Positions 1 to 64,000 of a stretch of 64,000 bases of DNA are shown one piece after another. The first letter of the stretch is position 1. Each line of letters begins with the position of its first letter. Both the position numbers and the translations under genes were made by a program. Source of the DNA: Acutalibacteraceae bacterium (lineage in GTDB: Bacteria > Bacillota > Clostridia > Oscillospirales > Acutalibacteraceae); assembly GCA_045603185.1 (NCBI GenBank), contig JAZULQ010000063.1:7924-71923 (forward strand), read 5' to 3'. The notes under the pieces were generated by a model. The model saw only the letters and a program-made list of their open reading frames with translations. It was not told the origin of the DNA and searched no databases.

Positions 1-32
1 GGAAAAAATTTGCAATATAAATGTAAAAAGAG

Positions 33-61
33 TTTACAACGTTGTTAAATTTTGCTATAAT
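33..61 (+). promoter_or_regulatory. Sigma-A type promoter upstream of asnS
   Basis: TTTACA (33-38), a 17-nt spacer, then TATAAT (56-61). It lies about 90 nt upstream of the asnS start. Confidence 0.6.
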
Positions 62-150
62 TCATTCTATATGTGCATTTTATGGTTTGGAAAGGTTAAT
101 TTATAAATACCAAGCCGTGATTTATGCACGGTATTTTAGAGGAAATGAAA

Positions 151-1545
151 ATGAAACGTACTGAAATTGCTGAACTTTATAAAAATGCAGAACAGTTCAC
201 CGATGGTGAAATTACCGTCTGCGGATGGGTTAAAACTCAACGTGCATCAAAGGCAATCGGTTTTCTTGAGATAAATGACGGCGGTTGTTTTAAGGGTTTG
301 CAGGTTGTTTTTGAAGATGTAAAGATAACTAATTTCAAAGAGATCTGTAAAATCAATGTAGGCGCGGCGGTAATAGTAAAAGGTAACCTTATACTTACTC
401 CCGATGCTGCCCAGCCATTTGAAATCAATGCTACGGAAATTAAAATAGAAGGCGAATCAACTTCGGATTATCCGCTTCAGAAAAAACGTCATACTCTTGA
501 GTATCTGCGTACAGTCGGTCATCTTCGTCCTCGAGCCAATACGTATTCTGCGGCATTCAGAGTGCGTTCCGTTGCTGCTTATGCAATTCATAAGTTTTTT
601 CAGGAAAGAGGCTTTATGTACGCCCATACACCTCTTATTTCATGCAGTGACTGTGAGGGCGCGGGCGAAATGTTCCGGGTAACAGCCTTTGACCTTGACA
701 GCGTTCCTAAAAATGAAGACGGTGCTGTTGACTATTCTCAGGATTTCTTTGGAAAACCTGCATATCTTACGGTATCGGGTCAGCTCGAAGGCGAAATAAT
801 GGCGCAGTCATTCGGCAAAATTTACACATTTGGTCCTACATTCAGAGCTGAACGTTCTTATACTCAGCGCCATGCCGCTGAATTCTGGATGATAGAGCCT
901 GAGATTGCTTTCGCAGACCTTAATGATGATATGGACCTTGCGGAAGATATGATTAAATTCGTAATCAGATACGTTCTTGAAAATTGCCCGCAGGAGATTG
1001 AATTCTGCAATAAGTTTATTGATAAAGGTCTTATTGAGCGGCTTACAGCTGTTGCAAATTCTGACTTCGCGCGTGTTAGTTATACAGATGCGATAAAAGA
1101 GCTTGAAAAGAATAACGATAATTTCCAGTTCAAAGCCCATTGGGGTTGTGATTTGCAGACTGAACACGAGAGATATCTTACTGAAGTGGTGTTTAAAAAG
1201 CCTGTTTTCGTTACGGATTATCCCAAGGAGATTAAAGCATTCTATATGCGCCTTAACGATGACGGTAAAACGGTAGCTGCGGCCGACCTTCTTGTTATGG
1301 GTATCGGTGAAATTATCGGCGGAAGTCAGCGCGAGGAGCGTCTTGATGTTCTTGTTGAAAGAATCAAAGAACTCGGTCTTAATGAAGAGGATTATTGGTG
1401 GTATCTTGACCTTCGTCGTTACGGTGGTACCCACCACGCAGGCTTCGGACTCGGTTTTGAAAGACTTATTATGTATATGACCGGTATTTCAAATATCCGC
1501 GATGTTCTTCCGTTCCCGAGAACAACCGGTACAGCAGAGTTTTAA
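151..1545 (+). CDS. asnS: Asparaginyl-tRNA synthetase
   Basis: The translation has the class IIb aaRS layout: an OB-fold N-terminus ([20 protein letters not shown]) and a catalytic core ([23 protein letters not shown]). The track ORF starts at 124. In-frame ATGs also occur at 145 and 151, and the AGAGGA SD at 138-143 favours 151. Confidence 0.93.
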
Positions 1546-1572
1546 TTTTGAATTTTAAATAGGAGTAAATAT

Positions 1573-2841
1573 ATGTCTAAATCTTATCTTTTAATGAATG
1601 CAACAGAGTTGCAGGCAGAACTTGAATCAGTAAAAAAAGAATACGAAGAATTAAAAGCTCAGGGACTTTCTATTGATATGTCCCGCGGTAAGCCCGGTGC
1701 GGACCAGCTTGATATTTCCGACGGAATGCTTAAGGTGCTTGATGATGGCGACTTCAAGTGTGAATCAGGACTTGATGTACGTAACTACGGTATCCTTGAC
1801 GGTATACCCGAGTGCAAAAAGCTCTTTGCAGACCTTCTTGAAGTAAAACCCGAAAACGTTATAATCGGCGGTAACTCAAGTCTGTCTTTGATGTTTGATT
1901 ATGTTTCCCAGTGTATGTATCAGGGTGCAGGCTTTGAGCCTTGGTCACAGCAGGGAGAGGTTAAATTCCTTTGTCCTTGTCCCGGTTATGACCGTCATTT
2001 TGCTATTTGCGAGTTCTTCGGCATAAAAATGATTAATATCCCTATGACTGCTGACGGTCCTGATATGGACGCTATTGAAGAGGCTGTTAAGGATAGCTCC
2101 GTAAAGGGTATGTTCTGTGTTCCGAAGTATTCAAATCCCCAGGGTATTACATACTCTGCTGAAACAGTTAAGAGAATTGCAAACCTCGACACAGCGGCTG
2201 ATGACTTCAGAATAATCTGGGATAATGCTTACGTTGTTCACGATCTTACTGAAGAAAGCGATGAGCTCGTTAATATTTTCGATGTTCTTCCCGAAAAGAA
2301 TAAAGATATGGTAATAGAGGTTGCTTCAACCTCAAAGATATCTTATCCCGGTGCAGGTGTTTCGTGCCTTGTTTCTTCAGTTGATAACATTAAGGTAATC
2401 CTTAAAAGACTTACAATTCAGTCTATCAGCTACGATAAGGTTAATATGCTTCGCCATGTAAAATTCTTTAAGGATGTTGATGGTATCAAAGCTCATATGC
2501 AGCTTCACGCAAAGATTCTTAAACCTAAGTTTGACGCGGTTGTAGATACTTTAAAAGCAGACCTTGAGGGTCTCGGTATTGCCGAATGGAACGAACCCAA
2601 CGGCGGTTACTTTGTCAGCCTTGACGTTACCGGTGGCAGTGCTACAAGAGTAGGCGTTCTTTGTAAAGAAGCCGGCGTTACTCTTACAAACGTGGGCGCA
2701 ACATTCCCTTATGGTAAAGACCCCACAGACAGCAATATCCGTATTGCTCCCACTTTCCCCACACCGGAAGTTCTCTCAAAGGCAATGAAGGTTCTTACAG
2801 TTTCAGTTAAACTCGCTTGTCTTGAAAATCTTTGTAAATAA
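1573..2841 (+). CDS. PLP-dependent aminotransferase, probably aspartate aminotransferase (class Ic, Asp_aminotransf-like)
   Basis: N-terminal SRGKPGADQLD signature and a PLP-lysine context (STSKISYPGAG). Pairing of asnS with an aspartate aminotransferase is known from the Bacillus aspB-asnS operon. Confidence 0.6.
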   Translation: MSKSYLLMNATELQAELESVKKEYEELKAQGLSIDMSRGKPGADQLDISDGMLKVLDDGDFKCESGLDVRNYGILDGIPECKKLFADLLEVKPENVIIGGNSSLSLMFDYVSQCMYQGAGFEPWSQQGEVKFLCPCPGYDRHFAICEFFGIKMINIPMTADGPDMDAIEEAVKDSSVKGMFCVPKYSNPQGITYSAETVKRIANLDTAADDFRIIWDNAYVVHDLTEESDELVNIFDVLPEKNKDMVIEVASTSKISYPGAGVSCLVSSVDNIKVILKRLTIQSISYDKVNMLRHVKFFKDVDGIKAHMQLHAKILKPKFDAVVDTLKADLEGLGIAEWNEPNGGYFVSLDVTGGSATRVGVLCKEAGVTLTNVGATFPYGKDPTDSNIRIAPTFPTPEVLSKAMKVLTVSVKLACLENLCK

Positions 2842-2852
2842 GGTGAGATGTT

Positions 2853-3326
2853 ATGATTAGAATCGGTCACGGATACGATGTTCACGCTTTTGCAGAAAAC
2901 CGTAAATGTATTATCGGCGGTGTAGATATACCTTGCGAAAAGGGACTTTTAGGTCACTCTGATGCAGACGTGCTTTTACACGCTATTTCCGATAGTCTTT
3001 TAGGTGCCGCAGCGTTAGGTGATATAGGTAAACATTTCCCTGACACTGATGAGCGTTATAAGGGTGCAGACAGCCTTGTTTTACTTAAAAATGTGTACGG
3101 CTTAATTGCATCTATGGGTTATAAAGTGGTTAACATTGATGCAACAGTTATTGCCCAGATGCCTAAAATGGCACCCTATATTGACACTATGCGCGGTAAT
3201 ATTGCCGATGCTTTAGGCGTTGAGGTTGATTTTATCAGCGTTAAGGCAACCACTGAGGAAAAACTCGGTTTTACCGGTCGTAAAGAAGGCATTTCTGCCC
3301 ATTGCGTTTGCCTTATTGAAAAGTAA
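2853..3326 (+). CDS. ispF: 2-C-methyl-D-erythritol 2,4-cyclodiphosphate synthase
   Basis: [19 protein letters not shown] and [10 protein letters not shown] motifs. The 157-aa length is typical. Confidence 0.93.
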
Positions 3327-3405
3327 ACTTTGCAAAGCCCTTGCATATTATGTACAAGGACTCCTGATTTCAGGGGTACTTCATAATACGGAAGGGTCTT
3401 TTTTT

Positions 3406-3636
3406 ATGAACAAAAAAGGCATTAAGGTCGGCTCTATGACGTATGCTATGAAAGGGCGCGACCTGTTGCAGAAAAATGGTTATAAAGCTTATTTGACCCG
3501 CAATCCCCATCCTGATGCAGATGAGGGGTGCGGGTACGTTATTTATGTGAATAATATGGATAGAAGATGCTACGAAATATTAAAGAGAAATAATATAAAA
3601 ATTACCGGTACGGTTGATTTGGGTGAGGTTTTATGA
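3406..3636 (+). CDS. DUF3343-like putative Se/S carrier protein (76 aa)
   Basis: The track ORF 3220-3636 overlaps ispF. An internal ATG at 3406 is preceded by GGAAGGG. The product MNKKGIKVGSMTYAMKG...EGCGYVIYV resembles DUF3343. Its end overlaps the cysteine desulfurase start by 4 nt. Confidence 0.55.
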   Translation: MNKKGIKVGSMTYAMKGRDLLQKNGYKAYLTRNPHPDADEGCGYVIYVNNMDRRCYEILKRNNIKITGTVDLGEVL

Positions 3637-4781
3637 TTTATCTGGACAATGCGGCAACGAGTTATCCGAAACCCCAATCGGTAATAAATGCAGTGAAAAA
3701 TTCTATGGTTTTATACGGCGCAAATCCCGGCAGAAGCGGTCACTCAATGTCAGTGAAAACAGCGGAAACTGTTTTTGAAACAAGAGAAATTTTAAATGAT
3801 CTTTTTGGCGGCTTCGGTAGCGAGAATGTCAGTTTTACGGTTAATTGTACACACGCGCTGAATACCGCTATAAAGGGTGTTTTGAGAAAGGGCGACCACG
3901 TTATAATTTCATCCTTTGAGCATAATTCCGTAGTGCGCCCGATTCATGTGTTAAAAGAAGAGGGGACAATTACCTATTCTGTTTTTGATGTCAGTGAAGA
4001 CGAAGAGGAAACTTTGGAAAACTTTAAAAATGCTTTTCAGCGAAATACAAGGCTTTGCGTAGTTACTGCTGTTTCAAATGTTTTCGGTAATATACTGCCG
4101 TTAAAAAAACTTGCACGCATTGCCCATTTTATGGGCGCGTATTTCTTTGTGGACGGTGCTCAGGGTGCAGGGGTCATCCCGATTAATATGGAAGAAGACG
4201 GAATTGATTGCCTTTGTATTCCGGGGCATAAAGGCCTTTTGGGACCTATGGGTGTTGGGGCGTTATTGCATAATAACATTGATATAAAACCCTTGACTCA
4301 AGGCGGTACCGGTTCTTCATCTTTCAAGCTTTTACAGCCTTCGGATTTCCCTGAAAGACTTGAAAGCGGAACGCTTAATGTTCCTTGTATTTGCGGCTTA
4401 AAAGAGGGCGTAAAAGTTGTTAAACGCTTGGGTGTAGATAATATCAGAAAAAAGGAAAATGACATTTCTCGCGCTATTTATGACGGACTCAAGAGCATAA
4501 AAGGTGTTGAGTTGTACCGTGAGTCTTTCGACGAAAATAAGTACGCACCGGTAATCAGTTTTAATATAAATGGCTTTCATAGCGAGGCTGTTTCCGCGTT
4601 ACTTGATAAGGGCTTCGTTGCAGTTCGCGGAGGGTATCATTGCTCTCCCTTAGCGCATAATTTTATGAACACAAAGGACACCGGAACGGTGAGAATTTCA
4701 CCATCCTTTAACACGTCGATGAAAAATGTAAATTATCTGATAAATTTAGTTAGAAAAATTGCATTTAAAGAATTTATATGA
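3633..4781 (+). CDS. Cysteine desulfurase family protein (aminotransferase class V)
   Basis: YLDNAATSYPKP N-terminus and a PLP lysine in IPGHKGLLGP. The C-terminal region reads GGYHCSPLAH. Confidence 0.8.
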   Translation: MIYLDNAATSYPKPQSVINAVKNSMVLYGANPGRSGHSMSVKTAETVFETREILNDLFGGFGSENVSFTVNCTHALNTAIKGVLRKGDHVIISSFEHNSVVRPIHVLKEEGTITYSVFDVSEDEEETLENFKNAFQRNTRLCVVTAVSNVFGNILPLKKLARIAHFMGAYFFVDGAQGAGVIPINMEEDGIDCLCIPGHKGLLGPMGVGALLHNNIDIKPLTQGGTGSSSFKLLQPSDFPERLESGTLNVPCICGLKEGVKVVKRLGVDNIRKKENDISRAIYDGLKSIKGVELYRESFDENKYAPVISFNINGFHSEAVSALLDKGFVAVRGGYHCSPLAHNFMNTKDTGTVRISPSFNTSMKNVNYLINLVRKIAFKEFI

Positions 4782-4847
4782 TATAATTACAATATATTTG
4801 ATAAAATTGATGAAGTATAATCTTTTTCGGCAAGGGAGCGTTATCTT

Positions 4848-5744
4848 ATGGGCGTTATATCAGGTTATTTTGATAAACTTGCGGGTGCGTTGTTGAGCTT
4901 TAACTTTGTGTCCGACCTTCTTGATATTTTACTGGTAGCTATTGTTATTTACGAGGGCATAAAGCTTTTACGCGGTTCTCGTACATTTCAGCTTGTTAAA
5001 GGTATAGCTTTCCTTGCTGTAATATACTTACTTGTTAAAGTTTGTCAGATGGAAGCCAGTGAATATCTGCTTTCGGTGCTTTTTGAGAACGGTCTTATAA
5101 TTTTGGTTGTTCTCTTCTCACCCGAACTCAGAAAGATGCTTGAAAAATTCGGCAGACAGTCAATTAAGGACATATCGATTTTCAATTTCAAGAATGGTAT
5201 TGATTATGAAAAAACAATCAGTACCACCGTTAATGACTTTTGCAAAGCTTCAGCTGAGATGAGCGAAAGTAAAACAGGTGCGCTTGTAGTTTTTGAAAAA
5301 TCAGCATCACTTCAGGAGATCGCACAGACCGGAACTATAATTGATGCCCAATCCTCCGTTGAATTATTTAACGGTCTTTTCTTCAAAAACTCTGCTCTTC
5401 ACGATGGCGCAGTTCTCATTCGTGAGGGTAGAATTTACGCCGCGGGCTGTATTTTACCGTTAACACAGAACAACTCTCTTGCATCTGAGCTTGGTACTCG
5501 TCACAGAGCCGCCATAGGTATGAGCGAACAAGGCGATGCAGTGGCTGTTGTTATTTCCGAAGAAACAGGTAAAGTCTCCGTTGCGAGAAACGGCAGATTG
5601 AAGAGGGATGTTACAAATGGTGAGTTACGTGAGATTCTTTTGAGTGAGTTGATTACCTCTAACGAAAAAGCAAGCGTTATTGACAAACGTAAAAAGAAAA
5701 AATCTTCAAAAATCAGAAAGAACGGTGATACGGATGAAAATTAA
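4848..5744 (+). CDS. cdaA: Diadenylate cyclase (membrane-bound, DisA_N/DAC domain)
   Basis: Three N-terminal TM helices followed by a DAC domain with LHDGAVLI and TRHRAAIGMSE motifs. Confidence 0.9.
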   Translation: MGVISGYFDKLAGALLSFNFVSDLLDILLVAIVIYEGIKLLRGSRTFQLVKGIAFLAVIYLLVKVCQMEASEYLLSVLFENGLIILVVLFSPELRKMLEKFGRQSIKDISIFNFKNGIDYEKTISTTVNDFCKASAEMSESKTGALVVFEKSASLQEIAQTGTIIDAQSSVELFNGLFFKNSALHDGAVLIREGRIYAAGCILPLTQNNSLASELGTRHRAAIGMSEQGDAVAVVISEETGKVSVARNGRLKRDVTNGELREILLSELITSNEKASVIDKRKKKKSSKIRKNGDTDEN

Positions 5745-6984
5745 AAAATTAAATGACCTCTTTCAGAATAATTTATTCGTTTTTATCTTGTCGCTGTTTA
5801 TCTCAATAGTTATCTGGCTTCTTGTTGTAATTAACGTAAGTCCTCTTACCACAAGAGAGATAAAAGATGTTAAAGTTACAATAGACCAGACCGTTCCGTC
5901 TCAGTTCGGTCTTGAGGTTTTCGGTGAATCGGAGTTTTTTGTTGACGTTACCGTTAAAGGCAAAAAATACCAGATTTCACCCGGTACATTGTCAGCAGAA
6001 GATATAGTAGTTACCGCTGTAACTACTAATGTGGATTCTGCCGGCTTCAGAACATTGCAGTTGAGAGCAGAACCGGCTGAGGACAATGCAGCATACACTA
6101 TTTCTGATGTTTCGTCTAAAACTATTGACGTGTATTTTGATACCGCGAAGACGATTGATATTGTTATCGAGCCGGAAATAGTTACCGACGGTTTTCCTGT
6201 TGTAGAGACGGGCTATTCCTGCGGTGATATATCGCTGTCTGAATCAACTGTCACAATTTCCGGTCCATCTACCCAGATTAACAGAATTGAAAAAGTTGTT
6301 GCAAGGCATGTTCTTTACGAATCACTTATAGCTAATATGTCTGTCGTTACCGAGATTTTACCGGTGGATGATAAAGGCAACAGCGATTTTGAGTATCTTT
6401 CTATGAGTGTGGATAGCGTTGTGCTTGCTATTCCTGTTTTGCGGGTTAAGGAAGTCGATACTGCAGTTACATTCAAAAATGCACCTAAGGAATTTGCTGT
6501 GAATCCGTTAAGTTATACGGTATCACCCTCGAAGGCGGCATTCAATATTTTCGTTGACGATTATGAAAAGACGACCCAATACTCGGTGGGCGTAATTGAT
6601 TTCAGATATCTTTCACCGACAAATAACATATTTACTTTTGATACAGAAAATACATCTCTTGTTGACAGCAAGCTTGATGAAATTACAGTAGAAGTTGATA
6701 TGACCGGTTTCTCGCAGGAATATATGAGTGTGCCGGAAGAAAATATTACAATCAACGACCCGTATTCCTTCGGCTACAATGTTTCGGAATTTTCTAATTC
6801 GGTTGTAATCGTAGGTACGGAAGAAGAACTTAAAAATATCACCGCAGATAAAATATTTGTAGAAATCGACCTTTCTCAAGTTGATGTTTACGAAGGTGAA
6901 ACAGTGGTTGTTCCGGCTATGGTAACCGTCGAAAGTGATACTTGTTGGGTTTACGGAACATATAACGTTGAAGTAAGTTTGTAA
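5734..6984 (+). CDS. cdaR: CdaA regulatory protein CdaR (YbbR-like domains)
   Basis: Sits immediately downstream of cdaA and overlaps it. ATG 5734 gives MKIKKLNDLF followed by a TM helix and repeated beta-rich YbbR-like modules. The track start at 5680 lies inside cdaA. Confidence 0.75.
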   Translation: MKIKKLNDLFQNNLFVFILSLFISIVIWLLVVINVSPLTTREIKDVKVTIDQTVPSQFGLEVFGESEFFVDVTVKGKKYQISPGTLSAEDIVVTAVTTNVDSAGFRTLQLRAEPAEDNAAYTISDVSSKTIDVYFDTAKTIDIVIEPEIVTDGFPVVETGYSCGDISLSESTVTISGPSTQINRIEKVVARHVLYESLIANMSVVTEILPVDDKGNSDFEYLSMSVDSVVLAIPVLRVKEVDTAVTFKNAPKEFAVNPLSYTVSPSKAAFNIFVDDYEKTTQYSVGVIDFRYLSPTNNIFTFDTENTSLVDSKLDEITVEVDMTGFSQEYMSVPEENITINDPYSFGYNVSEFSNSVVIVGTEEELKNITADKIFVEIDLSQVDVYEGETVVVPAMVTVESDTCWVYGTYNVEVSL

Positions 6985-7001
6985 GATAAAAGGAGGGCAA
7001 C

Positions 7002-8348
7002 ATGAAGTTTAAAAAAATAGTGGCTTTAGTTACGACAGTGACTCTTTTGCTTTTTTGCTCGGGTTGCTCTTTTAACTTCTTTTCGGTAGAGAGTCTCTTG
7101 GCTCCGCCGGTACAATCGGGTAAGAATGGTGAAGTCCAGGAAGCCTTCACAACATTGATGAAGGATAAAAAGGTTCAGCTTAAAACACCTGTTTCCGGGG
7201 ATTTTCAAACTGCGTTTGTACTTTTTGATATTAACGGAGATTCAGTTGATGAAGCCTTTGTTTTCTATACAGACGCTTCGGTGGAGTCTACTGTCAGAAT
7301 GGCGTTACTCGAATGTGTTGATGATGAATGGTTTATCTCTTCTGATATCAAAGGTGCGGGAAGTGGCATTTTTGACATTTGCTTCAGCGATATGGACGGC
7401 GACGGACTTTACGAAATCTTTGTGAGCTGGTCGCTGTTCGACAGTAAGATAACGCGGATTGTCAGCGTTTACGAGCCGGTTGCAGGTAATGACGGCTTTT
7501 ATTCGCTGGAAGCTATCGGTAATGAGTATTGTAATAACAAGAGCTTTGTTGACTTTAACGGCGATTTGAAAAATGATCTTGCGGTTGTTTATCTTGACGA
7601 TACAGGTGAGGTACAGAAATCATTGTTGAGATTGTTCTCGTTCTCACCTGAAAGAGAGCTTGTAAAATATGCGGAGATTTCCCTTGACAGTGCAATAACT
7701 TCCGTAGCAAGTATCAAGAGCGATATAATAAAAGCCGGTAAGGATTCATATGCACGACTCTTTATAGACTGTCACAAGAACGAAAAAATGATTTTTACCG
7801 AAATGGTATATTGGGATATTGAGCTTCTGACTCCCGTCAGAGCGTACACTGAACCCGCGACAACCACATTGAGAAATTATAAAGTTCCTTGTCAGGATGT
7901 TGATAATGACGGTAATATTGAAATTCCGTCTATAACAACGCTGTACGGAGACGAAAAACAGTTCTCGGTAACAGATTACGATGAAATTTATACGTTCATG
8001 TTACTTGATTGGATAAATGCAAAAGGGGACACAAATACCGAAAGAATACAAACTTTGTTCAATCCCTTGGATTCGTATTTACTGAAGTTCCCTTGGAACG
8101 GAGTAGTTTCAGTTCGTTACGACTCTGTCCATAACGCGCTGTTGTTTTGCAGATGGTATGAGTCTTCGGCAACCTACGGCGATGAGTTGTTTTCCATCGC
8201 TTACAGGCGTGATAAGGAGCAGGACCCGTACGGTGAAGTTCTTTATGAGACAGATGACGATGTTTACTATTACGATATTACCGAAGCCGGTGAGTCCTTC
8301 GGTATTACAGATGAAGATTTAAAATCATCATTTATAAAAATGAAATGA
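7002..8348 (+). CDS. Putative lipoprotein with FG-GAP/VCBS-like calcium-binding loops
   Basis: Signal peptide ending LLFCSGCS (lipobox-like). Four DxDxDG-type loops are present: DINGDSVDE, DMDGDGLYE, DFNGDLKNDL and DVDNDGNIE. Confidence 0.5.
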   Translation: MKFKKIVALVTTVTLLLFCSGCSFNFFSVESLLAPPVQSGKNGEVQEAFTTLMKDKKVQLKTPVSGDFQTAFVLFDINGDSVDEAFVFYTDASVESTVRMALLECVDDEWFISSDIKGAGSGIFDICFSDMDGDGLYEIFVSWSLFDSKITRIVSVYEPVAGNDGFYSLEAIGNEYCNNKSFVDFNGDLKNDLAVVYLDDTGEVQKSLLRLFSFSPERELVKYAEISLDSAITSVASIKSDIIKAGKDSYARLFIDCHKNEKMIFTEMVYWDIELLTPVRAYTEPATTTLRNYKVPCQDVDNDGNIEIPSITTLYGDEKQFSVTDYDEIYTFMLLDWINAKGDTNTERIQTLFNPLDSYLLKFPWNGVVSVRYDSVHNALLFCRWYESSATYGDELFSIAYRRDKEQDPYGEVLYETDDDVYYYDITEAGESFGITDEDLKSSFIKMK

Positions 8349-9064
8349 AAGCGAGCGGTATTATGAAAAAAGTACTTATTGCAGAAGATGAAGCAGCTAT
8401 CCGCGAAATAATCGGAATTACACTAAGACGTTCGGGCTACGATGTTACCGAGGCTTGTGACGGTCAGCAGGCACTCGATATTTATAATCAGATGCAAGGC
8501 GCATTTGACGTAGTGCTTCTTGATATTATGATGCCCAATGTGGACGGTCTTGAGGTTTGTAAACGCTTGAGAAACATAAGCAGTACCGTTGGTATCATAA
8601 TGCTTACAGCCAAGACTCAGGAGATGGACAAGGTTTCAGGGCTTCTTATGGGTGCTGATGACTATATCACAAAGCCGTTTTCTCCTTCTGAATTAATGGC
8701 AAGGGTTGATAGTGTTTACCGTAGGGTTGCTATGAACACCCAGCCGCCTGCTCAGATGGTTCGTGCGGATAAGATTACATTGGAGCCATTTGAACTCAAC
8801 TTAAGAAACCGCACACTTTATAAGGATAACGTGCTTATAGAATTAACTCAGGTTGAGTTCCAGATAATAGAGTATTTCTTCTCAAATCCCGGTAAGGCTT
8901 TGAGCAGAAATGATATTCTCAAGGAGGTCTGGGGCGAATCATATTACGGTGATGAAAAGGTTGTAGATGTTAATATCCGCCGTCTTAGAATGAAGGTTGA
9001 GGAATCACCGTCTGTTCCCAAACATCTGGTGACAGTATGGGGCATGGGTTATAAGTGGATTTGA
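8345..9064 (+). CDS. OmpR/PhoB-family response regulator
   Basis: Receiver domain (LIAEDE, LLDIMMP, TAK) plus a winged-helix output (LTQVEFQIIEYF, VWGMGYKW). ATG 8345 forms an ATGA overlap with the upstream stop. ATG 8363 (MKKVLIAEDE) is an alternative start. Confidence 0.9.
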   Translation: MKASGIMKKVLIAEDEAAIREIIGITLRRSGYDVTEACDGQQALDIYNQMQGAFDVVLLDIMMPNVDGLEVCKRLRNISSTVGIIMLTAKTQEMDKVSGLLMGADDYITKPFSPSELMARVDSVYRRVAMNTQPPAQMVRADKITLEPFELNLRNRTLYKDNVLIELTQVEFQIIEYFFSNPGKALSRNDILKEVWGESYYGDEKVVDVNIRRLRMKVEESPSVPKHLVTVWGMGYKWI

Positions 9065-9102
9065 CTTAAAGTTTAATTAACATAAAAGCGAGGTGATAAG
9101 CA

Positions 9103-10728
9103 GTGAAGTCAGAAAAAACTACCGAAAATAATTCCGGTGAAGGCAAGAAAAAACGGTTAAATAAATACGAATTTAAAATTTTATCCAGCAGAGAAAATAC
9201 CGAGAAATCAGACCTTCGTAAAAAAATATTGTCGCGTCCGACGCGAAAGGGTATTACCGGCATTACTAAAAGGTGGGCTACAAACACATTGCTTGTTACC
9301 GCTTTGATACTTCTTGTTCTTGTTGCCGCGTGTACATTGTTCATTATTCAGTATTACAGAAACTACGTGGTTAATTACGTTTCAGGATACGCAAATGAAA
9401 GTGTTACAACGTTCTTCACACCGTATGTTGACGCCAGTGATGACGTGTTTAATCAGAAATCCAAGGAGTTTATTGATAGCTTTTCCGATAAATCACGTAT
9501 TGAAGTGCAGGTTGTGAACCGTTACGGCGATGTTTCCGTTTCGTCTTCCGGCTTTGCGGTGAAAGAAAAATTTGAGGATATGGAAGATGTCCTCGAGGCA
9601 ACCAAATCAACCACCGGTATCTGTAAATGGTTCGGTTTTAATGAAAACGGTGAACATATAGTTTCGGTGGCAATGGTGCTTCCCACAACGGCTAACGGTG
9701 AATTTTCAGGTGCTGTCAGGTTTATTACATCAATGCGAGGCATTGACGGACAGATAATAGTGTTCATTCTGATACTTCTTGCTGTTTATATTGTTGCGCT
9801 GTTTTTCGTGTCCTTGTCAGGTGTGTTCTTCATTCAGACCATTGTTACACCTGTTCGTAAGATTAACGATACCGCAAAGCTTATTGCCGAGGGTAATTAT
9901 GATGTTCGTATAGAATCCACCGGCAAAGAAAATGACGAGATTACAGAGCTCGCTGACTCTATAAATACAATGATTTCGGAAGTTGCCGTTACAGATAAAA
10001 TGAAAAATGACTTCATTTCAACTGTGTCTCACGAGTTGCGTACGCCCTTGACCGCTATTAAGGGTTGGGGTGAAATGCTCAAAGAGCTTGACGGTGAGGA
10101 CAGGGAAATATCCCGCCGCGGTACTGAGGTTATAATTAATGAAGCTGACCGTCTTTCACAGCTTGTTGAGGAGTTACTTGATTTCTCGCGTATGCAGAAC
10201 GGTAATATGACCTTGCGTCTTGAGAAAATAGACGTTCTTGCAGAGCTTGATGAGGCAGTATTCGTTTTCAAGGAACGTTCAAAACGTGACGGAATTGAAA
10301 TCAGATATAATGCACCGGATATCCCCGCGCCTATGATGGGTGACCCGAACAGAATAAAGCAGGTATTTGTAAACGTGCTTGATAATGCGTTTAAATATAA
10401 TAAACAAGGTGGCTTGGTTGATGTTGAGGCCATCGTCGATGACGGTACGCTGACAATACACTTTTCTGACACGGGTTGCGGAATTGCTCCCGAGGATTTA
10501 CCGAATGTCAAAAAGAAATTTTACAAAGCTAATATACAGGTACGCGGTTCCGGTATAGGTCTTGCTGTTGTTGATGAAATTATAAAACTTCATAACGGCG
10601 TGTTTGAAATTGCCAGTGAGGTTGACGTAGGTACAACCGTAACAATAGTTCTTCCTATTGAAAAAATTGCGGTTGAGCCTGTTACATCCCTTATAGAAGA
10701 AATGATGGTGAACGAAAGTGAAAAATAA
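9103..10728 (+). CDS. Sensor histidine kinase (2 TM, HAMP, HisKA, HATPase_c)
   Basis: H-box FISTVSHELRTPLTAI, N-box VLDNAFKY, G-boxes DTGCGI and GSGIGLAVV. GTG start with an AGGTGA SD 6 nt upstream. Confidence 0.9.
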   Translation: MKSEKTTENNSGEGKKKRLNKYEFKILSSRENTEKSDLRKKILSRPTRKGITGITKRWATNTLLVTALILLVLVAACTLFIIQYYRNYVVNYVSGYANESVTTFFTPYVDASDDVFNQKSKEFIDSFSDKSRIEVQVVNRYGDVSVSSSGFAVKEKFEDMEDVLEATKSTTGICKWFGFNENGEHIVSVAMVLPTTANGEFSGAVRFITSMRGIDGQIIVFILILLAVYIVALFFVSLSGVFFIQTIVTPVRKINDTAKLIAEGNYDVRIESTGKENDEITELADSINTMISEVAVTDKMKNDFISTVSHELRTPLTAIKGWGEMLKELDGEDREISRRGTEVIINEADRLSQLVEELLDFSRMQNGNMTLRLEKIDVLAELDEAVFVFKERSKRDGIEIRYNAPDIPAPMMGDPNRIKQVFVNVLDNAFKYNKQGGLVDVEAIVDDGTLTIHFSDTGCGIAPEDLPNVKKKFYKANIQVRGSGIGLAVVDEIIKLHNGVFEIASEVDVGTTVTIVLPIEKIAVEPVTSLIEEMMVNESEK

Positions 10729-11740
10729 GAAAGATAAAGCAGCCCAGCCGATTTCGGTTGGCGGACAAGCTTTGATAGAAGGTATAATGATGCAGGGCCC
10801 CAAGGGCGCGGCAATGTCCGTGCGGTTGTCAGACGGGTCTATTGATACCGAGAAGCTTGAGGTTAAACATATACGCGACAAATTCAAACCTGCGGGTTGG
10901 CCGATTATACGTGGCGTGTTTAATATGGTTGAAAGCTTGTTTTTCGGCTTTAAGTGTATGGAGAAATCTGCAGAAAAAGTAGGTCTTGACGATGACACTG
11001 ACCCTGAAAATATGTCAAAAATCGATAAATGGATATCCGACCACTTCGGCCCTAAAATGATGGCTGTTGTTACCGGAATTTCGCTTGTTATCGGCGTTGC
11101 ACTCGTTGTCGGTCTTTTCTTCTATTTACCTACAATTATCGTTGATAAAGCAGATGAGTTTATTTTCCAAAATGCGCTTCAGAACATCCATCCTCTCTTT
11201 GAAGGTATAATGAGAATGGTTATATTTGTTCTTTATATCTGGATAGTAGGAAAATTGCCAGATATTAAGAGGGTGTTTATGTACCACGGTGCTGAGCATA
11301 AATCTATTTTCTGCTATGAAAGCGGAATGGAGCTCACTGTGGAAAATGTTAAGAAGCATAAACGTTTTCATCCTCGTTGCGGAACAAGCTTCATTTTTGT
11401 AATTCTTATAATCAATATTTTGATTTCATCGGTTTTGGTTGTTTCGTTTCCGCAGATTGATGATAACAGACTTCTTTGGATGGCTATTAAAATATTAATC
11501 GTTCCCATTACCGTTGGTATCGGTTATGAGTTTATCCGTTACGCAGGAAAACACGATAATTTCTTCGTGAAAATACTTGCTGCTCCCGGTTTGTGGATGC
11601 AGAGGCTGACAACAAAAGAACCTACTGACGATATTATTGAGGTAGGTATTGAATCTTTAAAAGCCGTGTTATGTGACGTTTCCGAAAAAAATTCAGCAGA
11701 CGGTGAAAATACCGAAAATCCGGAGGATAACAATAAGTGA
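10718..11740 (+). CDS. DUF1385 (YqhQ-like) membrane protein
   Basis: GGQALIEGIMMQGP N-terminus and HGAEHK motif, with several TM helices. The position directly upstream of prmC is typical of Clostridia. Confidence 0.75.
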   Translation: MKNKKDKAAQPISVGGQALIEGIMMQGPKGAAMSVRLSDGSIDTEKLEVKHIRDKFKPAGWPIIRGVFNMVESLFFGFKCMEKSAEKVGLDDDTDPENMSKIDKWISDHFGPKMMAVVTGISLVIGVALVVGLFFYLPTIIVDKADEFIFQNALQNIHPLFEGIMRMVIFVLYIWIVGKLPDIKRVFMYHGAEHKSIFCYESGMELTVENVKKHKRFHPRCGTSFIFVILIINILISSVLVVSFPQIDDNRLLWMAIKILIVPITVGIGYEFIRYAGKHDNFFVKILAAPGLWMQRLTTKEPTDDIIEVGIESLKAVLCDVSEKNSADGENTENPEDNNK

Positions 11741-12582
11741 AAACCTTGTACGCTGTTTATCGTGAAGCGGTAAAGGTCCTTTCGGATTCCGGCTGTGACA
11801 GCCCGGAATTCGATGCTCAACAGTTAATCTCATACTGCTTCGGCTATAACAAAACTCAATTATTAATGAACTCGGGTTCAGTTATTGATGAAGTTAAACT
11901 TATACATTTTCGCGATTGCGTTTCAAGAAGATGCAATCATGAACCGTTACAGTATATCATCGGTATGTGGGATTTCCATCAGTTTACTTTCAAAGTAGGC
12001 GAGGGTGTACTTATCCCGCGACCTGAAACAGAAATACTGGTGGATTTTGCGGTGGAAAAAATACGTAAGAACGGCTATTCTGTTGTTTTTGACTTGTGTT
12101 GCGGAAGCGGATGTATCGGCATCAGCATCGCTAAGCTTTGTCCGAAGGTTAAGGTTTACTGCGTCGATATATCTGATACCGCGTTGGATTATACCCGACG
12201 GAATAAAGAACTCTTGGGTGCAGATAATGTTACTGTTATTAAATCCGATATACTTGAAAGCTCGGGCTTTATCGGTCTTCCCAGACCTGATATAATTCTT
12301 TCCAATCCACCGTACATACGAACACAGGATATAAAGGGCTTACAACCGGAGATTTCATTTGAGCCTGACCTTGCTCTCGATGGTGGTGAAGACGGATTGA
12401 AGTTTTACCGTGCGCTTTCCGAAATATGGTATCCTTTTATAAATCGTGGAGGTTATCTTGCGATGGAGTGCGGTGAGGACCAAGGGCATGACATATTGTC
12501 CTTGTTTGTCGATAAAGCGGAAAAAGGCAGGATAATAAAGGATGCCGCAGAGCTTGACAGAGTTGTTGTAATAGTGCGATGA
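11737..12582 (+). CDS. prmC: Peptide chain release factor N5-glutamine methyltransferase
   Basis: LIPRPETE, the SAM motif DLCCGSGCIG and the catalytic NPPY (ILSNPPYI). Confidence 0.9.
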   Translation: MKTLYAVYREAVKVLSDSGCDSPEFDAQQLISYCFGYNKTQLLMNSGSVIDEVKLIHFRDCVSRRCNHEPLQYIIGMWDFHQFTFKVGEGVLIPRPETEILVDFAVEKIRKNGYSVVFDLCCGSGCIGISIAKLCPKVKVYCVDISDTALDYTRRNKELLGADNVTVIKSDILESSGFIGLPRPDIILSNPPYIRTQDIKGLQPEISFEPDLALDGGEDGLKFYRALSEIWYPFINRGGYLAMECGEDQGHDILSLFVDKAEKGRIIKDAAELDRVVVIVR

Positions 12583-12594
12583 AATCGCTTTTTT
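12576..12594 (+). terminator. Weak hairpin plus T6 at the end of the cdaA-prmC operon
   Basis: GCGAT-GAA-ATCGC followed by TTTTTT. The stem is only 5 bp. Confidence 0.3.
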
Positions 12595-12598
12595 CGTA

Positions 12599-12627
12599 TT
12601 GACCTTTTAATTTGTTTATAGTAAAAT
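12599..12627 (+). promoter_or_regulatory. Sigma-A type promoter for the M50 protease / scpAB block
   Basis: TTGACC (12599-12604), a 17-nt spacer, then TAAAAT (12622-12627). Confidence 0.5.
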
Positions 12628-12653
12628 TGTATAAAGATGGGTGATTATAAAAC

Positions 12654-13358
12654 GTGATTACTTTTTTAGGTGATTTTTTAAAAGGTGAATTTGATAAAAC
12701 TGAAATAATAATTTATATTTTATCTATTTCCTTTGTTGCTTTTTGTGCAACACCGTTGCACGAATTTGCCCATGCCGGAGTTGCCGTGCTTTTGGGTGAT
12801 GATACACCCAGACTCCGCGGTAGACTTACAATTAATCCATTGGCTCATATGGACCCAATCGGTGTTATAATGATTTTCCTTTTCGGCTTTGGTTACGCAA
12901 AACCTGTTGAAGTCAGAATACGAAAATTCAAGAAACCCAAGAGGGATATGGCTTTAGTTGCGCTTGCGGGTCCTTTGTGTAATCTTTTACAATCGTTTAT
13001 TTATGCGTCTGTTGCGGTTGTGTTTTACTACATTTTTATGCTCAAGGGCGTTAAGGCATTTGAGTTGATTTTTAACTTTTTCTATTTTGCCGCGCAGATT
13101 AACATCCGCCTTGCGGTATTCAATTTAATACCCATACCGCCACTTGACGGTTCGAGGCTTCTTACGGCGCTTTTACCCACTAAGATTTATTTCAAAATAA
13201 TGCAGTATGAGCGATACTTTATGATTGCTCTCTGGATATTACTCTTTACTCGTATACTTACATTTCCGCTTTCATTTATCTCGGATATGTTGCTGGACTT
13301 CTTTATTATGATTGCTGGAATGCCGCTTAATTTTATATTATCTTTATTTTTAAGATAG
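12654..13358 (+). CDS. Site-2 protease family (peptidase M50) membrane metalloprotease
   Basis: HEFAHA zinc motif and NLIPIPPLDGSR (NxxPxxxLDG), with multiple TM helices. Confidence 0.8.
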   Translation: MITFLGDFLKGEFDKTEIIIYILSISFVAFCATPLHEFAHAGVAVLLGDDTPRLRGRLTINPLAHMDPIGVIMIFLFGFGYAKPVEVRIRKFKKPKRDMALVALAGPLCNLLQSFIYASVAVVFYYIFMLKGVKAFELIFNFFYFAAQINIRLAVFNLIPIPPLDGSRLLTALLPTKIYFKIMQYERYFMIALWILLFTRILTFPLSFISDMLLDFFIMIAGMPLNFILSLFLR

Positions 13359-13359
13359 G

Positions 13360-14085
13360 TTGAATATGGAAAAAATATCTTATAAGCTTGACGTGTTTGA
13401 GGGTCCTATGGACTTGCTTTTACACCTCATAACTAAACATAAACTTGATATCTACGATATACCCATTTCGGAGCTTGTGGAGCAATACGTTTCATATGTT
13501 CGTGAAATGCAGGAAGAAAATATGGATGTTGCCAGTGAATTTCTTGAAATGGCGGCGCGTCTTGTGTATATTAAAACGGTGTCCTTGCTTCCTGTGTATG
13601 ACGAAGCCGAAGAGCTTAAGAACGAGCTTCGGGACGAGCTTCTTGAATATCGTGATTGTAAAATTCTTGCCGCTAAGCTTTCTGAGATGACTGACGGCTT
13701 TAACTACTCTGTAAGAGAGTTTCCCGAAAATGTGACTCCCGATAATTCATATAAGCGTTTGCACGAGCCAACGGAGCTTTTAAATGCGTATTCCGTTGCG
13801 GCGGGTAAGAAGCTACGGCGTTTACCGCCACCTATTGAAACGTTCAAAGCAATAGTTACACGTAAAATAGTATCAGTCGGTTCTAAAATTGACTCCATCG
13901 TAAAATCCTTAAAAAGCAAAAGAAAAACAAGGCTTATGGACATTTACAAGCAGGCTGAGTCCAGGTCCGATTTGATAGCGTCTTTCCTTGCAATTCTTGA
14001 ACTTGCAAAGAATAAGACGATTTATGTGTCCGGTGACGGTGAGGATATTCAGATTGAACTTTTGGAAGGAAATGAGAGTATTTGA
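13360..14085 (+). CDS. scpA: Segregation and condensation protein A
   Basis: FEGPMDLLLHLITKHKLDIYDIPISELVEQY is a canonical ScpA N-terminus. The likely start is ATG 13366. Confidence 0.9.
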   Translation: MNMEKISYKLDVFEGPMDLLLHLITKHKLDIYDIPISELVEQYVSYVREMQEENMDVASEFLEMAARLVYIKTVSLLPVYDEAEELKNELRDELLEYRDCKILAAKLSEMTDGFNYSVREFPENVTPDNSYKRLHEPTELLNAYSVAAGKKLRRLPPPIETFKAIVTRKIVSVGSKIDSIVKSLKSKRKTRLMDIYKQAESRSDLIASFLAILELAKNKTIYVSGDGEDIQIELLEGNESI

Positions 14086-14675
14086 TAAACAATAAGCAGG
14101 TAGCATCGGTTGAGGCGGTACTTTTTGCCGCTGCCGAACCGATTGAATATACAAAAGTTGCCGCTGCTTTAGGTATGGATGATGAGCAGATGCTTTTGTG
14201 CATTGATGCTTTGAATGAAAAATACAGTGCCGAAGATAGCGGAATATGTCTTTTGCAGCTTGATACCAAGTATCAGCTTTGCAGTAAAAAAGAATTTGTT
14301 GAGGCAGTGCGTAACGTTCTGGATTTAAAACGTAATGCGCCATTGTCACAGGCGGCGTTTGAGGTGCTTGCGATTATCGCATACAATCAGCCGATTACAA
14401 AGCCATACATAGAACAGATCAGAGGCGTCGATTGTTCGGGTGTTGTAAATACACTCTGCCAAAGAGGTCTCATTGAAGAAAAGGGTAGACTCGATGTTCC
14501 CGGAAGACCGGTTTTATACGGTACAACATCTGATTTTTTAAGATGCTTTTCTTTAAACAGTCTGTCAGAGCTTCCCGAACTTCCCGATGCGGACAGAGAA
14601 GTTCTTATGTCCGACGTTGATAACGGTCAGCTCTCTTTGTTTGATGATTCCGGTGAACAAAAAGAGGAAGAATAA
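14082..14675 (+). CDS. scpB: Segregation and condensation protein B
   Basis: VEAVLFAAAEP, LSQAAFEVLAIIAYNQPITK and RPVLYGTT motifs. The start overlaps the scpA stop. Confidence 0.9.
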   Translation: MINNKQVASVEAVLFAAAEPIEYTKVAAALGMDDEQMLLCIDALNEKYSAEDSGICLLQLDTKYQLCSKKEFVEAVRNVLDLKRNAPLSQAAFEVLAIIAYNQPITKPYIEQIRGVDCSGVVNTLCQRGLIEEKGRLDVPGRPVLYGTTSDFLRCFSLNSLSELPELPDADREVLMSDVDNGQLSLFDDSGEQKEEE

Positions 14676-14705
14676 AAATTTTCAGTAACGATAAGGGGTG
14701 ATAAG

Positions 14706-15482
14706 ATGCCGGTTCTTATAGCGTTGGCATGTATTGTATTATTTATCATCATCCTTTTTTCTGTGAATTTATCGTTTATTATCGACTACTCCGATAAAAC
14801 GGTTGTTACACTAAAATATCTTTTTCTGAAAATTCCGCTCGTTGATACTTCAAAGCCTAAAAAAGAAAAAAAGAAAAAGAAGAAACCTAAGAAAGACGAG
14901 AAAAAGGAAGAAGAGGAAGAAAAAGAGGACACTTCCAAAGAAGAGAAAAAAGGTAACAGTTTAATAAAACAGTTATATCTGGACCAGGGTTACGAAGGAA
15001 TTGAAAAAATGCTTAAAGCGGTCGGTGATTCTTTAGGCGGATTCTTCGGAAAGTTATATAAAACCCTTGTTTTTGATGAATTGTACATAACGATGATAAC
15101 TGCCGGTGGTGATGCCGCCGATACAGCCATAAAGCATGGCAAACTTTGTTCATGGTTATTCCCGGTGCTCGGTAAGCTTGTGTCGACAAGTAAGGTTAAG
15201 AAATATGACTTTGACATATCTCCTGACTTCCTTGCAACTAAGTCCGAAGCATATGTATATGTTCGTTTACACATTACTCCTATAAGAGTAACTAATGCAA
15301 CTATTGTTCTCGCCTTACAGCTTGTATTCAAAGTGTTGTTTAAGGTGCTTTTCGCAAAACAGAAAAGCGACAAGAGTAAATCGGTAAAATCCGCTGCAAA
15401 GGAAGTTCTTGAAAACTCTGATGCAGAGGTTGAAATAGCAAAAAATAAAAGAAATATAAATAAGGACGGTGCTTCCAAATGA
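14706..15482 (+). CDS. ytfI: DUF2953 / sporulation protein YtfI-like
   Basis: N-terminal TM helix followed by a K/E-rich linker. It sits immediately upstream of ytfJ and overlaps it, as in the Bacillus ytfI-ytfJ operon. Confidence 0.55.
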   Translation: MPVLIALACIVLFIIILFSVNLSFIIDYSDKTVVTLKYLFLKIPLVDTSKPKKEKKKKKKPKKDEKKEEEEEKEDTSKEEKKGNSLIKQLYLDQGYEGIEKMLKAVGDSLGGFFGKLYKTLVFDELYITMITAGGDAADTAIKHGKLCSWLFPVLGKLVSTSKVKKYDFDISPDFLATKSEAYVYVRLHITPIRVTNATIVLALQLVFKVLFKVLFAKQKSDKSKSVKSAAKEVLENSDAEVEIAKNKRNINKDGASK

Positions 15483-15895
15483 GTGAAAAATCAGCAAACG
15501 GAATCCTTTCAACAACAATCGAAAAAGTAAGAGACCTTGTAGATGTAAGTACAATTATCGGTGAGCCTATGACTCTTCCCGAGGGCATTACTATTATCCC
15601 GATTTCAAAGGTTACTTACGGTTTCGCTTCCGGCGGTTCCGATTTCCCCTCAAAGAACAATGTTGAGCTTTTTGGCGGAGCAGGTGGCGCAGGTATCACA
15701 ATTAACCCTGTTGCTTTCCTTGTTGTTAAAAACGGCGAAGTTTCTATCAGACACATCGTTTCTAACGATAATGCTGCTGAAAGAGCTGTTACAATGATTC
15801 CTGAAATGTTTGATAAGGTAGTAAACCTTGCTGACAAATTCAAAAAGGATAAAGAAGAGACTGCTGCAGAAGCCGCAGAAGAAACAGCTGAATAA
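15479..15895 (+). CDS. ytfJ: Sporulation protein YtfJ (GerW family)
   Basis: GEPMTLPEGITIIPISKVTYGFASGG and GGAGGAGITINPVAFLVV are characteristic of GerW/YtfJ. Confidence 0.85.
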   Translation: MSEKSANGILSTTIEKVRDLVDVSTIIGEPMTLPEGITIIPISKVTYGFASGGSDFPSKNNVELFGGAGGAGITINPVAFLVVKNGEVSIRHIVSNDNAAERAVTMIPEMFDKVVNLADKFKKDKEETAAEAAEETAE

Positions 15896-15912
15896 TTTTT
15901 TCATTACAATAC

Positions 15913-15954
15913 AACCACCTGCATATTATTTTTTGAAAGCAGGTGGTTTGTTTT
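15913..15954 (+). terminator. Rho-independent terminator after ytfJ
   Basis: AACCACCTGC (15913-15922) pairs with GCAGGTGGTT (15939-15948) and is followed by TGTTTT. The 3' arm carries the AGGTGG SD of the next gene. Confidence 0.6.
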
Positions 15955-17098
15955 GCTAAAGAAACTGTTTTGTGTTGTACTGTGTTTTAGTTTCGTTGGT
16001 GCGTTTTTCAGTTTTAAAGCTGAGTCCGCAGGGATATCTGTCTCGGCGGAATCGGCAATAGTAATGAATGCACGAACAGGAGAGGTTTTCTTCTCCAAGA
16101 ACGCCTATGAAAAGCGCGGTATTGCCAGCACAACCAAAATAATGACATCGCTTATTGCCTTGGAACAAGGTGATTTATCGGAAGTTACTACGGCTACCGG
16201 GAATGATGTTACCGTAGAGGGTACGTCAATCGGTCTTAAAAGCGGTGATGATGTTACTCTCGGTGTTCTTGTTAAGGGAATGCTTCTTGAAAGCGGAAAT
16301 GATGCCGCTAATGTTACCGCAACAGTTATTGCAGGAAGCAAGGAAAAATTTGCGGTTTTAATGAATAATAAGGCTAAGGAATTGGGTATGAACTCGACCA
16401 ATTTCGTTAATCCGTCCGGGTTGACGGAGGATGGCCATTATTCAACTGCTTATGATATGGCTCTTTTGGCATCGGAAGCCATAATGAACAAAACATTCCG
16501 TGATATTTGCTCCGCAGATAGTTTAAAAGTAACCTACGGTACACCTGAGTATACGCGTACGTTTTACAATCATAACAAATTTCTTGATATGTTTGACGGC
16601 GCGATAGGAATTAAAACCGGTTTTACAAAGGCGTCGGGTCGTTGTCTCGTGACGGCAGCAGAGCGTGACGGTGTTGTGCTTGTGGGAGTTACCCTGAAAG
16701 CGCCTGATGATTGGAATGACCACGTCAGGATGATGAATTACGCTTTTGAGAATCTGAAGGTTCGTGAAGTGGAATTCAATCCCGAGGAGTATACTGTACC
16801 CGTTGTCGGTGCTGAGAAAAAGTCAGTTGGCGTTGAGCTCGTTTCGGAACTGAGCTTTGCCACCATGGGCGGTATAACTGAGTGTAAAACGGTTGTTTAT
16901 TTACCGCCGTTTCTTTATTCCGATGTTTTAAAGGGCGATTTTATCGGTCGTGTAGATATAGTAGATGAGCGTGGGAGGGTTATAGCATCTTCCTGGTTGA
17001 TTGCTACTCAAAACATACCGACTAAGGTGCTTGAAAAAGAAGAAAATACAAGCTTTTTCCAAAAAATAATAAATAAAATTAAAGAAGGACTGTCGTAG
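15953..17098 (+). CDS. D-alanyl-D-alanine carboxypeptidase (serine type, PBP5-like)
   Basis: Signal peptide, then SxxK (ASTTKIMT), SxN (ESGNDAA) and KTG (IKTGFT). TTG start. Confidence 0.88.
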   Translation: MLKKLFCVVLCFSFVGAFFSFKAESAGISVSAESAIVMNARTGEVFFSKNAYEKRGIASTTKIMTSLIALEQGDLSEVTTATGNDVTVEGTSIGLKSGDDVTLGVLVKGMLLESGNDAANVTATVIAGSKEKFAVLMNNKAKELGMNSTNFVNPSGLTEDGHYSTAYDMALLASEAIMNKTFRDICSADSLKVTYGTPEYTRTFYNHNKFLDMFDGAIGIKTGFTKASGRCLVTAAERDGVVLVGVTLKAPDDWNDHVRMMNYAFENLKVREVEFNPEEYTVPVVGAEKKSVGVELVSELSFATMGGITECKTVVYLPPFLYSDVLKGDFIGRVDIVDERGRVIASSWLIATQNIPTKVLEKEENTSFFQKIINKIKEGLS

Positions 17099-17113
17099 AG
17101 ACAGACGTGAATT

Positions 17114-17833
17114 ATGGCACAAGAAAGATTACAAAAATATTTATCCGAATGTTCGGTTGCTTCGCGACGTAAAGCGGAGGAAATGATTAAAGAAGGTAAA
17201 GTTAAGGTCAACGGTAAAATTGCTCAGCTTGGCGATAAAATTGACCCTAAGAAGGATACTGTTACCGTAAACGGCAAGAAGGTTGTTGCCGTTAAGCAGA
17301 AATATTATATAATGCTCAATAAACCCAGAGGTTATGTAACCACTATGAGTGATGAATTAGGCAGAAAATGCGTTGCGGAGCTCGTAGAAGATGTGGGAGC
17401 CGCCGTTTATCCGGTCGGTCGATTGGACAGAGACTCCGAAGGTCTCTTGCTCCTTACAAACGACGGTGCTTTTGCCAATGCTGTAATGCATCCGAGAAAG
17501 CACGTGCCTAAAACATACCGCGTTACTGTTCGCTCAAACATTAACGATGCACAGATAGAAAAGCTTGAAAACGGTATTGATATAGAAGGTGACGGAAGAG
17601 AAACATTGCCCGCCAATGTCCGTATTATTGAAAAAAGTGCAGGCAGAAGTGTTTTTGAAATAACAATTTTTGAGGGCAGAAACAGACAGATAAGAAAAAT
17701 GTGCGAGCAGGTAAGCCTTGATGTTATAAGACTTAAAAGGAACGCTGTTGGCTCTGTAAAGTTGGGTATGCTGAAAGTGGGTAAGTGGCGTGAACTGACC
17801 GAAGATGAAGTTCATCGTTTACAAGCTCAATAA
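17114..17833 (+). CDS. rluB: Pseudouridine synthase, RsuA/RluB family
   Basis: S4 domain (RLQKYLSECSVASRRKAEEMI) and catalytic GRLDRDSEGLLLLTNDG. Confidence 0.85.
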   Translation: MAQERLQKYLSECSVASRRKAEEMIKEGKVKVNGKIAQLGDKIDPKKDTVTVNGKKVVAVKQKYYIMLNKPRGYVTTMSDELGRKCVAELVEDVGAAVYPVGRLDRDSEGLLLLTNDGAFANAVMHPRKHVPKTYRVTVRSNINDAQIEKLENGIDIEGDGRETLPANVRIIEKSAGRSVFEITIFEGRNRQIRKMCEQVSLDVIRLKRNAVGSVKLGMLKVGKWRELTEDEVHRLQAQ

Positions 17834-17836
17834 AAA

Positions 17837-17865
17837 TTGACAACAAACAGTATATTTAGTATAAT
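17837..17865 (+). promoter_or_regulatory. Sigma-A consensus promoter for the yicC-remA-gmk-rpoZ-priA block
   Basis: TTGACA (17837-17842), a 17-nt spacer, then TATAAT (17860-17865). Confidence 0.7.
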
Positions 17866-17902
17866 AAAGAATAAAATATTTTTTAATTCAGAGGCGTTTT
17901 AA

Positions 17903-18781
17903 ATGATAAGAAGTATGACCGGTTTCGGCAGAGCACAGGCTTCTGTTGAAGGATACAATATAACCGTAGAAATCCGCAGTGTCAATCACCGTTATTTTGA
18001 GTTTTACGCAAAACTCCCTCGTACATATTCTTTCCTTGAAGAAAAGATAAAATCAACTCTTGCTACCGGTATTTCCCGCGGTAAGGTTGAATGTTCGCTT
18101 CAGATAGAGGCAACGGCTGATGAGAGCGTTGTAGTAAGTGTAAATGAACCTCTTGCAAAAGGTTTTGTAGATGCTGTAAGCAGTATTTCCGAAACATTTT
18201 CACTTGAAAATGATTTAACGTCACTTTCACTTGCACGTTTTCCTGACGTTCTTTTGATTTCGAAGGCACCTGTTGATGAAGATGCACTTTGGGCAAAGGT
18301 TGAGCCGGTTGTGAAAGCGGCGCTTGACGGATTTATTTCAATGCGTGAAACAGAAGGCGCAAAGCTTTCTGCGGATGTCCTTTCAAGGGCAGATACCATT
18401 ATAGAAAACGTTTCGTATATTGAGGAGCGTTCACCCGAAACTGTAAAACAGTATTCTGATAAACTTCTTGAAAGAATGCGTACAGTTCTCGGTGATACTC
18501 AGATTGACGAGTCCAGAATACTCACTGAGGCAGCAATATATGCGGACAAGGTTGCTGTTGCTGAGGAAACAGTCAGACTCAGAAGTCATATCGACCAGCT
18601 TCATACAATGCTTAAATCCGACGAGGCAATAGGCAGAAAGCTTGACTTCCTCGTTCAGGAGATTAACCGCGAAGCCAATACAATAGGTTCAAAAGCCCAG
18701 GATGTTGATATTGCCAGACGCGTAATTGATATCAAAGCCGAAGTAGAAAAAATCAGAGAACAGATACAGAATATTGAGTAA
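17903..18781 (+). CDS. yicC: YicC family stress-induced protein
   Basis: MIRSMTGFGRA N-terminus and the C-terminal EINREANTIGSKA motif. Confidence 0.88.
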   Translation: MIRSMTGFGRAQASVEGYNITVEIRSVNHRYFEFYAKLPRTYSFLEEKIKSTLATGISRGKVECSLQIEATADESVVVSVNEPLAKGFVDAVSSISETFSLENDLTSLSLARFPDVLLISKAPVDEDALWAKVEPVVKAALDGFISMRETEGAKLSADVLSRADTIIENVSYIEERSPETVKQYSDKLLERMRTVLGDTQIDESRILTEAAIYADKVAVAEETVRLRSHIDQLHTMLKSDEAIGRKLDFLVQEINREANTIGSKAQDVDIARRVIDIKAEVEKIREQIQNIE

Positions 18782-18787
18782 GAGAAT

Positions 18788-19054
18788 ATGAAACTTGTGA
18801 ATATAGGCTTCGGCAACCTTATAAATGCCGATAGGGTAGTTGCAGTTATAAGTCCTGACTCTGCCCCTGCAAAAAGAATGATTCAGGAGTGTCGCGAAAG
18901 AGCTCAGCTTATAGATGCGACACACGGCAGAAAGACGAAAGGTGTTATCATTACCGATAGTGATAATGTCGTGCTTTCGTTCCTTACTGCCGAGCAGCTT
19001 CTGACAAGGTTCAATGATCAAAAAGGAGGACGTGAATTTGGCTTCGAAGAATAA
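18788..19054 (+). CDS. remA: DUF370 regulator RemA
   Basis: NIGFGNLINADRVVAVISPDSAPAKRMIQE...IDATHGRKTK matches RemA/YlzA. The yicC-remA-gmk synteny supports the call. Confidence 0.88.
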   Translation: MKLVNIGFGNLINADRVVAVISPDSAPAKRMIQECRERAQLIDATHGRKTKGVIITDSDNVVLSFLTAEQLLTRFNDQKGGREFGFEE

Positions 19055-19646
19055 AGGTCTTCTTGTTGTTTTTTCCGGTCCGTCCGGTTGCGGCAAAGAT
19101 ACGGTTCTCAGTGAATTAAAAAGCCGCGATATCAATATGAAACAATCCGTTTCCGTTACTACGCGAGATATGCGTGACGGCGAGGTTGACGGTGTTGATT
19201 ATTACTTCACAGACGTTAAGACATTTGAAAAGAATATTAAGGAAGGTTATTTCCTCGAATATGTAAAATACGGTGTTAATTATTACGGTACACCTAAGAA
19301 AAAAATAGAAGAATTAATTGATGATGGTGCCAATGTCTTTCTTAAGATAGAGGTTGAAGGCGGTGCAAACATACGCAAGGCTTTCCCGGATGTTGTTTCC
19401 GTGTTTATAATACCTCCTTCAATGGAAGAGCTTGAAAACCGACTTAAAGGTCGTGGCACCGAAACGGAAGAATCTTTCAGACGTCGTTTTGAAATAGCGA
19501 AAAACGAGCTGAAAAGAGCTTGCGAATATGACTACATAGTTATTAACGACAACGTAAGCGAATGTGCCGATAAAGTTTGTGCAATACTTGATGCGGAGAC
19601 TTTGCGTTATTCGCGGATGAAAACGATTGTTGATGATATGAATTAA
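19038..19646 (+). CDS. gmk: Guanylate kinase
   Basis: P-loop SGPSGCGKDT and the TTR motif (SVTTRDMRDGE). The AGGAGG SD at 19024-19029 favours the in-frame TTG at 19038 over the track ATG at 19014, which lies inside remA. Confidence 0.9.
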   Translation: MASKNKGLLVVFSGPSGCGKDTVLSELKSRDINMKQSVSVTTRDMRDGEVDGVDYYFTDVKTFEKNIKEGYFLEYVKYGVNYYGTPKKKIEELIDDGANVFLKIEVEGGANIRKAFPDVVSVFIIPPSMEELENRLKGRGTETEESFRRRFEIAKNELKRACEYDYIVINDNVSECADKVCAILDAETLRYSRMKTIVDDMN

Positions 19647-19671
19647 TATAAAACTGAAAGGAAAATATATT

Positions 19672-19881
19672 ATGCTTAATCAGGACCTTAGTAAAGTACT
19701 CACAGGACATATCAGCCGCTATTCTCTTGTTACTGCTACTGCAAAGCGCGCTCGTGAAATTTCCAACAAAAATCTTGAGGACAAGGTAATTACAACCGAA
19801 AAACCTGTCAGCCTTGCTCTTAATGATTTTATCGAAGACAAATACAGAATTGTTGAGCCTGCAGAAATCGCAGATATCTGA
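19672..19881 (+). CDS. rpoZ: DNA-directed RNA polymerase subunit omega
   Basis: 69 aa with RYSLVTATAKRAREI, following gmk as in Bacillus. Confidence 0.85.
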   Translation: MLNQDLSKVLTGHISRYSLVTATAKRAREISNKNLEDKVITTEKPVSLALNDFIEDKYRIVEPAEIADI

Positions 19882-19883
19882 TT

Positions 19884-22337
19884 ATGGGTGAAAATGCTTA
19901 TTTTGCCTTGGTAGCCGTCGAAGGCCTTGTGTATCATTTTGATTCACCTTATTCGTATGTTATCCCGCAGGAGCTTGAGAAAATCGCTGTTCCGGGGTGC
20001 AGGGTAATGGTGCCTTTCGGTAACGGCAATCGAAAAAAACAGGGACTTATATTGTCTGTGAAGCCACTTTTTGAGGCGGATGACAAGTTTAAACTTAAGT
20101 GTATTTCTTCGGTAATTGACGAAAAACCGTTGTTTACCGATGAGATGCTTGAGCTTGTTAGCTGGCTCAAAGAGAATACCTTTTGTACGCTTTTTGAAGC
20201 TGCAAAAGCAATGCTTCCGGCCGGTATAGGTCTCAACTACGTTATTTCCTATATGGCTGATAACGTTGATGAGTCAAGGCTTTCTAAGCTTTCAGAAGAT
20301 GAAAAACGTGTTTATGATTACCTTAAGGGTAATTCTAAATTTATAAAAAAAGAAAAGATTATAAGTGATTTAGGGCTTGAGGCTGATACACAGATATTAG
20401 ATAAGCTCCTGAAGCATAGCTTTCTTATAAATAACGTTGATGCTAAACGTAAGACAGGCGATTTAACCATAAAAAATGTCCGTCTTGCAATACCCGAAAA
20501 CGATGTTGAAGAAGTTTTGCCGACACTTACTGTAAAACAAAAGAGTGTTGCACGATTGTTGAGGGATATCGGCGGAGCATCGGTCAAGGAAGTCTGCTAT
20601 TTTACCGGTGTTACTCAGGCGGTTGTTTTAGCCCTTGAGAAAAAGGGAATGGTTGAACTTTTCGACAGTGAAATTTACCGAAAACCCAGATATGAGGCGG
20701 ATAGTAAGAGGACAACTTCTCCCGAGCTCACAAAGATACAGTACGATGCTTATACCGACTTGCTCTCTAAATACAGAAGCGGTAAAGGCTCAGCGTCACT
20801 TCTTTACGGTGTTACCGGAAGCGGAAAAACTCAGGTTTTCCTTAAACTTATTGAAGATGTAGTTGCCGACGGTAAAGGCGTTATTGTTATGGTTCCGGAA
20901 ATTGCATTAACTCCACAGACACTCGGTATTTTTTATTCCCATTTCGGTGACAGTGTTGCTGTTTTTCACAGTGCTCTTTCGGCTGGGGAACGAATCGACG
21001 AGTGGAAGCGCGTTAAGAACGGTGAAGCTAAAATTGCTATTGGTACTCGCTCTGCGGTATTTGCACCATTTTCCGATTTGGGTCTTATTGTAATGGACGA
21101 AGAACAGGAGCATACATATAAATCTGAGATGACACCGAGATATCACGCGCGGAATGTGGCAAGATTCAGATGTGCCCATCATAACGCTTTGCTTGTTCTC
21201 GCTTCTGCAACACCTTCAATCGAAACCTATACCAACGCAATGAACGGCAGATACGGGTTTGTCAAGCTTACCGAGCGTTATGGAAAAGCCGTTTTACCCG
21301 AAGTTGTTACTGTTGATGTTTCCGACACAAAGGGCGCAATAAGCAATGAACTCTACAATGCCTTGGAAGAGTGCCTTGACAACAACAAACAGGCTATACT
21401 TTTAATGAATCGTCGCGGGTTTAATACTTTTGCATCCTGCGGAGCTTGTAAGACGGTTTTAAGCTGTCCTAATTGTAGTATTTCTCTTACATACCATAGC
21501 GCAAACAGACGTCTTATGTGCCATTATTGCGGTCATTCTCAGGCATATACCGATGTTTGCCCCGAATGTGGAGAGAAGGCTGTTACTTATGCCGGCTTCG
21601 GTACTCAGCGTATTGAGGAAGAATTAGAGAACATCTTTCCCAATGCCCGGATTCTTCGTATGGATGCCGATACAACTATGGCGCGCTATTCCTATCAGGA
21701 TAAATTGACTGCCTTTGCAAAGGGCGAATACGATATCCTTCTCGGTACTCAGATGGTGGCTAAAGGACTTGACTTTCCGCGTGTTACGTTGGTAGGTATA
21801 ATCTCTATCGACCATCAGCTCTATAACGATGATTTCAGAAGCAGTGAAAAAGCCTTTGACCTTCTTACCCAGGTTATCGGTCGGTCGGGCAGAGGCGATT
21901 TTGAGGGAAAAGCGTATATACAGACTGTTCTTCCCGATAATGATATTATCGAGCTTTCTGCGGCTCAGGATTATGAGTCCTTTTATAAAACGGAGAATAT
22001 TATACGAAAAAGTATGTTTTATCCGCCGTATTGTGATATTTGTTCTATCACTTTTTCCAGCGAACAGTTTAATAAATCTTCGGATGGTGCTAAAACCTTT
22101 TTCAATATGTTGAAAAACGCCGTTACAGGGGAGTACAGTGATGTGAAAATCAATGTTCTCGGACCCATTCAACCGCGTATAAATAAAATAAGCAATAAAT
22201 ACAGAAACATTATCACTATAAAGTGTAAGAATAACAAGCGTTTCCGTCAAATGATGTCGGAGCTATTGGTGCAGTATATGCGCAGTACACAAAACAGCGG
22301 TGTTACTGCAGTTGTGGATATCAATCCGCTTGTATAA
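19884..22337 (+). CDS. priA: Primosomal protein N' (replication restart helicase)
   Basis: Walker A GVTGSGKTQV and DEEH box (VMDEEQEH). Zinc-binding cysteine cluster CGACKTVLSCPNCSISLTYH...CHYCG...CPECG. Confidence 0.93.
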   Translation: MGENAYFALVAVEGLVYHFDSPYSYVIPQELEKIAVPGCRVMVPFGNGNRKKQGLILSVKPLFEADDKFKLKCISSVIDEKPLFTDEMLELVSWLKENTFCTLFEAAKAMLPAGIGLNYVISYMADNVDESRLSKLSEDEKRVYDYLKGNSKFIKKEKIISDLGLEADTQILDKLLKHSFLINNVDAKRKTGDLTIKNVRLAIPENDVEEVLPTLTVKQKSVARLLRDIGGASVKEVCYFTGVTQAVVLALEKKGMVELFDSEIYRKPRYEADSKRTTSPELTKIQYDAYTDLLSKYRSGKGSASLLYGVTGSGKTQVFLKLIEDVVADGKGVIVMVPEIALTPQTLGIFYSHFGDSVAVFHSALSAGERIDEWKRVKNGEAKIAIGTRSAVFAPFSDLGLIVMDEEQEHTYKSEMTPRYHARNVARFRCAHHNALLVLASATPSIETYTNAMNGRYGFVKLTERYGKAVLPEVVTVDVSDTKGAISNELYNALEECLDNNKQAILLMNRRGFNTFASCGACKTVLSCPNCSISLTYHSANRRLMCHYCGHSQAYTDVCPECGEKAVTYAGFGTQRIEEELENIFPNARILRMDADTTMARYSYQDKLTAFAKGEYDILLGTQMVAKGLDFPRVTLVGIISIDHQLYNDDFRSSEKAFDLLTQVIGRSGRGDFEGKAYIQTVLPDNDIIELSAAQDYESFYKTENIIRKSMFYPPYCDICSITFSSEQFNKSSDGAKTFFNMLKNAVTGEYSDVKINVLGPIQPRINKISNKYRNIITIKCKNNKRFRQMMSELLVQYMRSTQNSGVTAVVDINPLV

Positions 22338-22349
22338 GGAGAAAATATA

Positions 22350-22829
22350 ATGGCAATAAGAAATATAAGAGTTGATGATGACCCCATTCTCAGAAAAACA
22401 TCAAGACCTGTAACAGAATTCAACGACAGACTTTTTGATTTGTTAGACGATATGAAGGAAACTTTATATAAGTCAGGCGGCGTTGGACTTGCAGCGCCTC
22501 AGGTCGGTGTTTTAAGACGTGTTGTAGTTATGGATGTCAGCGAGGACAGAAGTGACTATATTGAGCTTATAAACCCGGAAATCACCGATGTTGAAGGCTC
22601 GCAGACCGGCAATGAAGGTTGTCTTTCTCTTCCGGGTCTTTGCGGTGTGGTTACAAGACCAATGGTTGTTAAAGTAAAGGCTCAGAACAGAGAAGGTAAA
22701 TGGTGTCTTTACAAGGGCGAGGGCTTAAAAGCACGTTGCTTTTGTCACGAGCTTGACCATCTTGACGGCATTTTATATAAAGATAAACTTGATGAAGGCG
22801 AAGTTCTTTACAGAACAGACGATGAATAA
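22350..22829 (+). CDS. def: Peptide deformylase
   Basis: GVGLAAPQVG, EGCLS and HELDH motifs. Confidence 0.95.
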   Translation: MAIRNIRVDDDPILRKTSRPVTEFNDRLFDLLDDMKETLYKSGGVGLAAPQVGVLRRVVVMDVSEDRSDYIELINPEITDVEGSQTGNEGCLSLPGLCGVVTRPMVVKVKAQNREGKWCLYKGEGLKARCFCHELDHLDGILYKDKLDEGEVLYRTDDE

Positions 22830-22845
22830 ATTTTCGGAGTAAAAT

Positions 22846-23775
22846 ATGAGAATTGTTTATATGGGAACACCGGATTTTGCGGTAAACCCACTTAAAGCAT
22901 TAATAGAGAACAGTTACGAGGTTGTTGGTGTTTTTACCCAACCTGATAAACCTGTTGGCAGAAAAGCCGTTTTAACCCCGCCGCCGGTTAAGGTTGTTGC
23001 TATGGAGGCAGGTATTCCTGTTTTTCAGCCTAATACGTTAAAAAACGGTGAAGGCGTAAAAATTCTTGAAGAATTGAAACCTGATATTGCGGTTGTTGTA
23101 GCGTACGGTAAAATTTTACCCGCTGATTTCCTCGATTATCCTAAGTTCGGTTGTATCAATATCCACGGCTCAATTTTACCGAAATATCGCGGAGCGGCAC
23201 CGATTCAACGATGTGTTCTTGACGGCGAGGAGTATGCCGGTGTTACATCTATGCAAATGGATATAGGTCTTGATACAGGGGATATGTTGCTCGTTGAGAA
23301 GACCAAAATAGGTGAAAATGAAACATCCGGAGAGCTTTTTGACAGACTCGCGGTTATGGGTGCGGATTTACTTATAAAAACCCTTGAAGCCGTTGAGAAC
23401 GATGATTTATCTCCCATAAAGCAGGATGATTCAGAGAGTACGTACGCTTCTATGCTCGATAAGACAATGTCACCGGTAGACTGGACAAAATCGGCATCTG
23501 AAGTTCATAACCATATTCGCGGTCTTGACCCATGGCCCGTGGCGCAAACAGTTTTAGAGGGCAAGAATCTCAAACTCTTCCGTTCAGAGCTTAAGGATAT
23601 TGACGGTAACGGAAAACCCGGTGAGATGAAAGTTCTCAAAAACGGTTTGGCTGTTTTCTGCGGTGACGGAAAAGCAGTATTAATAAACGAAGTGCAGTAC
23701 GAAGGTAAAAAACGTATGAAAGCTGCTGATTTCTTCAGAGGACATCCCGTTGAGGACGGCACAATCCTCGGCTGA
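22846..23775 (+). CDS. fmt: Methionyl-tRNA formyltransferase
   Basis: MGTPDFAV N-terminus and HGSILPKYRGAAPIQ. It follows def. Confidence 0.93.
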   Translation: MRIVYMGTPDFAVNPLKALIENSYEVVGVFTQPDKPVGRKAVLTPPPVKVVAMEAGIPVFQPNTLKNGEGVKILEELKPDIAVVVAYGKILPADFLDYPKFGCINIHGSILPKYRGAAPIQRCVLDGEEYAGVTSMQMDIGLDTGDMLLVEKTKIGENETSGELFDRLAVMGADLLIKTLEAVENDDLSPIKQDDSESTYASMLDKTMSPVDWTKSASEVHNHIRGLDPWPVAQTVLEGKNLKLFRSELKDIDGNGKPGEMKVLKNGLAVFCGDGKAVLINEVQYEGKKRMKAADFFRGHPVEDGTILG

Positions 23776-23857
23776 TTAAAATATTGTTTAAATTTAGTTT
23801 TTCATTTTTTTAAAAATACGGTATAGAATAATATTAAAAGTATAACGGAGCGATATT

Positions 23858-24559
23858 ATGCCATATATGCCTTTTTATTATTTTGATTATTATTACATCT
23901 TATTTATTTTACCCGCTGTAATTGCGTCTTTGATAATTCAATTCAAATTAAAATCGACATATGCTAAATACTCGAAAATCGGTAATACAAGACGCATTAC
24001 CGGTGCCCAGGCCGCAAGTCTGGTGCTGAGTTATTACGGTATTAACGATGTTAATATTGTACAGATTCCGGGTAATATGACCGATAGCTATGACCCAAGA
24101 CAGAAAATAATACGCCTTTCGGAAGGTGTTTTTAACAGCTCGTCCATTGCGGCGGTAGGTATAGCTTGTCATGAAGCGGGGCACGCCGCACAACACGCGG
24201 AAAGCTATGCACCTATAAAAATCAGAAATATGATTCTCCCGGCTTGTAATATCGGTTCATACCTCTCTATTCCTTTACTCATTGCCGGTGTAATTTTAAC
24301 GTTTGAGCCTCTTGTTTGGATTGGTATAGGCTTTTTCGCTTTTACCGCCGTTTTCCAGCTTATTACATTGCCGGTTGAATTTAATGCAAGCAGACGCGCT
24401 ATCAATGTCATTGAGTCAAATAATTTACTCACTTTTGAGGAAAAAACAGGTGCTCAAAAGGTTTTGAGAATGGCGGCTATGACGTATGTTGCGGCTCTCG
24501 CAGTGAGCCTGGCTCAGCTTTTACGCCTTATATTCAGATTTACAGGGAGAAGACGTTAA
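23858..24559 (+). CDS. Putative neutral zinc metallopeptidase (Zn_peptidase_2-like membrane protein)
   Basis: HEAGHAAQH zinc motif flanked by TM helices. Confidence 0.7.
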   Translation: MPYMPFYYFDYYYILFILPAVIASLIIQFKLKSTYAKYSKIGNTRRITGAQAASLVLSYYGINDVNIVQIPGNMTDSYDPRQKIIRLSEGVFNSSSIAAVGIACHEAGHAAQHAESYAPIKIRNMILPACNIGSYLSIPLLIAGVILTFEPLVWIGIGFFAFTAVFQLITLPVEFNASRRAINVIESNNLLTFEEKTGAQKVLRMAAMTYVAALAVSLAQLLRLIFRFTGRRR

Positions 24560-25875
24560 TGAGTAAACCTGCCCGACAGATTGCTTTTGAAATTCTTTTG
24601 AAAATTGAAAAGGATAAGGCTTATTCAAACCTTGCTATTGACAGTGCTGTTAAGGCGTCTTGCCCCGACAGCACTGATTGTGCTTTTATTTCCCGACTCG
24701 TTTACGGTGTAATAGAACGAAAAATAACACTCGATTACATAATTTCAGGTTGTCTTCAGCAGCCTATAACCAAACTGAAAAAAGAAGTTCTTGTTATATT
24801 ACGTTTAGGTACGTATCAGCTTGTTTTTTCTGATAAAATTCCTGTTTCTGCTGCCGTAAACGAAAGTGTTAAACTCGCTAAAAACAATAAATGTGCTTTC
24901 GCCGCAGGCCTTGTAAACGCAGTTTTGAGACGTGTTTCGGAAAAAGGCTTTGAGCATCCCGATGATATGGATTCTGCACAGCGTATTTCCGTGCTCTGCT
25001 CAGCACCCATAGAACTTGTAAAATTTTTATCATATCACTATGGCGAACAAAACGCACAAGCTTTTCTTCAGTCTGCGTTAGAGCCTAAGAAGATTTTTAT
25101 CCGTGTTAATAATTGCAAAACGAGCGAAGATGAATTGAAAAAAATGCTCCTGGATGAGGGCGTAACTGTCAAACCAACAGTTGTTGAAGGTGCATTGGAA
25201 ATAAATGTAAATAAAGCCGTATATGAGCTTGAAGCGTATAAAAAGGGATTTTTTCACGTTGAGGATTTATCGTCACAGCTGTGTATTGCCGCCCTTGCGC
25301 CTTATGAAAACTGTACAGCTATTGATATATGTGCCGCACCGGGCGGTAAAAGCTTTACCATTGCGGAGTATATGAATAATAAGGGTGAACTTTTTTCTTG
25401 CGATATTTATGAATCAAGAACCGAACTAATTAAAGATGGCGCGCAAAGGCTTGGTCTTAGTTGTGTCAAAGCCTCGGTGAATGATGCTACAGTTTTTAAT
25501 CCCGATTTTCCTAAGGTAGACAGAGTTCTTTGTGACGTGCCTTGCTCGGGAATGGGGATTATAAGTAAAAAGCCTGAAATAAAGTATAAAAAGCTTGATG
25601 ATATTAAGGAGCTTTTGCCGATTCAGCGTAAGATTCTTGAAACATCTTCTGAGTACGTAAAAAGCGGTGGTAGATTGGTTTATTCTACCTGTTCAGTCAA
25701 TCCCAACGAAAACAGAAAAATTTGTGATGCCTTTTTAAAAGCACATCCGGATTTTGTTTCTGTTAAAGCTTTACCACATATAGAACGGACTGTTGATGAA
25801 GGGGATTATCTCACCCTGATGTTGCATAAAAATAACTGTGACGGCTTTTTTATAGCTGTATTTGACAGGAAGTAA
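24559..25875 (+). CDS. rsmB: 16S rRNA (cytosine967-C5)-methyltransferase
   Basis: NusB-like N-terminus, SAM site DICAAPGGKS, and catalytic cysteines in DVPCSG and YSTCS. Confidence 0.9.
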   Translation: MSKPARQIAFEILLKIEKDKAYSNLAIDSAVKASCPDSTDCAFISRLVYGVIERKITLDYIISGCLQQPITKLKKEVLVILRLGTYQLVFSDKIPVSAAVNESVKLAKNNKCAFAAGLVNAVLRRVSEKGFEHPDDMDSAQRISVLCSAPIELVKFLSYHYGEQNAQAFLQSALEPKKIFIRVNNCKTSEDELKKMLLDEGVTVKPTVVEGALEINVNKAVYELEAYKKGFFHVEDLSSQLCIAALAPYENCTAIDICAAPGGKSFTIAEYMNNKGELFSCDIYESRTELIKDGAQRLGLSCVKASVNDATVFNPDFPKVDRVLCDVPCSGMGIISKKPEIKYKKLDDIKELLPIQRKILETSSEYVKSGGRLVYSTCSVNPNENRKICDAFLKAHPDFVSVKALPHIERTVDEGDYLTLMLHKNNCDGFFIAVFDRK

Positions 25876-25881
25876 TGATTT

Positions 25882-26931
25882 ATGGTTAAAAAAGATATTG
25901 TTTCAATGAACTTTGATGAGCTTTCAAATGAACTCAAAGAAATGGGTTTACCAAAGTTCAGAGCGACACAGATTTACGATTGGTTACATAAAAAATGTGT
26001 TACCTCATTTTCGGAAATGTCCAATATTTCCAAGGATTTAATAAAGAAATTAGATGACATTTTTGTCATATTTTCTTGTACTATTGAAAAAAAGCTTGTT
26101 TCGCGGTATGATAGTACAGTGAAGTACCTTTTTTCATTGCCTGACGGCGAGTATCTTGAGTGCGTAGTAATGGACTATAAATACGGTCATACTATCTGCG
26201 TATCAACTCAGGTTGGGTGTAAAATGGGCTGTGCATTCTGCGCCTCCGGTATAGGTGGTTTTAAAAGACAGCTTACGCCCTCAGAAATTTTGAGCCAGAT
26301 TTATACTGCTCAGCGTGATTTATCATTGCGTATTTCCAGGATTGTTCTTATGGGGATGGGCGAGCCACTTGATAATTATGATAACGTTATGCGTTTTCTT
26401 GAGCTGGTCAGCGATGAACGCGGTCTCAATATCGGAATGAGGCATATTTCACTTTCAACAAGCGGTATTGTACCGCGTATATACGATTTACTTGATAAAC
26501 GGTTGCAGTTGACTCTGTCCGTGTCTTTGCATGCACCTAATAATGAAATTCGTTCAAAAATTATGCCGGTTAATAAAAGCTGGGATATAGATGAGCTTCT
26601 CGAAGCGTGTAAAGTATATGCCCAAACTACATCCAGGCGTATTTCATTTGAATACGCTATGATGAAGGGTATAAACGATACGCCTGAATGTGCGGAAGAA
26701 TTGGCAAAACGTCTTAAAGGCATACTTTGTCATGTCAATCTCATTCCCGCAAACGAGGTTCCGGAAAAGGGTCATGAACGTAGCAGTGATTCAAGTATAG
26801 TTCAGTTTAAATCAATACTCGAGAAGAACGGTATGGCGGTTACGGTTCGCCGTACGTTAGGTTCGGATATAAATGCGTCCTGCGGACAGCTCAGACGCGA
26901 AAAAATCAAAGAAGATAAAATCACACAATAA
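25882..26931 (+). CDS. rlmN: 23S rRNA/tRNA (adenine-C2)-methyltransferase, radical SAM
   Basis: CKMGCAFC radical SAM cluster, GMGEPL, and a C-terminal Cys in DINASCGQL. Confidence 0.93.
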   Translation: MVKKDIVSMNFDELSNELKEMGLPKFRATQIYDWLHKKCVTSFSEMSNISKDLIKKLDDIFVIFSCTIEKKLVSRYDSTVKYLFSLPDGEYLECVVMDYKYGHTICVSTQVGCKMGCAFCASGIGGFKRQLTPSEILSQIYTAQRDLSLRISRIVLMGMGEPLDNYDNVMRFLELVSDERGLNIGMRHISLSTSGIVPRIYDLLDKRLQLTLSVSLHAPNNEIRSKIMPVNKSWDIDELLEACKVYAQTTSRRISFEYAMMKGINDTPECAEELAKRLKGILCHVNLIPANEVPEKGHERSSDSSIVQFKSILEKNGMAVTVRRTLGSDINASCGQLRREKIKEDKITQ

Positions 26932-26947
26932 AGCGAGGTGAAACACC

Positions 26948-27685
26948 GTGAAAATATTAGCTAAAACAGATATAGGAATCCACAGGGAGTCAAATCAGGA
27001 TGCTTACGATGCAGGCGTCTTTGAAAACGGCGACGCTTGGGCTGTTGTGTGTGACGGTATGGGCGGTGTTTCAGGCGGTCAGATAGCAAGTGGTATTTGC
27101 GTAGAAAAGGTTTCGGAAGCGATAAAACGCGGTTACCGCGCTGATATGACTATTAAAACAGCTCAGAATCTTCTTAATTCAGCCATATGTGCCGCAAATT
27201 CATCGGTCTTCAGCGAAGCCGGTAAAAACAGAGAATACAGCGGTATGGGAACAACCGTTGTTGCGGTAATGGTTGTAAGGGGAATTGCTGTGATTGCTCA
27301 TGTCGGTGACAGCCGAGCATATATTTACGATGAGGCTGTATCATTTGTTACTAAAGACCATTCGCTTGTTCAGTTTATGGTGGATACCGGGAAAATTACA
27401 GCCGATGAAGCCAAAAATCACCCGGACAGAAACATTATTACAAGGGCAGTGGGTATTCTGAACTTTGTTGATGTTGAGTTCGATGTTGTTGATGTTGACA
27501 GTAGTAAATCAATTCTCATTTGCACCGACGGCTTGAACGGTTCGGTGGAAGATGACGAAATAATTGAAGTTATAAAAGAATCCGGTGATTGTTCAGCCGA
27601 AAAACTTGTTGAAACGGCGATAAAGTGCGGCAGTCGTGATAATATCACAGCTGTTTTACTTGTTGCTGACAGCCAAGGAGAGTAA
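26948..27685 (+). CDS. stp: PP2C-family Ser/Thr phosphatase
   Basis: NQDAY, VCDGMGG, GDSRAY and DNITAVL motifs. GTG start. It lies upstream of the PASTA kinase. Confidence 0.9.
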   Translation: MKILAKTDIGIHRESNQDAYDAGVFENGDAWAVVCDGMGGVSGGQIASGICVEKVSEAIKRGYRADMTIKTAQNLLNSAICAANSSVFSEAGKNREYSGMGTTVVAVMVVRGIAVIAHVGDSRAYIYDEAVSFVTKDHSLVQFMVDTGKITADEAKNHPDRNIITRAVGILNFVDVEFDVVDVDSSKSILICTDGLNGSVEDDEIIEVIKESGDCSAEKLVETAIKCGSRDNITAVLLVADSQGE

Positions 27686-27687
27686 GT

Positions 27688-29946
27688 ATGGAAAATTATG
27701 TAGGAAAAAGACTTGACGGAAGATACGAGATACAAGATGTTATCGGTGTCGGCGGTATGGCAGTTGTTTATAAAGCCTACGATAATATTGATGACAGAAT
27801 CGTTGCCGTAAAAATTCTCAAAGACGAATATCTTGCTAATGAAGAATTCCGTCGTCGTTTCAAAAATGAATCAAAGGCGATTGCGGTTTTGTCTCATAAA
27901 AATATCGTCAAGGTTTTTGACGTTAGTTTTGGTGACAGATTGCAGTATATCGTTATGGAATATATTGAGGGTATAACTCTTAAAGAGTACATTGAGGACC
28001 GTGGCGTTATTCAGTGGAAAGAGGCACTGTTCTTTGTGAATCAGATACTCAAGGCACTACAGCACGCTCACGACAAGGGCATTGTACATAGGGATGTTAA
28101 ACCTCAGAATATAATGCTGCTTGAAAACGGAACGATTAAAGTTGCTGACTTCGGTATAGCTCGTTTCAGCCATAGTGAAACAAAAACAATGACCGAAAAA
28201 GCAATCGGCTCGGTTCATTATATAAGCCCCGAACAAGCCAAAGGCGAATTAACCGACGAAAAAGCGGACATTTATTCCGTTGGTGTTCTTCTTTATGAAA
28301 TGCTGACAGGTAAACTTCCCTTTGATGCGGATAGTGCTGTTTCCGTTGCTCTTATGCAAGTGAATAAGGATGCAGTTCCGCCTCGCACCTTGAATCCCGG
28401 CATACCTGTCGGATTTGAGCAAATAACAATGAAAGCAATGCAGAAGAACTCACGTGACAGATATCAGTCTGCGGCAGAGTTCCTTCTTGATATTGAAGAA
28501 TTAAGGCAGAATCCCGATATCAAATTCGATTATAAAACATATTTTGTTGATGATGGTCCTACGGTGTTTGTGGATAAAATAGGCACGGATAATGGCAGTA
28601 CCCAGGTCATAAAAACTGTTCCGCCTTCATCATCTGCACGAATGAAGCTTGATGAAACAAATGTAAGAACCTTTGATGCGGTTCAGGATGTGCGACCCGC
28701 AAAACGCGTCAATACAAAAGTGATTGCTGTAATATCCGGTGTTGCACTCGCTTTGATTATTTTTATTTTCATACTCCTTGGCTCGATGCTGAAAAACGGC
28801 GATTTAATGCTCTTTTCCGGTAAGAAAGTTGAGGTTGATAACTTCATTGGTATGAATTATCTCGAAGAAATTAAGGACAACGAAGAGTTCAATAAGAAGT
28901 TTGACTTCGAGATTAAGGAGGCAGCATTTACCGACGGTAAAGAAGGTTGCGTATTTAAGCAAGACCCCGAAGCAGGTACTAAGGTTTATAAGGGTCATAC
29001 TATAAGACTTTATGTAGCTAAGTCCGGTGAAGGTCAGATTATATCTGATTATACCGGCAAGAATTACAAGGAAGCAAAGAATGAACTCGAGGCTCTGGGC
29101 TTTAAGGTTATTTTAGAGCCAGTGGTGGATGAGGATGTTCCCATAGGTAACGTAATCAGAACCGATCCCGAAGCTGATTCGAGTATTCTTGAAGGCTCTG
29201 ACGTTACAATTTATTATTCTGCTGATGAAAAATCCGGCAAGCTCTTTAAAATGCCTGACATTTCCGGTAAAACTTTAACTGAGGCAGAAGCCGTTTTGGA
29301 AAAATACGGTTTAGTGTTGCATAAGACAGAAGTTGTAGATTCTACCATTGAAAAAGACAGAGTAGTTATGCAGTCACCTGCGGAAGGTTCTCCGGTTCAG
29401 GAAGGCGACAGCGTTATTATTACCATTAGCTCAGGAAAGGTTGTTTTGAAGAAGAACATTGAACTTCCGAGTCGTGTGGGCGTAGTAAACGTGAAGCTGT
29501 ATGTTGACGAAAAATTAATTGCTGATAATTCCGTAGATACTGATGTTATAACCAAGTATTCTATTGAAATTAGTGGCGATAAACCTGCCTCAAGCGTTAA
29601 AGTGTATATTAACGATAATCTTTATTACGAGGCTACGGCAAACTTTACAAAAGAACCGGTATCACTTACCAAAGAGCGCGTATATAATATTTCATTTTAT
29701 ACGAATGTTATGGGGCTTGATTGGCGCACCGCTGAGTCAAGATTAAATAGTGCGGGTTATTATAATATATCTTTTGTTCAGGTGCCTTCTACCGAAAAGG
29801 TCGGTACAGTTCTTGGTCAGACACCGACACATAGCGATTATCCGAATCTTGATAAAAATTCTCAGATAGTTCTTTATATAGCGGCAGAGGAAACAACACA
29901 TACACCGCAACCGGATACGGAAAACGGTACGGATGTTATTGCATAG
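27688..29946 (+). CDS. prkC: Ser/Thr protein kinase with extracellular PASTA repeats
   Basis: Hanks kinase motifs (GVGGMAVVYKA, HRDVKPQN, DFGIA, SPEQ), one TM helix, then three clear PASTA repeats and additional C-terminal modules. Confidence 0.93.
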   Translation: MENYVGKRLDGRYEIQDVIGVGGMAVVYKAYDNIDDRIVAVKILKDEYLANEEFRRRFKNESKAIAVLSHKNIVKVFDVSFGDRLQYIVMEYIEGITLKEYIEDRGVIQWKEALFFVNQILKALQHAHDKGIVHRDVKPQNIMLLENGTIKVADFGIARFSHSETKTMTEKAIGSVHYISPEQAKGELTDEKADIYSVGVLLYEMLTGKLPFDADSAVSVALMQVNKDAVPPRTLNPGIPVGFEQITMKAMQKNSRDRYQSAAEFLLDIEELRQNPDIKFDYKTYFVDDGPTVFVDKIGTDNGSTQVIKTVPPSSSARMKLDETNVRTFDAVQDVRPAKRVNTKVIAVISGVALALIIFIFILLGSMLKNGDLMLFSGKKVEVDNFIGMNYLEEIKDNEEFNKKFDFEIKEAAFTDGKEGCVFKQDPEAGTKVYKGHTIRLYVAKSGEGQIISDYTGKNYKEAKNELEALGFKVILEPVVDEDVPIGNVIRTDPEADSSILEGSDVTIYYSADEKSGKLFKMPDISGKTLTEAEAVLEKYGLVLHKTEVVDSTIEKDRVVMQSPAEGSPVQEGDSVIITISSGKVVLKKNIELPSRVGVVNVKLYVDEKLIADNSVDTDVITKYSIEISGDKPASSVKVYINDNLYYEATANFTKEPVSLTKERVYNISFYTNVMGLDWRTAESRLNSAGYYNISFVQVPSTEKVGTVLGQTPTHSDYPNLDKNSQIVLYIAAEETTHTPQPDTENGTDVIA

Positions 29947-29957
29947 GAATATTACGA

Positions 29958-30845
29958 ATGGAAAAAGTTTTAAACGGCGTTATAATTAAAGGTGTCGGCG
30001 GCTTCTATTATGTGGAAGCCGCCGGAGAAGTTTATGAATGTAAGGCGCGTGGCGCGTTCAGGAAAAAAAGAATAACTCCTCTCGCAGGCGATAATGTTAC
30101 CATTACCGTTCGGGAGGGTCGCGAAAATACTATTGATGAAATAAACAACAGGAAGAATTTTCTTCTGAGACCACCTGTTGCGAATATTGATACGCTTATT
30201 ATTGTGTCATCTATCAGGGAGCCGGTACCCAGTCTTCTCGTTATTGATAAAATGACTGCTATGGCTGTTGATAAGGGCATAAAGCCTTGTGTTGTTTTTT
30301 CGAAAAGTGATTTGGGCGATACCTCGGAGTTTGAGGCAGTTTACAAAAAAGCAGGTATAGATGTTGCGTCAGTTTGCTGTAAAACAGGTGAGGGTATTGA
30401 AGCGGTTAAGGCAATGATTGGCAACGGGATTACTGTGTTTACAGGTAATACCGGCGTAGGTAAATCCTCGTTACTTAATTGTATAGACGATAGGTTTTCC
30501 CTTGCTACCGGCGAAATAAGCGACAAGTTAGGCAGGGGACGTCATACAACCAGAGACGTAACACTTTATCATATCGGTGACGGTTTAGTTGCGGATACGC
30601 CCGGTTTTTCATCGCTTGATATTGAGCAGAGCAGTGATGTTATTGTTAAAGAGAACTTACCTTTCTGTTTTCCTGAATTTAAGGAATACTTAGGTAAGTG
30701 TAAATTTACATCTTGTTCTCACACAGTTGAAAAAGGTTGTGTAATCCTTGAAGCTCTTAAGGACGGCTTGATTGATAAAAACCGTCATGATAGCTATGTT
30801 GCAATGTATAATGAGGTAAAAGATTTAAAGGATTGGCAGTTGTAA
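29958..30845 (+). CDS. rsgA: Ribosome small subunit-dependent GTPase A
   Basis: Circularly permuted GTPase (FSKSDL, GNTGVGKSSL, DTPGF) with a C-terminal zinc cluster (CKFTSCSHTVEKGC). Confidence 0.92.
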   Translation: MEKVLNGVIIKGVGGFYYVEAAGEVYECKARGAFRKKRITPLAGDNVTITVREGRENTIDEINNRKNFLLRPPVANIDTLIIVSSIREPVPSLLVIDKMTAMAVDKGIKPCVVFSKSDLGDTSEFEAVYKKAGIDVASVCCKTGEGIEAVKAMIGNGITVFTGNTGVGKSSLLNCIDDRFSLATGEISDKLGRGRHTTRDVTLYHIGDGLVADTPGFSSLDIEQSSDVIVKENLPFCFPEFKEYLGKCKFTSCSHTVEKGCVILEALKDGLIDKNRHDSYVAMYNEVKDLKDWQL

Positions 30846-30891
30846 CACTTTTTCACCACTTTCATAATATATAACAAAGGAGTGGTGATTG

Positions 30892-30972
30892 ATGAAAGTT
30901 GTAGTTTACCAAAGCCCCAAGTTTTTGCGTGGTATTTTAAAATTAATATTTGGAATTAAAGAAACTCCGTAA
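30892..30972 (+). CDS. spoVM: Stage V sporulation protein M homolog (26 aa; not in the ORF track)
   Basis: ATG 30892 is preceded by AAAGGAGTGGTGA. The product is MKVVVYQSPKFLRGILKLIFGIKETP. B. subtilis SpoVM (from memory) is MKFYTIKLPKFLGGIVRAMLGSFRKD, which has the same length and shares M1, K2, P9-K-F-L, G14-I15 and G21. The gene lies downstream of prkC-rsgA as in Bacillus and is followed by a strong terminator. Confidence 0.7.
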   Translation: MKVVVYQSPKFLRGILKLIFGIKETP

Positions 30973-30993
30973 GGTTTACGCCTTACGGAGTTT
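30962..30993. terminator. Bidirectional terminator between spoVM and the convergent beta-helix gene
   Basis: AAACTCCGTAAGG / CCTTACGGAGTTT forms a perfect 13-bp stem with the 6-nt loop TTTACG. Short T tracts are present on both strands. Confidence 0.75.
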
Positions 30994-31002
30994 AATTTAT
31001 TA

Positions 31003-33207
31003 TCAGAATTCAGTTATTGTTCCTGCATTGTATTCCCAAGGTTCAAAACCTGCCTCAATAGCAGGGGAGTTCTCTGCAAGGGTGAAGTCACGGTTCTGCG
31101 CATCCTTGAATAGCGGGTCGGCTAAAACGGCGTTGTTATAGTAGCCTCTGCCGTACATACCTAAAATATTTTCACTGTCAAAAATATTTGTTGAACTGCC
31201 TGAATGAACTGTCTTACCAAAAGTATTATAGTCCCAGTATAAGTTGCTGTCATCCTTGAACCAGTCAAGACTTAAGGTTTCTTTGTACATAGGAGTGTCA
31301 TCACCAACAAGGATATTGTTGTAAAGATATAATGAGTTGTGGTCTTCGTGTCTTGATATTTTGAATTGACCTTCTCCGCCGAAAGCAAAGATGTTGTTTT
31401 TTATCATGTTATCCTTGCCGTAGTGCTGGTGGAATGTCTGTGAAGAGCAATCATATACAAGATTCTTTTCAACGAGAATTCCGGAAGAACCCTCGTCGAG
31501 GTAAATACCCCAGCCGCCGTAGCCGTAGCTTCCTTTATCACAACCAACATTGTAAATTATGTTTTCGGAAATCACCGTGTCGGGCTGAATACCGAGTGTA
31601 TAAATAGCACCCATATCAGAAAGCCAACCGTTACCGATATTGTAAATAAGGTTATTGCTTATGTTTATATTGTTTGTGGGATTGTCGGTGTAGCCCCAGT
31701 TCCAACCAACTGAAATACCGGTGTACCAGCCATCGTGGATTTCGTTGTTGGTAAGGTTACAGTTAATAGCGTGAGTAAGAAGAATACCGATAGCGTTGTT
31801 GAATATTCTGCCGTATTTACTGATATGGCAATCGGTGACATTAATATTCTTTGTAGTTGCAGGAACAACGAATTCACCGTTTATGAAGATTGCGTTACCG
31901 CCGATTTCGTTGAATAAACAACTTGTTATGTTGCAATCTTTAGCCGCCGAATCGAATTTAACAGCCGTATATGAAATGTTTTCAAAGGTGCAATTTGTGA
32001 AATTGATACCCTTTGAAGCAGTTATTAGGATTGCCGCAGGGGTTTCAAAAGCCGCCTGAGGATGAACGGCGCAGTATTCAATGTTTTTATATAACGGATG
32101 GGTTTCGTCGAAAACTTTTCCGTAAAATGCATTATCTTTTCCTACGTGGTCCCAGTCTGTGTTCTCAAAATCAATACCTTGGAACGAGATGTTGGTAGCG
32201 TTATTTATAGTTATGAGTTGTTCTGTTTTACCGGCATAAAGAACTGTATTATCAATAGTATCACCCTCTTGGGGTATGTAATAAAGCTTATCTTCATTGC
32301 GGTCGAGATACCATTCACCGGGTAAGGAAAGAGCTTCCTTGACGTTTTCAAAAACGAAGTTGTCATCAACTCTTACGGTCATAGATGATGGCTTTCTGGT
32401 TTCTATTCTGCCTGTTTTTGTGTCAACAGAGTGTATAGGCAGAATTTCGTCACACCAGAAATGCATAAGTCTTATATCAATGTCCTGTGCATTACTGAAT
32501 TCGAGAATATCTGCTGTATTTGCATAAAAAACAGCGGAGTGAGTGAAGAAATCCGGGTCGTTCTCGGGGATAACAGCTTCGTCAGTTTTCGGGTCTTTGA
32601 TTTTGAAGAAATCTTCTTTAGGATAGTTCGAGCGGGAGAGACGTTCTCCGTCCTTGAAAAGAGAACGGAAATAATCCTCATCGCTTTCAACAGTCAAAGG
32701 CATTACAAATGCCTTAACTCCGTTGATTTCAGTTTCTTTCCAATTACCTTTTATTTCCTTGGAGCCTGAAAAAACTACTTCTTCATTCGGAAAAGAACGG
32801 TAAAGAACATTGGATTTATCAGTTTCGTCAAAGGAAAGCGTGTCAGATATGGCATAAGTACCTTCACGGAACCATACAGTAATATGTGTATCTTCAGGTG
32901 CGTTTAAAGCTTTGAGCTTTTCTTTGGCAGCTTTTAATGTTTTTAAAGGCTTTTCCAATGTGCCGTCAGCTGTATCGTCGCCGTTGACGGAAACAACCAA
33001 ATCATATTTTCCCATTTTGAATACACCTTCATCAAAGACTTTTTTGTCAGCTTTTTTGTCATTACCGTCCTTAAATTCGGCTATTCTTTTTTCGGGGTAG
33101 TTCGCAATAAATACAACAGTTCCCGCGGTTATCGTAAGCACCAGAATAACCGAAACAACAGTAAGAATGATTTTTTTAACCGTTTTTTTGTTGATGTTCT
33201 TTTTCAT
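31003..33207 (-). CDS. Membrane-anchored right-handed parallel beta-helix repeat protein (pectate-lyase fold, probable glycan-active enzyme)
   Basis: N-terminal TM anchor (IILTVVSVILVLTITAGTVVFI). Repeated beta-helix coils follow (NCTFENI, NITSCLFNEIGGNAIFI, NVTDCHI, NLTNNEIHDGWYTGISVGWNWGY, NISNNLIYNIG). Confidence 0.6.
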   Translation of the reverse strand: MKKNINKKTVKKIILTVVSVILVLTITAGTVVFIANYPEKRIAEFKDGNDKKADKKVFDEGVFKMGKYDLVVSVNGDDTADGTLEKPLKTLKAAKEKLKALNAPEDTHITVWFREGTYAISDTLSFDETDKSNVLYRSFPNEEVVFSGSKEIKGNWKETEINGVKAFVMPLTVESDEDYFRSLFKDGERLSRSNYPKEDFFKIKDPKTDEAVIPENDPDFFTHSAVFYANTADILEFSNAQDIDIRLMHFWCDEILPIHSVDTKTGRIETRKPSSMTVRVDDNFVFENVKEALSLPGEWYLDRNEDKLYYIPQEGDTIDNTVLYAGKTEQLITINNATNISFQGIDFENTDWDHVGKDNAFYGKVFDETHPLYKNIEYCAVHPQAAFETPAAILITASKGINFTNCTFENISYTAVKFDSAAKDCNITSCLFNEIGGNAIFINGEFVVPATTKNINVTDCHISKYGRIFNNAIGILLTHAINCNLTNNEIHDGWYTGISVGWNWGYTDNPTNNINISNNLIYNIGNGWLSDMGAIYTLGIQPDTVISENIIYNVGCDKGSYGYGGWGIYLDEGSSGILVEKNLVYDCSSQTFHQHYGKDNMIKNNIFAFGGEGQFKISRHEDHNSLYLYNNILVGDDTPMYKETLSLDWFKDDSNLYWDYNTFGKTVHSGSSTNIFDSENILGMYGRGYYNNAVLADPLFKDAQNRDFTLAENSPAIEAGFEPWEYNAGTITEF

Positions 33208-33221
33208 ACAATCACCTTGAA

Positions 33222-33917
33222 TTAAAATGAAATTCTTTCTCCTGTGTGAGCGTTTACAATGCCTTTATGAACGCCGATATATGTGTTTGAAATATATTTG
33301 TCTAAATGAAGACTTCCGAAAAACCATCTGCTGAATTCACTGCATTTTGAGAGTTCGTCAAAATATGCGTTGAGAGTTGTAACGCGTACTGCATCGCCTT
33401 CGCCAAGCTTCAGGAAACCCTTGATAGTGGATGATGGTTCGTGTGTGATGATAACGTCAATTTTACAATCATGCTTCTCAAGGTTGCTTGCACCTTCAAG
33501 GAGCTCCTCTTTAGAAGGTATCTCATATTTAAGCCAAGGGTTATCCTCAAGCCTTGACTCGAGGTCAGGGCTTTCTCCGCCACCCATTGTAAAAATCTTT
33601 AAACCGTCTATAACAAAAACCTGACCTCTCATAAGGTGGAAAATGTTATCGGAAATCTGATGGACCTTTCCGCCGTTCCAGGTTGTGGTAGGGTAGGCGT
33701 TGAGATACTCAAAATTCTCATGAGTTCCGTCAATAAAACAAATATTGTATTTTCTCTTTGAAAGAGATTTTAAAAATTTCTGTTCAGCCTTTGACCTGTC
33801 CCAGATAAAACCAAAGTCACCGCACACGATTAGTGTGTCGCCGTCGTTGAGTTTTTTCAATACACTTTTTGAAAGTCTTTTAGGGTCGCCATGGGTGTCG
33901 CCGGTTACAAAAACCAT
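33222..33917 (-). CDS. Metallophosphoesterase (calcineurin-like)
   Basis: GDTHGD, GDFGFIWD, GTHENF and ITHEP motifs. It lies 14 nt upstream of the beta-helix gene, which has its own AAGGTGA SD. Confidence 0.75.
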   Translation of the reverse strand: MVFVTGDTHGDPKRLSKSVLKKLNDGDTLIVCGDFGFIWDRSKAEQKFLKSLSKRKYNICFIDGTHENFEYLNAYPTTTWNGGKVHQISDNIFHLMRGQVFVIDGLKIFTMGGGESPDLESRLEDNPWLKYEIPSKEELLEGASNLEKHDCKIDVIITHEPSSTIKGFLKLGEGDAVRVTTLNAYFDELSKCSEFSRWFFGSLHLDKYISNTYIGVHKGIVNAHTGERISF

Positions 33918-34029
33918 ATTTTTGTTCTCCTTTTTTTATAAATAGTATTTTATTCTGTCGAAATAAATGGTATAATGTCAGAAGATAAATTATTACTATA
34001 TATTTTATAACATTTAACGGTGATTGTCT

Positions 34030-35439
34030 ATGAAAAAATTACTGATTTTTATATTTTGTATTTTATTTTGCGTACCTTTTTCTGTAATCGGTCTTGCGGC
34101 TGAAGCTGAAGATAGTGTCAAGACGCTGAATGGCTATTATGATATTGATGCGCCTGAGTACGAAACCGATATTGCTCTGCTCGTAAACGCTGATACGGAT
34201 ACGGTTATTTACAGTAAAAATGCTGATATGATTACCGCACCGGCTTCACTTGCCAAAATAACCACGGCATTGGTTGCTCTTTCTAAGTGTAATGATTTGC
34301 AGACTGTTATAACCTGCTCGGAAAACGCCATCGACAGTTTATTGGGTACTGGTAGCTCTATTGCCGGATTAAAGGCAGGGGAGCAAGTTACTTTTGAAAT
34401 GTTGCTGTATTGCCTTTTCCTTCCCAGTGCTAATGACGCGGCGGCAGTTATAGCTGAGCATTTCGGTAATGGTGATGCAACGGTTTTTGTTGCTGAAATG
34501 AACGAGTATGTTAAAAAACTCGGTTGTAAAAATACATATTTCGCTAATCCTCACGGTCTGGACGACACATCCATTGAGGGTTTTGACAGCGAGGCGCAGA
34601 ATCGCACTACTGCAAATGATATGTATCTTATCGCTAAAGCGGCCCTTGCAAACGACCATATAAGACAGATTTCTACTAAATACGGTAAAACTATGCCCGC
34701 TACGAATAAAAGCGATATAAGATATCTGTATAATACCAATCCGCTTCTCAACAGTTACTCTTATTACTATTACGAAGGCGCTATCGGTCTTAAAACCGGA
34801 ACAACCGATAAGGCGGGATGTTGTCTTATTTCGAGTGCTACAAAGGATGGGTATACTTATATTTCTATCGCTATGAAGGGTAACGACAAGTACGTAGCAG
34901 ATGGTGAGTACAGAAATACAGCGTACCTTATGTGCCGTTATATGCTGAAGTGGGCTTTTTCAAACATCAAAATGAAAGAACTTGCCGATTCATCATATAA
35001 TTTAGGTGAGGTTGCGGTTAAATTCGGCAGGGGTAATGATTATGTTGCCCTCGTTCCTCAGAGTAATATAAGCGCCGTTGTTCATAGAGATATTGATATG
35101 GATAATATGACGGTTAAGTTTTCGGATGACTTTCCGACTCAGGTGGATGCTCCTGTAAAACAAGGCGATATTATCGGTACTGCTGATGTTATTTATAATG
35201 ATGTTAAGATTTCTTCTGTAACACTTGTTGCTCAGCAGGACGTGAAAAAGAATTATCTTTGGTCTATGTTCAACTGGTTAGAGAAGATTATGGGTTCAAA
35301 GCTTTTTGTTATTTTTGTAATTGTTGTCATTATAATCGTGCTGCTTCTTTTCTTCTTAACAAAGAATACACGCGACCGCAGAAAACGCCGTAAAAACAGA
35401 ATTGAAATAGTTAAGGATTATAGCAAACTCGCTAAATAA
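34030..35439 (+). CDS. D-alanyl-D-alanine carboxypeptidase (second PBP5-like paralog) with C-terminal membrane anchor
   Basis: Signal peptide, then SxxK (PASLAKITT), SxN (PSANDAA) and KTG (LKTGTT). C-terminal TM helix plus a basic tail (RDRRKRRKNR). ATG 34030 has a better SD than the track TTG at 34024. Confidence 0.85.
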   Translation: MKKLLIFIFCILFCVPFSVIGLAAEAEDSVKTLNGYYDIDAPEYETDIALLVNADTDTVIYSKNADMITAPASLAKITTALVALSKCNDLQTVITCSENAIDSLLGTGSSIAGLKAGEQVTFEMLLYCLFLPSANDAAAVIAEHFGNGDATVFVAEMNEYVKKLGCKNTYFANPHGLDDTSIEGFDSEAQNRTTANDMYLIAKAALANDHIRQISTKYGKTMPATNKSDIRYLYNTNPLLNSYSYYYYEGAIGLKTGTTDKAGCCLISSATKDGYTYISIAMKGNDKYVADGEYRNTAYLMCRYMLKWAFSNIKMKELADSSYNLGEVAVKFGRGNDYVALVPQSNISAVVHRDIDMDNMTVKFSDDFPTQVDAPVKQGDIIGTADVIYNDVKISSVTLVAQQDVKKNYLWSMFNWLEKIMGSKLFVIFVIVVIIIVLLLFFLTKNTRDRRKRRKNRIEIVKDYSKLAK

Positions 35440-35559
35440 AAATAGTATTTATTGTGTATTTTTTTGAATTTGCCACGTGAGAAAAATATACGAAAAAACG
35501 AGCAAAAACGAGAAAACGAGAGATTGCGTTTGGTATTTAAAAAAATCCTGAAAAAAGTG

Positions 35560-35588
35560 TTGACATCTCCGCATTGCTGTGATAATAT
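35560..35588 (+). promoter_or_regulatory. Sigma-A promoter of the rplM-rpsI operon with an A-rich upstream (UP-like) tract
   Basis: TTGACA (35560-35565), a 17-nt spacer, then TAATAT (35583-35588). An AAACGAG x3 A-rich tract lies at about 35495-35525. Confidence 0.65.
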
Positions 35589-35641
35589 ATCAAGGCAATG
35601 CGGGGTTTTTATGCCCCGAAACTATATCGGAGGTAACTGTT

Positions 35642-36067
35642 ATGTCTACTTATATGCCTAAAGGCAAAACTGAGCGCCAGTGGTATGTTCTTGACGCAGA
35701 AGGCAGAACTCTCGGCGAAGTTGCTGTAGAAGCTGCTGTTCTTCTTCGCGGTAAGCACAAACCCACATTCGCTCCTCACGCTGATTGCGGCGATAGCGTT
35801 ATTATCATCAACGCTGCAAAAGTAGTTCTCACAGGTAACAAACTTGAGGACAAGTATTATCACCATCACACAGGCTATATCGGCAATATGAAATCTGTTA
35901 AATACGGTATTCTTATGAAAGAAAAACCCGAATTTGCAGTTCAGAAAGCTGTTAAGGGTATGCTCCCCGATAACACTCTCGGTAGAGCAGCTATGGCTCG
36001 TCTTCGTGTATATGCAGGTGCAGAGCACGAACAGACAGCTCAGAAGCCTATCGTTAGAGAATTTTAA
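35642..36067 (+). CDS. rplM: 50S ribosomal protein L13
   Basis: [28 protein letters not shown]... is a canonical L13. GGAGGT SD at 35629-35634. The track start at 35579 lies inside the promoter/leader. Confidence 0.95.
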
Positions 36068-36084
36068 GGGAGGAGGCAACTATT

Positions 36085-36483
36085 ATGTACGAAAGCAAAG
36101 CATATTTCTACGGCACAGGTAGAAGAAAAAAATCTGTTGCTCGTGTTCGTGTATATCCCGGCACAGGCAAAGTTACAATTAACGACAGAGATATCGATGA
36201 TTATTTCGGTCTTGTAACACTTAAACTTATCGTTCGACAGCCTCTCGCTCTTACAGAGACAACTGAAAAGTACGATGTTGTTTGCCGTGTAAACGGCGGT
36301 GGCGTTACAGGCCAGGCTGGTGCAATCCGTCACGGTATTGCAAGAGCTCTTCTTCAGTCAGAAGATGACGTTCGTCCCGTTCTTAAGAAAGCCGGACTTC
36401 TCACTCGTGACCCCAGAATGAAAGAGAGAAAGAAATACGGTCTCAAAGGCGCTCGTCGCGCACCTCAGTTCAGCAAGAGATAA
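36085..36483 (+). CDS. rpsI: 30S ribosomal protein S9
   Basis: [31 protein letters not shown] and the C-terminal RRAPQFSKR. Confidence 0.96.
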
Positions 36484-36510
36484 TTTCTTATTTCAAAGAG
36501 TATTCAAAAA

Positions 36511-36542
36511 CCCCGAAACCACAGTGGTTTTCGGGGTTTTTT
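36511..36542 (+). terminator. Rho-independent terminator of rplM-rpsI
   Basis: CCCCGAAACCAC / GTGGTTTTCGGGG stem followed by TTTTTT. Confidence 0.85.
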
Positions 36543-36588
36543 ATGCCTTGATTTTCACTTTGGTGCAAACTTGGTGCAAGTTATTTTA

Positions 36589-36620
36589 AAGGGTATGACA
36601 CACGAAATGTCATAGCCCTT
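36589..36620 (-). terminator. Hairpin downstream of the 67-aa membrane protein gene
   Basis: AAGGGTATGACA / TGTCATAGCCCTT stem with one bulge. The T tracts on both strands are short. Confidence 0.4.
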
Positions 36621-36623
36621 TTG

Positions 36624-36827
36624 TTATATCCAATATCCTCTAAATATGTAACTGCACAAGCAACATAGCCCAAATATTAATGCAAGTGGAATCAATATAA
36701 GCAATAACTTTAAGAAGATTTTTAATGCCTTGCTCGGTATTTTGTTGATTTTATTTTTTAAGTTGTTGTATTTGGATTCAAAAGGCATAAAAAGTATTGA
36801 AAGAATGCGTTCTAAAATATCTTCCAT
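36624..36827 (-). CDS. Small C-terminally membrane-anchored protein, unknown function (67 aa)
   Basis: AGGAGTGG SD. C-terminal hydrophobic helix LLLILIPLALIFGLCCLCSYIF. It lies 12 nt downstream of the zinc-ribbon gene. Confidence 0.5.
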   Translation of the reverse strand: MEDILERILSILFMPFESKYNNLKNKINKIPSKALKIFLKLLLILIPLALIFGLCCLCSYIFRGYWI

Positions 36828-36839
36828 ATGCCACTCCTA

Positions 36840-37121
36840 TCACTTCCATCGGTTGATGGCGATGTCGTTTTCTTTAACTTCTTTTATGGTGTAGGTCTTA
36901 TCACATTTGTTGCAACGAAAAACAGTTCGAATAAATTTTATATTTCCGACTAAAAAGCTATCACCATTTGAAAAATCATAGTTTTTTGCTTCTTCCGATT
37001 TGGAATTAACAACCGTTTCCTTTTTCGTTTTTTCTAACCTCTCATTACAATAGGGGCAATAATGCTTTTTTATATAGAAGATCGGGTGAGACCATTCGCG
37101 CTTCACACCGTGTATTTTCAT
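36840..37121 (-). CDS. Zinc-ribbon protein, unknown function (93 aa)
   Basis: CPYC...CNKC (CxxC-x43-CxxC). It has its own consensus promoter and an AGTGAGGTG SD. Confidence 0.5.
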   Translation of the reverse strand: MKIHGVKREWSHPIFYIKKHYCPYCNERLEKTKKETVVNSKSEEAKNYDFSNGDSFLVGNIKFIRTVFRCNKCDKTYTIKEVKENDIAINRWK

Positions 37122-37145
37122 AAAGATTACACCTCACTTTTCCTC

Positions 37146-37174
37146 ATTATAGCATAGAAATATGTCTTTTTCAA
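37146..37174 (-). promoter_or_regulatory. Sigma-A promoter of the zinc-ribbon / small membrane protein pair
   Basis: Minus strand reads TTGAAA (37174-37169), a 17-nt spacer, then TATAAT (37151-37146). Confidence 0.65.
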
Positions 37175-37290
37175 TGTGAATACACTCTCTTGAGTCAAAG
37201 TCCTTGCAATCTTGCAGGGAGTTGTTTTTTATATAATTAACTGAGGTGTCCACACGGCGTAGCCGTTGCGGTCGCTTAATAAAAAGGCGT

Positions 37291-37319
37291 AAAAAAACAC
37301 TCTCCAAAAGGAGAGTGTT
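37291..37319 (-). terminator. Rho-independent terminator of the DUF4234 gene
   Basis: Minus strand reads ACACTCTCC-TTTT-GGAGAGTGT followed by TTTTTTT. Confidence 0.8.
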
Positions 37320-37336
37320 CAGTATTTGTTTTAAGA

Positions 37337-37771
37337 TTATTCAGCGTCTGTAAAAACGTATTCCTGAGCTGTTTCATCAACGAGACCGTTATATTCGTTA
37401 AATGCAACACCCATAGCATTGAAGTTCTTAACAATGATATACATACCGATAAAAGAACCAACAACGGGGATAAGTAATGTGAATAAAAGAACAAGTGCGC
37501 CGCTTTCGCTGAACTTGATGTTGTAGCGAGGAGCATTATCTTTAAGTCTCTGAGCAATTTTGAATTTCCAAACAAGGCCGAAGATACCTAAAGTAACGAA
37601 ATCGAGAAGCCAAACAAAAACATATTTCATTGTTTTTTGACCGTCGCCTTCGCAAAGGGTATTTACATCGTTAGAGATTTTTGTCCAGTAAACGATAGGG
37701 TAGATACCGAAAGTGAGAACACCGAATAAAAGTAATGCTAAGAAACTTCTTTCTTTAATAGTAGCTGTCAT
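37337..37771 (-). CDS. DUF4234 domain membrane protein
   Basis: Repeated GIY/GIF-containing TM hairpins (LTFGIYPIVYWTK, VTLGIFGLVWKFK) are typical of DUF4234. Confidence 0.6.
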   Translation of the reverse strand: MTATIKERSFLALLLFGVLTFGIYPIVYWTKISNDVNTLCEGDGQKTMKYVFVWLLDFVTLGIFGLVWKFKIAQRLKDNAPRYNIKFSESGALVLLFTLLIPVVGSFIGMYIIVKNFNAMGVAFNEYNGLVDETAQEYVFTDAE

Positions 37772-37940
37772 TTTAAAAAACTCCTTTGAGCAGTTTTATT
37801 TACTTCAACAGTATATAATATTTTTTACCAAAAATCAAGTGTTTTCGTAATATAAGAGATAATCTTTTTTATTCGTTGATTTTCAAGCGTGTTTTAGCAT
37901 ATATATGTAATTAAATCTATAAAAATAACTGTTTCAATCA

Positions 37941-37969
37941 TTGACAATCAACGAAGAATGTGTGATAAT
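37941..37969 (+). promoter_or_regulatory. Sigma-A promoter (extended -10) of valS-folC
   Basis: TTGACA (37941-37946), a 17-nt spacer, then TGTGATAAT (37961-37969). Confidence 0.7.
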
Positions 37970-38031
37970 AACCTGTAAATTGAGTTTCTATGTTTTGTGG
38001 AAACTTACATCATTTTTAAGGGGGACTTCTT

Positions 38032-40728
38032 TTGAAGAAAGAGCTCGCAAAGCAGTACGATCCTAAAAATGTTGAGGACCGTATATATAAATCATGGCTT
38101 GCAGGTAAGTATTTCCACGCAAAGTGCGAAGAGGGTAAACCTACCTACACCATAGTTATTCCGCCACCGAATATTACCGGTCAGCTTCACATGGGACATG
38201 CCCTTGATAATACCTTGCAGGATATTCTTATCCGCTGGAAGAGAATGAGCGGTTATGATACACTCTGGCTTCCCGGTACAGACCACGCCTCTATTGCTAC
38301 TGAAGCAAAGATTGTTGAGGCTATGCGTGCAGAGGGTATCACTAAAGAGGATTTAGGACGTGACGTATTCCTTGAAAGAGCCTGGGATTGGAAAGCTCAG
38401 TACGGCGGCAGAATCGTTGTACAGTTGAAGAAATTAGGCTCTTCCTGTGACTGGGACAGAGAACGATTCACTCTTGATGAGGGTTGCAATAAGGCGGTTA
38501 ATACAGTTTTCAAAACTCTCTACGACAAGGATTTGATTTACAGAGGCAACCGAATGGTTAACTGGTGTCCTTGCTGTAACACTTCCATTTCTGACGCAGA
38601 GGTAGAATACGAAGAAAAAGACGGTAATTTCTGGCATCTTCTTTATACTGTTAAAGAAACAGGCGAGAAGCTCGAGTTAGCAACAACACGTCCCGAAACT
38701 ATGCTCGGTGATACTGCAGTTGCTATAAATGCTGAGGATGAACGTTACAAGCATCTTCACGGTTGTCACGTAATTTTACCGCTTCTTAATAAAGAGATTC
38801 CTATCGTTTGCGATGAACACGCAGATATGACAAAGGGTACAGGTGTTGTTAAAATTACACCTGCTCATGACCCCAATGACTTTGAAGTTGGTCAGAGAAA
38901 TAATCTTCCCATTGTACGTACATTTACTTATGATGGTCACCTTACAGGTGCTGAAGATAAGAGAATAGCCGATGAGCTTATCGCAAGTGGCAGAGCTACT
39001 GAAAATGAGCCCGAGGTTCTTGATTGCGGTAAGTATGCAGGTATGACAACATTGGAAGCAAGAAAGGCAATTCTTGCAGACCTTGAGGCAGGCGGCTATA
39101 TTAAGGAAATTGAGCCCCTTAAGCACGAGGTAGGTACATGCTACCGTTGCCACAGCACCATTGAACCCATGGTTTCAAAGCAGTGGTTCGTTCGTATGGT
39201 TCCTCTTGCAAAACCTGCTATTGAAGCAGTTGAAAAGGGCGAAACTAAGTTCGTTCCCGAAAGATTTACAAAGAATTACCTTAACTGGATGAACAATACA
39301 CGTGACTGGTGCGTATCACGTCAGCTTTGGTGGGGTCATAGAATACCTGCTTGGTATTGTGATGATTGCGGTGGCGTTACTGTCAGTGTCGAAGCACCCG
39401 AAAAATGCGCAAAGTGCGGTTCTGTTCATCTTGCTCAGGATGAAGATACTCTTGATACATGGTTCAGCTCAGCTCTTTGGCCCTTCTCAACACTCGGCTG
39501 GCCTGAAAAAACAAAGGATTTAGAGCATTACTATCCTACAAATACTCTTGTTACCGGCTATGATATCATCGGTTTCTGGGTATCACGTATGATTTTCTCT
39601 GCTCTTGAATATACCGGCAAGGTTCCTTTTGATACTGTTCTTATTCACGGTCTTGTTCGTGACGCTCAGGGAAGAAAGATGTCAAAATCTCTCGGTAACG
39701 GTATTGATCCTCTTGAAATTATTGACCAGTACGGTGCTGATGCTTTGAGATTCTCTCTTGCAACCGGTAACAGCCCCGGTAATGATATGCGTTTCCTTCC
39801 TGAGAAAATTGAAGCAAGCCGTAACTTTGCTAACAAGCTCTGGAATGCAAACCGTATCATTCTTATGAATCTTGATGAGGATGAACCCGCGCCTTATATT
39901 CCCGAAAATCTTGCAACTGAGGATAAGTGGATTCTCAGCCGCTTCAACAGTCTTGTTAAAGCTGTTCAGAACTCTCTTGAGAACTATGAGCTTGGTATTG
40001 CAGTTCAGAATCTTTACGATTTTATTTGGGACGTATTCTGCGACTGGTACATTGAAATTGCTAAAATTCGTCTTAACGGTGACAATGAAGAAGGCAAAAA
40101 GACCGCAAAAGCAGTTCTTGTTTACGTAATGTCTAATACACTTAAGCTTCTTCATCCCTTTATGCCGTTTATTACTGAAGAAATCTGGCTCGCTCTTCCT
40201 CATGACGGCGAATCTATTATGATTTCCGAATGGTGCAAATATGACGAAAGCCTTAATTTCCCTGCAGAAGAAGCAGCTATGGAACGTGTTATGTCCGCTA
40301 TTAAGGCTATACGTAACCGCCGTGCAGAAATGAATGTTCCGCCTTCAAAGAAAGCGAAGCTTTATATTGCTACAAAGTATATTGATGATTTTACTAATGG
40401 TAGCGTATTTATGAACAGACTTGCTTATGCTTCTGAGGTTGAAGTTGGCGATGAGTTTGAAATTGAAGGCAGTGTAAGCGTTATTACTGAATCTGCAAAG
40501 ATTTTCATTCCTCTTAATGAGCTTGTTGACTTTGAGGCAGAACGTGCAAGACTCCAGAAGGAACTTGACGCCGCCAAAAAGGACCTTCAGTTTGTTGAAA
40601 ACAAACTGAATAATCCCGGATTTGTTGCTAAAGCTCCCGAGAAGGTTATCGCTCAGGAACGAGAGAAGCAGGCGAAATATCTTGCAAAAATTGCAATGCT
40701 TGAAGAAAGTCTTGAAAAACTACAATGA
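38032..40728 (+). CDS. valS: Valyl-tRNA synthetase
   Basis: HIGH motif (PPPNITGQLHMGHAL), KMSKS, and a C-terminal coiled coil. TTG start with an AAGGGGGA SD. Confidence 0.96.
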   Translation: MKKELAKQYDPKNVEDRIYKSWLAGKYFHAKCEEGKPTYTIVIPPPNITGQLHMGHALDNTLQDILIRWKRMSGYDTLWLPGTDHASIATEAKIVEAMRAEGITKEDLGRDVFLERAWDWKAQYGGRIVVQLKKLGSSCDWDRERFTLDEGCNKAVNTVFKTLYDKDLIYRGNRMVNWCPCCNTSISDAEVEYEEKDGNFWHLLYTVKETGEKLELATTRPETMLGDTAVAINAEDERYKHLHGCHVILPLLNKEIPIVCDEHADMTKGTGVVKITPAHDPNDFEVGQRNNLPIVRTFTYDGHLTGAEDKRIADELIASGRATENEPEVLDCGKYAGMTTLEARKAILADLEAGGYIKEIEPLKHEVGTCYRCHSTIEPMVSKQWFVRMVPLAKPAIEAVEKGETKFVPERFTKNYLNWMNNTRDWCVSRQLWWGHRIPAWYCDDCGGVTVSVEAPEKCAKCGSVHLAQDEDTLDTWFSSALWPFSTLGWPEKTKDLEHYYPTNTLVTGYDIIGFWVSRMIFSALEYTGKVPFDTVLIHGLVRDAQGRKMSKSLGNGIDPLEIIDQYGADALRFSLATGNSPGNDMRFLPEKIEASRNFANKLWNANRIILMNLDEDEPAPYIPENLATEDKWILSRFNSLVKAVQNSLENYELGIAVQNLYDFIWDVFCDWYIEIAKIRLNGDNEEGKKTAKAVLVYVMSNTLKLLHPFMPFITEEIWLALPHDGESIMISEWCKYDESLNFPAEEAAMERVMSAIKAIRNRRAEMNVPPSKKAKLYIATKYIDDFTNGSVFMNRLAYASEVEVGDEFEIEGSVSVITESAKIFIPLNELVDFEAERARLQKELDAAKKDLQFVENKLNNPGFVAKAPEKVIAQEREKQAKYLAKIAMLEESLEKLQ

Positions 40729-42023
40729 ATTACACTGAAGCAGTAGATTATATCCATTCATTATTAAAATTCGGTATCCGTCCCGGTCTTTCCGGGATGG
40801 ATGCCTTATTGCGTTTTTTGGGAAATCCCGAAAAAGGTTTGAACTACGTTCACGTCGCCGGAACTAACGGAAAAGGCTCGGTTTCAACAGCCGTATCAAA
40901 TGTTATGATTGAAGCCGGATACAGAACAGGGCTTTACACATCTCCTTACGTGAGCGAGTTTTTAGAAAGAATACAGTTTCAAGGTTTACCCATTGAAAAG
41001 AAAATTTTTGCCGACAGTGTCGAAAAAGTTAAAGCAGCCGTTGAAACACTTTCCTTTGAAGGTGTTGTTATTACTGAGTTCGAGGCGTTGACTGCAGCGG
41101 CTTTTTTGTGCTTTAAAACTATAAATTGTGATGTGGTCGTACTTGAAGTTGGTTTGGGCGGCAGACTCGATGCTACTAATATTATTGAAACACCGCTTGT
41201 AAATATAATTACATCACTTTCTCTTGACCATACTGCAATTTTAGGTGAAACCATTGAAGAGATAGCATTTGAAAAGTGCGGCACTCTTAAAGAAAATGGG
41301 AATTTAGTCTGCTCCGTAGGACAGCCCGAAAAGGCAATGAATGTTATCCATGAAACTGTAAAGAAACTTAATTGTAAATTAGTTGTTCCGTCTGAAAAAC
41401 ATATTCAGGTAGTAAAATCTGACTTGTTCGGAACTGATTTTATATATAAAAATGAAAAGTATAAAATAACAATGCCCGGCTTGCACCAGGTGAAAAATAT
41501 GACCTGCGTTATCGAAGCGTGTGAAATATTAAAGGACAGATTCAGTGTTTCAAATGACAATATAAAAAACGGTATAGAGAAAACAGTTTTACCGGCTCGT
41601 GTAGAGATTGTTTCCAAAAGACCGCTTATTGTCCTTGATGGCGGTCACAATAAAGATGGTGCTAAAGCTTTTTTTGATGCCGTCAAGGCGGTGCTTAATG
41701 ATAAAAAACGCGTTTTTGTTGTTGCGGGGATGATGGCTGATAAAGAGGTCGAAAATGCTCTCAGCGATTTGATGAGCAGTGCCGACTGTTTTGTTTGTGT
41801 TACTCCGGATAACCCTCGTGCTATGACGTCGTCGTTACTTGCCGGAATTGCAAAGAAGTATTGTGAAAATACAAAAGCTATTAATTCACCTTTGGAAGCG
41901 ATTGATTATGTACTCAGTGAATTGAGTGAAGATGACACCCTTTGTGTTGTAGGTTCGCTTTACCTTGCGGGTGAGGTACGTGAGCATTTAATTAAAAAAA
42001 TAAATGAATTATCGTTGATTTAA
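40725..42023 (+). CDS. folC: Bifunctional folylpolyglutamate synthase / dihydrofolate synthase
   Basis: Mur ligase P-loop VAGTNGKGS plus LEVGLGGRLDATN and DGGHN motifs. It follows valS as in Bacillus. Confidence 0.9.
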   Translation: MNYTEAVDYIHSLLKFGIRPGLSGMDALLRFLGNPEKGLNYVHVAGTNGKGSVSTAVSNVMIEAGYRTGLYTSPYVSEFLERIQFQGLPIEKKIFADSVEKVKAAVETLSFEGVVITEFEALTAAAFLCFKTINCDVVVLEVGLGGRLDATNIIETPLVNIITSLSLDHTAILGETIEEIAFEKCGTLKENGNLVCSVGQPEKAMNVIHETVKKLNCKLVVPSEKHIQVVKSDLFGTDFIYKNEKYKITMPGLHQVKNMTCVIEACEILKDRFSVSNDNIKNGIEKTVLPARVEIVSKRPLIVLDGGHNKDGAKAFFDAVKAVLNDKKRVFVVAGMMADKEVENALSDLMSSADCFVCVTPDNPRAMTSSLLAGIAKKYCENTKAINSPLEAIDYVLSELSEDDTLCVVGSLYLAGEVREHLIKKINELSLI

Positions 42024-42060
42024 AGTTCGGAAAATGGTAAAATAAAGTCAGGTGATTAAT

Positions 42061-42621
42061 ATGGTTAAATTTGATGCTTTTGCAGGCGGTATTGAAATCG
42101 GCGGTCTGCGTAATATGTTAGAAATAAAAATCCTGATTTGTTATGTTCTTAAGTCAGTAAAAACTCCCATGACTCGCAATCAGATTTCCGATTCGTTGCA
42201 GAAAACAGGTTTAGTTAATTATTTTGATGCTAATTCTGCAATCGACGAGTTAATTGAAAACGGAACGGTTTGTGAGCAAATTTATATGGGTGAACCTCAT
42301 CTTGTTGTTACACCGACCGGCGGGAACAGTGCCCTTGCCCTTGAAAATACACTTTTACCCAGTGTCAGGGATAAGGCGGTTAAGGCGGCGCTTAATATTG
42401 TTGCGCGTGCTCGTTCCGAGAGAGAAACAAACGTCGTAATAGAGAATGTTGAGAACGGATGTAACGTAACCTTTGAAATATTAAGTTCGGGTGAAACGAT
42501 GCTTTCTTTAACCCTTAACGTTGCTGACGTTTTACAGGCAGAGCAGTTAAAAGATGGCTTCCTTGACGATCCGGGAGCACTTTATTCAGATATTATAGAC
42601 AGACTTATCGGTGAAAAATAA
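42061..42621 (+). CDS. DUF4364 family protein
   Basis: Position downstream of valS-folC and a winged-helix-like N-terminus (LEIKILICYVLKSV). AGGTGA SD before ATG 42061. Confidence 0.5.
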   Translation: MVKFDAFAGGIEIGGLRNMLEIKILICYVLKSVKTPMTRNQISDSLQKTGLVNYFDANSAIDELIENGTVCEQIYMGEPHLVVTPTGGNSALALENTLLPSVRDKAVKAALNIVARARSERETNVVIENVENGCNVTFEILSSGETMLSLTLNVADVLQAEQLKDGFLDDPGALYSDIIDRLIGEK

Positions 42622-42635
42622 GAATAATAATTTTC

Positions 42636-42668
42636 GGAGAATTCGCTTATGCGGATTCTCTTTTTTTA
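42636..42668 (+). terminator. Rho-independent terminator of valS-folC-DUF4364
   Basis: GAGAATTCGC-TTAT-GCGGATTCTC followed by TTTTTTT. Confidence 0.8.
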
Positions 42669-42748
42669 TTTTATGTTGAATTCTTCGTTTAAATGGCAAT
42701 TTTATGATAATAATATTTCAAGTAAAAGGTCAAAATGGAAGTGAATAA

Positions 42749-44245
42749 ATGAGTAATGTGATTCTGAGAATGACTGATATATCGAAAAGCTTTTCGGGTG
42801 TAAAAGCACTGAAAAATGCCGCGTTGGAATTACGAGCCGGAGAAGTGCACGCATTAATGGGTGAAAACGGTGCAGGTAAATCCACTCTTATGAAGATACT
42901 AACGGGTATTTATGGCAGAGATGGCGGTGAAATTGAGCTTTTCGGAGAAAAAGTCAATTTTCAAAATGTCAAAGATTCCCAGGAAAAAGGAATAGCCATT
43001 ATACATCAGGAACTGAATATGATGAAAGACTTGACGGTTGCCCAAAATATTTTCATCGGCAGAGAATATATGCAGTTTGGCGTTTTCATCAATGACGCTC
43101 AAATGGAGCGTGAAGCGAAAAAGCTACTCGATTACGTTGGCGTAAAAATACCGCCCGGAGAACGGCTTGGAAACCTGACGGTCGGAAAGCAACAAATGGT
43201 TGAAATAGCAAAAGCGATTTCCTTTGACTCCAAACTGTTGATACTTGATGAACCAACAGCCGCACTCACTTCTGTGGAAGTAGATGAGCTTTTCAGGATT
43301 ATGAATGAGCTGAAAAGCAGGGGAATAGGTATGATTTATATTTCCCATAGAATGGATGAAATAAAGCGCATTTCCGATAGAGTTACAGTAATGCGTGACG
43401 GCGAATATATAGGAACTGTAAATACAAATGAAACCAATACCGAAGAAATTGTAAAAATGATGGTGGGACGTGTTATTTACGGCACTAAAAAAGAAAAGAG
43501 CGCTTGTCCCGATAATGCGCCAAAAGTATTGGAGGTTAAGAATCTTAACGTAGGCGACAGCGTGAAAAATGTTAGTTTTCACTTAAAAAAAGGTGAAATA
43601 CTCGGCTTTTCAGGGCTTATGGGTGCAGGACGTACCGAGGTTGCAAGAGCAATTTTCGGTGCTGATAAAAAGGACAGCGGCGAAATCAGAATAAATGGCG
43701 AACTCGTAAATATTGAAACACCCGGCGAAGCTGTTTCAAAGGGTATTTGCTACATTTCTGAGGATAGAAAACGATACGGACTTTTGCTTGATAAATCTGT
43801 TGCGGAAAACTCAGTTCTGGCGAGTATACCTATGTTCGTAAAGCTTGGTTTTATTGATGATTATAAAGCTAAGAAAACCGCCGAGGAAGTAAATAAAAAA
43901 TTAAGAACTAAAACTCCGTCGGTAGCACAGCTTTTAAGGAATCTTTCGGGTGGCAATCAGCAAAAGGTAGTTGTTGCAAAGTGGCTTATAAAGGATGCAG
44001 AAATTTTTATTTTTGATGAACCTACGCGAGGGATAGACATAGGCGCGAAAAGTGAAATGTACGAATTGATGGAAGAGTTAGTAAAAAAAGGTAAATCTAT
44101 AATTATGATTTCATCGGAGCTTGCAGAGATTCAAAGGTGCTCTGACAGAGTGATTGTTATGTGTGAAGGTAGAATTACCGGCGAACTTCCCATTGAAGAC
44201 GCGACACAGGAAAATATAATGCAGTACGCAATGATGCGTGAATAG
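42749..44245 (+). CDS. Sugar ABC transporter ATP-binding protein (tandem ABC domains, RbsA/MglA-like)
   Basis: Two Walker A / signature sets: GENGAGKST and LTVGKQQ, then GLMGAGRTE and LSGGNQQK. Confidence 0.9.
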   Translation: MSNVILRMTDISKSFSGVKALKNAALELRAGEVHALMGENGAGKSTLMKILTGIYGRDGGEIELFGEKVNFQNVKDSQEKGIAIIHQELNMMKDLTVAQNIFIGREYMQFGVFINDAQMEREAKKLLDYVGVKIPPGERLGNLTVGKQQMVEIAKAISFDSKLLILDEPTAALTSVEVDELFRIMNELKSRGIGMIYISHRMDEIKRISDRVTVMRDGEYIGTVNTNETNTEEIVKMMVGRVIYGTKKEKSACPDNAPKVLEVKNLNVGDSVKNVSFHLKKGEILGFSGLMGAGRTEVARAIFGADKKDSGEIRINGELVNIETPGEAVSKGICYISEDRKRYGLLLDKSVAENSVLASIPMFVKLGFIDDYKAKKTAEEVNKKLRTKTPSVAQLLRNLSGGNQQKVVVAKWLIKDAEIFIFDEPTRGIDIGAKSEMYELMEELVKKGKSIIMISSELAEIQRCSDRVIVMCEGRITGELPIEDATQENIMQYAMMRE

Positions 44246-44256
44246 GAGGGGCTCAT

Positions 44257-45255
44257 TTGAATACAAAAACAGAAATTTTTGATAAATCGAAATTGACCTT
44301 GTTTCAGAAAAGTAAGCAGAATTTTATTATTGTAATTGCCCTTGTGGTGCTTGTTGTTATATTTTATCTCCTTAATCCTAATTTTTTGAATGAATATAAC
44401 ATCATAAGTATGGCGCAGTCACTAGCACCCTATGCCATTCTCGGACTCGGTGTAACTTTCGCCATTGCAACGGGTGGTATTGACTTATCAATAGGTACCG
44501 TGTGTATTGCTTCATCTGTAATAGCAGGTAAACTTTACACAGACGGAATTATACCTTTGTGGGGTACAATTCCCACTATGATTTTAATCGGCGGCTTGTT
44601 TGGCTTGATAAACGGTCTGTTAATTGCGAAGCTTAAATTACCTGCGTTTATCGCAACGCTCGGAACTATGATGGTTTCCAGAGGTCTTTCTGCAATAATT
44701 GTTAATGCACCTAATGTGTTTTATCCCACAGGAACCTGGTTCAATAAATTATTTTCAAATTATAACGGATTTCCGTCGGGCGTAATATGGGTTTTCGGGT
44801 TTATGCTCATCTGTATGTATCTTATGTATAAGAATAAAGCAGGACGTTATATTTTATCAATCGGTTCAAATGAAGAGGCGACCCGCCTTTCAGGTATAAA
44901 TACTGACAGATATAAAATTATCGCCTATGTTATAACCGGTCTTGCGGCAGGTATTGCGGCTATATTCTGGTCGTCATCCTTTGTTACTGTTGCTTCGGCA
45001 ACCGGTAACGGAATGGAGCTTGACGCCATTGCCGGTGTGTATATAGGCGGTACTTCTGCCGCAGGCGGTATCGCGTCTGTCGGTGGTTCCGTAATCGGTG
45101 CCGCAATGCTTGTGGTTATACGTTCGGGTCTTAATTTCGTTCTCGCAAAATACAACGTAAGCGTCAATTCGACGTATGTTACCTATGTTCTGACGGGCGT
45201 TATTGTTGTATTTTCCGTTTTAATAGATATCGTCAAAAACAAAAAGAAAAAATAA
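44257..45255 (+). CDS. Sugar ABC transporter permease (RbsC/BPD_transp_2-like)
   Basis: About 9 TM helices and GGIDLSIGT and GTSAAGG motifs. TTG start. Confidence 0.85.
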   Translation: MNTKTEIFDKSKLTLFQKSKQNFIIVIALVVLVVIFYLLNPNFLNEYNIISMAQSLAPYAILGLGVTFAIATGGIDLSIGTVCIASSVIAGKLYTDGIIPLWGTIPTMILIGGLFGLINGLLIAKLKLPAFIATLGTMMVSRGLSAIIVNAPNVFYPTGTWFNKLFSNYNGFPSGVIWVFGFMLICMYLMYKNKAGRYILSIGSNEEATRLSGINTDRYKIIAYVITGLAAGIAAIFWSSSFVTVASATGNGMELDAIAGVYIGGTSAAGGIASVGGSVIGAAMLVVIRSGLNFVLAKYNVSVNSTYVTYVLTGVIVVFSVLIDIVKNKKKK

Positions 45256-45269
45256 TCAGGAGGATAAGT

Positions 45270-46355
45270 ATGAAATTAAAACAAATTGTAGCCCTCATGG
45301 TTGTTGCAGTGATGATGCTGACCATGTTCGCGGCATGCGGTGAAAACGATGAAAATCAAGGTGCAACTTCACTTAACGACGGTGGCGCAACAAACACTTC
45401 AAAAACCATTGCAGTGGTTGCAAAAGGTGAGTCGCACGCATTCTGGCAAGCAGTTAAAAGCGGTGCTGAGGACGCCGCTAAAAAATATGGATACACCTTG
45501 ACTTTCCGCGGGCCTGCATCCGAAAGCTCTTCAGATTTGCCCTCACAAAAGGAGATGGTTCAGACCGCACTTTCTAACAATGTGTCGGGTCTTGTTATTG
45601 CAACTATCGGTGAAGGCTTCGCTGATATGTTGACCCAGGCTTATGACAAAAAAATACCCGTTGTCCAGTTTGACAGCGGTGTATGGGATGCAGATATTAA
45701 GACTCTCGATTCACAGAATAAAAATCCTATTGTTTCAACAGTAGCTACTTCAAACAGGGATGCCGCCGCACTTAACGCTGAGCAGTTTTTCGAGATTATT
45801 AAAAAGGATATTGCCGATTCAAAGGACACATATGTTATCGGCGTTATTCAGCACGATGAAACTCAGACAGGTATCGATAGAGTAAAGGGCTTCGTTGAAA
45901 AGTTTTCTGAGCTCGCTGATGCTGACGAAAGCACCAAGGGCAAATATAAAATCGAAAAAGAGGTTAAACCGGGAGATGCAAACAATGCTTATATAGATGC
46001 ACTGAATGCATTGGTTGAAAAGAAAGCGAAAGCTGTATTTATGTCGAACGAAGGTGTCGTTAAACAGGTGAGTGACGCGATTGCCGCCAATGCCGGAAAA
46101 TACGATGGAATTATATTCAGCGGATTTGATGCCGGTACAAAGCAGATTCAGTGGATAAAAAACAAGGATGCAAAATCAAAGCTTGTTGGCTCTGTTGCTC
46201 AGGACTCATATAATATCGGCTATAATGCTGTTGAACAGTGCGTCTTTGCTATCGAGGGAAAAGATGTAAAAGAAACAGTTGATATTGAGGGTCAGTGGTA
46301 TGACAGCACCAATATTGATAAAATGATTCAGGATAACATTGTATACGAAGGATAA
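45270..46355 (+). CDS. Sugar ABC transporter substrate-binding lipoprotein (periplasmic binding protein type I)
   Basis: Lipobox LTMFAACGE and a Peripla_BP-like fold (KTIAVVAKGESHAFWQAV). Confidence 0.8.
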   Translation: MKLKQIVALMVVAVMMLTMFAACGENDENQGATSLNDGGATNTSKTIAVVAKGESHAFWQAVKSGAEDAAKKYGYTLTFRGPASESSSDLPSQKEMVQTALSNNVSGLVIATIGEGFADMLTQAYDKKIPVVQFDSGVWDADIKTLDSQNKNPIVSTVATSNRDAAALNAEQFFEIIKKDIADSKDTYVIGVIQHDETQTGIDRVKGFVEKFSELADADESTKGKYKIEKEVKPGDANNAYIDALNALVEKKAKAVFMSNEGVVKQVSDAIAANAGKYDGIIFSGFDAGTKQIQWIKNKDAKSKLVGSVAQDSYNIGYNAVEQCVFAIEGKDVKETVDIEGQWYDSTNIDKMIQDNIVYEG

Positions 46356-46388
46356 AAAAACGGAGTGGTTTTCCACTCCGACTTTTTT
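46354..46388. terminator. Bidirectional terminator between the ABC operon and the Cys-rich gene
   Basis: AAAAAAA-CGGAGTGG-TTTT-CCACTCCG-ACTTTTTT. Confidence 0.85.
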
Positions 46389-47223
46389 ATTTAGAACAAC
46401 CGCAATTTCCACCGGGATTAAAAACAGGTGAGCAGTCATTATCTCTCATATTAGGCGGGAAAAATTCATCAATAGGGAAGCTGATTCGTTTGAATGTGTC
46501 GCAGGGGTCTTCGGTGTCACAACAGCATTCTTTGGTGGGTACACAGAAATCGTATGCAGGTATAAGCATCTGGACATCGCGTTCAAGCTGGATAATGGTG
46601 AAAATACCCAAAGTAACCTTGACGGCTTTTTCACCGTAATTACCGAAATTACCATCAAAACAACGGCAGATGTTTCTGGGTACAGAGTCACAGCAATCGC
46701 CCAATGTGTTGCAGCAATCGCAGATTCTGCAAATCTGTGCATCAAGAATTATGGGATCTACGCACTGAACTTTAGCTTTGGGATTTGAGTTTGTGACGGG
46801 ATTCTGTTCATCGTTTCCGTCACAGACATAATTTGATGTAAATATTTTAACATTTCCGTCGCTACCGTAAAGCACGCACTTTTTACCGAATGTAACAAGA
46901 CCCTCGATAGTTGTTGGTTGAGCCGTAGGGCAGGTAAGCGCATCAAGAACAACTTTTACAAAGAACGTGAGGTCTACTGAGTAGCAACCACGGTTAAACG
47001 GGACTTTTTCAACTTCAACAATGCAGTTAAGTATTTGTGCTGAACGAGGACGAACGAGGGATGCAGATTCAAGGATATGTTGGTTGCAGTCTGTAAGGTA
47101 AACCCTTAAATCCGTCAAGCAGTCTTTGTCGGCACATGAATCGTAAACTCTGTTTGTGTCAACACAGATGGCTTCTTTGATGTGATGAAGGTCCGGTCCT
47201 GAGAATGGTTTTTTGTCAGCCAT
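46387..47223 (-). CDS. Cysteine-rich protein of unknown function (26 Cys in 278 aa), possible spore coat/exosporium component
   Basis: Strong GGAGG SD. Cys clusters include CRICDCCNTLGDCCDSVPRNICRC, ECCCDTEDPC and GGNCGCSK. There is no signal peptide or TM helix. I do not recognise the family. Confidence 0.55.
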   Translation of the reverse strand: MADKKPFSGPDLHHIKEAICVDTNRVYDSCADKDCLTDLRVYLTDCNQHILESASLVRPRSAQILNCIVEVEKVPFNRGCYSVDLTFFVKVVLDALTCPTAQPTTIEGLVTFGKKCVLYGSDGNVKIFTSNYVCDGNDEQNPVTNSNPKAKVQCVDPIILDAQICRICDCCNTLGDCCDSVPRNICRCFDGNFGNYGEKAVKVTLGIFTIIQLERDVQMLIPAYDFCVPTKECCCDTEDPCDTFKRISFPIDEFFPPNMRDNDCSPVFNPGGNCGCSK

Positions 47224-47335
47224 ATTTTTGCCTCCTGATTATAGTTTAAAGCAAACAAAAAAATTTGTCTGAACTTCATTACTATAATATGTAGGAGGGT
47301 AGTGATGGTTACAGAGTTTTTAAAAATTGAAAATA

Positions 47336-48226
47336 TTATTCTATTATATCACCTAATTCAAAGGGCGGAATATAGTCTTCGGAGGCGGAGTCGAGTTCTT
47401 GTATAAAACCGTCTTCAATGCCTGAGTCGTAGAGATATTCTTCTATTTCTCTGTACTCGTCTTCTGTCAAACGTCTGTGCAATGAATCAATAGTGCAGTT
47501 TTCTATTGGGGTGAATTGACTCATAAGACTGAAAAGAATCTGACCTTCGCTGAAATTATTTTTGACCCAGTCGATTACGCCTTTTGTGTTTTCAGACTGT
47601 CCCGGCAAAATTAAATGACGGATTATAACACCACTTACCATTATTCCGTTGTCGTCAATTACATAATCACCTACCTGACGGTACATTTCCTTTATAGCGT
47701 CAGTGGCGATTTCAAAATAATTTTCGGCAGAGGAATATCTTTTGGCAAGGCAGTCATCCGAATACTTGAAATCGGGGAGATAAATATTTATTTTACCCTC
47801 TAGTTTTTTTAATGAGTCCACGCTGTCATATCCACCGCAGTTGTAGACTACCGGAACAGGTAGCGGTTCGTCAAGAGAGTCACAAATAGCGTTGACAAAA
47901 TGACTTCCGGTTACAAGATTAATGTTGTGAGCACCTTGCGATATTAAGTCACGGTAAATTGATTTTAACTGCTCTACGGTAATTTCTTTGCCGAATTTAC
48001 CCCGACTGATTTTTTCATTCTGGCAAAATTTACATTGCAGATTACAACCCGAAAAAAATACTGTTCCGCTTCCGTTTGTGCCGCTGATAGGCGGTTCTTC
48101 CCACATGTGTAAGGCGGCGCGGGCGATTACCGGGTTTTCACCCATATGGCAAAAGCCCTTACCGCTATCGGTAAGAGCTTTTCTTTGTGCGTTACATTTT
48201 CTTGGACAATCGTTACATAAATACAT
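47336..48226 (-). CDS. Radical SAM protein, PflX-type (pyruvate formate-lyase activase-like, COG1313)
   Basis: From ATG 48226: MYLCNDCPRKCNAQR..., then HMWEEPPISG and the CNLQCKFC radical SAM cluster. The track start at 48397 would overlap the upstream SH3b gene by 167 nt. ATG 48226 lies 5 nt after that gene's stop. Confidence 0.8.
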   Translation of the reverse strand: MYLCNDCPRKCNAQRKALTDSGKGFCHMGENPVIARAALHMWEEPPISGTNGSGTVFFSGCNLQCKFCQNEKISRGKFGKEITVEQLKSIYRDLISQGAHNINLVTGSHFVNAICDSLDEPLPVPVVYNCGGYDSVDSLKKLEGKINIYLPDFKYSDDCLAKRYSSAENYFEIATDAIKEMYRQVGDYVIDDNGIMVSGVIIRHLILPGQSENTKGVIDWVKNNFSEGQILFSLMSQFTPIENCTIDSLHRRLTEDEYREIEEYLYDSGIEDGFIQELDSASEDYIPPFELGDIIE

Positions 48227-48230
48227 GGAA

Positions 48231-48905
48231 TTAAGCAGCCTTAAGGTATTTGAATGCGAGCCAGCCGCAGTTGCCGTTGTATTCAACATAACCCCATTCG
48301 CCACAAACAGCGAGGATTTCAACTTCCGAACCTTTCGGTACTTCGCCGCAACGTTCTGCGCCGTCTTCAGCTTTGATTCTGATACCAAGCGGGTCATCCT
48401 GAGTTGCGATGGTGTATTTACCGACAGCGTATTTGGGAGCTTTGTCTGACAATGAAACTAAATCAAGGTACTTCATTGCAACCCAGCCGCCGATACCTTC
48501 GTAGTTTACATAGCCCCAGTCGCCGTAAACAGCAAGGACTTCTATCTCTGTGCCTTTGGGAATTTCGCCGACTCTCTGACCATCCTGGTCTGCCTGGAGT
48601 CTGATTCCTAAGGGGTCGTCCTTAGTTGCAACTTTGTATTTTCCTGCCTTTGTAGCAACAGTAGTTGTGTTGTTTTTTGTTGTAGAAGGAGCAGTTGTAT
48701 TGTTGCCGGTGGGGTCAACATTTTCAACGATTTCGTTGCTGGGAGCATCAACATCATTTTTGTCCTTGACTTTATCAACAACAACCGCAATGCAGGTGAT
48801 TAAAATAGCGATAACAATTAAAATTGCGGAAATAAACAATATTAAATTATTCTTGTTGCTTAATTTTTCTTTCAAAGTTTCAATTAAGTTTTGAATAAAC
48901 TCCAT
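48231..48905 (-). CDS. Membrane-anchored protein with two tandem bacterial SH3 (SH3b) domains
   Basis: N-terminal TM helix (LILFISAILIVIAILITCIAVVV), a T/N-rich linker, then two modules of about 62 aa ending GDWGYVNYEGIGGWVAMKYL and GEWGYVEYNGNCGWLAFKYL. Confidence 0.75.
   Translation of the reverse strand: MEFIQNLIETLKEKLSNKNNLILFISAILIVIAILITCIAVVVDKVKDKNDVDAPSNEIVENVDPTGNNTTAPSTTKNNTTTVATKAGKYKVATKDDPLGIRLQADQDGQRVGEIPKGTEIEVLAVYGDWGYVNYEGIGGWVAMKYLDLVSLSDKAPKYAVGKYTIATQDDPLGIRIKAEDGAERCGEVPKGSEVEILAVCGEWGYVEYNGNCGWLAFKYLKAA
48240..48644 (-). repeat. Internal tandem duplication encoding the two SH3b modules
   Basis: Residues 88-149 and 162-222 align along their full length: GKYKVATKDDPLGIRLQADQDGQRVGEIPKGTEIEVLAVYGDWGYV versus GKYTIATQDDPLGIRIKAEDGAERCGEVPKGSEVEILAVCGEWGYV. 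Confidence 0.8.
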
Positions 48906-48937
48906 AAAATCACTTTCCTTATAGTTTTTTACAAATT

Positions 48938-48966
48938 CATTATATCAACTTTATTTTTGAAAATCA
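48938..48966 (-). promoter_or_regulatory. Sigma-A promoter of the SH3b / radical SAM operon
   Basis: Minus strand reads TTGATT (48966-48961), a 17-nt spacer, then TATAAT (48943-48938). Confidence 0.6.
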
Positions 48967-49021
48967 ATAGATTTAAACATCTTAAATATATTTATATAAG
49001 TTAAAAAATATAGTTAAAGTG

Positions 49022-49051
49022 TTGATATTTGATACAATTATATGGTATAAT
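49022..49051 (+). promoter_or_regulatory. Sigma-A promoter (extended -10) of ruvCAB
   Basis: TTGATA (49022-49027), an 18-nt spacer, then TGGTATAAT (49043-49051). Confidence 0.6.
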
Positions 49052-49090
49052 AATTTGAAAATTTATTGTCGTGTTTCAGGTGGTGATTTG

Positions 49091-49594
49091 TTGGTTATTT
49101 TCGGTATTGACCCGGGTTATGCAATCGTTGGTTGCGGTATCGTTCGCTACGAGCGTAACGATTTCAGTCTTATGGGATACGGAGCCGTTACAACTGACAA
49201 AGATATGCCTTTTAATCAGCGACTTAAAAAGATTTATGATGACATAACCGAACTTTTAAATAAATTCAAGCCTGATGCTGTAAGTATTGAAAAATTGTAC
49301 TTTAATACTAACCAGAAAACGGCTATTGATGTAGCGCAGGCAAGGGGCGTTATTATACTTGCTGTACAGCAGTCAGGCATACCGATTTTTGAATATACGC
49401 CATTACAGGTTAAGCAGAGTATAGTCGGTTACGGCAGAGCTGAGAAAATTCAGGTTCAGGAGATGACACGAACTTTTCTTCATCTTGATAAAATACCGAA
49501 GCCCGACGATGCCGCGGATGCTCTTGCCCTTGCTATCTGTCACGGACATTCAAGCGGTTCATTAATTTTAAACGCTATCGACAGGAGGAACTGA
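49091..49594 (+). CDS. ruvC: Crossover junction endodeoxyribonuclease RuvC
   Basis: IFGIDPGYAIVGCGIV, EKLYFN and DDAADALALAICH motifs. The AGGTGGTGA SD favours TTG 49091 (or 49088). The track start at 49019 lies within the promoter. Confidence 0.9.
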   Translation: MVIFGIDPGYAIVGCGIVRYERNDFSLMGYGAVTTDKDMPFNQRLKKIYDDITELLNKFKPDAVSIEKLYFNTNQKTAIDVAQARGVIILAVQQSGIPIFEYTPLQVKQSIVGYGRAEKIQVQEMTRTFLHLDKIPKPDDAADALALAICHGHSSGSLILNAIDRRN

Positions 49595-49595
49595 G

Positions 49596-50210
49596 ATGTT
49601 TTACAGCCTTACAGGTAAAATTATACATAAAGGTGAGCAGACTGTTGCTATATCATGTGGCGGTGTTGGTTTCAAATGCTTTACCACGCGCAACACTTTA
49701 GCGACACTTTCATTGCGTGAAACATCGGATGTTACGGTTTTTACCCACCTCAACGTTCGTGAAGATGCCCTTGATTTGTTTGGTTTTGCAACCGAGGAGG
49801 AATTAGAGGCATTCAAATTACTTATCGGTGTTTCCGGTGTTGGACCTAAAGCAGGTCTTGCAATTCTTTCCGAGCTTTCGCCGGACGCTTTTGCTGTTGC
49901 GGTAGCATCAGGTGACGCTAAGGCGATTACTGCTGCAAACGGTGTAGGTCCTAAGCTCGCTCAGCGCATTATTATGGAGCTGAAAGATAAAATTTCAGGC
50001 GTTTCATTCGTTTCGGAAGAAAACGGCGCAGTTGCTAATGCCGTAAATACCGCAAACAGTTTGTCGAACACCTCCGAAGCAATAGCGGCGCTTACATCTT
50101 TAGGATATTCACAGACAGAAGCATCTGTTGCTGTCAGTAAACTTTCACCCGAGCTTTCTGTTGAAGACCTTATAAAAGGTGCTTTGAAAAATATGACATT
50201 ACGATTCTAA
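49596..50210 (+). CDS. ruvA: Holliday junction branch migration complex subunit RuvA
   Basis: MFYSLTGKI N-terminus and HhH motifs (GVSGVGPKAGLAIL, ANGVGPKLAQRI). Confidence 0.92.
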   Translation: MFYSLTGKIIHKGEQTVAISCGGVGFKCFTTRNTLATLSLRETSDVTVFTHLNVREDALDLFGFATEEELEAFKLLIGVSGVGPKAGLAILSELSPDAFAVAVASGDAKAITAANGVGPKLAQRIIMELKDKISGVSFVSEENGAVANAVNTANSLSNTSEAIAALTSLGYSQTEASVAVSKLSPELSVEDLIKGALKNMTLRF

Positions 50211-50222
50211 AGGAGAAATAAA

Positions 50223-51272
50223 ATGGATGATTTCTTCATTGCTGAAGACCAGCGAGTCATTGCTCCCGAATATATTTCGGAAGATAATGATGTTGAAACT
50301 TCATTAAGACCGCATACGCTTGATGAATATATTGGTCAGGAGAAGGCAAAAGAAAATCTTAAAATTTATATTGAAGCGGCAAAGAAAAGACACGAACCTT
50401 TAGACCACGTGCTTTTGTATGGGCCTCCCGGTTTAGGTAAAACTACACTTGCAGGAATTGTTGCTAACGAAATGGGTGTGCAGTTCCGCGTGACTTCAGG
50501 ACCTGCTATTGAAAAGCCCGGTGATTTAGCGGCACTTCTTACAAGCCTGAATGACGGCGATGTTTTGTTTATAGATGAGATACACCGTCTTTCCAGAAGT
50601 ATCGAAGAAGTTTTATATCCGGCTATGGAGGATTTTGCCCTTGATATAATTATCGGTAAAGGTCCGTCGGCACGCTCTATAAGACTTGATTTGAAGAAAT
50701 TTACGCTTATAGGCGCTACAACCCGCGCCGGTCAGCTTTCAGCACCGTTACGTGACAGATTCGGTGTAGTGTTAAGGCTTGAGCTTTATTCACCTGAAGA
50801 GCTTGCTAAAATTGTTCAGCGAAGTGCAGGCATTTTGAATATTGCCGCCGAAAAGGACGGTGCTTTAGAGATTGCTTCGCGCTCAAGGGGAACTCCGCGT
50901 ATTGCCAATAGGCTTTTAAAACGCACACGAGATTATGCTCAGGTAATGGCGGACGGAGTTATAGATGTAGAGAGTGCTCAGAAAGCACTGGAAAGAATGG
51001 AGATTGATGAACTGGGTCTCGACCTTGTTGACAGAAATCTTTTACAAGCCATGATTGAAAATTATAACGGAGGCCCGGTCGGTCTCGATACCATTGCGGC
51101 GCTCATCGGCGAGGAATCCGTTACAATAGAAGACGTTTACGAACCTTACCTTATGCAGCTTGGATTTATTATGAGAACTCCACGTGGCAGAAAGGTAACC
51201 CCGGCAGGGTACAGACATTTAGGTCTTACACCTGTCCAGGACGATGTACAAGGCAGTTTTGAATCTTATTAA
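50223..51272 (+). CDS. ruvB: Holliday junction branch migration DNA helicase RuvB
   Basis: [12 protein letters not shown], Walker [10 protein letters not shown], Walker [10 protein letters not shown], and RTPRGR. Confidence 0.96.
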
Positions 51273-51293
51273 TAATTAATGGAGTGATTTATT

Positions 51294-52667
51294 ATGGGTA
51301 GACTTTTTGGTACTGACGGCGCAAGAGGCGTCGCTAACACTGAACTTACTTGTGAACTTGCCATGAATATAGGAAGAGCTGCGGCAATGGTTCTTACACA
51401 GCACACCAATAAAAGACCTAAAGTTCTTATTGGTATGGATACTCGTGCATCTTCTCAGATGCTTGAATCTGCAATTTCTGCAGGTCTTTGCTCAGTAGGC
51501 GCTGATGTAATGCTTCTCGGCGAAATTCCTACTCCTGCTGTTGCATATCTTGTAAAAAAATATGAGTATGATGCAGCTGTAATGATTTCTGCTTCCCATA
51601 ACCCTTGCGAATATAACGGAATTAAGATTTTCCAGGGAACAGGTTATAAGCTTCCCGATGCACTTGAAGAAGAAATCGAAAGCATAATTCTCGATAAAAC
51701 ACAAATTCCTCCTGTTAAAGTAGGTGGTGAAGTCGGTAGAATTACTCGTTCCAGAACGTCAATTATTGATTATGTTAAATATCTTACAGATGTTGCTGAG
51801 GATGAGTTGGAAGAATACGGCTTAAAGAACTTCAGCGGTCTTAAAATAGCCGTTGACTGTTCAAACGGTGCTTCATCAATTACCGCACCCCGAATTTTTA
51901 TGAATCTTTGTGATGATTGTTTCTTTATGGCTTGCCATCCTAACGGTACAAACATTAACGAAAAATGTGGTTCAACACATCTTGAGGTTTTGCAGGATTT
52001 CGTTGTCAGAAATAGCTGTGATGTTGGTCTTGCCTTTGACGGCGACGCTGACCGTTTCCTTGCTGTTGATGAAAACGGCGATGTTGTTGACGGTGATAAG
52101 CTTATAGCAATTTTTGCAAAGCATATGAAAGCCAAAGGCAAGCTTAAGAATAATGCGGCGGTTGTTACTGTAATGAGTAATATGGGCTTCTTCAAATTCT
52201 GTGAAGATAACGATATCCATTGTGAGAAAACAAAAGTCGGTGACCGTTACGTTCTTGAAAATATGCTTGAAAATGATTTTGTAATCGGCGGTGAGCAGTC
52301 AGGTCATATTATTTTCCGAGACTTTGCAACAACTGGTGACGGCGAGCTTTCTGCTCTCAAGCTTCTCTGCGTTATGAAAGAAACAGGCAAAAAGCTTTCT
52401 GAACTTGCTGATGAAATGGAAGTTTTCCCGCAGGTGCTTGTTAATGTCCGTGTTTCTGACTTTGGTAAAGCAAGATTCCCGAGAGATAAAGAAGTTAAAA
52501 ACGCTATTGAAGCCGCAGAAAAAGAACTCGGTAGCGAAGGCAGAGTTCTTGTACGTGTTTCAGGTACAGAACCCCTTGTTCGAGTTATGCTCGAAGGTAA
52601 GGACGAAGAAAAAATCAATGTTCTTGCGCAAGAAATTGCACAAGTTGTCAGGGAGAGATTACTTTAA
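51294..52667 (+). CDS. glmM: Phosphoglucosamine mutase
   Basis: FGTDGARG N-terminus, phosphoserine loop SASHNPCEYNGIK, and FDGDADR and GGEQSGH motifs. Confidence 0.95.
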   Translation: MGRLFGTDGARGVANTELTCELAMNIGRAAAMVLTQHTNKRPKVLIGMDTRASSQMLESAISAGLCSVGADVMLLGEIPTPAVAYLVKKYEYDAAVMISASHNPCEYNGIKIFQGTGYKLPDALEEEIESIILDKTQIPPVKVGGEVGRITRSRTSIIDYVKYLTDVAEDELEEYGLKNFSGLKIAVDCSNGASSITAPRIFMNLCDDCFFMACHPNGTNINEKCGSTHLEVLQDFVVRNSCDVGLAFDGDADRFLAVDENGDVVDGDKLIAIFAKHMKAKGKLKNNAAVVTVMSNMGFFKFCEDNDIHCEKTKVGDRYVLENMLENDFVIGGEQSGHIIFRDFATTGDGELSALKLLCVMKETGKKLSELADEMEVFPQVLVNVRVSDFGKARFPRDKEVKNAIEAAEKELGSEGRVLVRVSGTEPLVRVMLEGKDEEKINVLAQEIAQVVRERLL

Positions 52668-53533
52668 TGCGAGTTTCCGACGGATGGAAAGATTACGAGC
52701 TTATTGACTGTTCGGATGGCGAAAGATTAGAGCGTTGGGGCGATATATTTCTTATAAGACCCGATCCTCAGGCACTTTGGAATACTAAGCGCGATAATGC
52801 ACTTTGGAAAAATGCACACGCAAGATATGTGCGCTCTAACCAGGGTGGCGGTGCATGGCAGTTTTATAAAAAGATACCCGAAGTGTGGCAAATCGGTTAT
52901 AAAGATTTACGTTTTAATTTAAAACCTATGGGCTTCAAGCATACCGGTGTCTTTACCGAACAGGCTTGTAACTGGGATTTAGTTGCGGATATTATAGAAA
53001 AAAGTGGCAGAAAAGATGTCAAAGTTCTTAATCTTTTTGCTTATACCGGGGCAGCAACTGTCAGTGCTCTTTTAAAAGGTGCTTCGGTTGTGCATGTTGA
53101 TGCTTCCAAGGGTATGGTACAGTGGGCAAAGGAAAATGCGGTTTCAACCGGCGTTGCAGACAGAAATGTACGTTGGATTGTTGACGACTGTATGAAATTT
53201 GTTGCCCGTGAGATTCGCCGCGGAAATAAGTATGACATTATAATTATGGACCCGCCTTCATACGGCAGGGGTCCCGGTGGAGAAGTCTGGAAACTTGAAA
53301 ATGAAATATACGGCTTTGTTGATAGCTGTAAGGAGCTTTTGAAGGATGATTCTTTGGCGGTACTTATTAATTCATATACCGCCGGTGTATCTCCTGCGGT
53401 AATGAGCTATATACTTAACTCAACCGTAGCCAAAAGATTCGGAGGTAAAGCCGAAGCTGATGAAATCGGTTTGCCTGTAACTGAGAGCGGACTCGTTCTT
53501 CCTTGCGGTTCAACAGCAGTTTGGACAAAATAA
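52667..53533 (+). CDS. Class I SAM-dependent methyltransferase (RlmI/RlmK-like, Methyltrans_SAM type)
   Basis: SAM-binding NLFAYTGAATV, an acidic loop HVDASK, and IIMDPPSYG (DPP[FY] motif). Confidence 0.7.
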   Translation: MRVSDGWKDYELIDCSDGERLERWGDIFLIRPDPQALWNTKRDNALWKNAHARYVRSNQGGGAWQFYKKIPEVWQIGYKDLRFNLKPMGFKHTGVFTEQACNWDLVADIIEKSGRKDVKVLNLFAYTGAATVSALLKGASVVHVDASKGMVQWAKENAVSTGVADRNVRWIVDDCMKFVAREIRRGNKYDIIIMDPPSYGRGPGGEVWKLENEIYGFVDSCKELLKDDSLAVLINSYTAGVSPAVMSYILNSTVAKRFGGKAEADEIGLPVTESGLVLPCGSTAVWTK

Positions 53534-53535
53534 AT

Positions 53536-54378
53536 ATGAACAAAATTATTGAATTTAAAAACGTCACTTTCAAGTATTCCGATGAAGAAAGTGAAGTATT
53601 AAAAAATCTGAATTTAGATTTTTATGAAGGGCAGTTTACCTGCGTTCTCGGTCACAACGGTTCGGGAAAGTCAACTATGGCTAAGCTTATAAATGCCTTG
53701 CTTATTCCTACGGATGGTGAAGTTTTATCCTACGGTTTTAATACTAAGGATGAAAAGAATGAGATAAATATCCGTCGTAACGTTGGTATGGTTTTCCAGA
53801 ATCCGGATAATCAGATTGTCGCAACCATTGTTGAAGATGATGTTGCTTTCGGTCCGGAAAACCTGGGTATACATCGCGACGAGATACGAAAAAGGGTAGA
53901 CGAAGCCTTAAAAATCGTTAATATGTATGAATACCGCGGTCATGAGCCACATCGGCTTTCGGGCGGTCAGAAGCAGCGTGTTGCCATTGCCGGTATTATT
54001 GCTATGCAAACAAAGTGCATTGTTCTTGATGAACCAACAGCTATGCTTGACCCAAAAGGCAGACGTGAGGTTATGGATGCGCTTTTAAAGCTAAAGGCTG
54101 ATTTGGGAATTACTGTTATTCTCGTTACACATTTTATGGATGAGGCGGTTAAAGCTGATAGAGTCGTTGTTATGAATGACGGCGAAATCTGTCTTGACGG
54201 AACACCGCAGTCGGTATTTGAGAATGCGGAATTGCTTAAATCTATCGGTCTTACTGTTCCGAAGCCGCTTGAGCTTGCCGTTGAGTTGAGAAAAGCCGGT
54301 ATTGATATTGGTGGTTCGCCGCTGACCGGCAAGGATTTCGTTGAAGAATTTAAAGAATTTACTAAAAACAGAGGTTGA
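53536..54378 (+). CDS. ecfA1: Energy-coupling factor transporter ATPase EcfA1
   Basis: Walker A GHNGSGKST, signature LSGGQKQR and Walker B VLDEPT. The ecfA-ecfA'-ecfT-truA order is conserved in Firmicutes. Confidence 0.9.
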   Translation: MNKIIEFKNVTFKYSDEESEVLKNLNLDFYEGQFTCVLGHNGSGKSTMAKLINALLIPTDGEVLSYGFNTKDEKNEINIRRNVGMVFQNPDNQIVATIVEDDVAFGPENLGIHRDEIRKRVDEALKIVNMYEYRGHEPHRLSGGQKQRVAIAGIIAMQTKCIVLDEPTAMLDPKGRREVMDALLKLKADLGITVILVTHFMDEAVKADRVVVMNDGEICLDGTPQSVFENAELLKSIGLTVPKPLELAVELRKAGIDIGGSPLTGKDFVEEFKEFTKNRG

Positions 54379-54382
54379 AAAA

Positions 54383-55246
54383 ATGTCCGTTCTTTCCGTT
54401 AAAAATTTAATATACGGATACTCAAAAGGTACTCCTTTTGAAAAAGGTGCTTTGAATGATGTCAGCGCAGACTTTGAAAAAGGTGAGATTGTTGCCGTTA
54501 TCGGTCATACCGGTTCGGGTAAAAGTACACTTTTGCAGCATCTTAACGGGCTTTTGAAACCTGATTCCGGTGAAGTCCTGTTTGAAGGTAAAAGTATTCA
54601 CGAATCTAAGTCATCGTTACGCGCTTGTCGATTTAATGTAGGGCTTTGCTTCCAGTATCCTGAACAGCAGTTATTTGAGTCTACTGTTTATAAGGATATA
54701 GCTTTCGGACCTTCAAATATGGGGCTTGACGATGATGAGATTAAAAGACGCGTTTATGAGTCTATTAATTACGTGGGTCTCAGCGAGGATTATCTTGAAA
54801 AATCGCCCTTTGACCTTTCGGGCGGTGAAAAGAGAAGGGTAGCTATTGCCGGTGTTATATCAATGCAGCCCAAGGTTCTGATTCTCGATGAACCTACCGC
54901 CGGTCTTGACCCGTTAGGTAAAGCCAATTTATTGAAATTAATAAAAGATTATAATGATAGGACAGGAAATACAGTTGTTTTCGTGTCACATAATATGGAT
55001 GATGTCGCTTCAGTGGCTCAGAGAGTAATTGTAATGAGCGAGGGCAAAATCGTCCTTAACGGTAGTGTCGATGAAGTGTATTCTCAGGGTGAAAAGTTGG
55101 CTGGATTAGGTCTTGATATTCCTGAAATAACTGCGCTTTTTATTGAGCTGAAGAATGCCGGTTATGATTTAGGTCATACCGAGTACACTGTTGAAGGCGC
55201 TAAGAACGCTATTATCAAATCTCTCTCGAAAGGGGGAGCGTTATGA
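54383..55246 (+). CDS. ecfA2: Energy-coupling factor transporter ATPase EcfA2
   Basis: Walker A GHTGSGKST, signature LSGGEKRR and Walker B ILDEPT. ATG 54383 follows the ecfA1 stop. Confidence 0.9.
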   Translation: MSVLSVKNLIYGYSKGTPFEKGALNDVSADFEKGEIVAVIGHTGSGKSTLLQHLNGLLKPDSGEVLFEGKSIHESKSSLRACRFNVGLCFQYPEQQLFESTVYKDIAFGPSNMGLDDDEIKRRVYESINYVGLSEDYLEKSPFDLSGGEKRRVAIAGVISMQPKVLILDEPTAGLDPLGKANLLKLIKDYNDRTGNTVVFVSHNMDDVASVAQRVIVMSEGKIVLNGSVDEVYSQGEKLAGLGLDIPEITALFIELKNAGYDLGHTEYTVEGAKNAIIKSLSKGGAL

Positions 55247-56058
55247 TAAAAGATATTACAATCGGTCAGTATTTCCCGGGAAAATCCTTTATTCATAAAC
55301 TGGATGCCAGAACTAAACTTATTCTGACTGTTGCTTTCCTTGTTATGATTTTCATCTGTAAGAACTTCTGGTCCTTAGGGCTTGTTTCAGGCTTTGGAAT
55401 TGTAGTTTATCTCACTTCAAGAATTTCACCTAAGGTTATTTTAAAAAGCTTTAAGCCACTGATACCCATAGTTTTGCTGACTACGGTTTTACAGCTTTAT
55501 TATATTAAAGAAGGTACAGTTCTTTTTGAATGGAAATTTATCAGTATAACAGATAAAGGTGTTTTTACGGCTATTTTTATCTGTGTAAGAATTTTAACAC
55601 TTCTTCTTATAAGCTCTTTGCTTACTTATACCACTGCGCCTACTGATTTGACCGACGGTATCGAGAAGCTTCTTTCACCTTTGAAGATTTTTAAAATCGA
55701 AGTCCATACTTTTGCAACGATGATGACTATTGCGCTCAGATTCATTCCCACGCTTATTGATGAGATTGACAGAATTATGTCAGCGCAAAAGGCAAGAGGC
55801 GCAGACCTTGAAACAGGTAACATTGTAAAACGAATAAAGGCATTATTTCCCATTTTTGTTCCTTTGTTTGTTTCGGCATTTAAGCGAGCCATAGAGCTTG
55901 CTGATGCTATGTCTTGCCGTTGTTATACCGGTGGAGACGGAAGAACTCGACTTCGTCAGATGAAGTTTACCTGGCGAGATGTTGTTGCGGGTGTCATCAC
56001 TGTATTGGTATGCGTTTTGCTGATACTCTTGAATATTAATTTTGATCATTTAATTTAA
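55243..56058 (+). CDS. ecfT: Energy-coupling factor transporter transmembrane protein EcfT
   Basis: Polytopic membrane protein with the CbiQ-type ARG motifs (AQKARGADL). Confidence 0.88.
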   Translation: MIKDITIGQYFPGKSFIHKLDARTKLILTVAFLVMIFICKNFWSLGLVSGFGIVVYLTSRISPKVILKSFKPLIPIVLLTTVLQLYYIKEGTVLFEWKFISITDKGVFTAIFICVRILTLLLISSLLTYTTAPTDLTDGIEKLLSPLKIFKIEVHTFATMMTIALRFIPTLIDEIDRIMSAQKARGADLETGNIVKRIKALFPIFVPLFVSAFKRAIELADAMSCRCYTGGDGRTRLRQMKFTWRDVVAGVITVLVCVLLILLNINFDHLI

Positions 56059-56062
56059 AGCT

Positions 56063-56821
56063 ATGAGAAATTTATTGTTTAAAGCAGCCTTCGACGGTTC
56101 TGCTTTTCATGGATGGCAGCAACAAGAGAATGCTGTTACAGTCCAGGGTGAGTTGAAAAACGCCTGGCAGAGATTAACCGGTGAGGTTCCTAATATAATC
56201 GGTTGCAGCAGAACCGATGCAGGTGTTCACGCAAAGGAATATTACTTTAACGTAAGAACCGATAGCACAATTCCGTGTGAGAGTTTTCCTGTTGCTCTTA
56301 CATCGGCAAAGCTCCCCGGTGAAATTTCCGTTATATCTTGCAAAGAAGTTGACTATGATTTTAATGCAAGGTTTGATTGTGAGAAAAAAGAATATATTTA
56401 CGTGTTCGAAAACACAAAGGTTGCATCACCCTTTAATTATAAAAGAGCATTGAACTATAAATATGATATGGATGTTCAGTTGATGGATAAAGCGGCTAAG
56501 CATTTTATTGGCGAGCACGATTTTTCTGCCTTCTGTGCTTCCGGTGCCGAGGTTCTTTCTAAAGTAAGGACTATTTATAGTGCCGATGTCCGTCGTGACG
56601 GTGATTTTGTAGTGTTCAGCGTATGCGGAAATGGTTTTTTGTATAATATGGTTCGTATTATGGCAGGAACACTTCTTTATGTTAATAACGGGAAAATTTC
56701 TGAAAATGAAATCCCGGACATAATATTGAATAAGGATAGAACAGCCGCGGGTATTACTGCACCGCCCGATGGTTTGTATCTTAATAAAGTTTACTTTTCA
56801 GGAGAAAAAAATGAAGGTTAA
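56063..56821 (+). CDS. truA: tRNA pseudouridine(38-40) synthase
   Basis: GWQQQ and catalytic GCSRTDAGVHA, plus HDFSAF and MVRIMAGTL. Confidence 0.93.
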   Translation: MRNLLFKAAFDGSAFHGWQQQENAVTVQGELKNAWQRLTGEVPNIIGCSRTDAGVHAKEYYFNVRTDSTIPCESFPVALTSAKLPGEISVISCKEVDYDFNARFDCEKKEYIYVFENTKVASPFNYKRALNYKYDMDVQLMDKAAKHFIGEHDFSAFCASGAEVLSKVRTIYSADVRRDGDFVVFSVCGNGFLYNMVRIMAGTLLYVNNGKISENEIPDIILNKDRTAAGITAPPDGLYLNKVYFSGEKNEG

Positions 56822-58022
56822 GTTTACCGAACTAAAAAGTGGATATAAAGGTGAACACAGAGTTTCGCGTTTTTCTAAGAAGACAAAAAGCAAAGCGATT
56901 ATTGTCGGTGTGCTTGTTGCGGTTTTTGTATTTGTGTACATATTGTCTTCTGTCGGTGTTATACCGTTAAGTGCGTTATGGGTAAAGGCGAAGGTGTCCC
57001 TATCAGGTGACAGCGAGCGTTTTCCTATTGCTGTCAATACGGAATCCACACTTAATACCGATATTATCGGCGATAGCATTATAATATTGACCTCGGAAAA
57101 TGTAGCTGTGTATTCACCAGGCGGTAAATTGGTTTTTTCTCAGCCGCATGTTTATACTAAACCCGGAATTTCCGTGAATGGCGATAAAGCCATTATTTTT
57201 GACCGTAGCGGAAAAGGTTTTATGCTTGTAACTGATAAAAAACTGGTGTATGAAGGAGAAGCGGATAATATAATTATCTCAGCTGAGTACGGTAATGACG
57301 GCAGCTATGCTTTAGGAACAAAAGCAAAATCTGCTACCAGTGCACTGAGTGTTTATAATAAAAGCAACAAAATGGTTTTTCAGTGGAATTGTGCTTATGA
57401 AAACATAGTTTCTATCGCGCTTTCCGATAACGGTAAGTTTATAGGCGTAGCTACATTGGGTGCCGAGAACGGAACACTCTTTACTACCGTTCAGTATTTT
57501 GGTGTTGATTATAAAGAAGCGTTAAATACCCAGAAGATACAAGGCGTTGCACCGTTTGACCTTGAATTTACAGCTTATAATACTTTGACGATGATATCTC
57601 ATGTTGGTGTTTATAATATAAACCGTAACGACGAAGCGTACACCGAAACACTCAAATATTATTCATCGGAGTTTAATTCGTGCGATATCTCCGGAAAGGG
57701 TAATTATGTTGTTTCATTAGCTAAATACGGCAGTGAAAATGTTTTTGAGATTTTAGTATATAAATCTAAGGGGCAACTTAAAACAACAATTTCAGCTAAT
57801 TATGAAATTAAAAGTGTTCGTATGAGCGATAAATATATATTCGCTTTAGCTGAAGATTGTATAACAGTTTATGATTTGAACGGTAAAATCGTATCGGAGA
57901 TTAATTATAAAGGTGAGGCATTTTCGGTTCTTCCTACTGACGATTTTGCTTTTATAACATCACTTGATAAAATTACAAGATGTTTCTCTTACGGTGATTC
58001 TTCTGTTGAATTAAGTTCCTGA
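56811..58022 (+). CDS. Membrane-anchored beta-rich protein of unknown function (DUF5711-like)
   Basis: ATG 56811 has a GGAG SD and overlaps the truA end. One TM helix (AIIVGVLVAVFVFVYILSSVGV) is followed by about 330 aa of repetitive beta-strand-like sequence. Confidence 0.45.
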   Translation: MKVKFTELKSGYKGEHRVSRFSKKTKSKAIIVGVLVAVFVFVYILSSVGVIPLSALWVKAKVSLSGDSERFPIAVNTESTLNTDIIGDSIIILTSENVAVYSPGGKLVFSQPHVYTKPGISVNGDKAIIFDRSGKGFMLVTDKKLVYEGEADNIIISAEYGNDGSYALGTKAKSATSALSVYNKSNKMVFQWNCAYENIVSIALSDNGKFIGVATLGAENGTLFTTVQYFGVDYKEALNTQKIQGVAPFDLEFTAYNTLTMISHVGVYNINRNDEAYTETLKYYSSEFNSCDISGKGNYVVSLAKYGSENVFEILVYKSKGQLKTTISANYEIKSVRMSDKYIFALAEDCITVYDLNGKIVSEINYKGEAFSVLPTDDFAFITSLDKITRCFSYGDSSVELSS

Positions 58023-58034
58023 TTCGGAGGCTTT

Positions 58035-58745
58035 ATGGAGAAATATATTTTTGATGTGATTTTGGTAGCGATAGTTGCATTGATAATTGCACTTTCTGCC
58101 AAAAAAGGCTTTACAGCTTCGTTGCTCAGCACCGTTTCTGTTGTATTATCGGGATTTTTATCTTATAAATTTACTGAACCGGTGTCTGAGTTCATATACA
58201 GTTCATTTTTACGTGGTAAAATAGAAGAGAAGTTCACGGAAGTTCTCAGTAGCTTGTCTACGGATGTTTCGTTTAACGGCAAAATTAACGCAATGTTAGG
58301 TGCCTTGCCGAAAGGATATGTCGATGTAGCTCAGGCTTTTGGTCTTAATGTAAATTCAGCTATTGAAAACAGTATGCAGTTGGATGTTACATCTAACGAA
58401 CAACTGATTCAATTATTAATTGACAACATTGCCGGTTATGTAGTAACAGCGATAGTTCAACTGGTTGTCTTTTTAGCTCTGTTTATTTTATTAGCGATTG
58501 TTTTTAAGTTTGTGTCTAAGTTACTTAACAAAATAGTTGAGAAATTACCGGTTGTCGGCAAGGCTAACTCAATTCTTGGCGGAGTTCTTGGATTTGTAAA
58601 AGCAGTTGTGTTTGTGTTTGTGGCTTGTACAGTCATATGTGTGCTCGTTAATTCAACCGATATAGGTTTATTAAAGGATTTTGTATCGTCTTCGTATATA
58701 TATCGGTTTGTTTTAGATTATAATCCGTTAGTTAATTTTATTTAA
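58035..58745 (+). CDS. CvpA family membrane protein
   Basis: Four predicted TM helices. The N-terminus DVILVAIVALIIALSAKKGF is typical of CvpA-like proteins. Confidence 0.5.
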   Translation: MEKYIFDVILVAIVALIIALSAKKGFTASLLSTVSVVLSGFLSYKFTEPVSEFIYSSFLRGKIEEKFTEVLSSLSTDVSFNGKINAMLGALPKGYVDVAQAFGLNVNSAIENSMQLDVTSNEQLIQLLIDNIAGYVVTAIVQLVVFLALFILLAIVFKFVSKLLNKIVEKLPVVGKANSILGGVLGFVKAVVFVFVACTVICVLVNSTDIGLLKDFVSSSYIYRFVLDYNPLVNFI

Positions 58746-58760
58746 TGTGAGGTTTAAAGT

Positions 58761-59372
58761 ATGAAAGGTTTATTTAAAGGTTGTTTAACAATACCAAATT
58801 TGTTGAGCGTCATCAGAATTCTTGTTATTCCGGTTTTTGCTTATTTCTTTGTAACCGGTAAACCGATTTGGGCGATTGTTATGCTCGCTTTATCCGGTAT
58901 TTCCGATTTTCTTGATGGTAAAATTGCACGTAAATTTAACCAGGTCAGCGATCTCGGCAAGGTACTTGACCCGGTTGCAGATAAATTAACTCAGATTACA
59001 CTTGCAGTTCTTCTCTTTATTTCATTCAATAAAGCCGAGGATCCGGCGCTTAAAGCATTCAGCTGGGTTTTCCTTGTATTTATAGTTAAAGAGCTTGTAA
59101 TGGTTGTTTTCGGCGGTATTATGCTTCTTTTGAACCTTCGTCCAAGCGCTGCCGAGATTTTCGGAAAAGTTGCAACATTTGCTTTCTATGCAATTATGCT
59201 TCTCATCGTAGCATTCGGACCTGAAGTAGGATTGTTAAAAGATGTATTTGAGCTTCCTTCAGTTGCAATGATGATACTCGTTGCAGTTTCGGCAATACTA
59301 ACTCTTGTAGCCTTTGTTAGCTATTTACCCGATACATTCCGTCAGTTCAAAGAAAAGTTTTCAAAAAAATAA
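58761..59372 (+). CDS. CDP-alcohol phosphatidyltransferase (PgsA-like)
   Basis: DG(x2)AR(x8)G(x3)D(x3)D motif: DFLDGKIARKFNQVSDLGKVLDPVADK. Confidence 0.8.
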   Translation: MKGLFKGCLTIPNLLSVIRILVIPVFAYFFVTGKPIWAIVMLALSGISDFLDGKIARKFNQVSDLGKVLDPVADKLTQITLAVLLFISFNKAEDPALKAFSWVFLVFIVKELVMVVFGGIMLLLNLRPSAAEIFGKVATFAFYAIMLLIVAFGPEVGLLKDVFELPSVAMMILVAVSAILTLVAFVSYLPDTFRQFKEKFSKK

Positions 59373-59405
59373 AGATTATAATATAGTTTATCCCGGGAGA
59401 ATTAA

Positions 59406-61721
59406 ATGAATAATAAAATGTTATGCAGTAAATGCAAAAGACGCCCTGCAGTTATATTTGTATCACGTGTTGAGGGTGAAAAAACATCACAAGAGGGCTT
59501 TTGTCTTAAATGTGCCTCTGAACTTAATATTGGTCCCATTAAGCAGATGATGCAGAATATGGGCATCACAGAAGAAGATATTGATGCTGTCAGCGAACAG
59601 TTTGGCGATATAATGGAAAATATGGACGATTTCCAGCTTGGCGGCGCAGGTACAATGCCCTTTATGCAAAATTTGTTCGGCGGTGGTAATGACGCCGCAT
59701 CTTTACCGGAAGGTAATGAGGCAGAGAATACTGAAGCTGACGAAGCTGATGAGCCCGACGAAAAAGAAAAAAAGAGCTCTAAAAAGAAAAAACGTAAAAC
59801 GAAACGTAAATTCCTCGGCTCATATTGCACCGATTTAACTGCCAAAGCCCGCGAAGGAAAAATAGACAGAATAATCGGCAGAGAAACCGAGATTTACCGT
59901 GTTACTCAGATACTTTGCAGAAGAACAAAAAATAACCCTTGCCTTATTGGTGAGCCCGGTGTCGGTAAGACCGCTATTGCTGAAGGTCTTGCTTTGAAAA
60001 TTGCTTCGGGTGAAGTTCCTGCAAGAATCGCAGATAAAGAAATACACCTTTTGGATTTGACTTCACTTGTTGCAGGAACTCAGTTCCGTGGTCAGTTTGA
60101 GAGCCGTATCAAAGGACTCGTTGATGAGGTTAAAGAGGAAGGCAATATTATCCTTTTCATTGACGAGGTTCACAATCTCGTGGGTACAGGTGATGCCGAG
60201 GGTTCTATGAATGCTGCCAACATTCTTAAACCTGCTCTTTCACGTGGACAGATTCAGGTTATTGGTGCTACAACTTTTAACGAATACCGTAAGCACATCG
60301 AAAAGGATGCAGCATTAGAAAGACGTTTCCAGCCGGTTAAGGTTGAAGAACCGTCTATCGCCGATTGCTATAAGATGCTTTTGGGAATTAAAGAGTATTA
60401 TGAAGATTTCCATAAAGTTAAGATTTCGGATGCTTTGGTTTATAGAGCTGTATTACTTTCCGAACGCTATATTAATGATAGATTTTTGCCCGATAAGGCG
60501 ATAGATCTTCTCGATGAAGCATGCACTTGCGCAAACCTCAGAAACGTTGCCATCAGTGACTACCAGAAGCTTTCTGCAAAGATTGCAGACCTTATTGAAA
60601 GGGAAGAGGAGCTTATTAATGTTACCGATGAAAACGGCCCTGACTATGAGGCAATTTCAATGCTTAAGGCAGAGAGAATGGCAATAGAGAAAGAAGCCGC
60701 AAACGTTAAGGTTAAAGCTGATGATAATGATGTTACAGAGGAAGACGTTGCTAAGGTAATCAATCTTTGGACAGGTATTCCGACATCTAAGATTATCGAG
60801 AATGATATGCGCAAGCTCTCCAATCTTGAGCAAAAACTGAAATCTCGTATTATAGGTCAGGATGAGGCTGTTGAGGTGCTCGCCGCCGCAATCAGACGAA
60901 GCAGAGTCCAGATTTCTGCAGTCAGAAAACCCGCATCGTTTATTTTTGTAGGTCCTACCGGTGTCGGTAAAACCGAGCTTGTAAAACAGCTTGCAAACGA
61001 GCTGTTTGAAACACCTGAAACCCTTATAAGACTTGATATGTCAGAGTTTATGGAGAAGCACAGCGTTTCAAGACTTATCGGTTCTCCTCCCGGATACGTA
61101 GGATATGATGAAGCGGGACAGCTGACCGAGAAGGTAAGAAGAAAACCTTATTCGGTTGTTTTGTTTGACGAAATAGAAAAAGCACATCCCGATGTAATGA
61201 ATATACTTCTTCAGATTCTTGATGAAGGCAAAACTAACGATGCTCAAGGACGAACAGTTAGTTTTGAAAACACTGTTATCATTATGACTTCTAATGCAGG
61301 TAGCCATATTACAGAAAATGCACTCGGATTCAATCGCGATAAGAATACTGCATCAAAGGACAAGGCGATGAAAGCTCTCAAAGAATTCCTCAGACCCGAA
61401 TTTTTAGGCAGAGTTGATGAAATTGTTGTCTTCAATACCTTGGGTAAAGAAGAGTTAGTTAAGATAGCGGCTATTCTTATTGAAGAGTTCCGTCAACCTC
61501 TTAAGGATAAAGGTATTGAGCTTGTTGTCGGTGACGGCGTTTGCGAAATAATTGCAGATAAGTCAGAGGATGGCGGCAGAGGCGCGCGTGATATCAGAAG
61601 AACCATCAGAAAGACTATTGAAGATAAAGTTGCTAATATTCTTATTGATAATGCAGGTGCACCTGTTAGTGAAATTACGATTACCGCGGTTGATAATGAT
61701 ATTGAAGTAACTTATAAATAA
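59406..61721 (+). CDS. ClpC/ClpA-family AAA+ unfoldase with an atypical N-terminal C4 zinc ribbon
   Basis: Two AAA+ modules (GEPGVGKTA with DEVH; GPTGVGKTE with FDEIEKAH), a coiled-coil middle region and an LGF ClpP-docking loop (ENALGFNRD). The N-terminus CSKCKRRPA...CLKCA replaces the usual Clp_N repeats. Confidence 0.85.
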   Translation: MNNKMLCSKCKRRPAVIFVSRVEGEKTSQEGFCLKCASELNIGPIKQMMQNMGITEEDIDAVSEQFGDIMENMDDFQLGGAGTMPFMQNLFGGGNDAASLPEGNEAENTEADEADEPDEKEKKSSKKKKRKTKRKFLGSYCTDLTAKAREGKIDRIIGRETEIYRVTQILCRRTKNNPCLIGEPGVGKTAIAEGLALKIASGEVPARIADKEIHLLDLTSLVAGTQFRGQFESRIKGLVDEVKEEGNIILFIDEVHNLVGTGDAEGSMNAANILKPALSRGQIQVIGATTFNEYRKHIEKDAALERRFQPVKVEEPSIADCYKMLLGIKEYYEDFHKVKISDALVYRAVLLSERYINDRFLPDKAIDLLDEACTCANLRNVAISDYQKLSAKIADLIEREEELINVTDENGPDYEAISMLKAERMAIEKEAANVKVKADDNDVTEEDVAKVINLWTGIPTSKIIENDMRKLSNLEQKLKSRIIGQDEAVEVLAAAIRRSRVQISAVRKPASFIFVGPTGVGKTELVKQLANELFETPETLIRLDMSEFMEKHSVSRLIGSPPGYVGYDEAGQLTEKVRRKPYSVVLFDEIEKAHPDVMNILLQILDEGKTNDAQGRTVSFENTVIIMTSNAGSHITENALGFNRDKNTASKDKAMKALKEFLRPEFLGRVDEIVVFNTLGKEELVKIAAILIEEFRQPLKDKGIELVVGDGVCEIIADKSEDGGRGARDIRRTIRKTIEDKVANILIDNAGAPVSEITITAVDNDIEVTYK

Positions 61722-61730
61722 TTAAAATTA

Positions 61731-61760
61731 CCGACAGAGCAAGCTGTTCTGTCGGTTTTT
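61731..61760 (+). terminator. Rho-independent terminator after the clpC-like gene
   Basis: CCGACAGA...TCTGTCGG stem followed by TTTTT. Confidence 0.75.
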
Positions 61761-61772
61761 AAAAAGGAAAGT

Positions 61773-64000
61773 ATGAAAAAGAGTGTAGTGGGAATCCTTG
61801 CTCATGTTGACGCAGGTAAAACAACATTAGCCGAAGCTTTGCTTTACAAAGCCGGTAAAATAAGGAAAATAGGTCGTGTTGATAACGGTGATACGACCTT
61901 AGATACCCATACCCTCGAAAAAGAACGCGGGATTACAATCTTTGCGGGGCAGTCCGTGTTTAATGTAAACGATTTAGATATTACATTACTTGATACTCCC
62001 GGTCACGTGGATTTTTCGGCTGAAACCGAGCGAGTGTTAAAGGTGCTGGATTACGCCATACTTGTTATAAGCGGTACTGATGGTGTTCAGGCTCATACCA
62101 GAACTCTATGGAAACTTTTAAAAAGCTACAATATACCTACTTTCGTCTTTGTGACGAAGATGGATTTCGCTAGATTGGAAAAAAGCGACATTCTTGCTGA
62201 TTTAAATGATTTATGCGGCGGTTGTTGTATCGATTTTTCTTCAGCTGATACTGAGGAAATGCTTGAAAGCATTGCGGTGTGTGATGAATCAGTGCTGGAG
62301 AAGTATTTTGAAACCGGCAGTGTTACAAAGGAAGATATAGCACTACTTCTCAGAAAAAGAGCGATTATACCATGTTATTTTGGTTCGGGGCTTAAATCTG
62401 AGGGGATAGACGAGTTTTTACAGGGGCTTTATGATTATATATCCGTTAAAAATTATCCGGATGATTTTTCAGCAAAGGTATTTAAAATTACTCATGACTC
62501 AAAAGGTGAGCGTTTAACCCATATTAAGGTTACCGGCGGTAGCATTAAAGTAAAAGAAGCTATTTCTTATAACGGAAAAACAGAAAAAGTCAACGGCTTA
62601 AGAGTTTACTCGGGTGATAAATTTACTTCTGTTAATGAAATGACTGCCGGCGGTGTTTGCGCCGTTACAGGTTTTTCAGGGCTTAATTGCGGTGATGGTT
62701 TGGGTAAAGAGGAAGCTTTTTATGAATCTTATCTTGAACCGGTTATGAGTTACAGGATAGTATTACCCTCAAATTGTGATGCCCAGACTTTTTTGCCTAA
62801 ATTACGTCTTCTCGAGGCAGAAGACCCACAGCTCCACGTGTCGTGGAACTCTTTTCTTCAGGAAATACACGTTTCTCTTATGGGTGATATACAGACCGAG
62901 ATATTAAAAGGCATTATTTCCGAACGGTTTGATGTGGATGTTGAAATTGATTCGGGAAGAGTATTATATAAGGAAACTATTAAAAACACTGTTGAAGGTG
63001 TAGGTCATTACGAGCCACTCAGACATTATGCTGAGGTTCACTTGATTCTTGAACCGTTGCCGCGAGGTAGCGGAATTGTTTTGAAGTCTGAATGTAGCGA
63101 GGATTCTTTGGATAGAAACTGGCAGAACCTTATTTTGTTGCATTTGGCTGAAAAAGAGCATGTGGGCGTTTTAACCGGCTCACCTATAACTGATGTTAAA
63201 ATTACTCTTGCGGCAGGTAGAGCTCATCTTAAACACACTGAGGGCGGGGATTTCAGACAGTCTACATATCGTGCTGTAAGGCAAGGTTTAATGCAGGCGA
63301 AATCAGTGCTTTTAGAGCCGTACTATAACTTCCGCTTAGAAGTACCTACTGAGCTAATAGGTCGCGCAATTATTGATATAAAGATGAAAAACGGCACATT
63401 TGAAGCTCCCGAGGATTCTAACGGCGTTACAGTAATTACCGGCAGAGCACCGGTTGTCTGTTTTAACGGTTACGCGTCAGAGGTTGCGTCTTATACCGGT
63501 GGAAGAGGTCGCCTGTTTTGTGATGTTTGCGGTTATGATGTGTGTCATAATCCGGATGAAGTTACAGAAAATGCAAAATATTCTCCTGAAAGTGATTTGG
63601 AGAATACTCCCGATTCGGTATTTTGTGCACATGGTGCCGGATTTAATGTGAAATGGGATAAGGTTTTTGAATATATGCACATTGACTCCTGCCTTGTCCT
63701 GGAAAAAACACCTTATGAAGTGACTCTTAATAAGCGTAATTTCCATATTGATGACAAAGAACTTGAAGCTATTATGGAACGCGAGTTCGGAAAGGATAAA
63801 CATCCTTATTATAGGTATAGTCACAATGTCACCCCTAAAAAACCTGTTCAGGCAGAATATAACCCTGTTCAACGCAAAAAGTATATTATAGTTGACGGTT
63901 ACAATGTTATTTTTGCCTGGGATAACTTAAAAAAACTGGCTGAAGATAACCTTGAAAGTGCACGCAGTAAATTGATGGATATACTGTGTAATTACAGCGC
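61773..64000 (+). CDS. TetM/EF-G-like translational GTPase fused to a C-terminal YacP/Rae1-type NYN nuclease domain (3' partial; runs off the window)
   Basis: My own translation from ATG 61773 (GGAAAG upstream) is open through 63998, which is 742 codons. GTPase motifs are AHVDAGKT, RGITI, DTPGH and TKMD. EF-G domain IV/V-like segments are HYEPLRHYAEVHL and GDFRQSTYRAVRQG. The final visible residues KYIIVDGYNVIFAWDNLKKLAEDNLESARSKLMDILCNYS resemble the YacP/Rae1 N-terminus. Confidence 0.75.
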   Translation, partial: MKKSVVGILAHVDAGKTTLAEALLYKAGKIRKIGRVDNGDTTLDTHTLEKERGITIFAGQSVFNVNDLDITLLDTPGHVDFSAETERVLKVLDYAILVISGTDGVQAHTRTLWKLLKSYNIPTFVFVTKMDFARLEKSDILADLNDLCGGCCIDFSSADTEEMLESIAVCDESVLEKYFETGSVTKEDIALLLRKRAIIPCYFGSGLKSEGIDEFLQGLYDYISVKNYPDDFSAKVFKITHDSKGERLTHIKVTGGSIKVKEAISYNGKTEKVNGLRVYSGDKFTSVNEMTAGGVCAVTGFSGLNCGDGLGKEEAFYESYLEPVMSYRIVLPSNCDAQTFLPKLRLLEAEDPQLHVSWNSFLQEIHVSLMGDIQTEILKGIISERFDVDVEIDSGRVLYKETIKNTVEGVGHYEPLRHYAEVHLILEPLPRGSGIVLKSECSEDSLDRNWQNLILLHLAEKEHVGVLTGSPITDVKITLAAGRAHLKHTEGGDFRQSTYRAVRQGLMQAKSVLLEPYYNFRLEVPTELIGRAIIDIKMKNGTFEAPEDSNGVTVITGRAPVVCFNGYASEVASYTGGRGRLFCDVCGYDVCHNPDEVTENAKYSPESDLENTPDSVFCAHGAGFNVKWDKVFEYMHIDSCLVLEKTPYEVTLNKRNFHIDDKELEAIMEREFGKDKHPYYRYSHNVTPKKPVQAEYNPVQRKKYIIVDGYNVIFAWDNLKKLAEDNLESARSKLMDILCNYS

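What the first reader, a model, noticed from the sequence alone, without database searches (positions are those of the whole stretch)
61773..64000. Untracked ORF fusing a TetM/EF-G-like ribosomal GTPase to a Rae1/YacP-type NYN ribonuclease
The supplied track has no entry here because the ORF has no stop inside the window. Translating from ATG 61773 gives 742 uninterrupted codons. The first ~640 aa are a five-domain translational GTPase of the TetM/TetO/EF-G type. The GTPase motifs are G1 AHVDAGKT, G2 RGITI, G3 DTPGH and G4 TKMD. A Cys/His-rich stretch of about 70 aa follows (CDVCGYDVCH ... FCAHG), which could bind metal, and then a short spacer. From about residue 708 the sequence reads KYIIVDGYNVIFAWDNLKKLAEDNLESARSKLMDILCNYS. 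That matches the start of the B. subtilis YacP/Rae1 NYN domain as I remember it (LLVDGYNMIGAW..L......ARD.L). Rae1 is known to be an endoribonuclease that cuts mRNA in the ribosomal A site in a translation-dependent way. TetM/EF-G paralogs dock at the same side of the ribosome through the GTPase-associated centre. A covalent fusion therefore suggests a GTPase-delivered, ribosome-targeted nuclease. Its role could be mRNA surveillance, stalled-ribosome rescue or a conditional toxin-like activity. As far as I know this architecture has no experimental characterisation.
Basis: partly seen in the sequence, partly recalled or inferred. Interest (0 to 1): 0.7.

Follow-up and report, generated by a model that had tools for sequence, protein, structure and literature searches.

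The report
Ribosomal GTPase fused to Rae1 nuclease
The window ends inside a real, widespread gut-Clostridia gene that joins an EF-G/TetM-like ribosomal GTPase to a complete Rae1-type RNA-cutting enzyme; the fusion was already noted in print in 2015 and 2017, but I found no report of it being tested, and it may show how this nuclease is brought to stalled ribosomes.

Summary
ATG 61773 opens 742 stop-free codons that run off the window. A 100%-identical public protein and a 99.6%-identical contig show the full gene is 861 aa.

Its parts are a five-domain EF-G/Tet-fold translational GTPase (1-593), a conserved but unstructured linker of about 110 aa, and a complete Rae1/YacP NYN domain (705-848).

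The GTPase motifs and all four NYN aspartates, including the two mutated in the Rae1 catalytic mutant, are invariant or nearly so in 128 relatives. The fusion occurs in at least 574 species-representative genomes of Oscillospirales and Lachnospirales. It is always one ORF, lies in varied chromosomal contexts, and its similarity tracks taxonomy.

It is not a bona fide tetracycline protection protein: it scores below the NCBIfam cutoff and lacks the TetM displacing loop.

The architecture is already published (Atkinson 2015; Matelska 2017), but I found no experiments on it.

Best reading (inferred): a GTPase-docked, tethered mRNA endonuclease for stalled or collided ribosomes.

Whether it replaces standalone Rae1 could not be tested.

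The parts
61773..64000 (+). 5' 2228 nt (742 of 861 codons) of the trGTPase-linker-NYN fusion gene. The ORF continues about 358 nt beyond the window.
   Evidence: open frame; 100%-identical 861-aa protein P0001; 99.6%-identical contig L001 carries the stop.
61788..62441 (+). G domain (residues 6-223). Motifs: G1 AHVDAGKTT, G2 RGITI (T55), G3 DTPGH (catalytic H78), G4 TKMD.
   Evidence: Pfam GTP_EFTU E=5e-49. D13/G15/K16/T17/T55/D74/P76/G77/K129/D131 are 128/128 and H78 is 127/128.
62466..62948 (+). Domains II (residues 232-310) and III (322-392) of the EF-G fold.
   Evidence: Pfam EF-G_D2 and EFG_III. AF2 model matches EF-G structures, Foldseek E~1e-51.
62955..63302 (+). Domain IV (residues 395-510), the most conserved region of the protein. 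It carries a family-specific tip, G-R/K-A-H-x-K-H-T-E-G-G-D (482-493), and the loop VEGVGHYEPLRHYAEVH.
   Evidence: Pfam EFG_IV. Mean column conservation is 0.76 against 0.63 for the G domain. H485 aligns with T. thermophilus EF-G H573; the TetM YSPVS loop is not kept.
63306..63551 (+). Domain V (residues 512-593), ending in the GY.PCHN strand.
   Evidence: Pfam EFG_C. The profile of this segment matches only the domain V ends of EF-G and TetO in the PDB.
63552..63884 (+). Family-specific linker (residues 594-704). It has a conserved motif Y603...D608.EN..DSVFC.HGAG..V.W..V..YMH636 and a conserved helix near 660-673 (ELxxIxxRxxG). A variable basic/acidic tether of 57-128 aa spans the stretch from residue 640 to the NYN domain.
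   Evidence: Y603, S615, F617 and G621 are 128/128; C618 125, W628 124, H636 124. pLDDT is 32-72 in two AF2 runs. No PDB or NCBIfam match.
63885..64000 (+). First 38 residues of the Rae1/YacP NYN nuclease domain (705-742 of 705-848), including catalytic D708 and the GYN motif. The rest lies beyond the window.
   Evidence: Pfam NYN_YacP E=9e-11 in the window and E=7e-45 in the full-length protein. Match to B. subtilis Rae1 5MQ8/5MQ9: E=1.6e-21, TM 0.79, rmsd 2.2 A.
61730..61760 (+). Intrinsic-terminator-shaped hairpin (12-bp stem ACCGACAGAGCA/TGTTCTGTCGGT plus T5). It sits between the clpC-like gene and the fusion's SD-like AAGGAA (61764-61769).
   Evidence: RNA fold dG -19.8 kcal/mol, z=-4.1. 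The stem core ACCGACAGA/TCTGTCGGT is conserved in L001-L006 with variable loops.
59406..61721 (+). Upstream neighbour: a ClpA/B/C-type double-AAA+ ATPase (771 aa). It is syntenic only in close relatives and is not part of the fusion's conserved unit.

Best explanation
The gene encodes an 861-aa housekeeping protein of gut Clostridia in which three parts are joined. The first is a ribosome-dependent translational GTPase of the EF-G/Tet fold (residues 1-593). The second is a conserved but intrinsically unstructured tether of about 110 aa. The third is a complete, catalytically competent Rae1-type NYN endoribonuclease (residues 705-861).

Proposed mechanism:
1. The GTP form docks at the ribosomal factor-binding site. 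Its G domain lies on the sarcin-ricin loop, and its highly conserved domain IV tip probes the decoding centre. This selects a particular stalled state.
2. The tethered nuclease is thereby held at high local concentration and cuts mRNA next to that ribosome. The likely target is the short mRNA stretch between a stalled ribosome and a collided follower, where free Rae1 is now thought to act.
3. GTP hydrolysis, using H78, releases the factor.
4. The truncated mRNA then feeds tmRNA-type rescue.

What is shown: the architecture, the integrity and conservation of both active sites, the distribution, vertical inheritance and the non-mobile context.

What is inferred: ribosome binding, mRNA as the substrate, the stalled or collided state as the trigger, and the order of events.
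For: Architecture and completeness.

EF-G fold of residues 1-593: AF2 plus Foldseek E~1e-51. The closest sequences are TetM (E=2e-76) and EF-G (E=3e-70).

NYN half equals Rae1:
- E=1.6e-21 to 5MQ8/5MQ9 over nearly the whole Rae1 chain (residues 4-148).
- Foldseek top hit 5MQ9_A, TM 0.79, rmsd 2.2 A.
- D708 and D783 correspond to the D7 and D81 of the Rae1 D7N D81N catalytic mutant (PMC10351889).
- D708, D754, D783, D805 and the GYN motif are 128/128 or close.

GTPase residues, including catalytic H78, are invariant or 127/128. Domain IV is the most conserved region, with a family-specific tip.

The fusion is obligatory: all 80 best genome loci have a single ORF and none is split. There are 365 clusters at 50% identity with E<=1e-30 and at least 574 species genomes.

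The unit is self-contained: no neighbouring gene is conserved across the family.

Vertical descent and core context: the nearest neighbour has the same taxon label in 46 of 48 cases, and the window is ordinary chromosome.

Rae1 biology: translation-dependent mRNA cleavage at stalled or collided ribosomes, feeding trans-translation (PMC12407103; PMC13622287).
Against: - I found no experiment on any member of the family.
- Free Rae1 is now placed at the tail (mRNA exit) end of the stalled ribosome, not the A site. That end lies far from the factor-binding site of the same ribosome. The model therefore needs either docking on the trailing collided ribosome or a fully extended tether.
- The linker has no confident predicted structure, so the geometry is unknown.
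- In this protein's subclade the position matching B. subtilis E107 is Ile (I808). It is Glu in 81 of 128 members. A possible assisting acidic residue is therefore missing here.
- I could not test whether these genomes also keep a standalone Rae1.
- The substrate could be rRNA or tRNA rather than mRNA.
Confidence: 0.55

Rival explanations
1. The nuclease targets stable RNA rather than mRNA. The GTPase docks on ribosomes or subunits, and the NYN domain processes or cleaves rRNA or tRNA. The purpose could be a maturation check, inactivation or turnover of defective or idle ribosomes, or tRNA cleavage in the A or P site.
For: - NYN_YacP was originally predicted to act in rRNA/tRNA maturation, from its mrnC-rlmB-yacP neighbourhood (Matelska 2017; Atkinson 2015).
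- Domain IV, which reaches the rRNA and tRNA of the decoding centre, is the most conserved part.
- A covalent tether to a ribosome-bound GTPase places the nuclease next to rRNA as much as next to mRNA.
Against: - The only characterised homologue, Rae1, cleaves mRNA in a translation-dependent way.
- The NYN half covers nearly the whole Rae1 chain (residues 4-148), with 30-34% identity and the same active site.
- No rRNA-processing genes recur next to the fusion.
Confidence: 0.22
2. It is a tetracycline ribosomal protection protein, as some NCBI records name it, with an accessory RNase domain that contributes to resistance.
For: - The best NCBIfam family is tet_protect (444.5 bits) and the best PDB sequence match is TetM.
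- Some records are named 'TetM/TetW/TetO/TetS family tetracycline resistance ribosomal protection protein'.
- Atkinson 2015 raised this possibility.
Against: - The score is far below the curated cutoff: 444.5 against 775. The TetM/W/O/S model gives 297.8 against 1100.
- The TetM loop that displaces tetracycline (YSPVS, P509) is replaced by the invariant AH.KHTEGG.
- Domain IV alone is marginally closer to EF-G.
- No TetM-type C-terminal extension was detected.
- The gene sits in the core chromosome, tracks taxonomy (46 of 48) and occurs in at least 574 species. Mobile tet genes do not behave this way.
Confidence: 0.06
3. It is a conditional toxin or anti-phage defence effector that shuts down translation by cutting ribosome-bound RNA.
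For: - PIN/NYN nucleases are common toxins.
- Ribosome-dependent mRNA interferases such as RelE exist (established knowledge).
Against: - No PADLOC match.
- No conserved antitoxin-like or other partner gene.
- No mobile-element context in the window.
- The gene is vertically inherited and near-universal across two orders.
Confidence: 0.04
4. It is an assembly or frameshift artefact that joins two separate genes.
For: None beyond the ORF being cut by the window end.
Against: - The same single ORF is found in 80 of 80 independent genome loci, and in hundreds of protein clusters from different assemblers and sources.
- The linker itself carries invariant residues.
Confidence: 0.01

Closest known systems
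TetM-NYN_YacP fusion proteins of Clostridia (noted by Atkinson 2015, BMC Genomics, PMC4342817; Matelska et al. 2017, NAR, PMC5499597)
   Same: This is that family. It has the same domain order (Tet-like trGTPase, then YacP-like NYN) and the same taxon (Clostridia).
   Different: The papers recorded about ten species, or 'some Clostridia', and left the function open. Here the family is shown to be much larger: at least 574 species genomes and 365 clusters at 50% identity. It is vertically inherited, lacks the Tet signature loop, and carries a conserved family-specific linker.
Rae1 (YacP) of Bacillus subtilis, the ribosome-associated endoribonuclease (PDB 5MQ8/5MQ9)
   Same: - The C-terminal 157 aa align with nearly the whole Rae1 chain (residues 4-148) (E=1.6e-21, TM 0.79, rmsd 2.2 A).
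- The GYN motif and D7/D53/D81/D104 equivalents are invariant.
- The C-terminal helices are present.
   Different: - Rae1 is a free single-domain protein of about 170 aa, encoded in the mrnC-rlmB-yacP cluster. Here it is covalently tethered to a 593-aa GTPase and lies elsewhere in the genome.
- The E107 position is Ile in this subclade.
- How free Rae1 finds ribosomes is still under study.
TetM/TetO ribosomal protection proteins (PDB 3J9Y, 4V6V)
   Same: Five-domain EF-G-like GTPase without a large G' insertion. Best sequence match overall (E=2e-76).
   Different: - Below all curated RPP cutoffs.
- The tetracycline-displacing domain IV loop III is not conserved.
- No matching C-terminal extension.
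- Chromosomal and vertically inherited rather than mobile.
EF-G (for example T. thermophilus 1DAR/4V9H)
   Same: Same fold (Foldseek E~1e-51). The G motifs are kept. The domain IV tip His (H485) aligns with EF-G H573.
   Different: Far below the EF-G equivalog cutoff (280.7 against 659.4). The domain IV loops are family-specific. It carries an extra linker and a nuclease.
Collision or no-go decay nucleases and GTPase-delivered rescue factors: SmrB (E. coli), Cue2/NONU-1 (eukaryotes), Dom34-Hbs1, RelE
   Same: Functional analogy only: an endonuclease acting on mRNA of stalled or collided ribosomes, or a trGTPase escorting an A-site factor.
   Different: The folds are unrelated (SMR, eRF1-like, RelE). 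In none of these is the nuclease covalently fused to the GTPase.

Membership tests
Translational GTPase superfamily (EF-G/Tet branch) | G1-G4 nucleotide-binding motifs and the catalytic His after DxxG | tested here: met
   AHVDAGKTT, RGITI, DTPGH, TKMD. Invariant or 127/128 in 128 relatives. Pfam GTP_EFTU E=5e-49.
Translational GTPase superfamily (EF-G/Tet branch) | Five-domain EF-G architecture (G, II, III, IV, V) | tested here: met
   All five Pfam domains score above their gathering scores. The AF2 model matches EF-G structures at E~1e-51.
Translational GTPase superfamily (EF-G/Tet branch) | Ribosome-stimulated GTP hydrolysis | not testable with these tools
   Needs biochemistry.
Tetracycline ribosomal protection proteins (TetM/O/W/S/Q) | Score at or above the NCBIfam tet_protect curated cutoff | tested here: not met
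   444.5 bits against a cutoff of 775. tet_protect_M_W gives 297.8 against 1100.
Tetracycline ribosomal protection proteins (TetM/O/W/S/Q) | Domain IV loop III (TetM Y506-Y507-S508-P509-V510-S511; the 'YSPVS' loop is 507-511) that displaces tetracycline | tested here: not met
   It aligns with the invariant A-H-L-K-H-T-E motif.
Tetracycline ribosomal protection proteins (TetM/O/W/S/Q) | Short C-terminal extension after domain V | tested here: inconclusive
   A profile of residues 560-645 matches TetO/TetM only through the end of domain V. The linker motif finds no counterpart. A by-eye resemblance (DKV..YM) was not supported.
Tetracycline ribosomal protection proteins (TetM/O/W/S/Q) | Confers tetracycline resistance; typically carried on mobile elements | tested here: not met
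   For context only: core chromosome, no mobile genes nearby, similarity tracks taxonomy. The phenotype is not testable here.
EF-G | Score at or above the EF-G equivalog cutoff (TIGR00484) | tested here: not met
   280.7 bits against 659.4.
Rae1 / NYN_YacP (PF05991) | Pfam NYN_YacP match above the gathering score, with the GYN motif after the first Asp | tested here: met
   153.4 bits against 24.6, covering residues 705-848. D708-G-Y-N is 126-128 of 128. Motif definition from Matelska 2017.
Rae1 / NYN_YacP (PF05991) | Four active-site aspartates, including the D7 and D81 of the experimental catalytic mutant | tested here: met
   D708, D754, D783 and D805 align with D7, D53, D81 and D104 of 5MQ8 and are 128/128. 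D7N D81N mutant from PMC10351889.
Rae1 / NYN_YacP (PF05991) | Rae1 three-dimensional fold | tested here: met
   Foldseek top hits are 5MQ9 and 5MQ8, TM 0.71-0.79, rmsd 2.2 A for 5MQ9_A. NYN pLDDT is above 90.
Rae1 / NYN_YacP (PF05991) | Single-domain protein encoded in the mrnC-rlmB-yacP(-sigH) neighbourhood | tested here: not met
   It is fused to a 593-aa GTPase. Its neighbours are a clpC-like gene and cysK, and no canonical neighbours appear in any of 80 loci.
Rae1 / NYN_YacP (PF05991) | Translation-dependent endonucleolytic cleavage of mRNA at stalled ribosomes | not testable with these tools
   Needs in vitro translation or cleavage assays.
TetM-NYN_YacP fusion family (Atkinson 2015; Matelska 2017) | Tet-like trGTPase followed by a YacP-like NYN domain in one polypeptide, in Clostridia | tested here: met
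   The closest genomes are Acutalibacteraceae or 'Clostridia bacterium' MAGs.
Known anti-phage defence systems (PADLOC) | Match to any PADLOC model | tested here: not met
   0 families.

The most novel reading that the evidence does not exclude
In Oscillospirales and Lachnospirales this fusion is the organism's Rae1 and has replaced the free enzyme. It would then be a natural 'Rosetta stone' showing that Rae1-type nucleases work from the GTPase-associated centre of a stalled or trailing collided ribosome. The EF-G-like domain IV would read the ribosomal state, and GTP hydrolysis would gate or time mRNA cleavage. That would make it a bacterial, covalently linked counterpart of GTPase-escorted no-go decay.
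Probability: 0.3. Interest if true: 0.7.

Novelty: already known. Interest (0 to 1): 0.42.

Why it matters
How Rae1 is recruited to stalled or collided ribosomes is an open question that the Rae1 laboratories say they are pursuing structurally (PMC12407103). A widespread natural fusion of complete Rae1 to an EF-G-like GTPase bears on it in three ways:
- It predicts a docking site, the factor-binding site.
- It offers a handle for trapping the complex, using GDPNP or an H78 mutant together with D708N/D783N.
- It gives a test of whether nuclease action is coupled to GTP hydrolysis.

The family is abundant in human and animal gut Clostridia; one 90% cluster alone has 815 member sequences. Ribosome-rescue surveys that use an HMM without a length filter count it as plain Rae1.

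There is also a practical annotation point. Some records call these proteins 'tetracycline resistance ribosomal protection protein'. The evidence here does not support that name, and it can inflate resistome counts.

Tried and rejected
1. Homology of the conserved linker motif (DSVFC.HGAG..V.W..V..YMH) to the TetM/TetO C-terminal extension. It looked plausible by eye, but a 40-sequence profile matched PDB trGTPases only through the end of domain V. Dropped.

2. A folded zinc-ribbon or rubredoxin-like domain in the linker. There are only chance-level rubredoxin hits (E~2). Both AF2 runs give low confidence and isolated helices, and the linker has no Foldseek match. A CCHH metal site (C591, C618, H620, H636) remains possible but unproven.

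3. Conserved operon partners. All-against-all clustering of about 1050 genes from about 80 loci found none beyond close relatives. The clpC-like neighbour is lineage-specific.

4. A second, standalone NYN gene. There is none in the window or in the 1.3 Mb of fetched loci. That is far too little sequence to decide co-occurrence, and whole genomes cannot be queried with these tools.

5. The look-up of encoding contigs for the exact protein P0001 found nothing on record. The window was extended through the 99%-identical P0002 contig instead.

6. Rfam, tRNA and PADLOC scans were all empty.

7. The original Rae1 paper (EMBO J 2017) and the Rae1 distribution paper (Condon 2018, PMC6152456) are not held. 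I could not check whether the latter mentions the fusion.
Full report
**1. The observation**

Translating 61773-64000 on the + strand gives 742 codons without a stop. The ORF is missing from the mechanical ORF list only because it runs off the window. An SD-like AAGGAA lies just upstream of the ATG.

Pfam places these domains in the fragment:
- GTP_EFTU, residues 6-223
- EF-G domain II, 232-310
- EF-G domain III, 322-392
- EF-G domain IV, 395-510
- EF-G domain V, 512-593
- The first 39 positions of NYN_YacP, 705-742, E=9e-11

The gene can be completed from outside the window:
- A 100%-identical 861-aa protein from an NCBI assembly exists (P0001).
- A Logan contig (L001) is 99.6% identical to window 54802-64000. 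It carries the ORF on to a stop 358 nt past the window end.
- In the full protein NYN_YacP covers 705-848 at E=7e-45.

**2. What the parts are**

*GTPase body (residues 1-593).* It has the EF-G fold. The full-length AlphaFold model has mean pLDDT 75.5, with the domains mostly at 70-93, and it matches EF-G structures at E~1e-51. By sequence the nearest solved proteins are TetM (E=2e-76), TetO, and then EF-G (E=3e-70).

It is not a bona fide ribosomal protection protein:
- tet_protect scores 444.5 against a curated cutoff of 775, and every Tet or EF-G model is below its cutoff.
- The TetM domain IV loop that displaces tetracycline (Y506-Y507-S508-P509-V510-S511) is replaced by an invariant A-H-x-K-H-T-E-G-G motif.
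- Domain IV on its own is marginally closer to EF-G than to TetO/TetM. H485 aligns with T. thermophilus EF-G H573.

*NYN half.* The C-terminal 157 residues align with nearly the whole chain (residues 4-148) of B. subtilis Rae1/YacP (5MQ8/5MQ9, E=1.6e-21). A second AlphaFold run on linker plus NYN gives the NYN domain pLDDT above 90. Its best structural matches are the Rae1 crystal structures (TM 0.79, rmsd 2.2 A). D708, D754, D783 and D805 align with Rae1 D7, D53, D81 and D104. D7 and D81 are the residues mutated in the published catalytic mutant (PMC10351889).

*Linker (residues 594-704).* It is family-specific:
- It carries invariant or near-invariant residues: Y603, D608, S615, F617, C618, G621, W628 and H636, plus a conserved helix near 660-673.
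- Both predictions give it low confidence.
- It has no match in the PDB by profile or by fold and none in NCBIfam.
- The stretch from residue 640 to the NYN domain varies from 57 to 128 residues and is rich in E, R, K, A and P.

I read it as a tether with interaction motifs that fold on a partner.

- CDVCGYDVCH is the last strand of domain V, and its CxxC is not conserved.
- C591, C618, H620 and H636 are 92-98% conserved and could form one metal site.

**3. The family**

- The 120 best hits in the 5.8-billion-protein search are all fusions of 844-883 aa with the same Pfam set.
- A full HMMER scan of 1.84 billion representatives with linker plus NYN finds 365 clusters at 50% identity with E<=1e-30. 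The complete ones are about 820-960 aa and match from about residue 600 onward.
- The best 80 are Acutalibacteraceae, Oscillospiraceae, Ruminococcaceae and Lachnospiraceae. They include Intestinimonas, Flavonifractor, Oscillibacter, Faecalibacterium, Blautia and Dorea.
- In all 80 loci, GTPase, linker and NYN are in one ORF. The only shorter ones are cut by contig ends.

In a 128-sequence alignment (40-84% identity to this protein):
- The G motifs are invariant, and H78 is 127/128.
- The four NYN aspartates and the GYN motif are 126-128 of 128.
- Domain IV is the most conserved region of all, 0.76 mean column conservation against 0.63 for the G domain and 0.66 for NYN.

Both enzymatic halves, and the part that would reach the decoding centre, are therefore under strong purifying selection.

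**4. Context**

- The window is ordinary core chromosome: aminoacyl-tRNA synthetases, priA, rsmB, a PASTA kinase, valS, folC, glmM and an ECF transporter.
- The upstream run ecfT-truA-DUF5711-cvpA-pgsA-clpC-like is kept only in relatives at 79% identity or more.
- Across the family no neighbouring gene recurs.
- Similarity tracks taxonomy: the nearest neighbour shares the taxon label in 46 of 48 cases.
- There is no PADLOC hit.

This is the pattern of a vertically inherited housekeeping gene, not of a mobile resistance or defence gene.

**5. Literature**

The architecture is already in print:
- Matelska et al. 2017 describe TetM-NYN_YacP fusions in some Clostridia and leave the role open (PMC5499597).

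I found no experimental work on them.

Knowledge of Rae1 has moved on:
- A September 2026 preprint shows that Rae1 generates tmRNA substrates on collided ribosomes (PMC13622287).
- Neither paper mentions the fusion.
- The preprint's survey used hmmsearch at E<=1e-10 with no length filter for Rae1, so fusions would be counted as Rae1.

Public names for the family are inconsistent: 'translation factor GTPase family protein', 'putative translation elongation factor G', 'NYN domain-containing protein', and 'TetM/TetW/TetO/TetS family tetracycline resistance ribosomal protection protein'.

**6. Mechanism (inference)**

Intact G motifs and H78 imply a GTPase that the sarcin-ricin loop activates, as in all trGTPases (established knowledge). 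The extreme conservation of the domain IV tip implies a specific contact in the decoding centre, which would be how a ribosomal state is recognised. The NYN domain is a complete Rae1.

The simplest model has three steps:
1. The GTPase docks on a stalled ribosome.
2. The tether holds the nuclease next to it, and the nuclease cuts mRNA.
3. GTP hydrolysis releases the factor.

This must be reconciled with the revised Rae1 cut site. That site lies at the 5' edge of the stalled ribosome, which in a disome faces the mRNA entrance of the trailing ribosome. I therefore propose that the GTPase may dock on the trailing collided ribosome. A tether of at least 57 flexible residues could span the distance. 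None of this is shown.

Points against the model:
- The unknown geometry.
- The E-to-I change at the Rae1 E107 position in this subclade (I808; Glu in 81 of 128 members).
- The possibility that the substrate is rRNA or tRNA.

**7. Verdict**

The finding is real and correctly read at the level of architecture. It belongs to a family that is already described but, as far as I could find, uncharacterised, and it is annotated in public records. It is not a tetracycline resistance protein by the tests available.

Its value is as a lead on how Rae1 is recruited. The key untested point is whether carrier genomes lack free Rae1, which these tools could not address.

Noticed in passing
window 61722-61772 (hairpin 61730-61760); L002 9955-9990; L005, L006: Only 51 nt separate the clpC-like stop from the fusion's ATG. 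They hold a 12-bp hairpin plus T5 shaped like an intrinsic terminator (dG -19.8, z=-4.1), ending a few nt before the SD. The stem core (ACCGACAGA/TCTGTCGGT) is conserved in relatives down to 79% identity, while the loop varies. There is no room for a promoter after it. Expression must therefore come from read-through or from a promoter inside the clpC-like 3' end, which would make the hairpin a leader element.
   Followed up: partly
L008 ~170-232, L021 ~3330-3389, L028 ~8160-8218 (upstream of the fusion start): In some distant family members the leader contains an extended -10-like TGCTATAAT. It then forms a strong hairpin (down to -31 kcal/mol) in which a CCCC(T)TTC stretch pairs with the GAAGGGGG/GGAGG Shine-Dalgarno. 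This could be translational control of the fusion gene.
   Followed up: no
L001 9562-10491 (window-equivalent ~64363-65292, beyond the window): cysK (cysteine synthase A, 444.9 bits against a cutoff of 350.95) starts 4 nt after the fusion's stop codon, so it is probably co-transcribed. This is not conserved in the 85% relative, where glycosyltransferases follow on the opposite strand.
   Followed up: partly
residue I808 of the full protein (beyond the window); family alignment: The position aligned with B. subtilis Rae1 E107 (TSDYTEQ) is Glu in 81 of 128 family members, but Ile or Val in this protein's subclade (TSDNLIQ). It may be a subclade-specific change in an auxiliary active-site or substrate-binding residue.
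   Followed up: partly
public records of the family (P0008, P0101, P0077, P0271, P0272): The same protein family is variously named as a tetracycline resistance ribosomal protection protein, an NYN domain-containing protein, a translation factor GTPase family protein, or a putative EF-G. NCBIfam has no model that hits the linker plus NYN part. The 'tetracycline resistance' name is not supported and could create false resistome calls.
   Followed up: yes
window 56769-58022 (+): A 417-aa DUF5711 protein with no NCBIfam match sits between truA and cvpA. It is syntenic in L001-L006. Its function is unknown.
   Followed up: no
L055 (CAVEPP010000094.1, labelled Alloprevotella sp.): A 6.7-kb contig in a Bacteroidota-labelled bin carries a typical 883-aa fusion gene. 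All other carriers are Clostridia, so this is most likely binning contamination rather than transfer.
   Followed up: no
window 31003-33917 (-): Almost all large genes in the window are on the + strand. One exception is a 734-aa right-handed beta-helix / GH141-like protein (31003-33207) with a 231-aa ORF after it (33222-33917) on the - strand, which looks like an inserted carbohydrate-active unit. ORFs at 46387-47223 and 47336-48397 are also on the - strand.
   Followed up: no
one search hits P0218 (1156 aa), P0219 (1069 aa); L050, L053 (1023-1037 aa ORFs): A few family members are 150-300 aa longer than the norm. The extra length may be extra N-terminal sequence, additional domains, or start-codon miscalls. 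I did not examine them.
   Followed up: no
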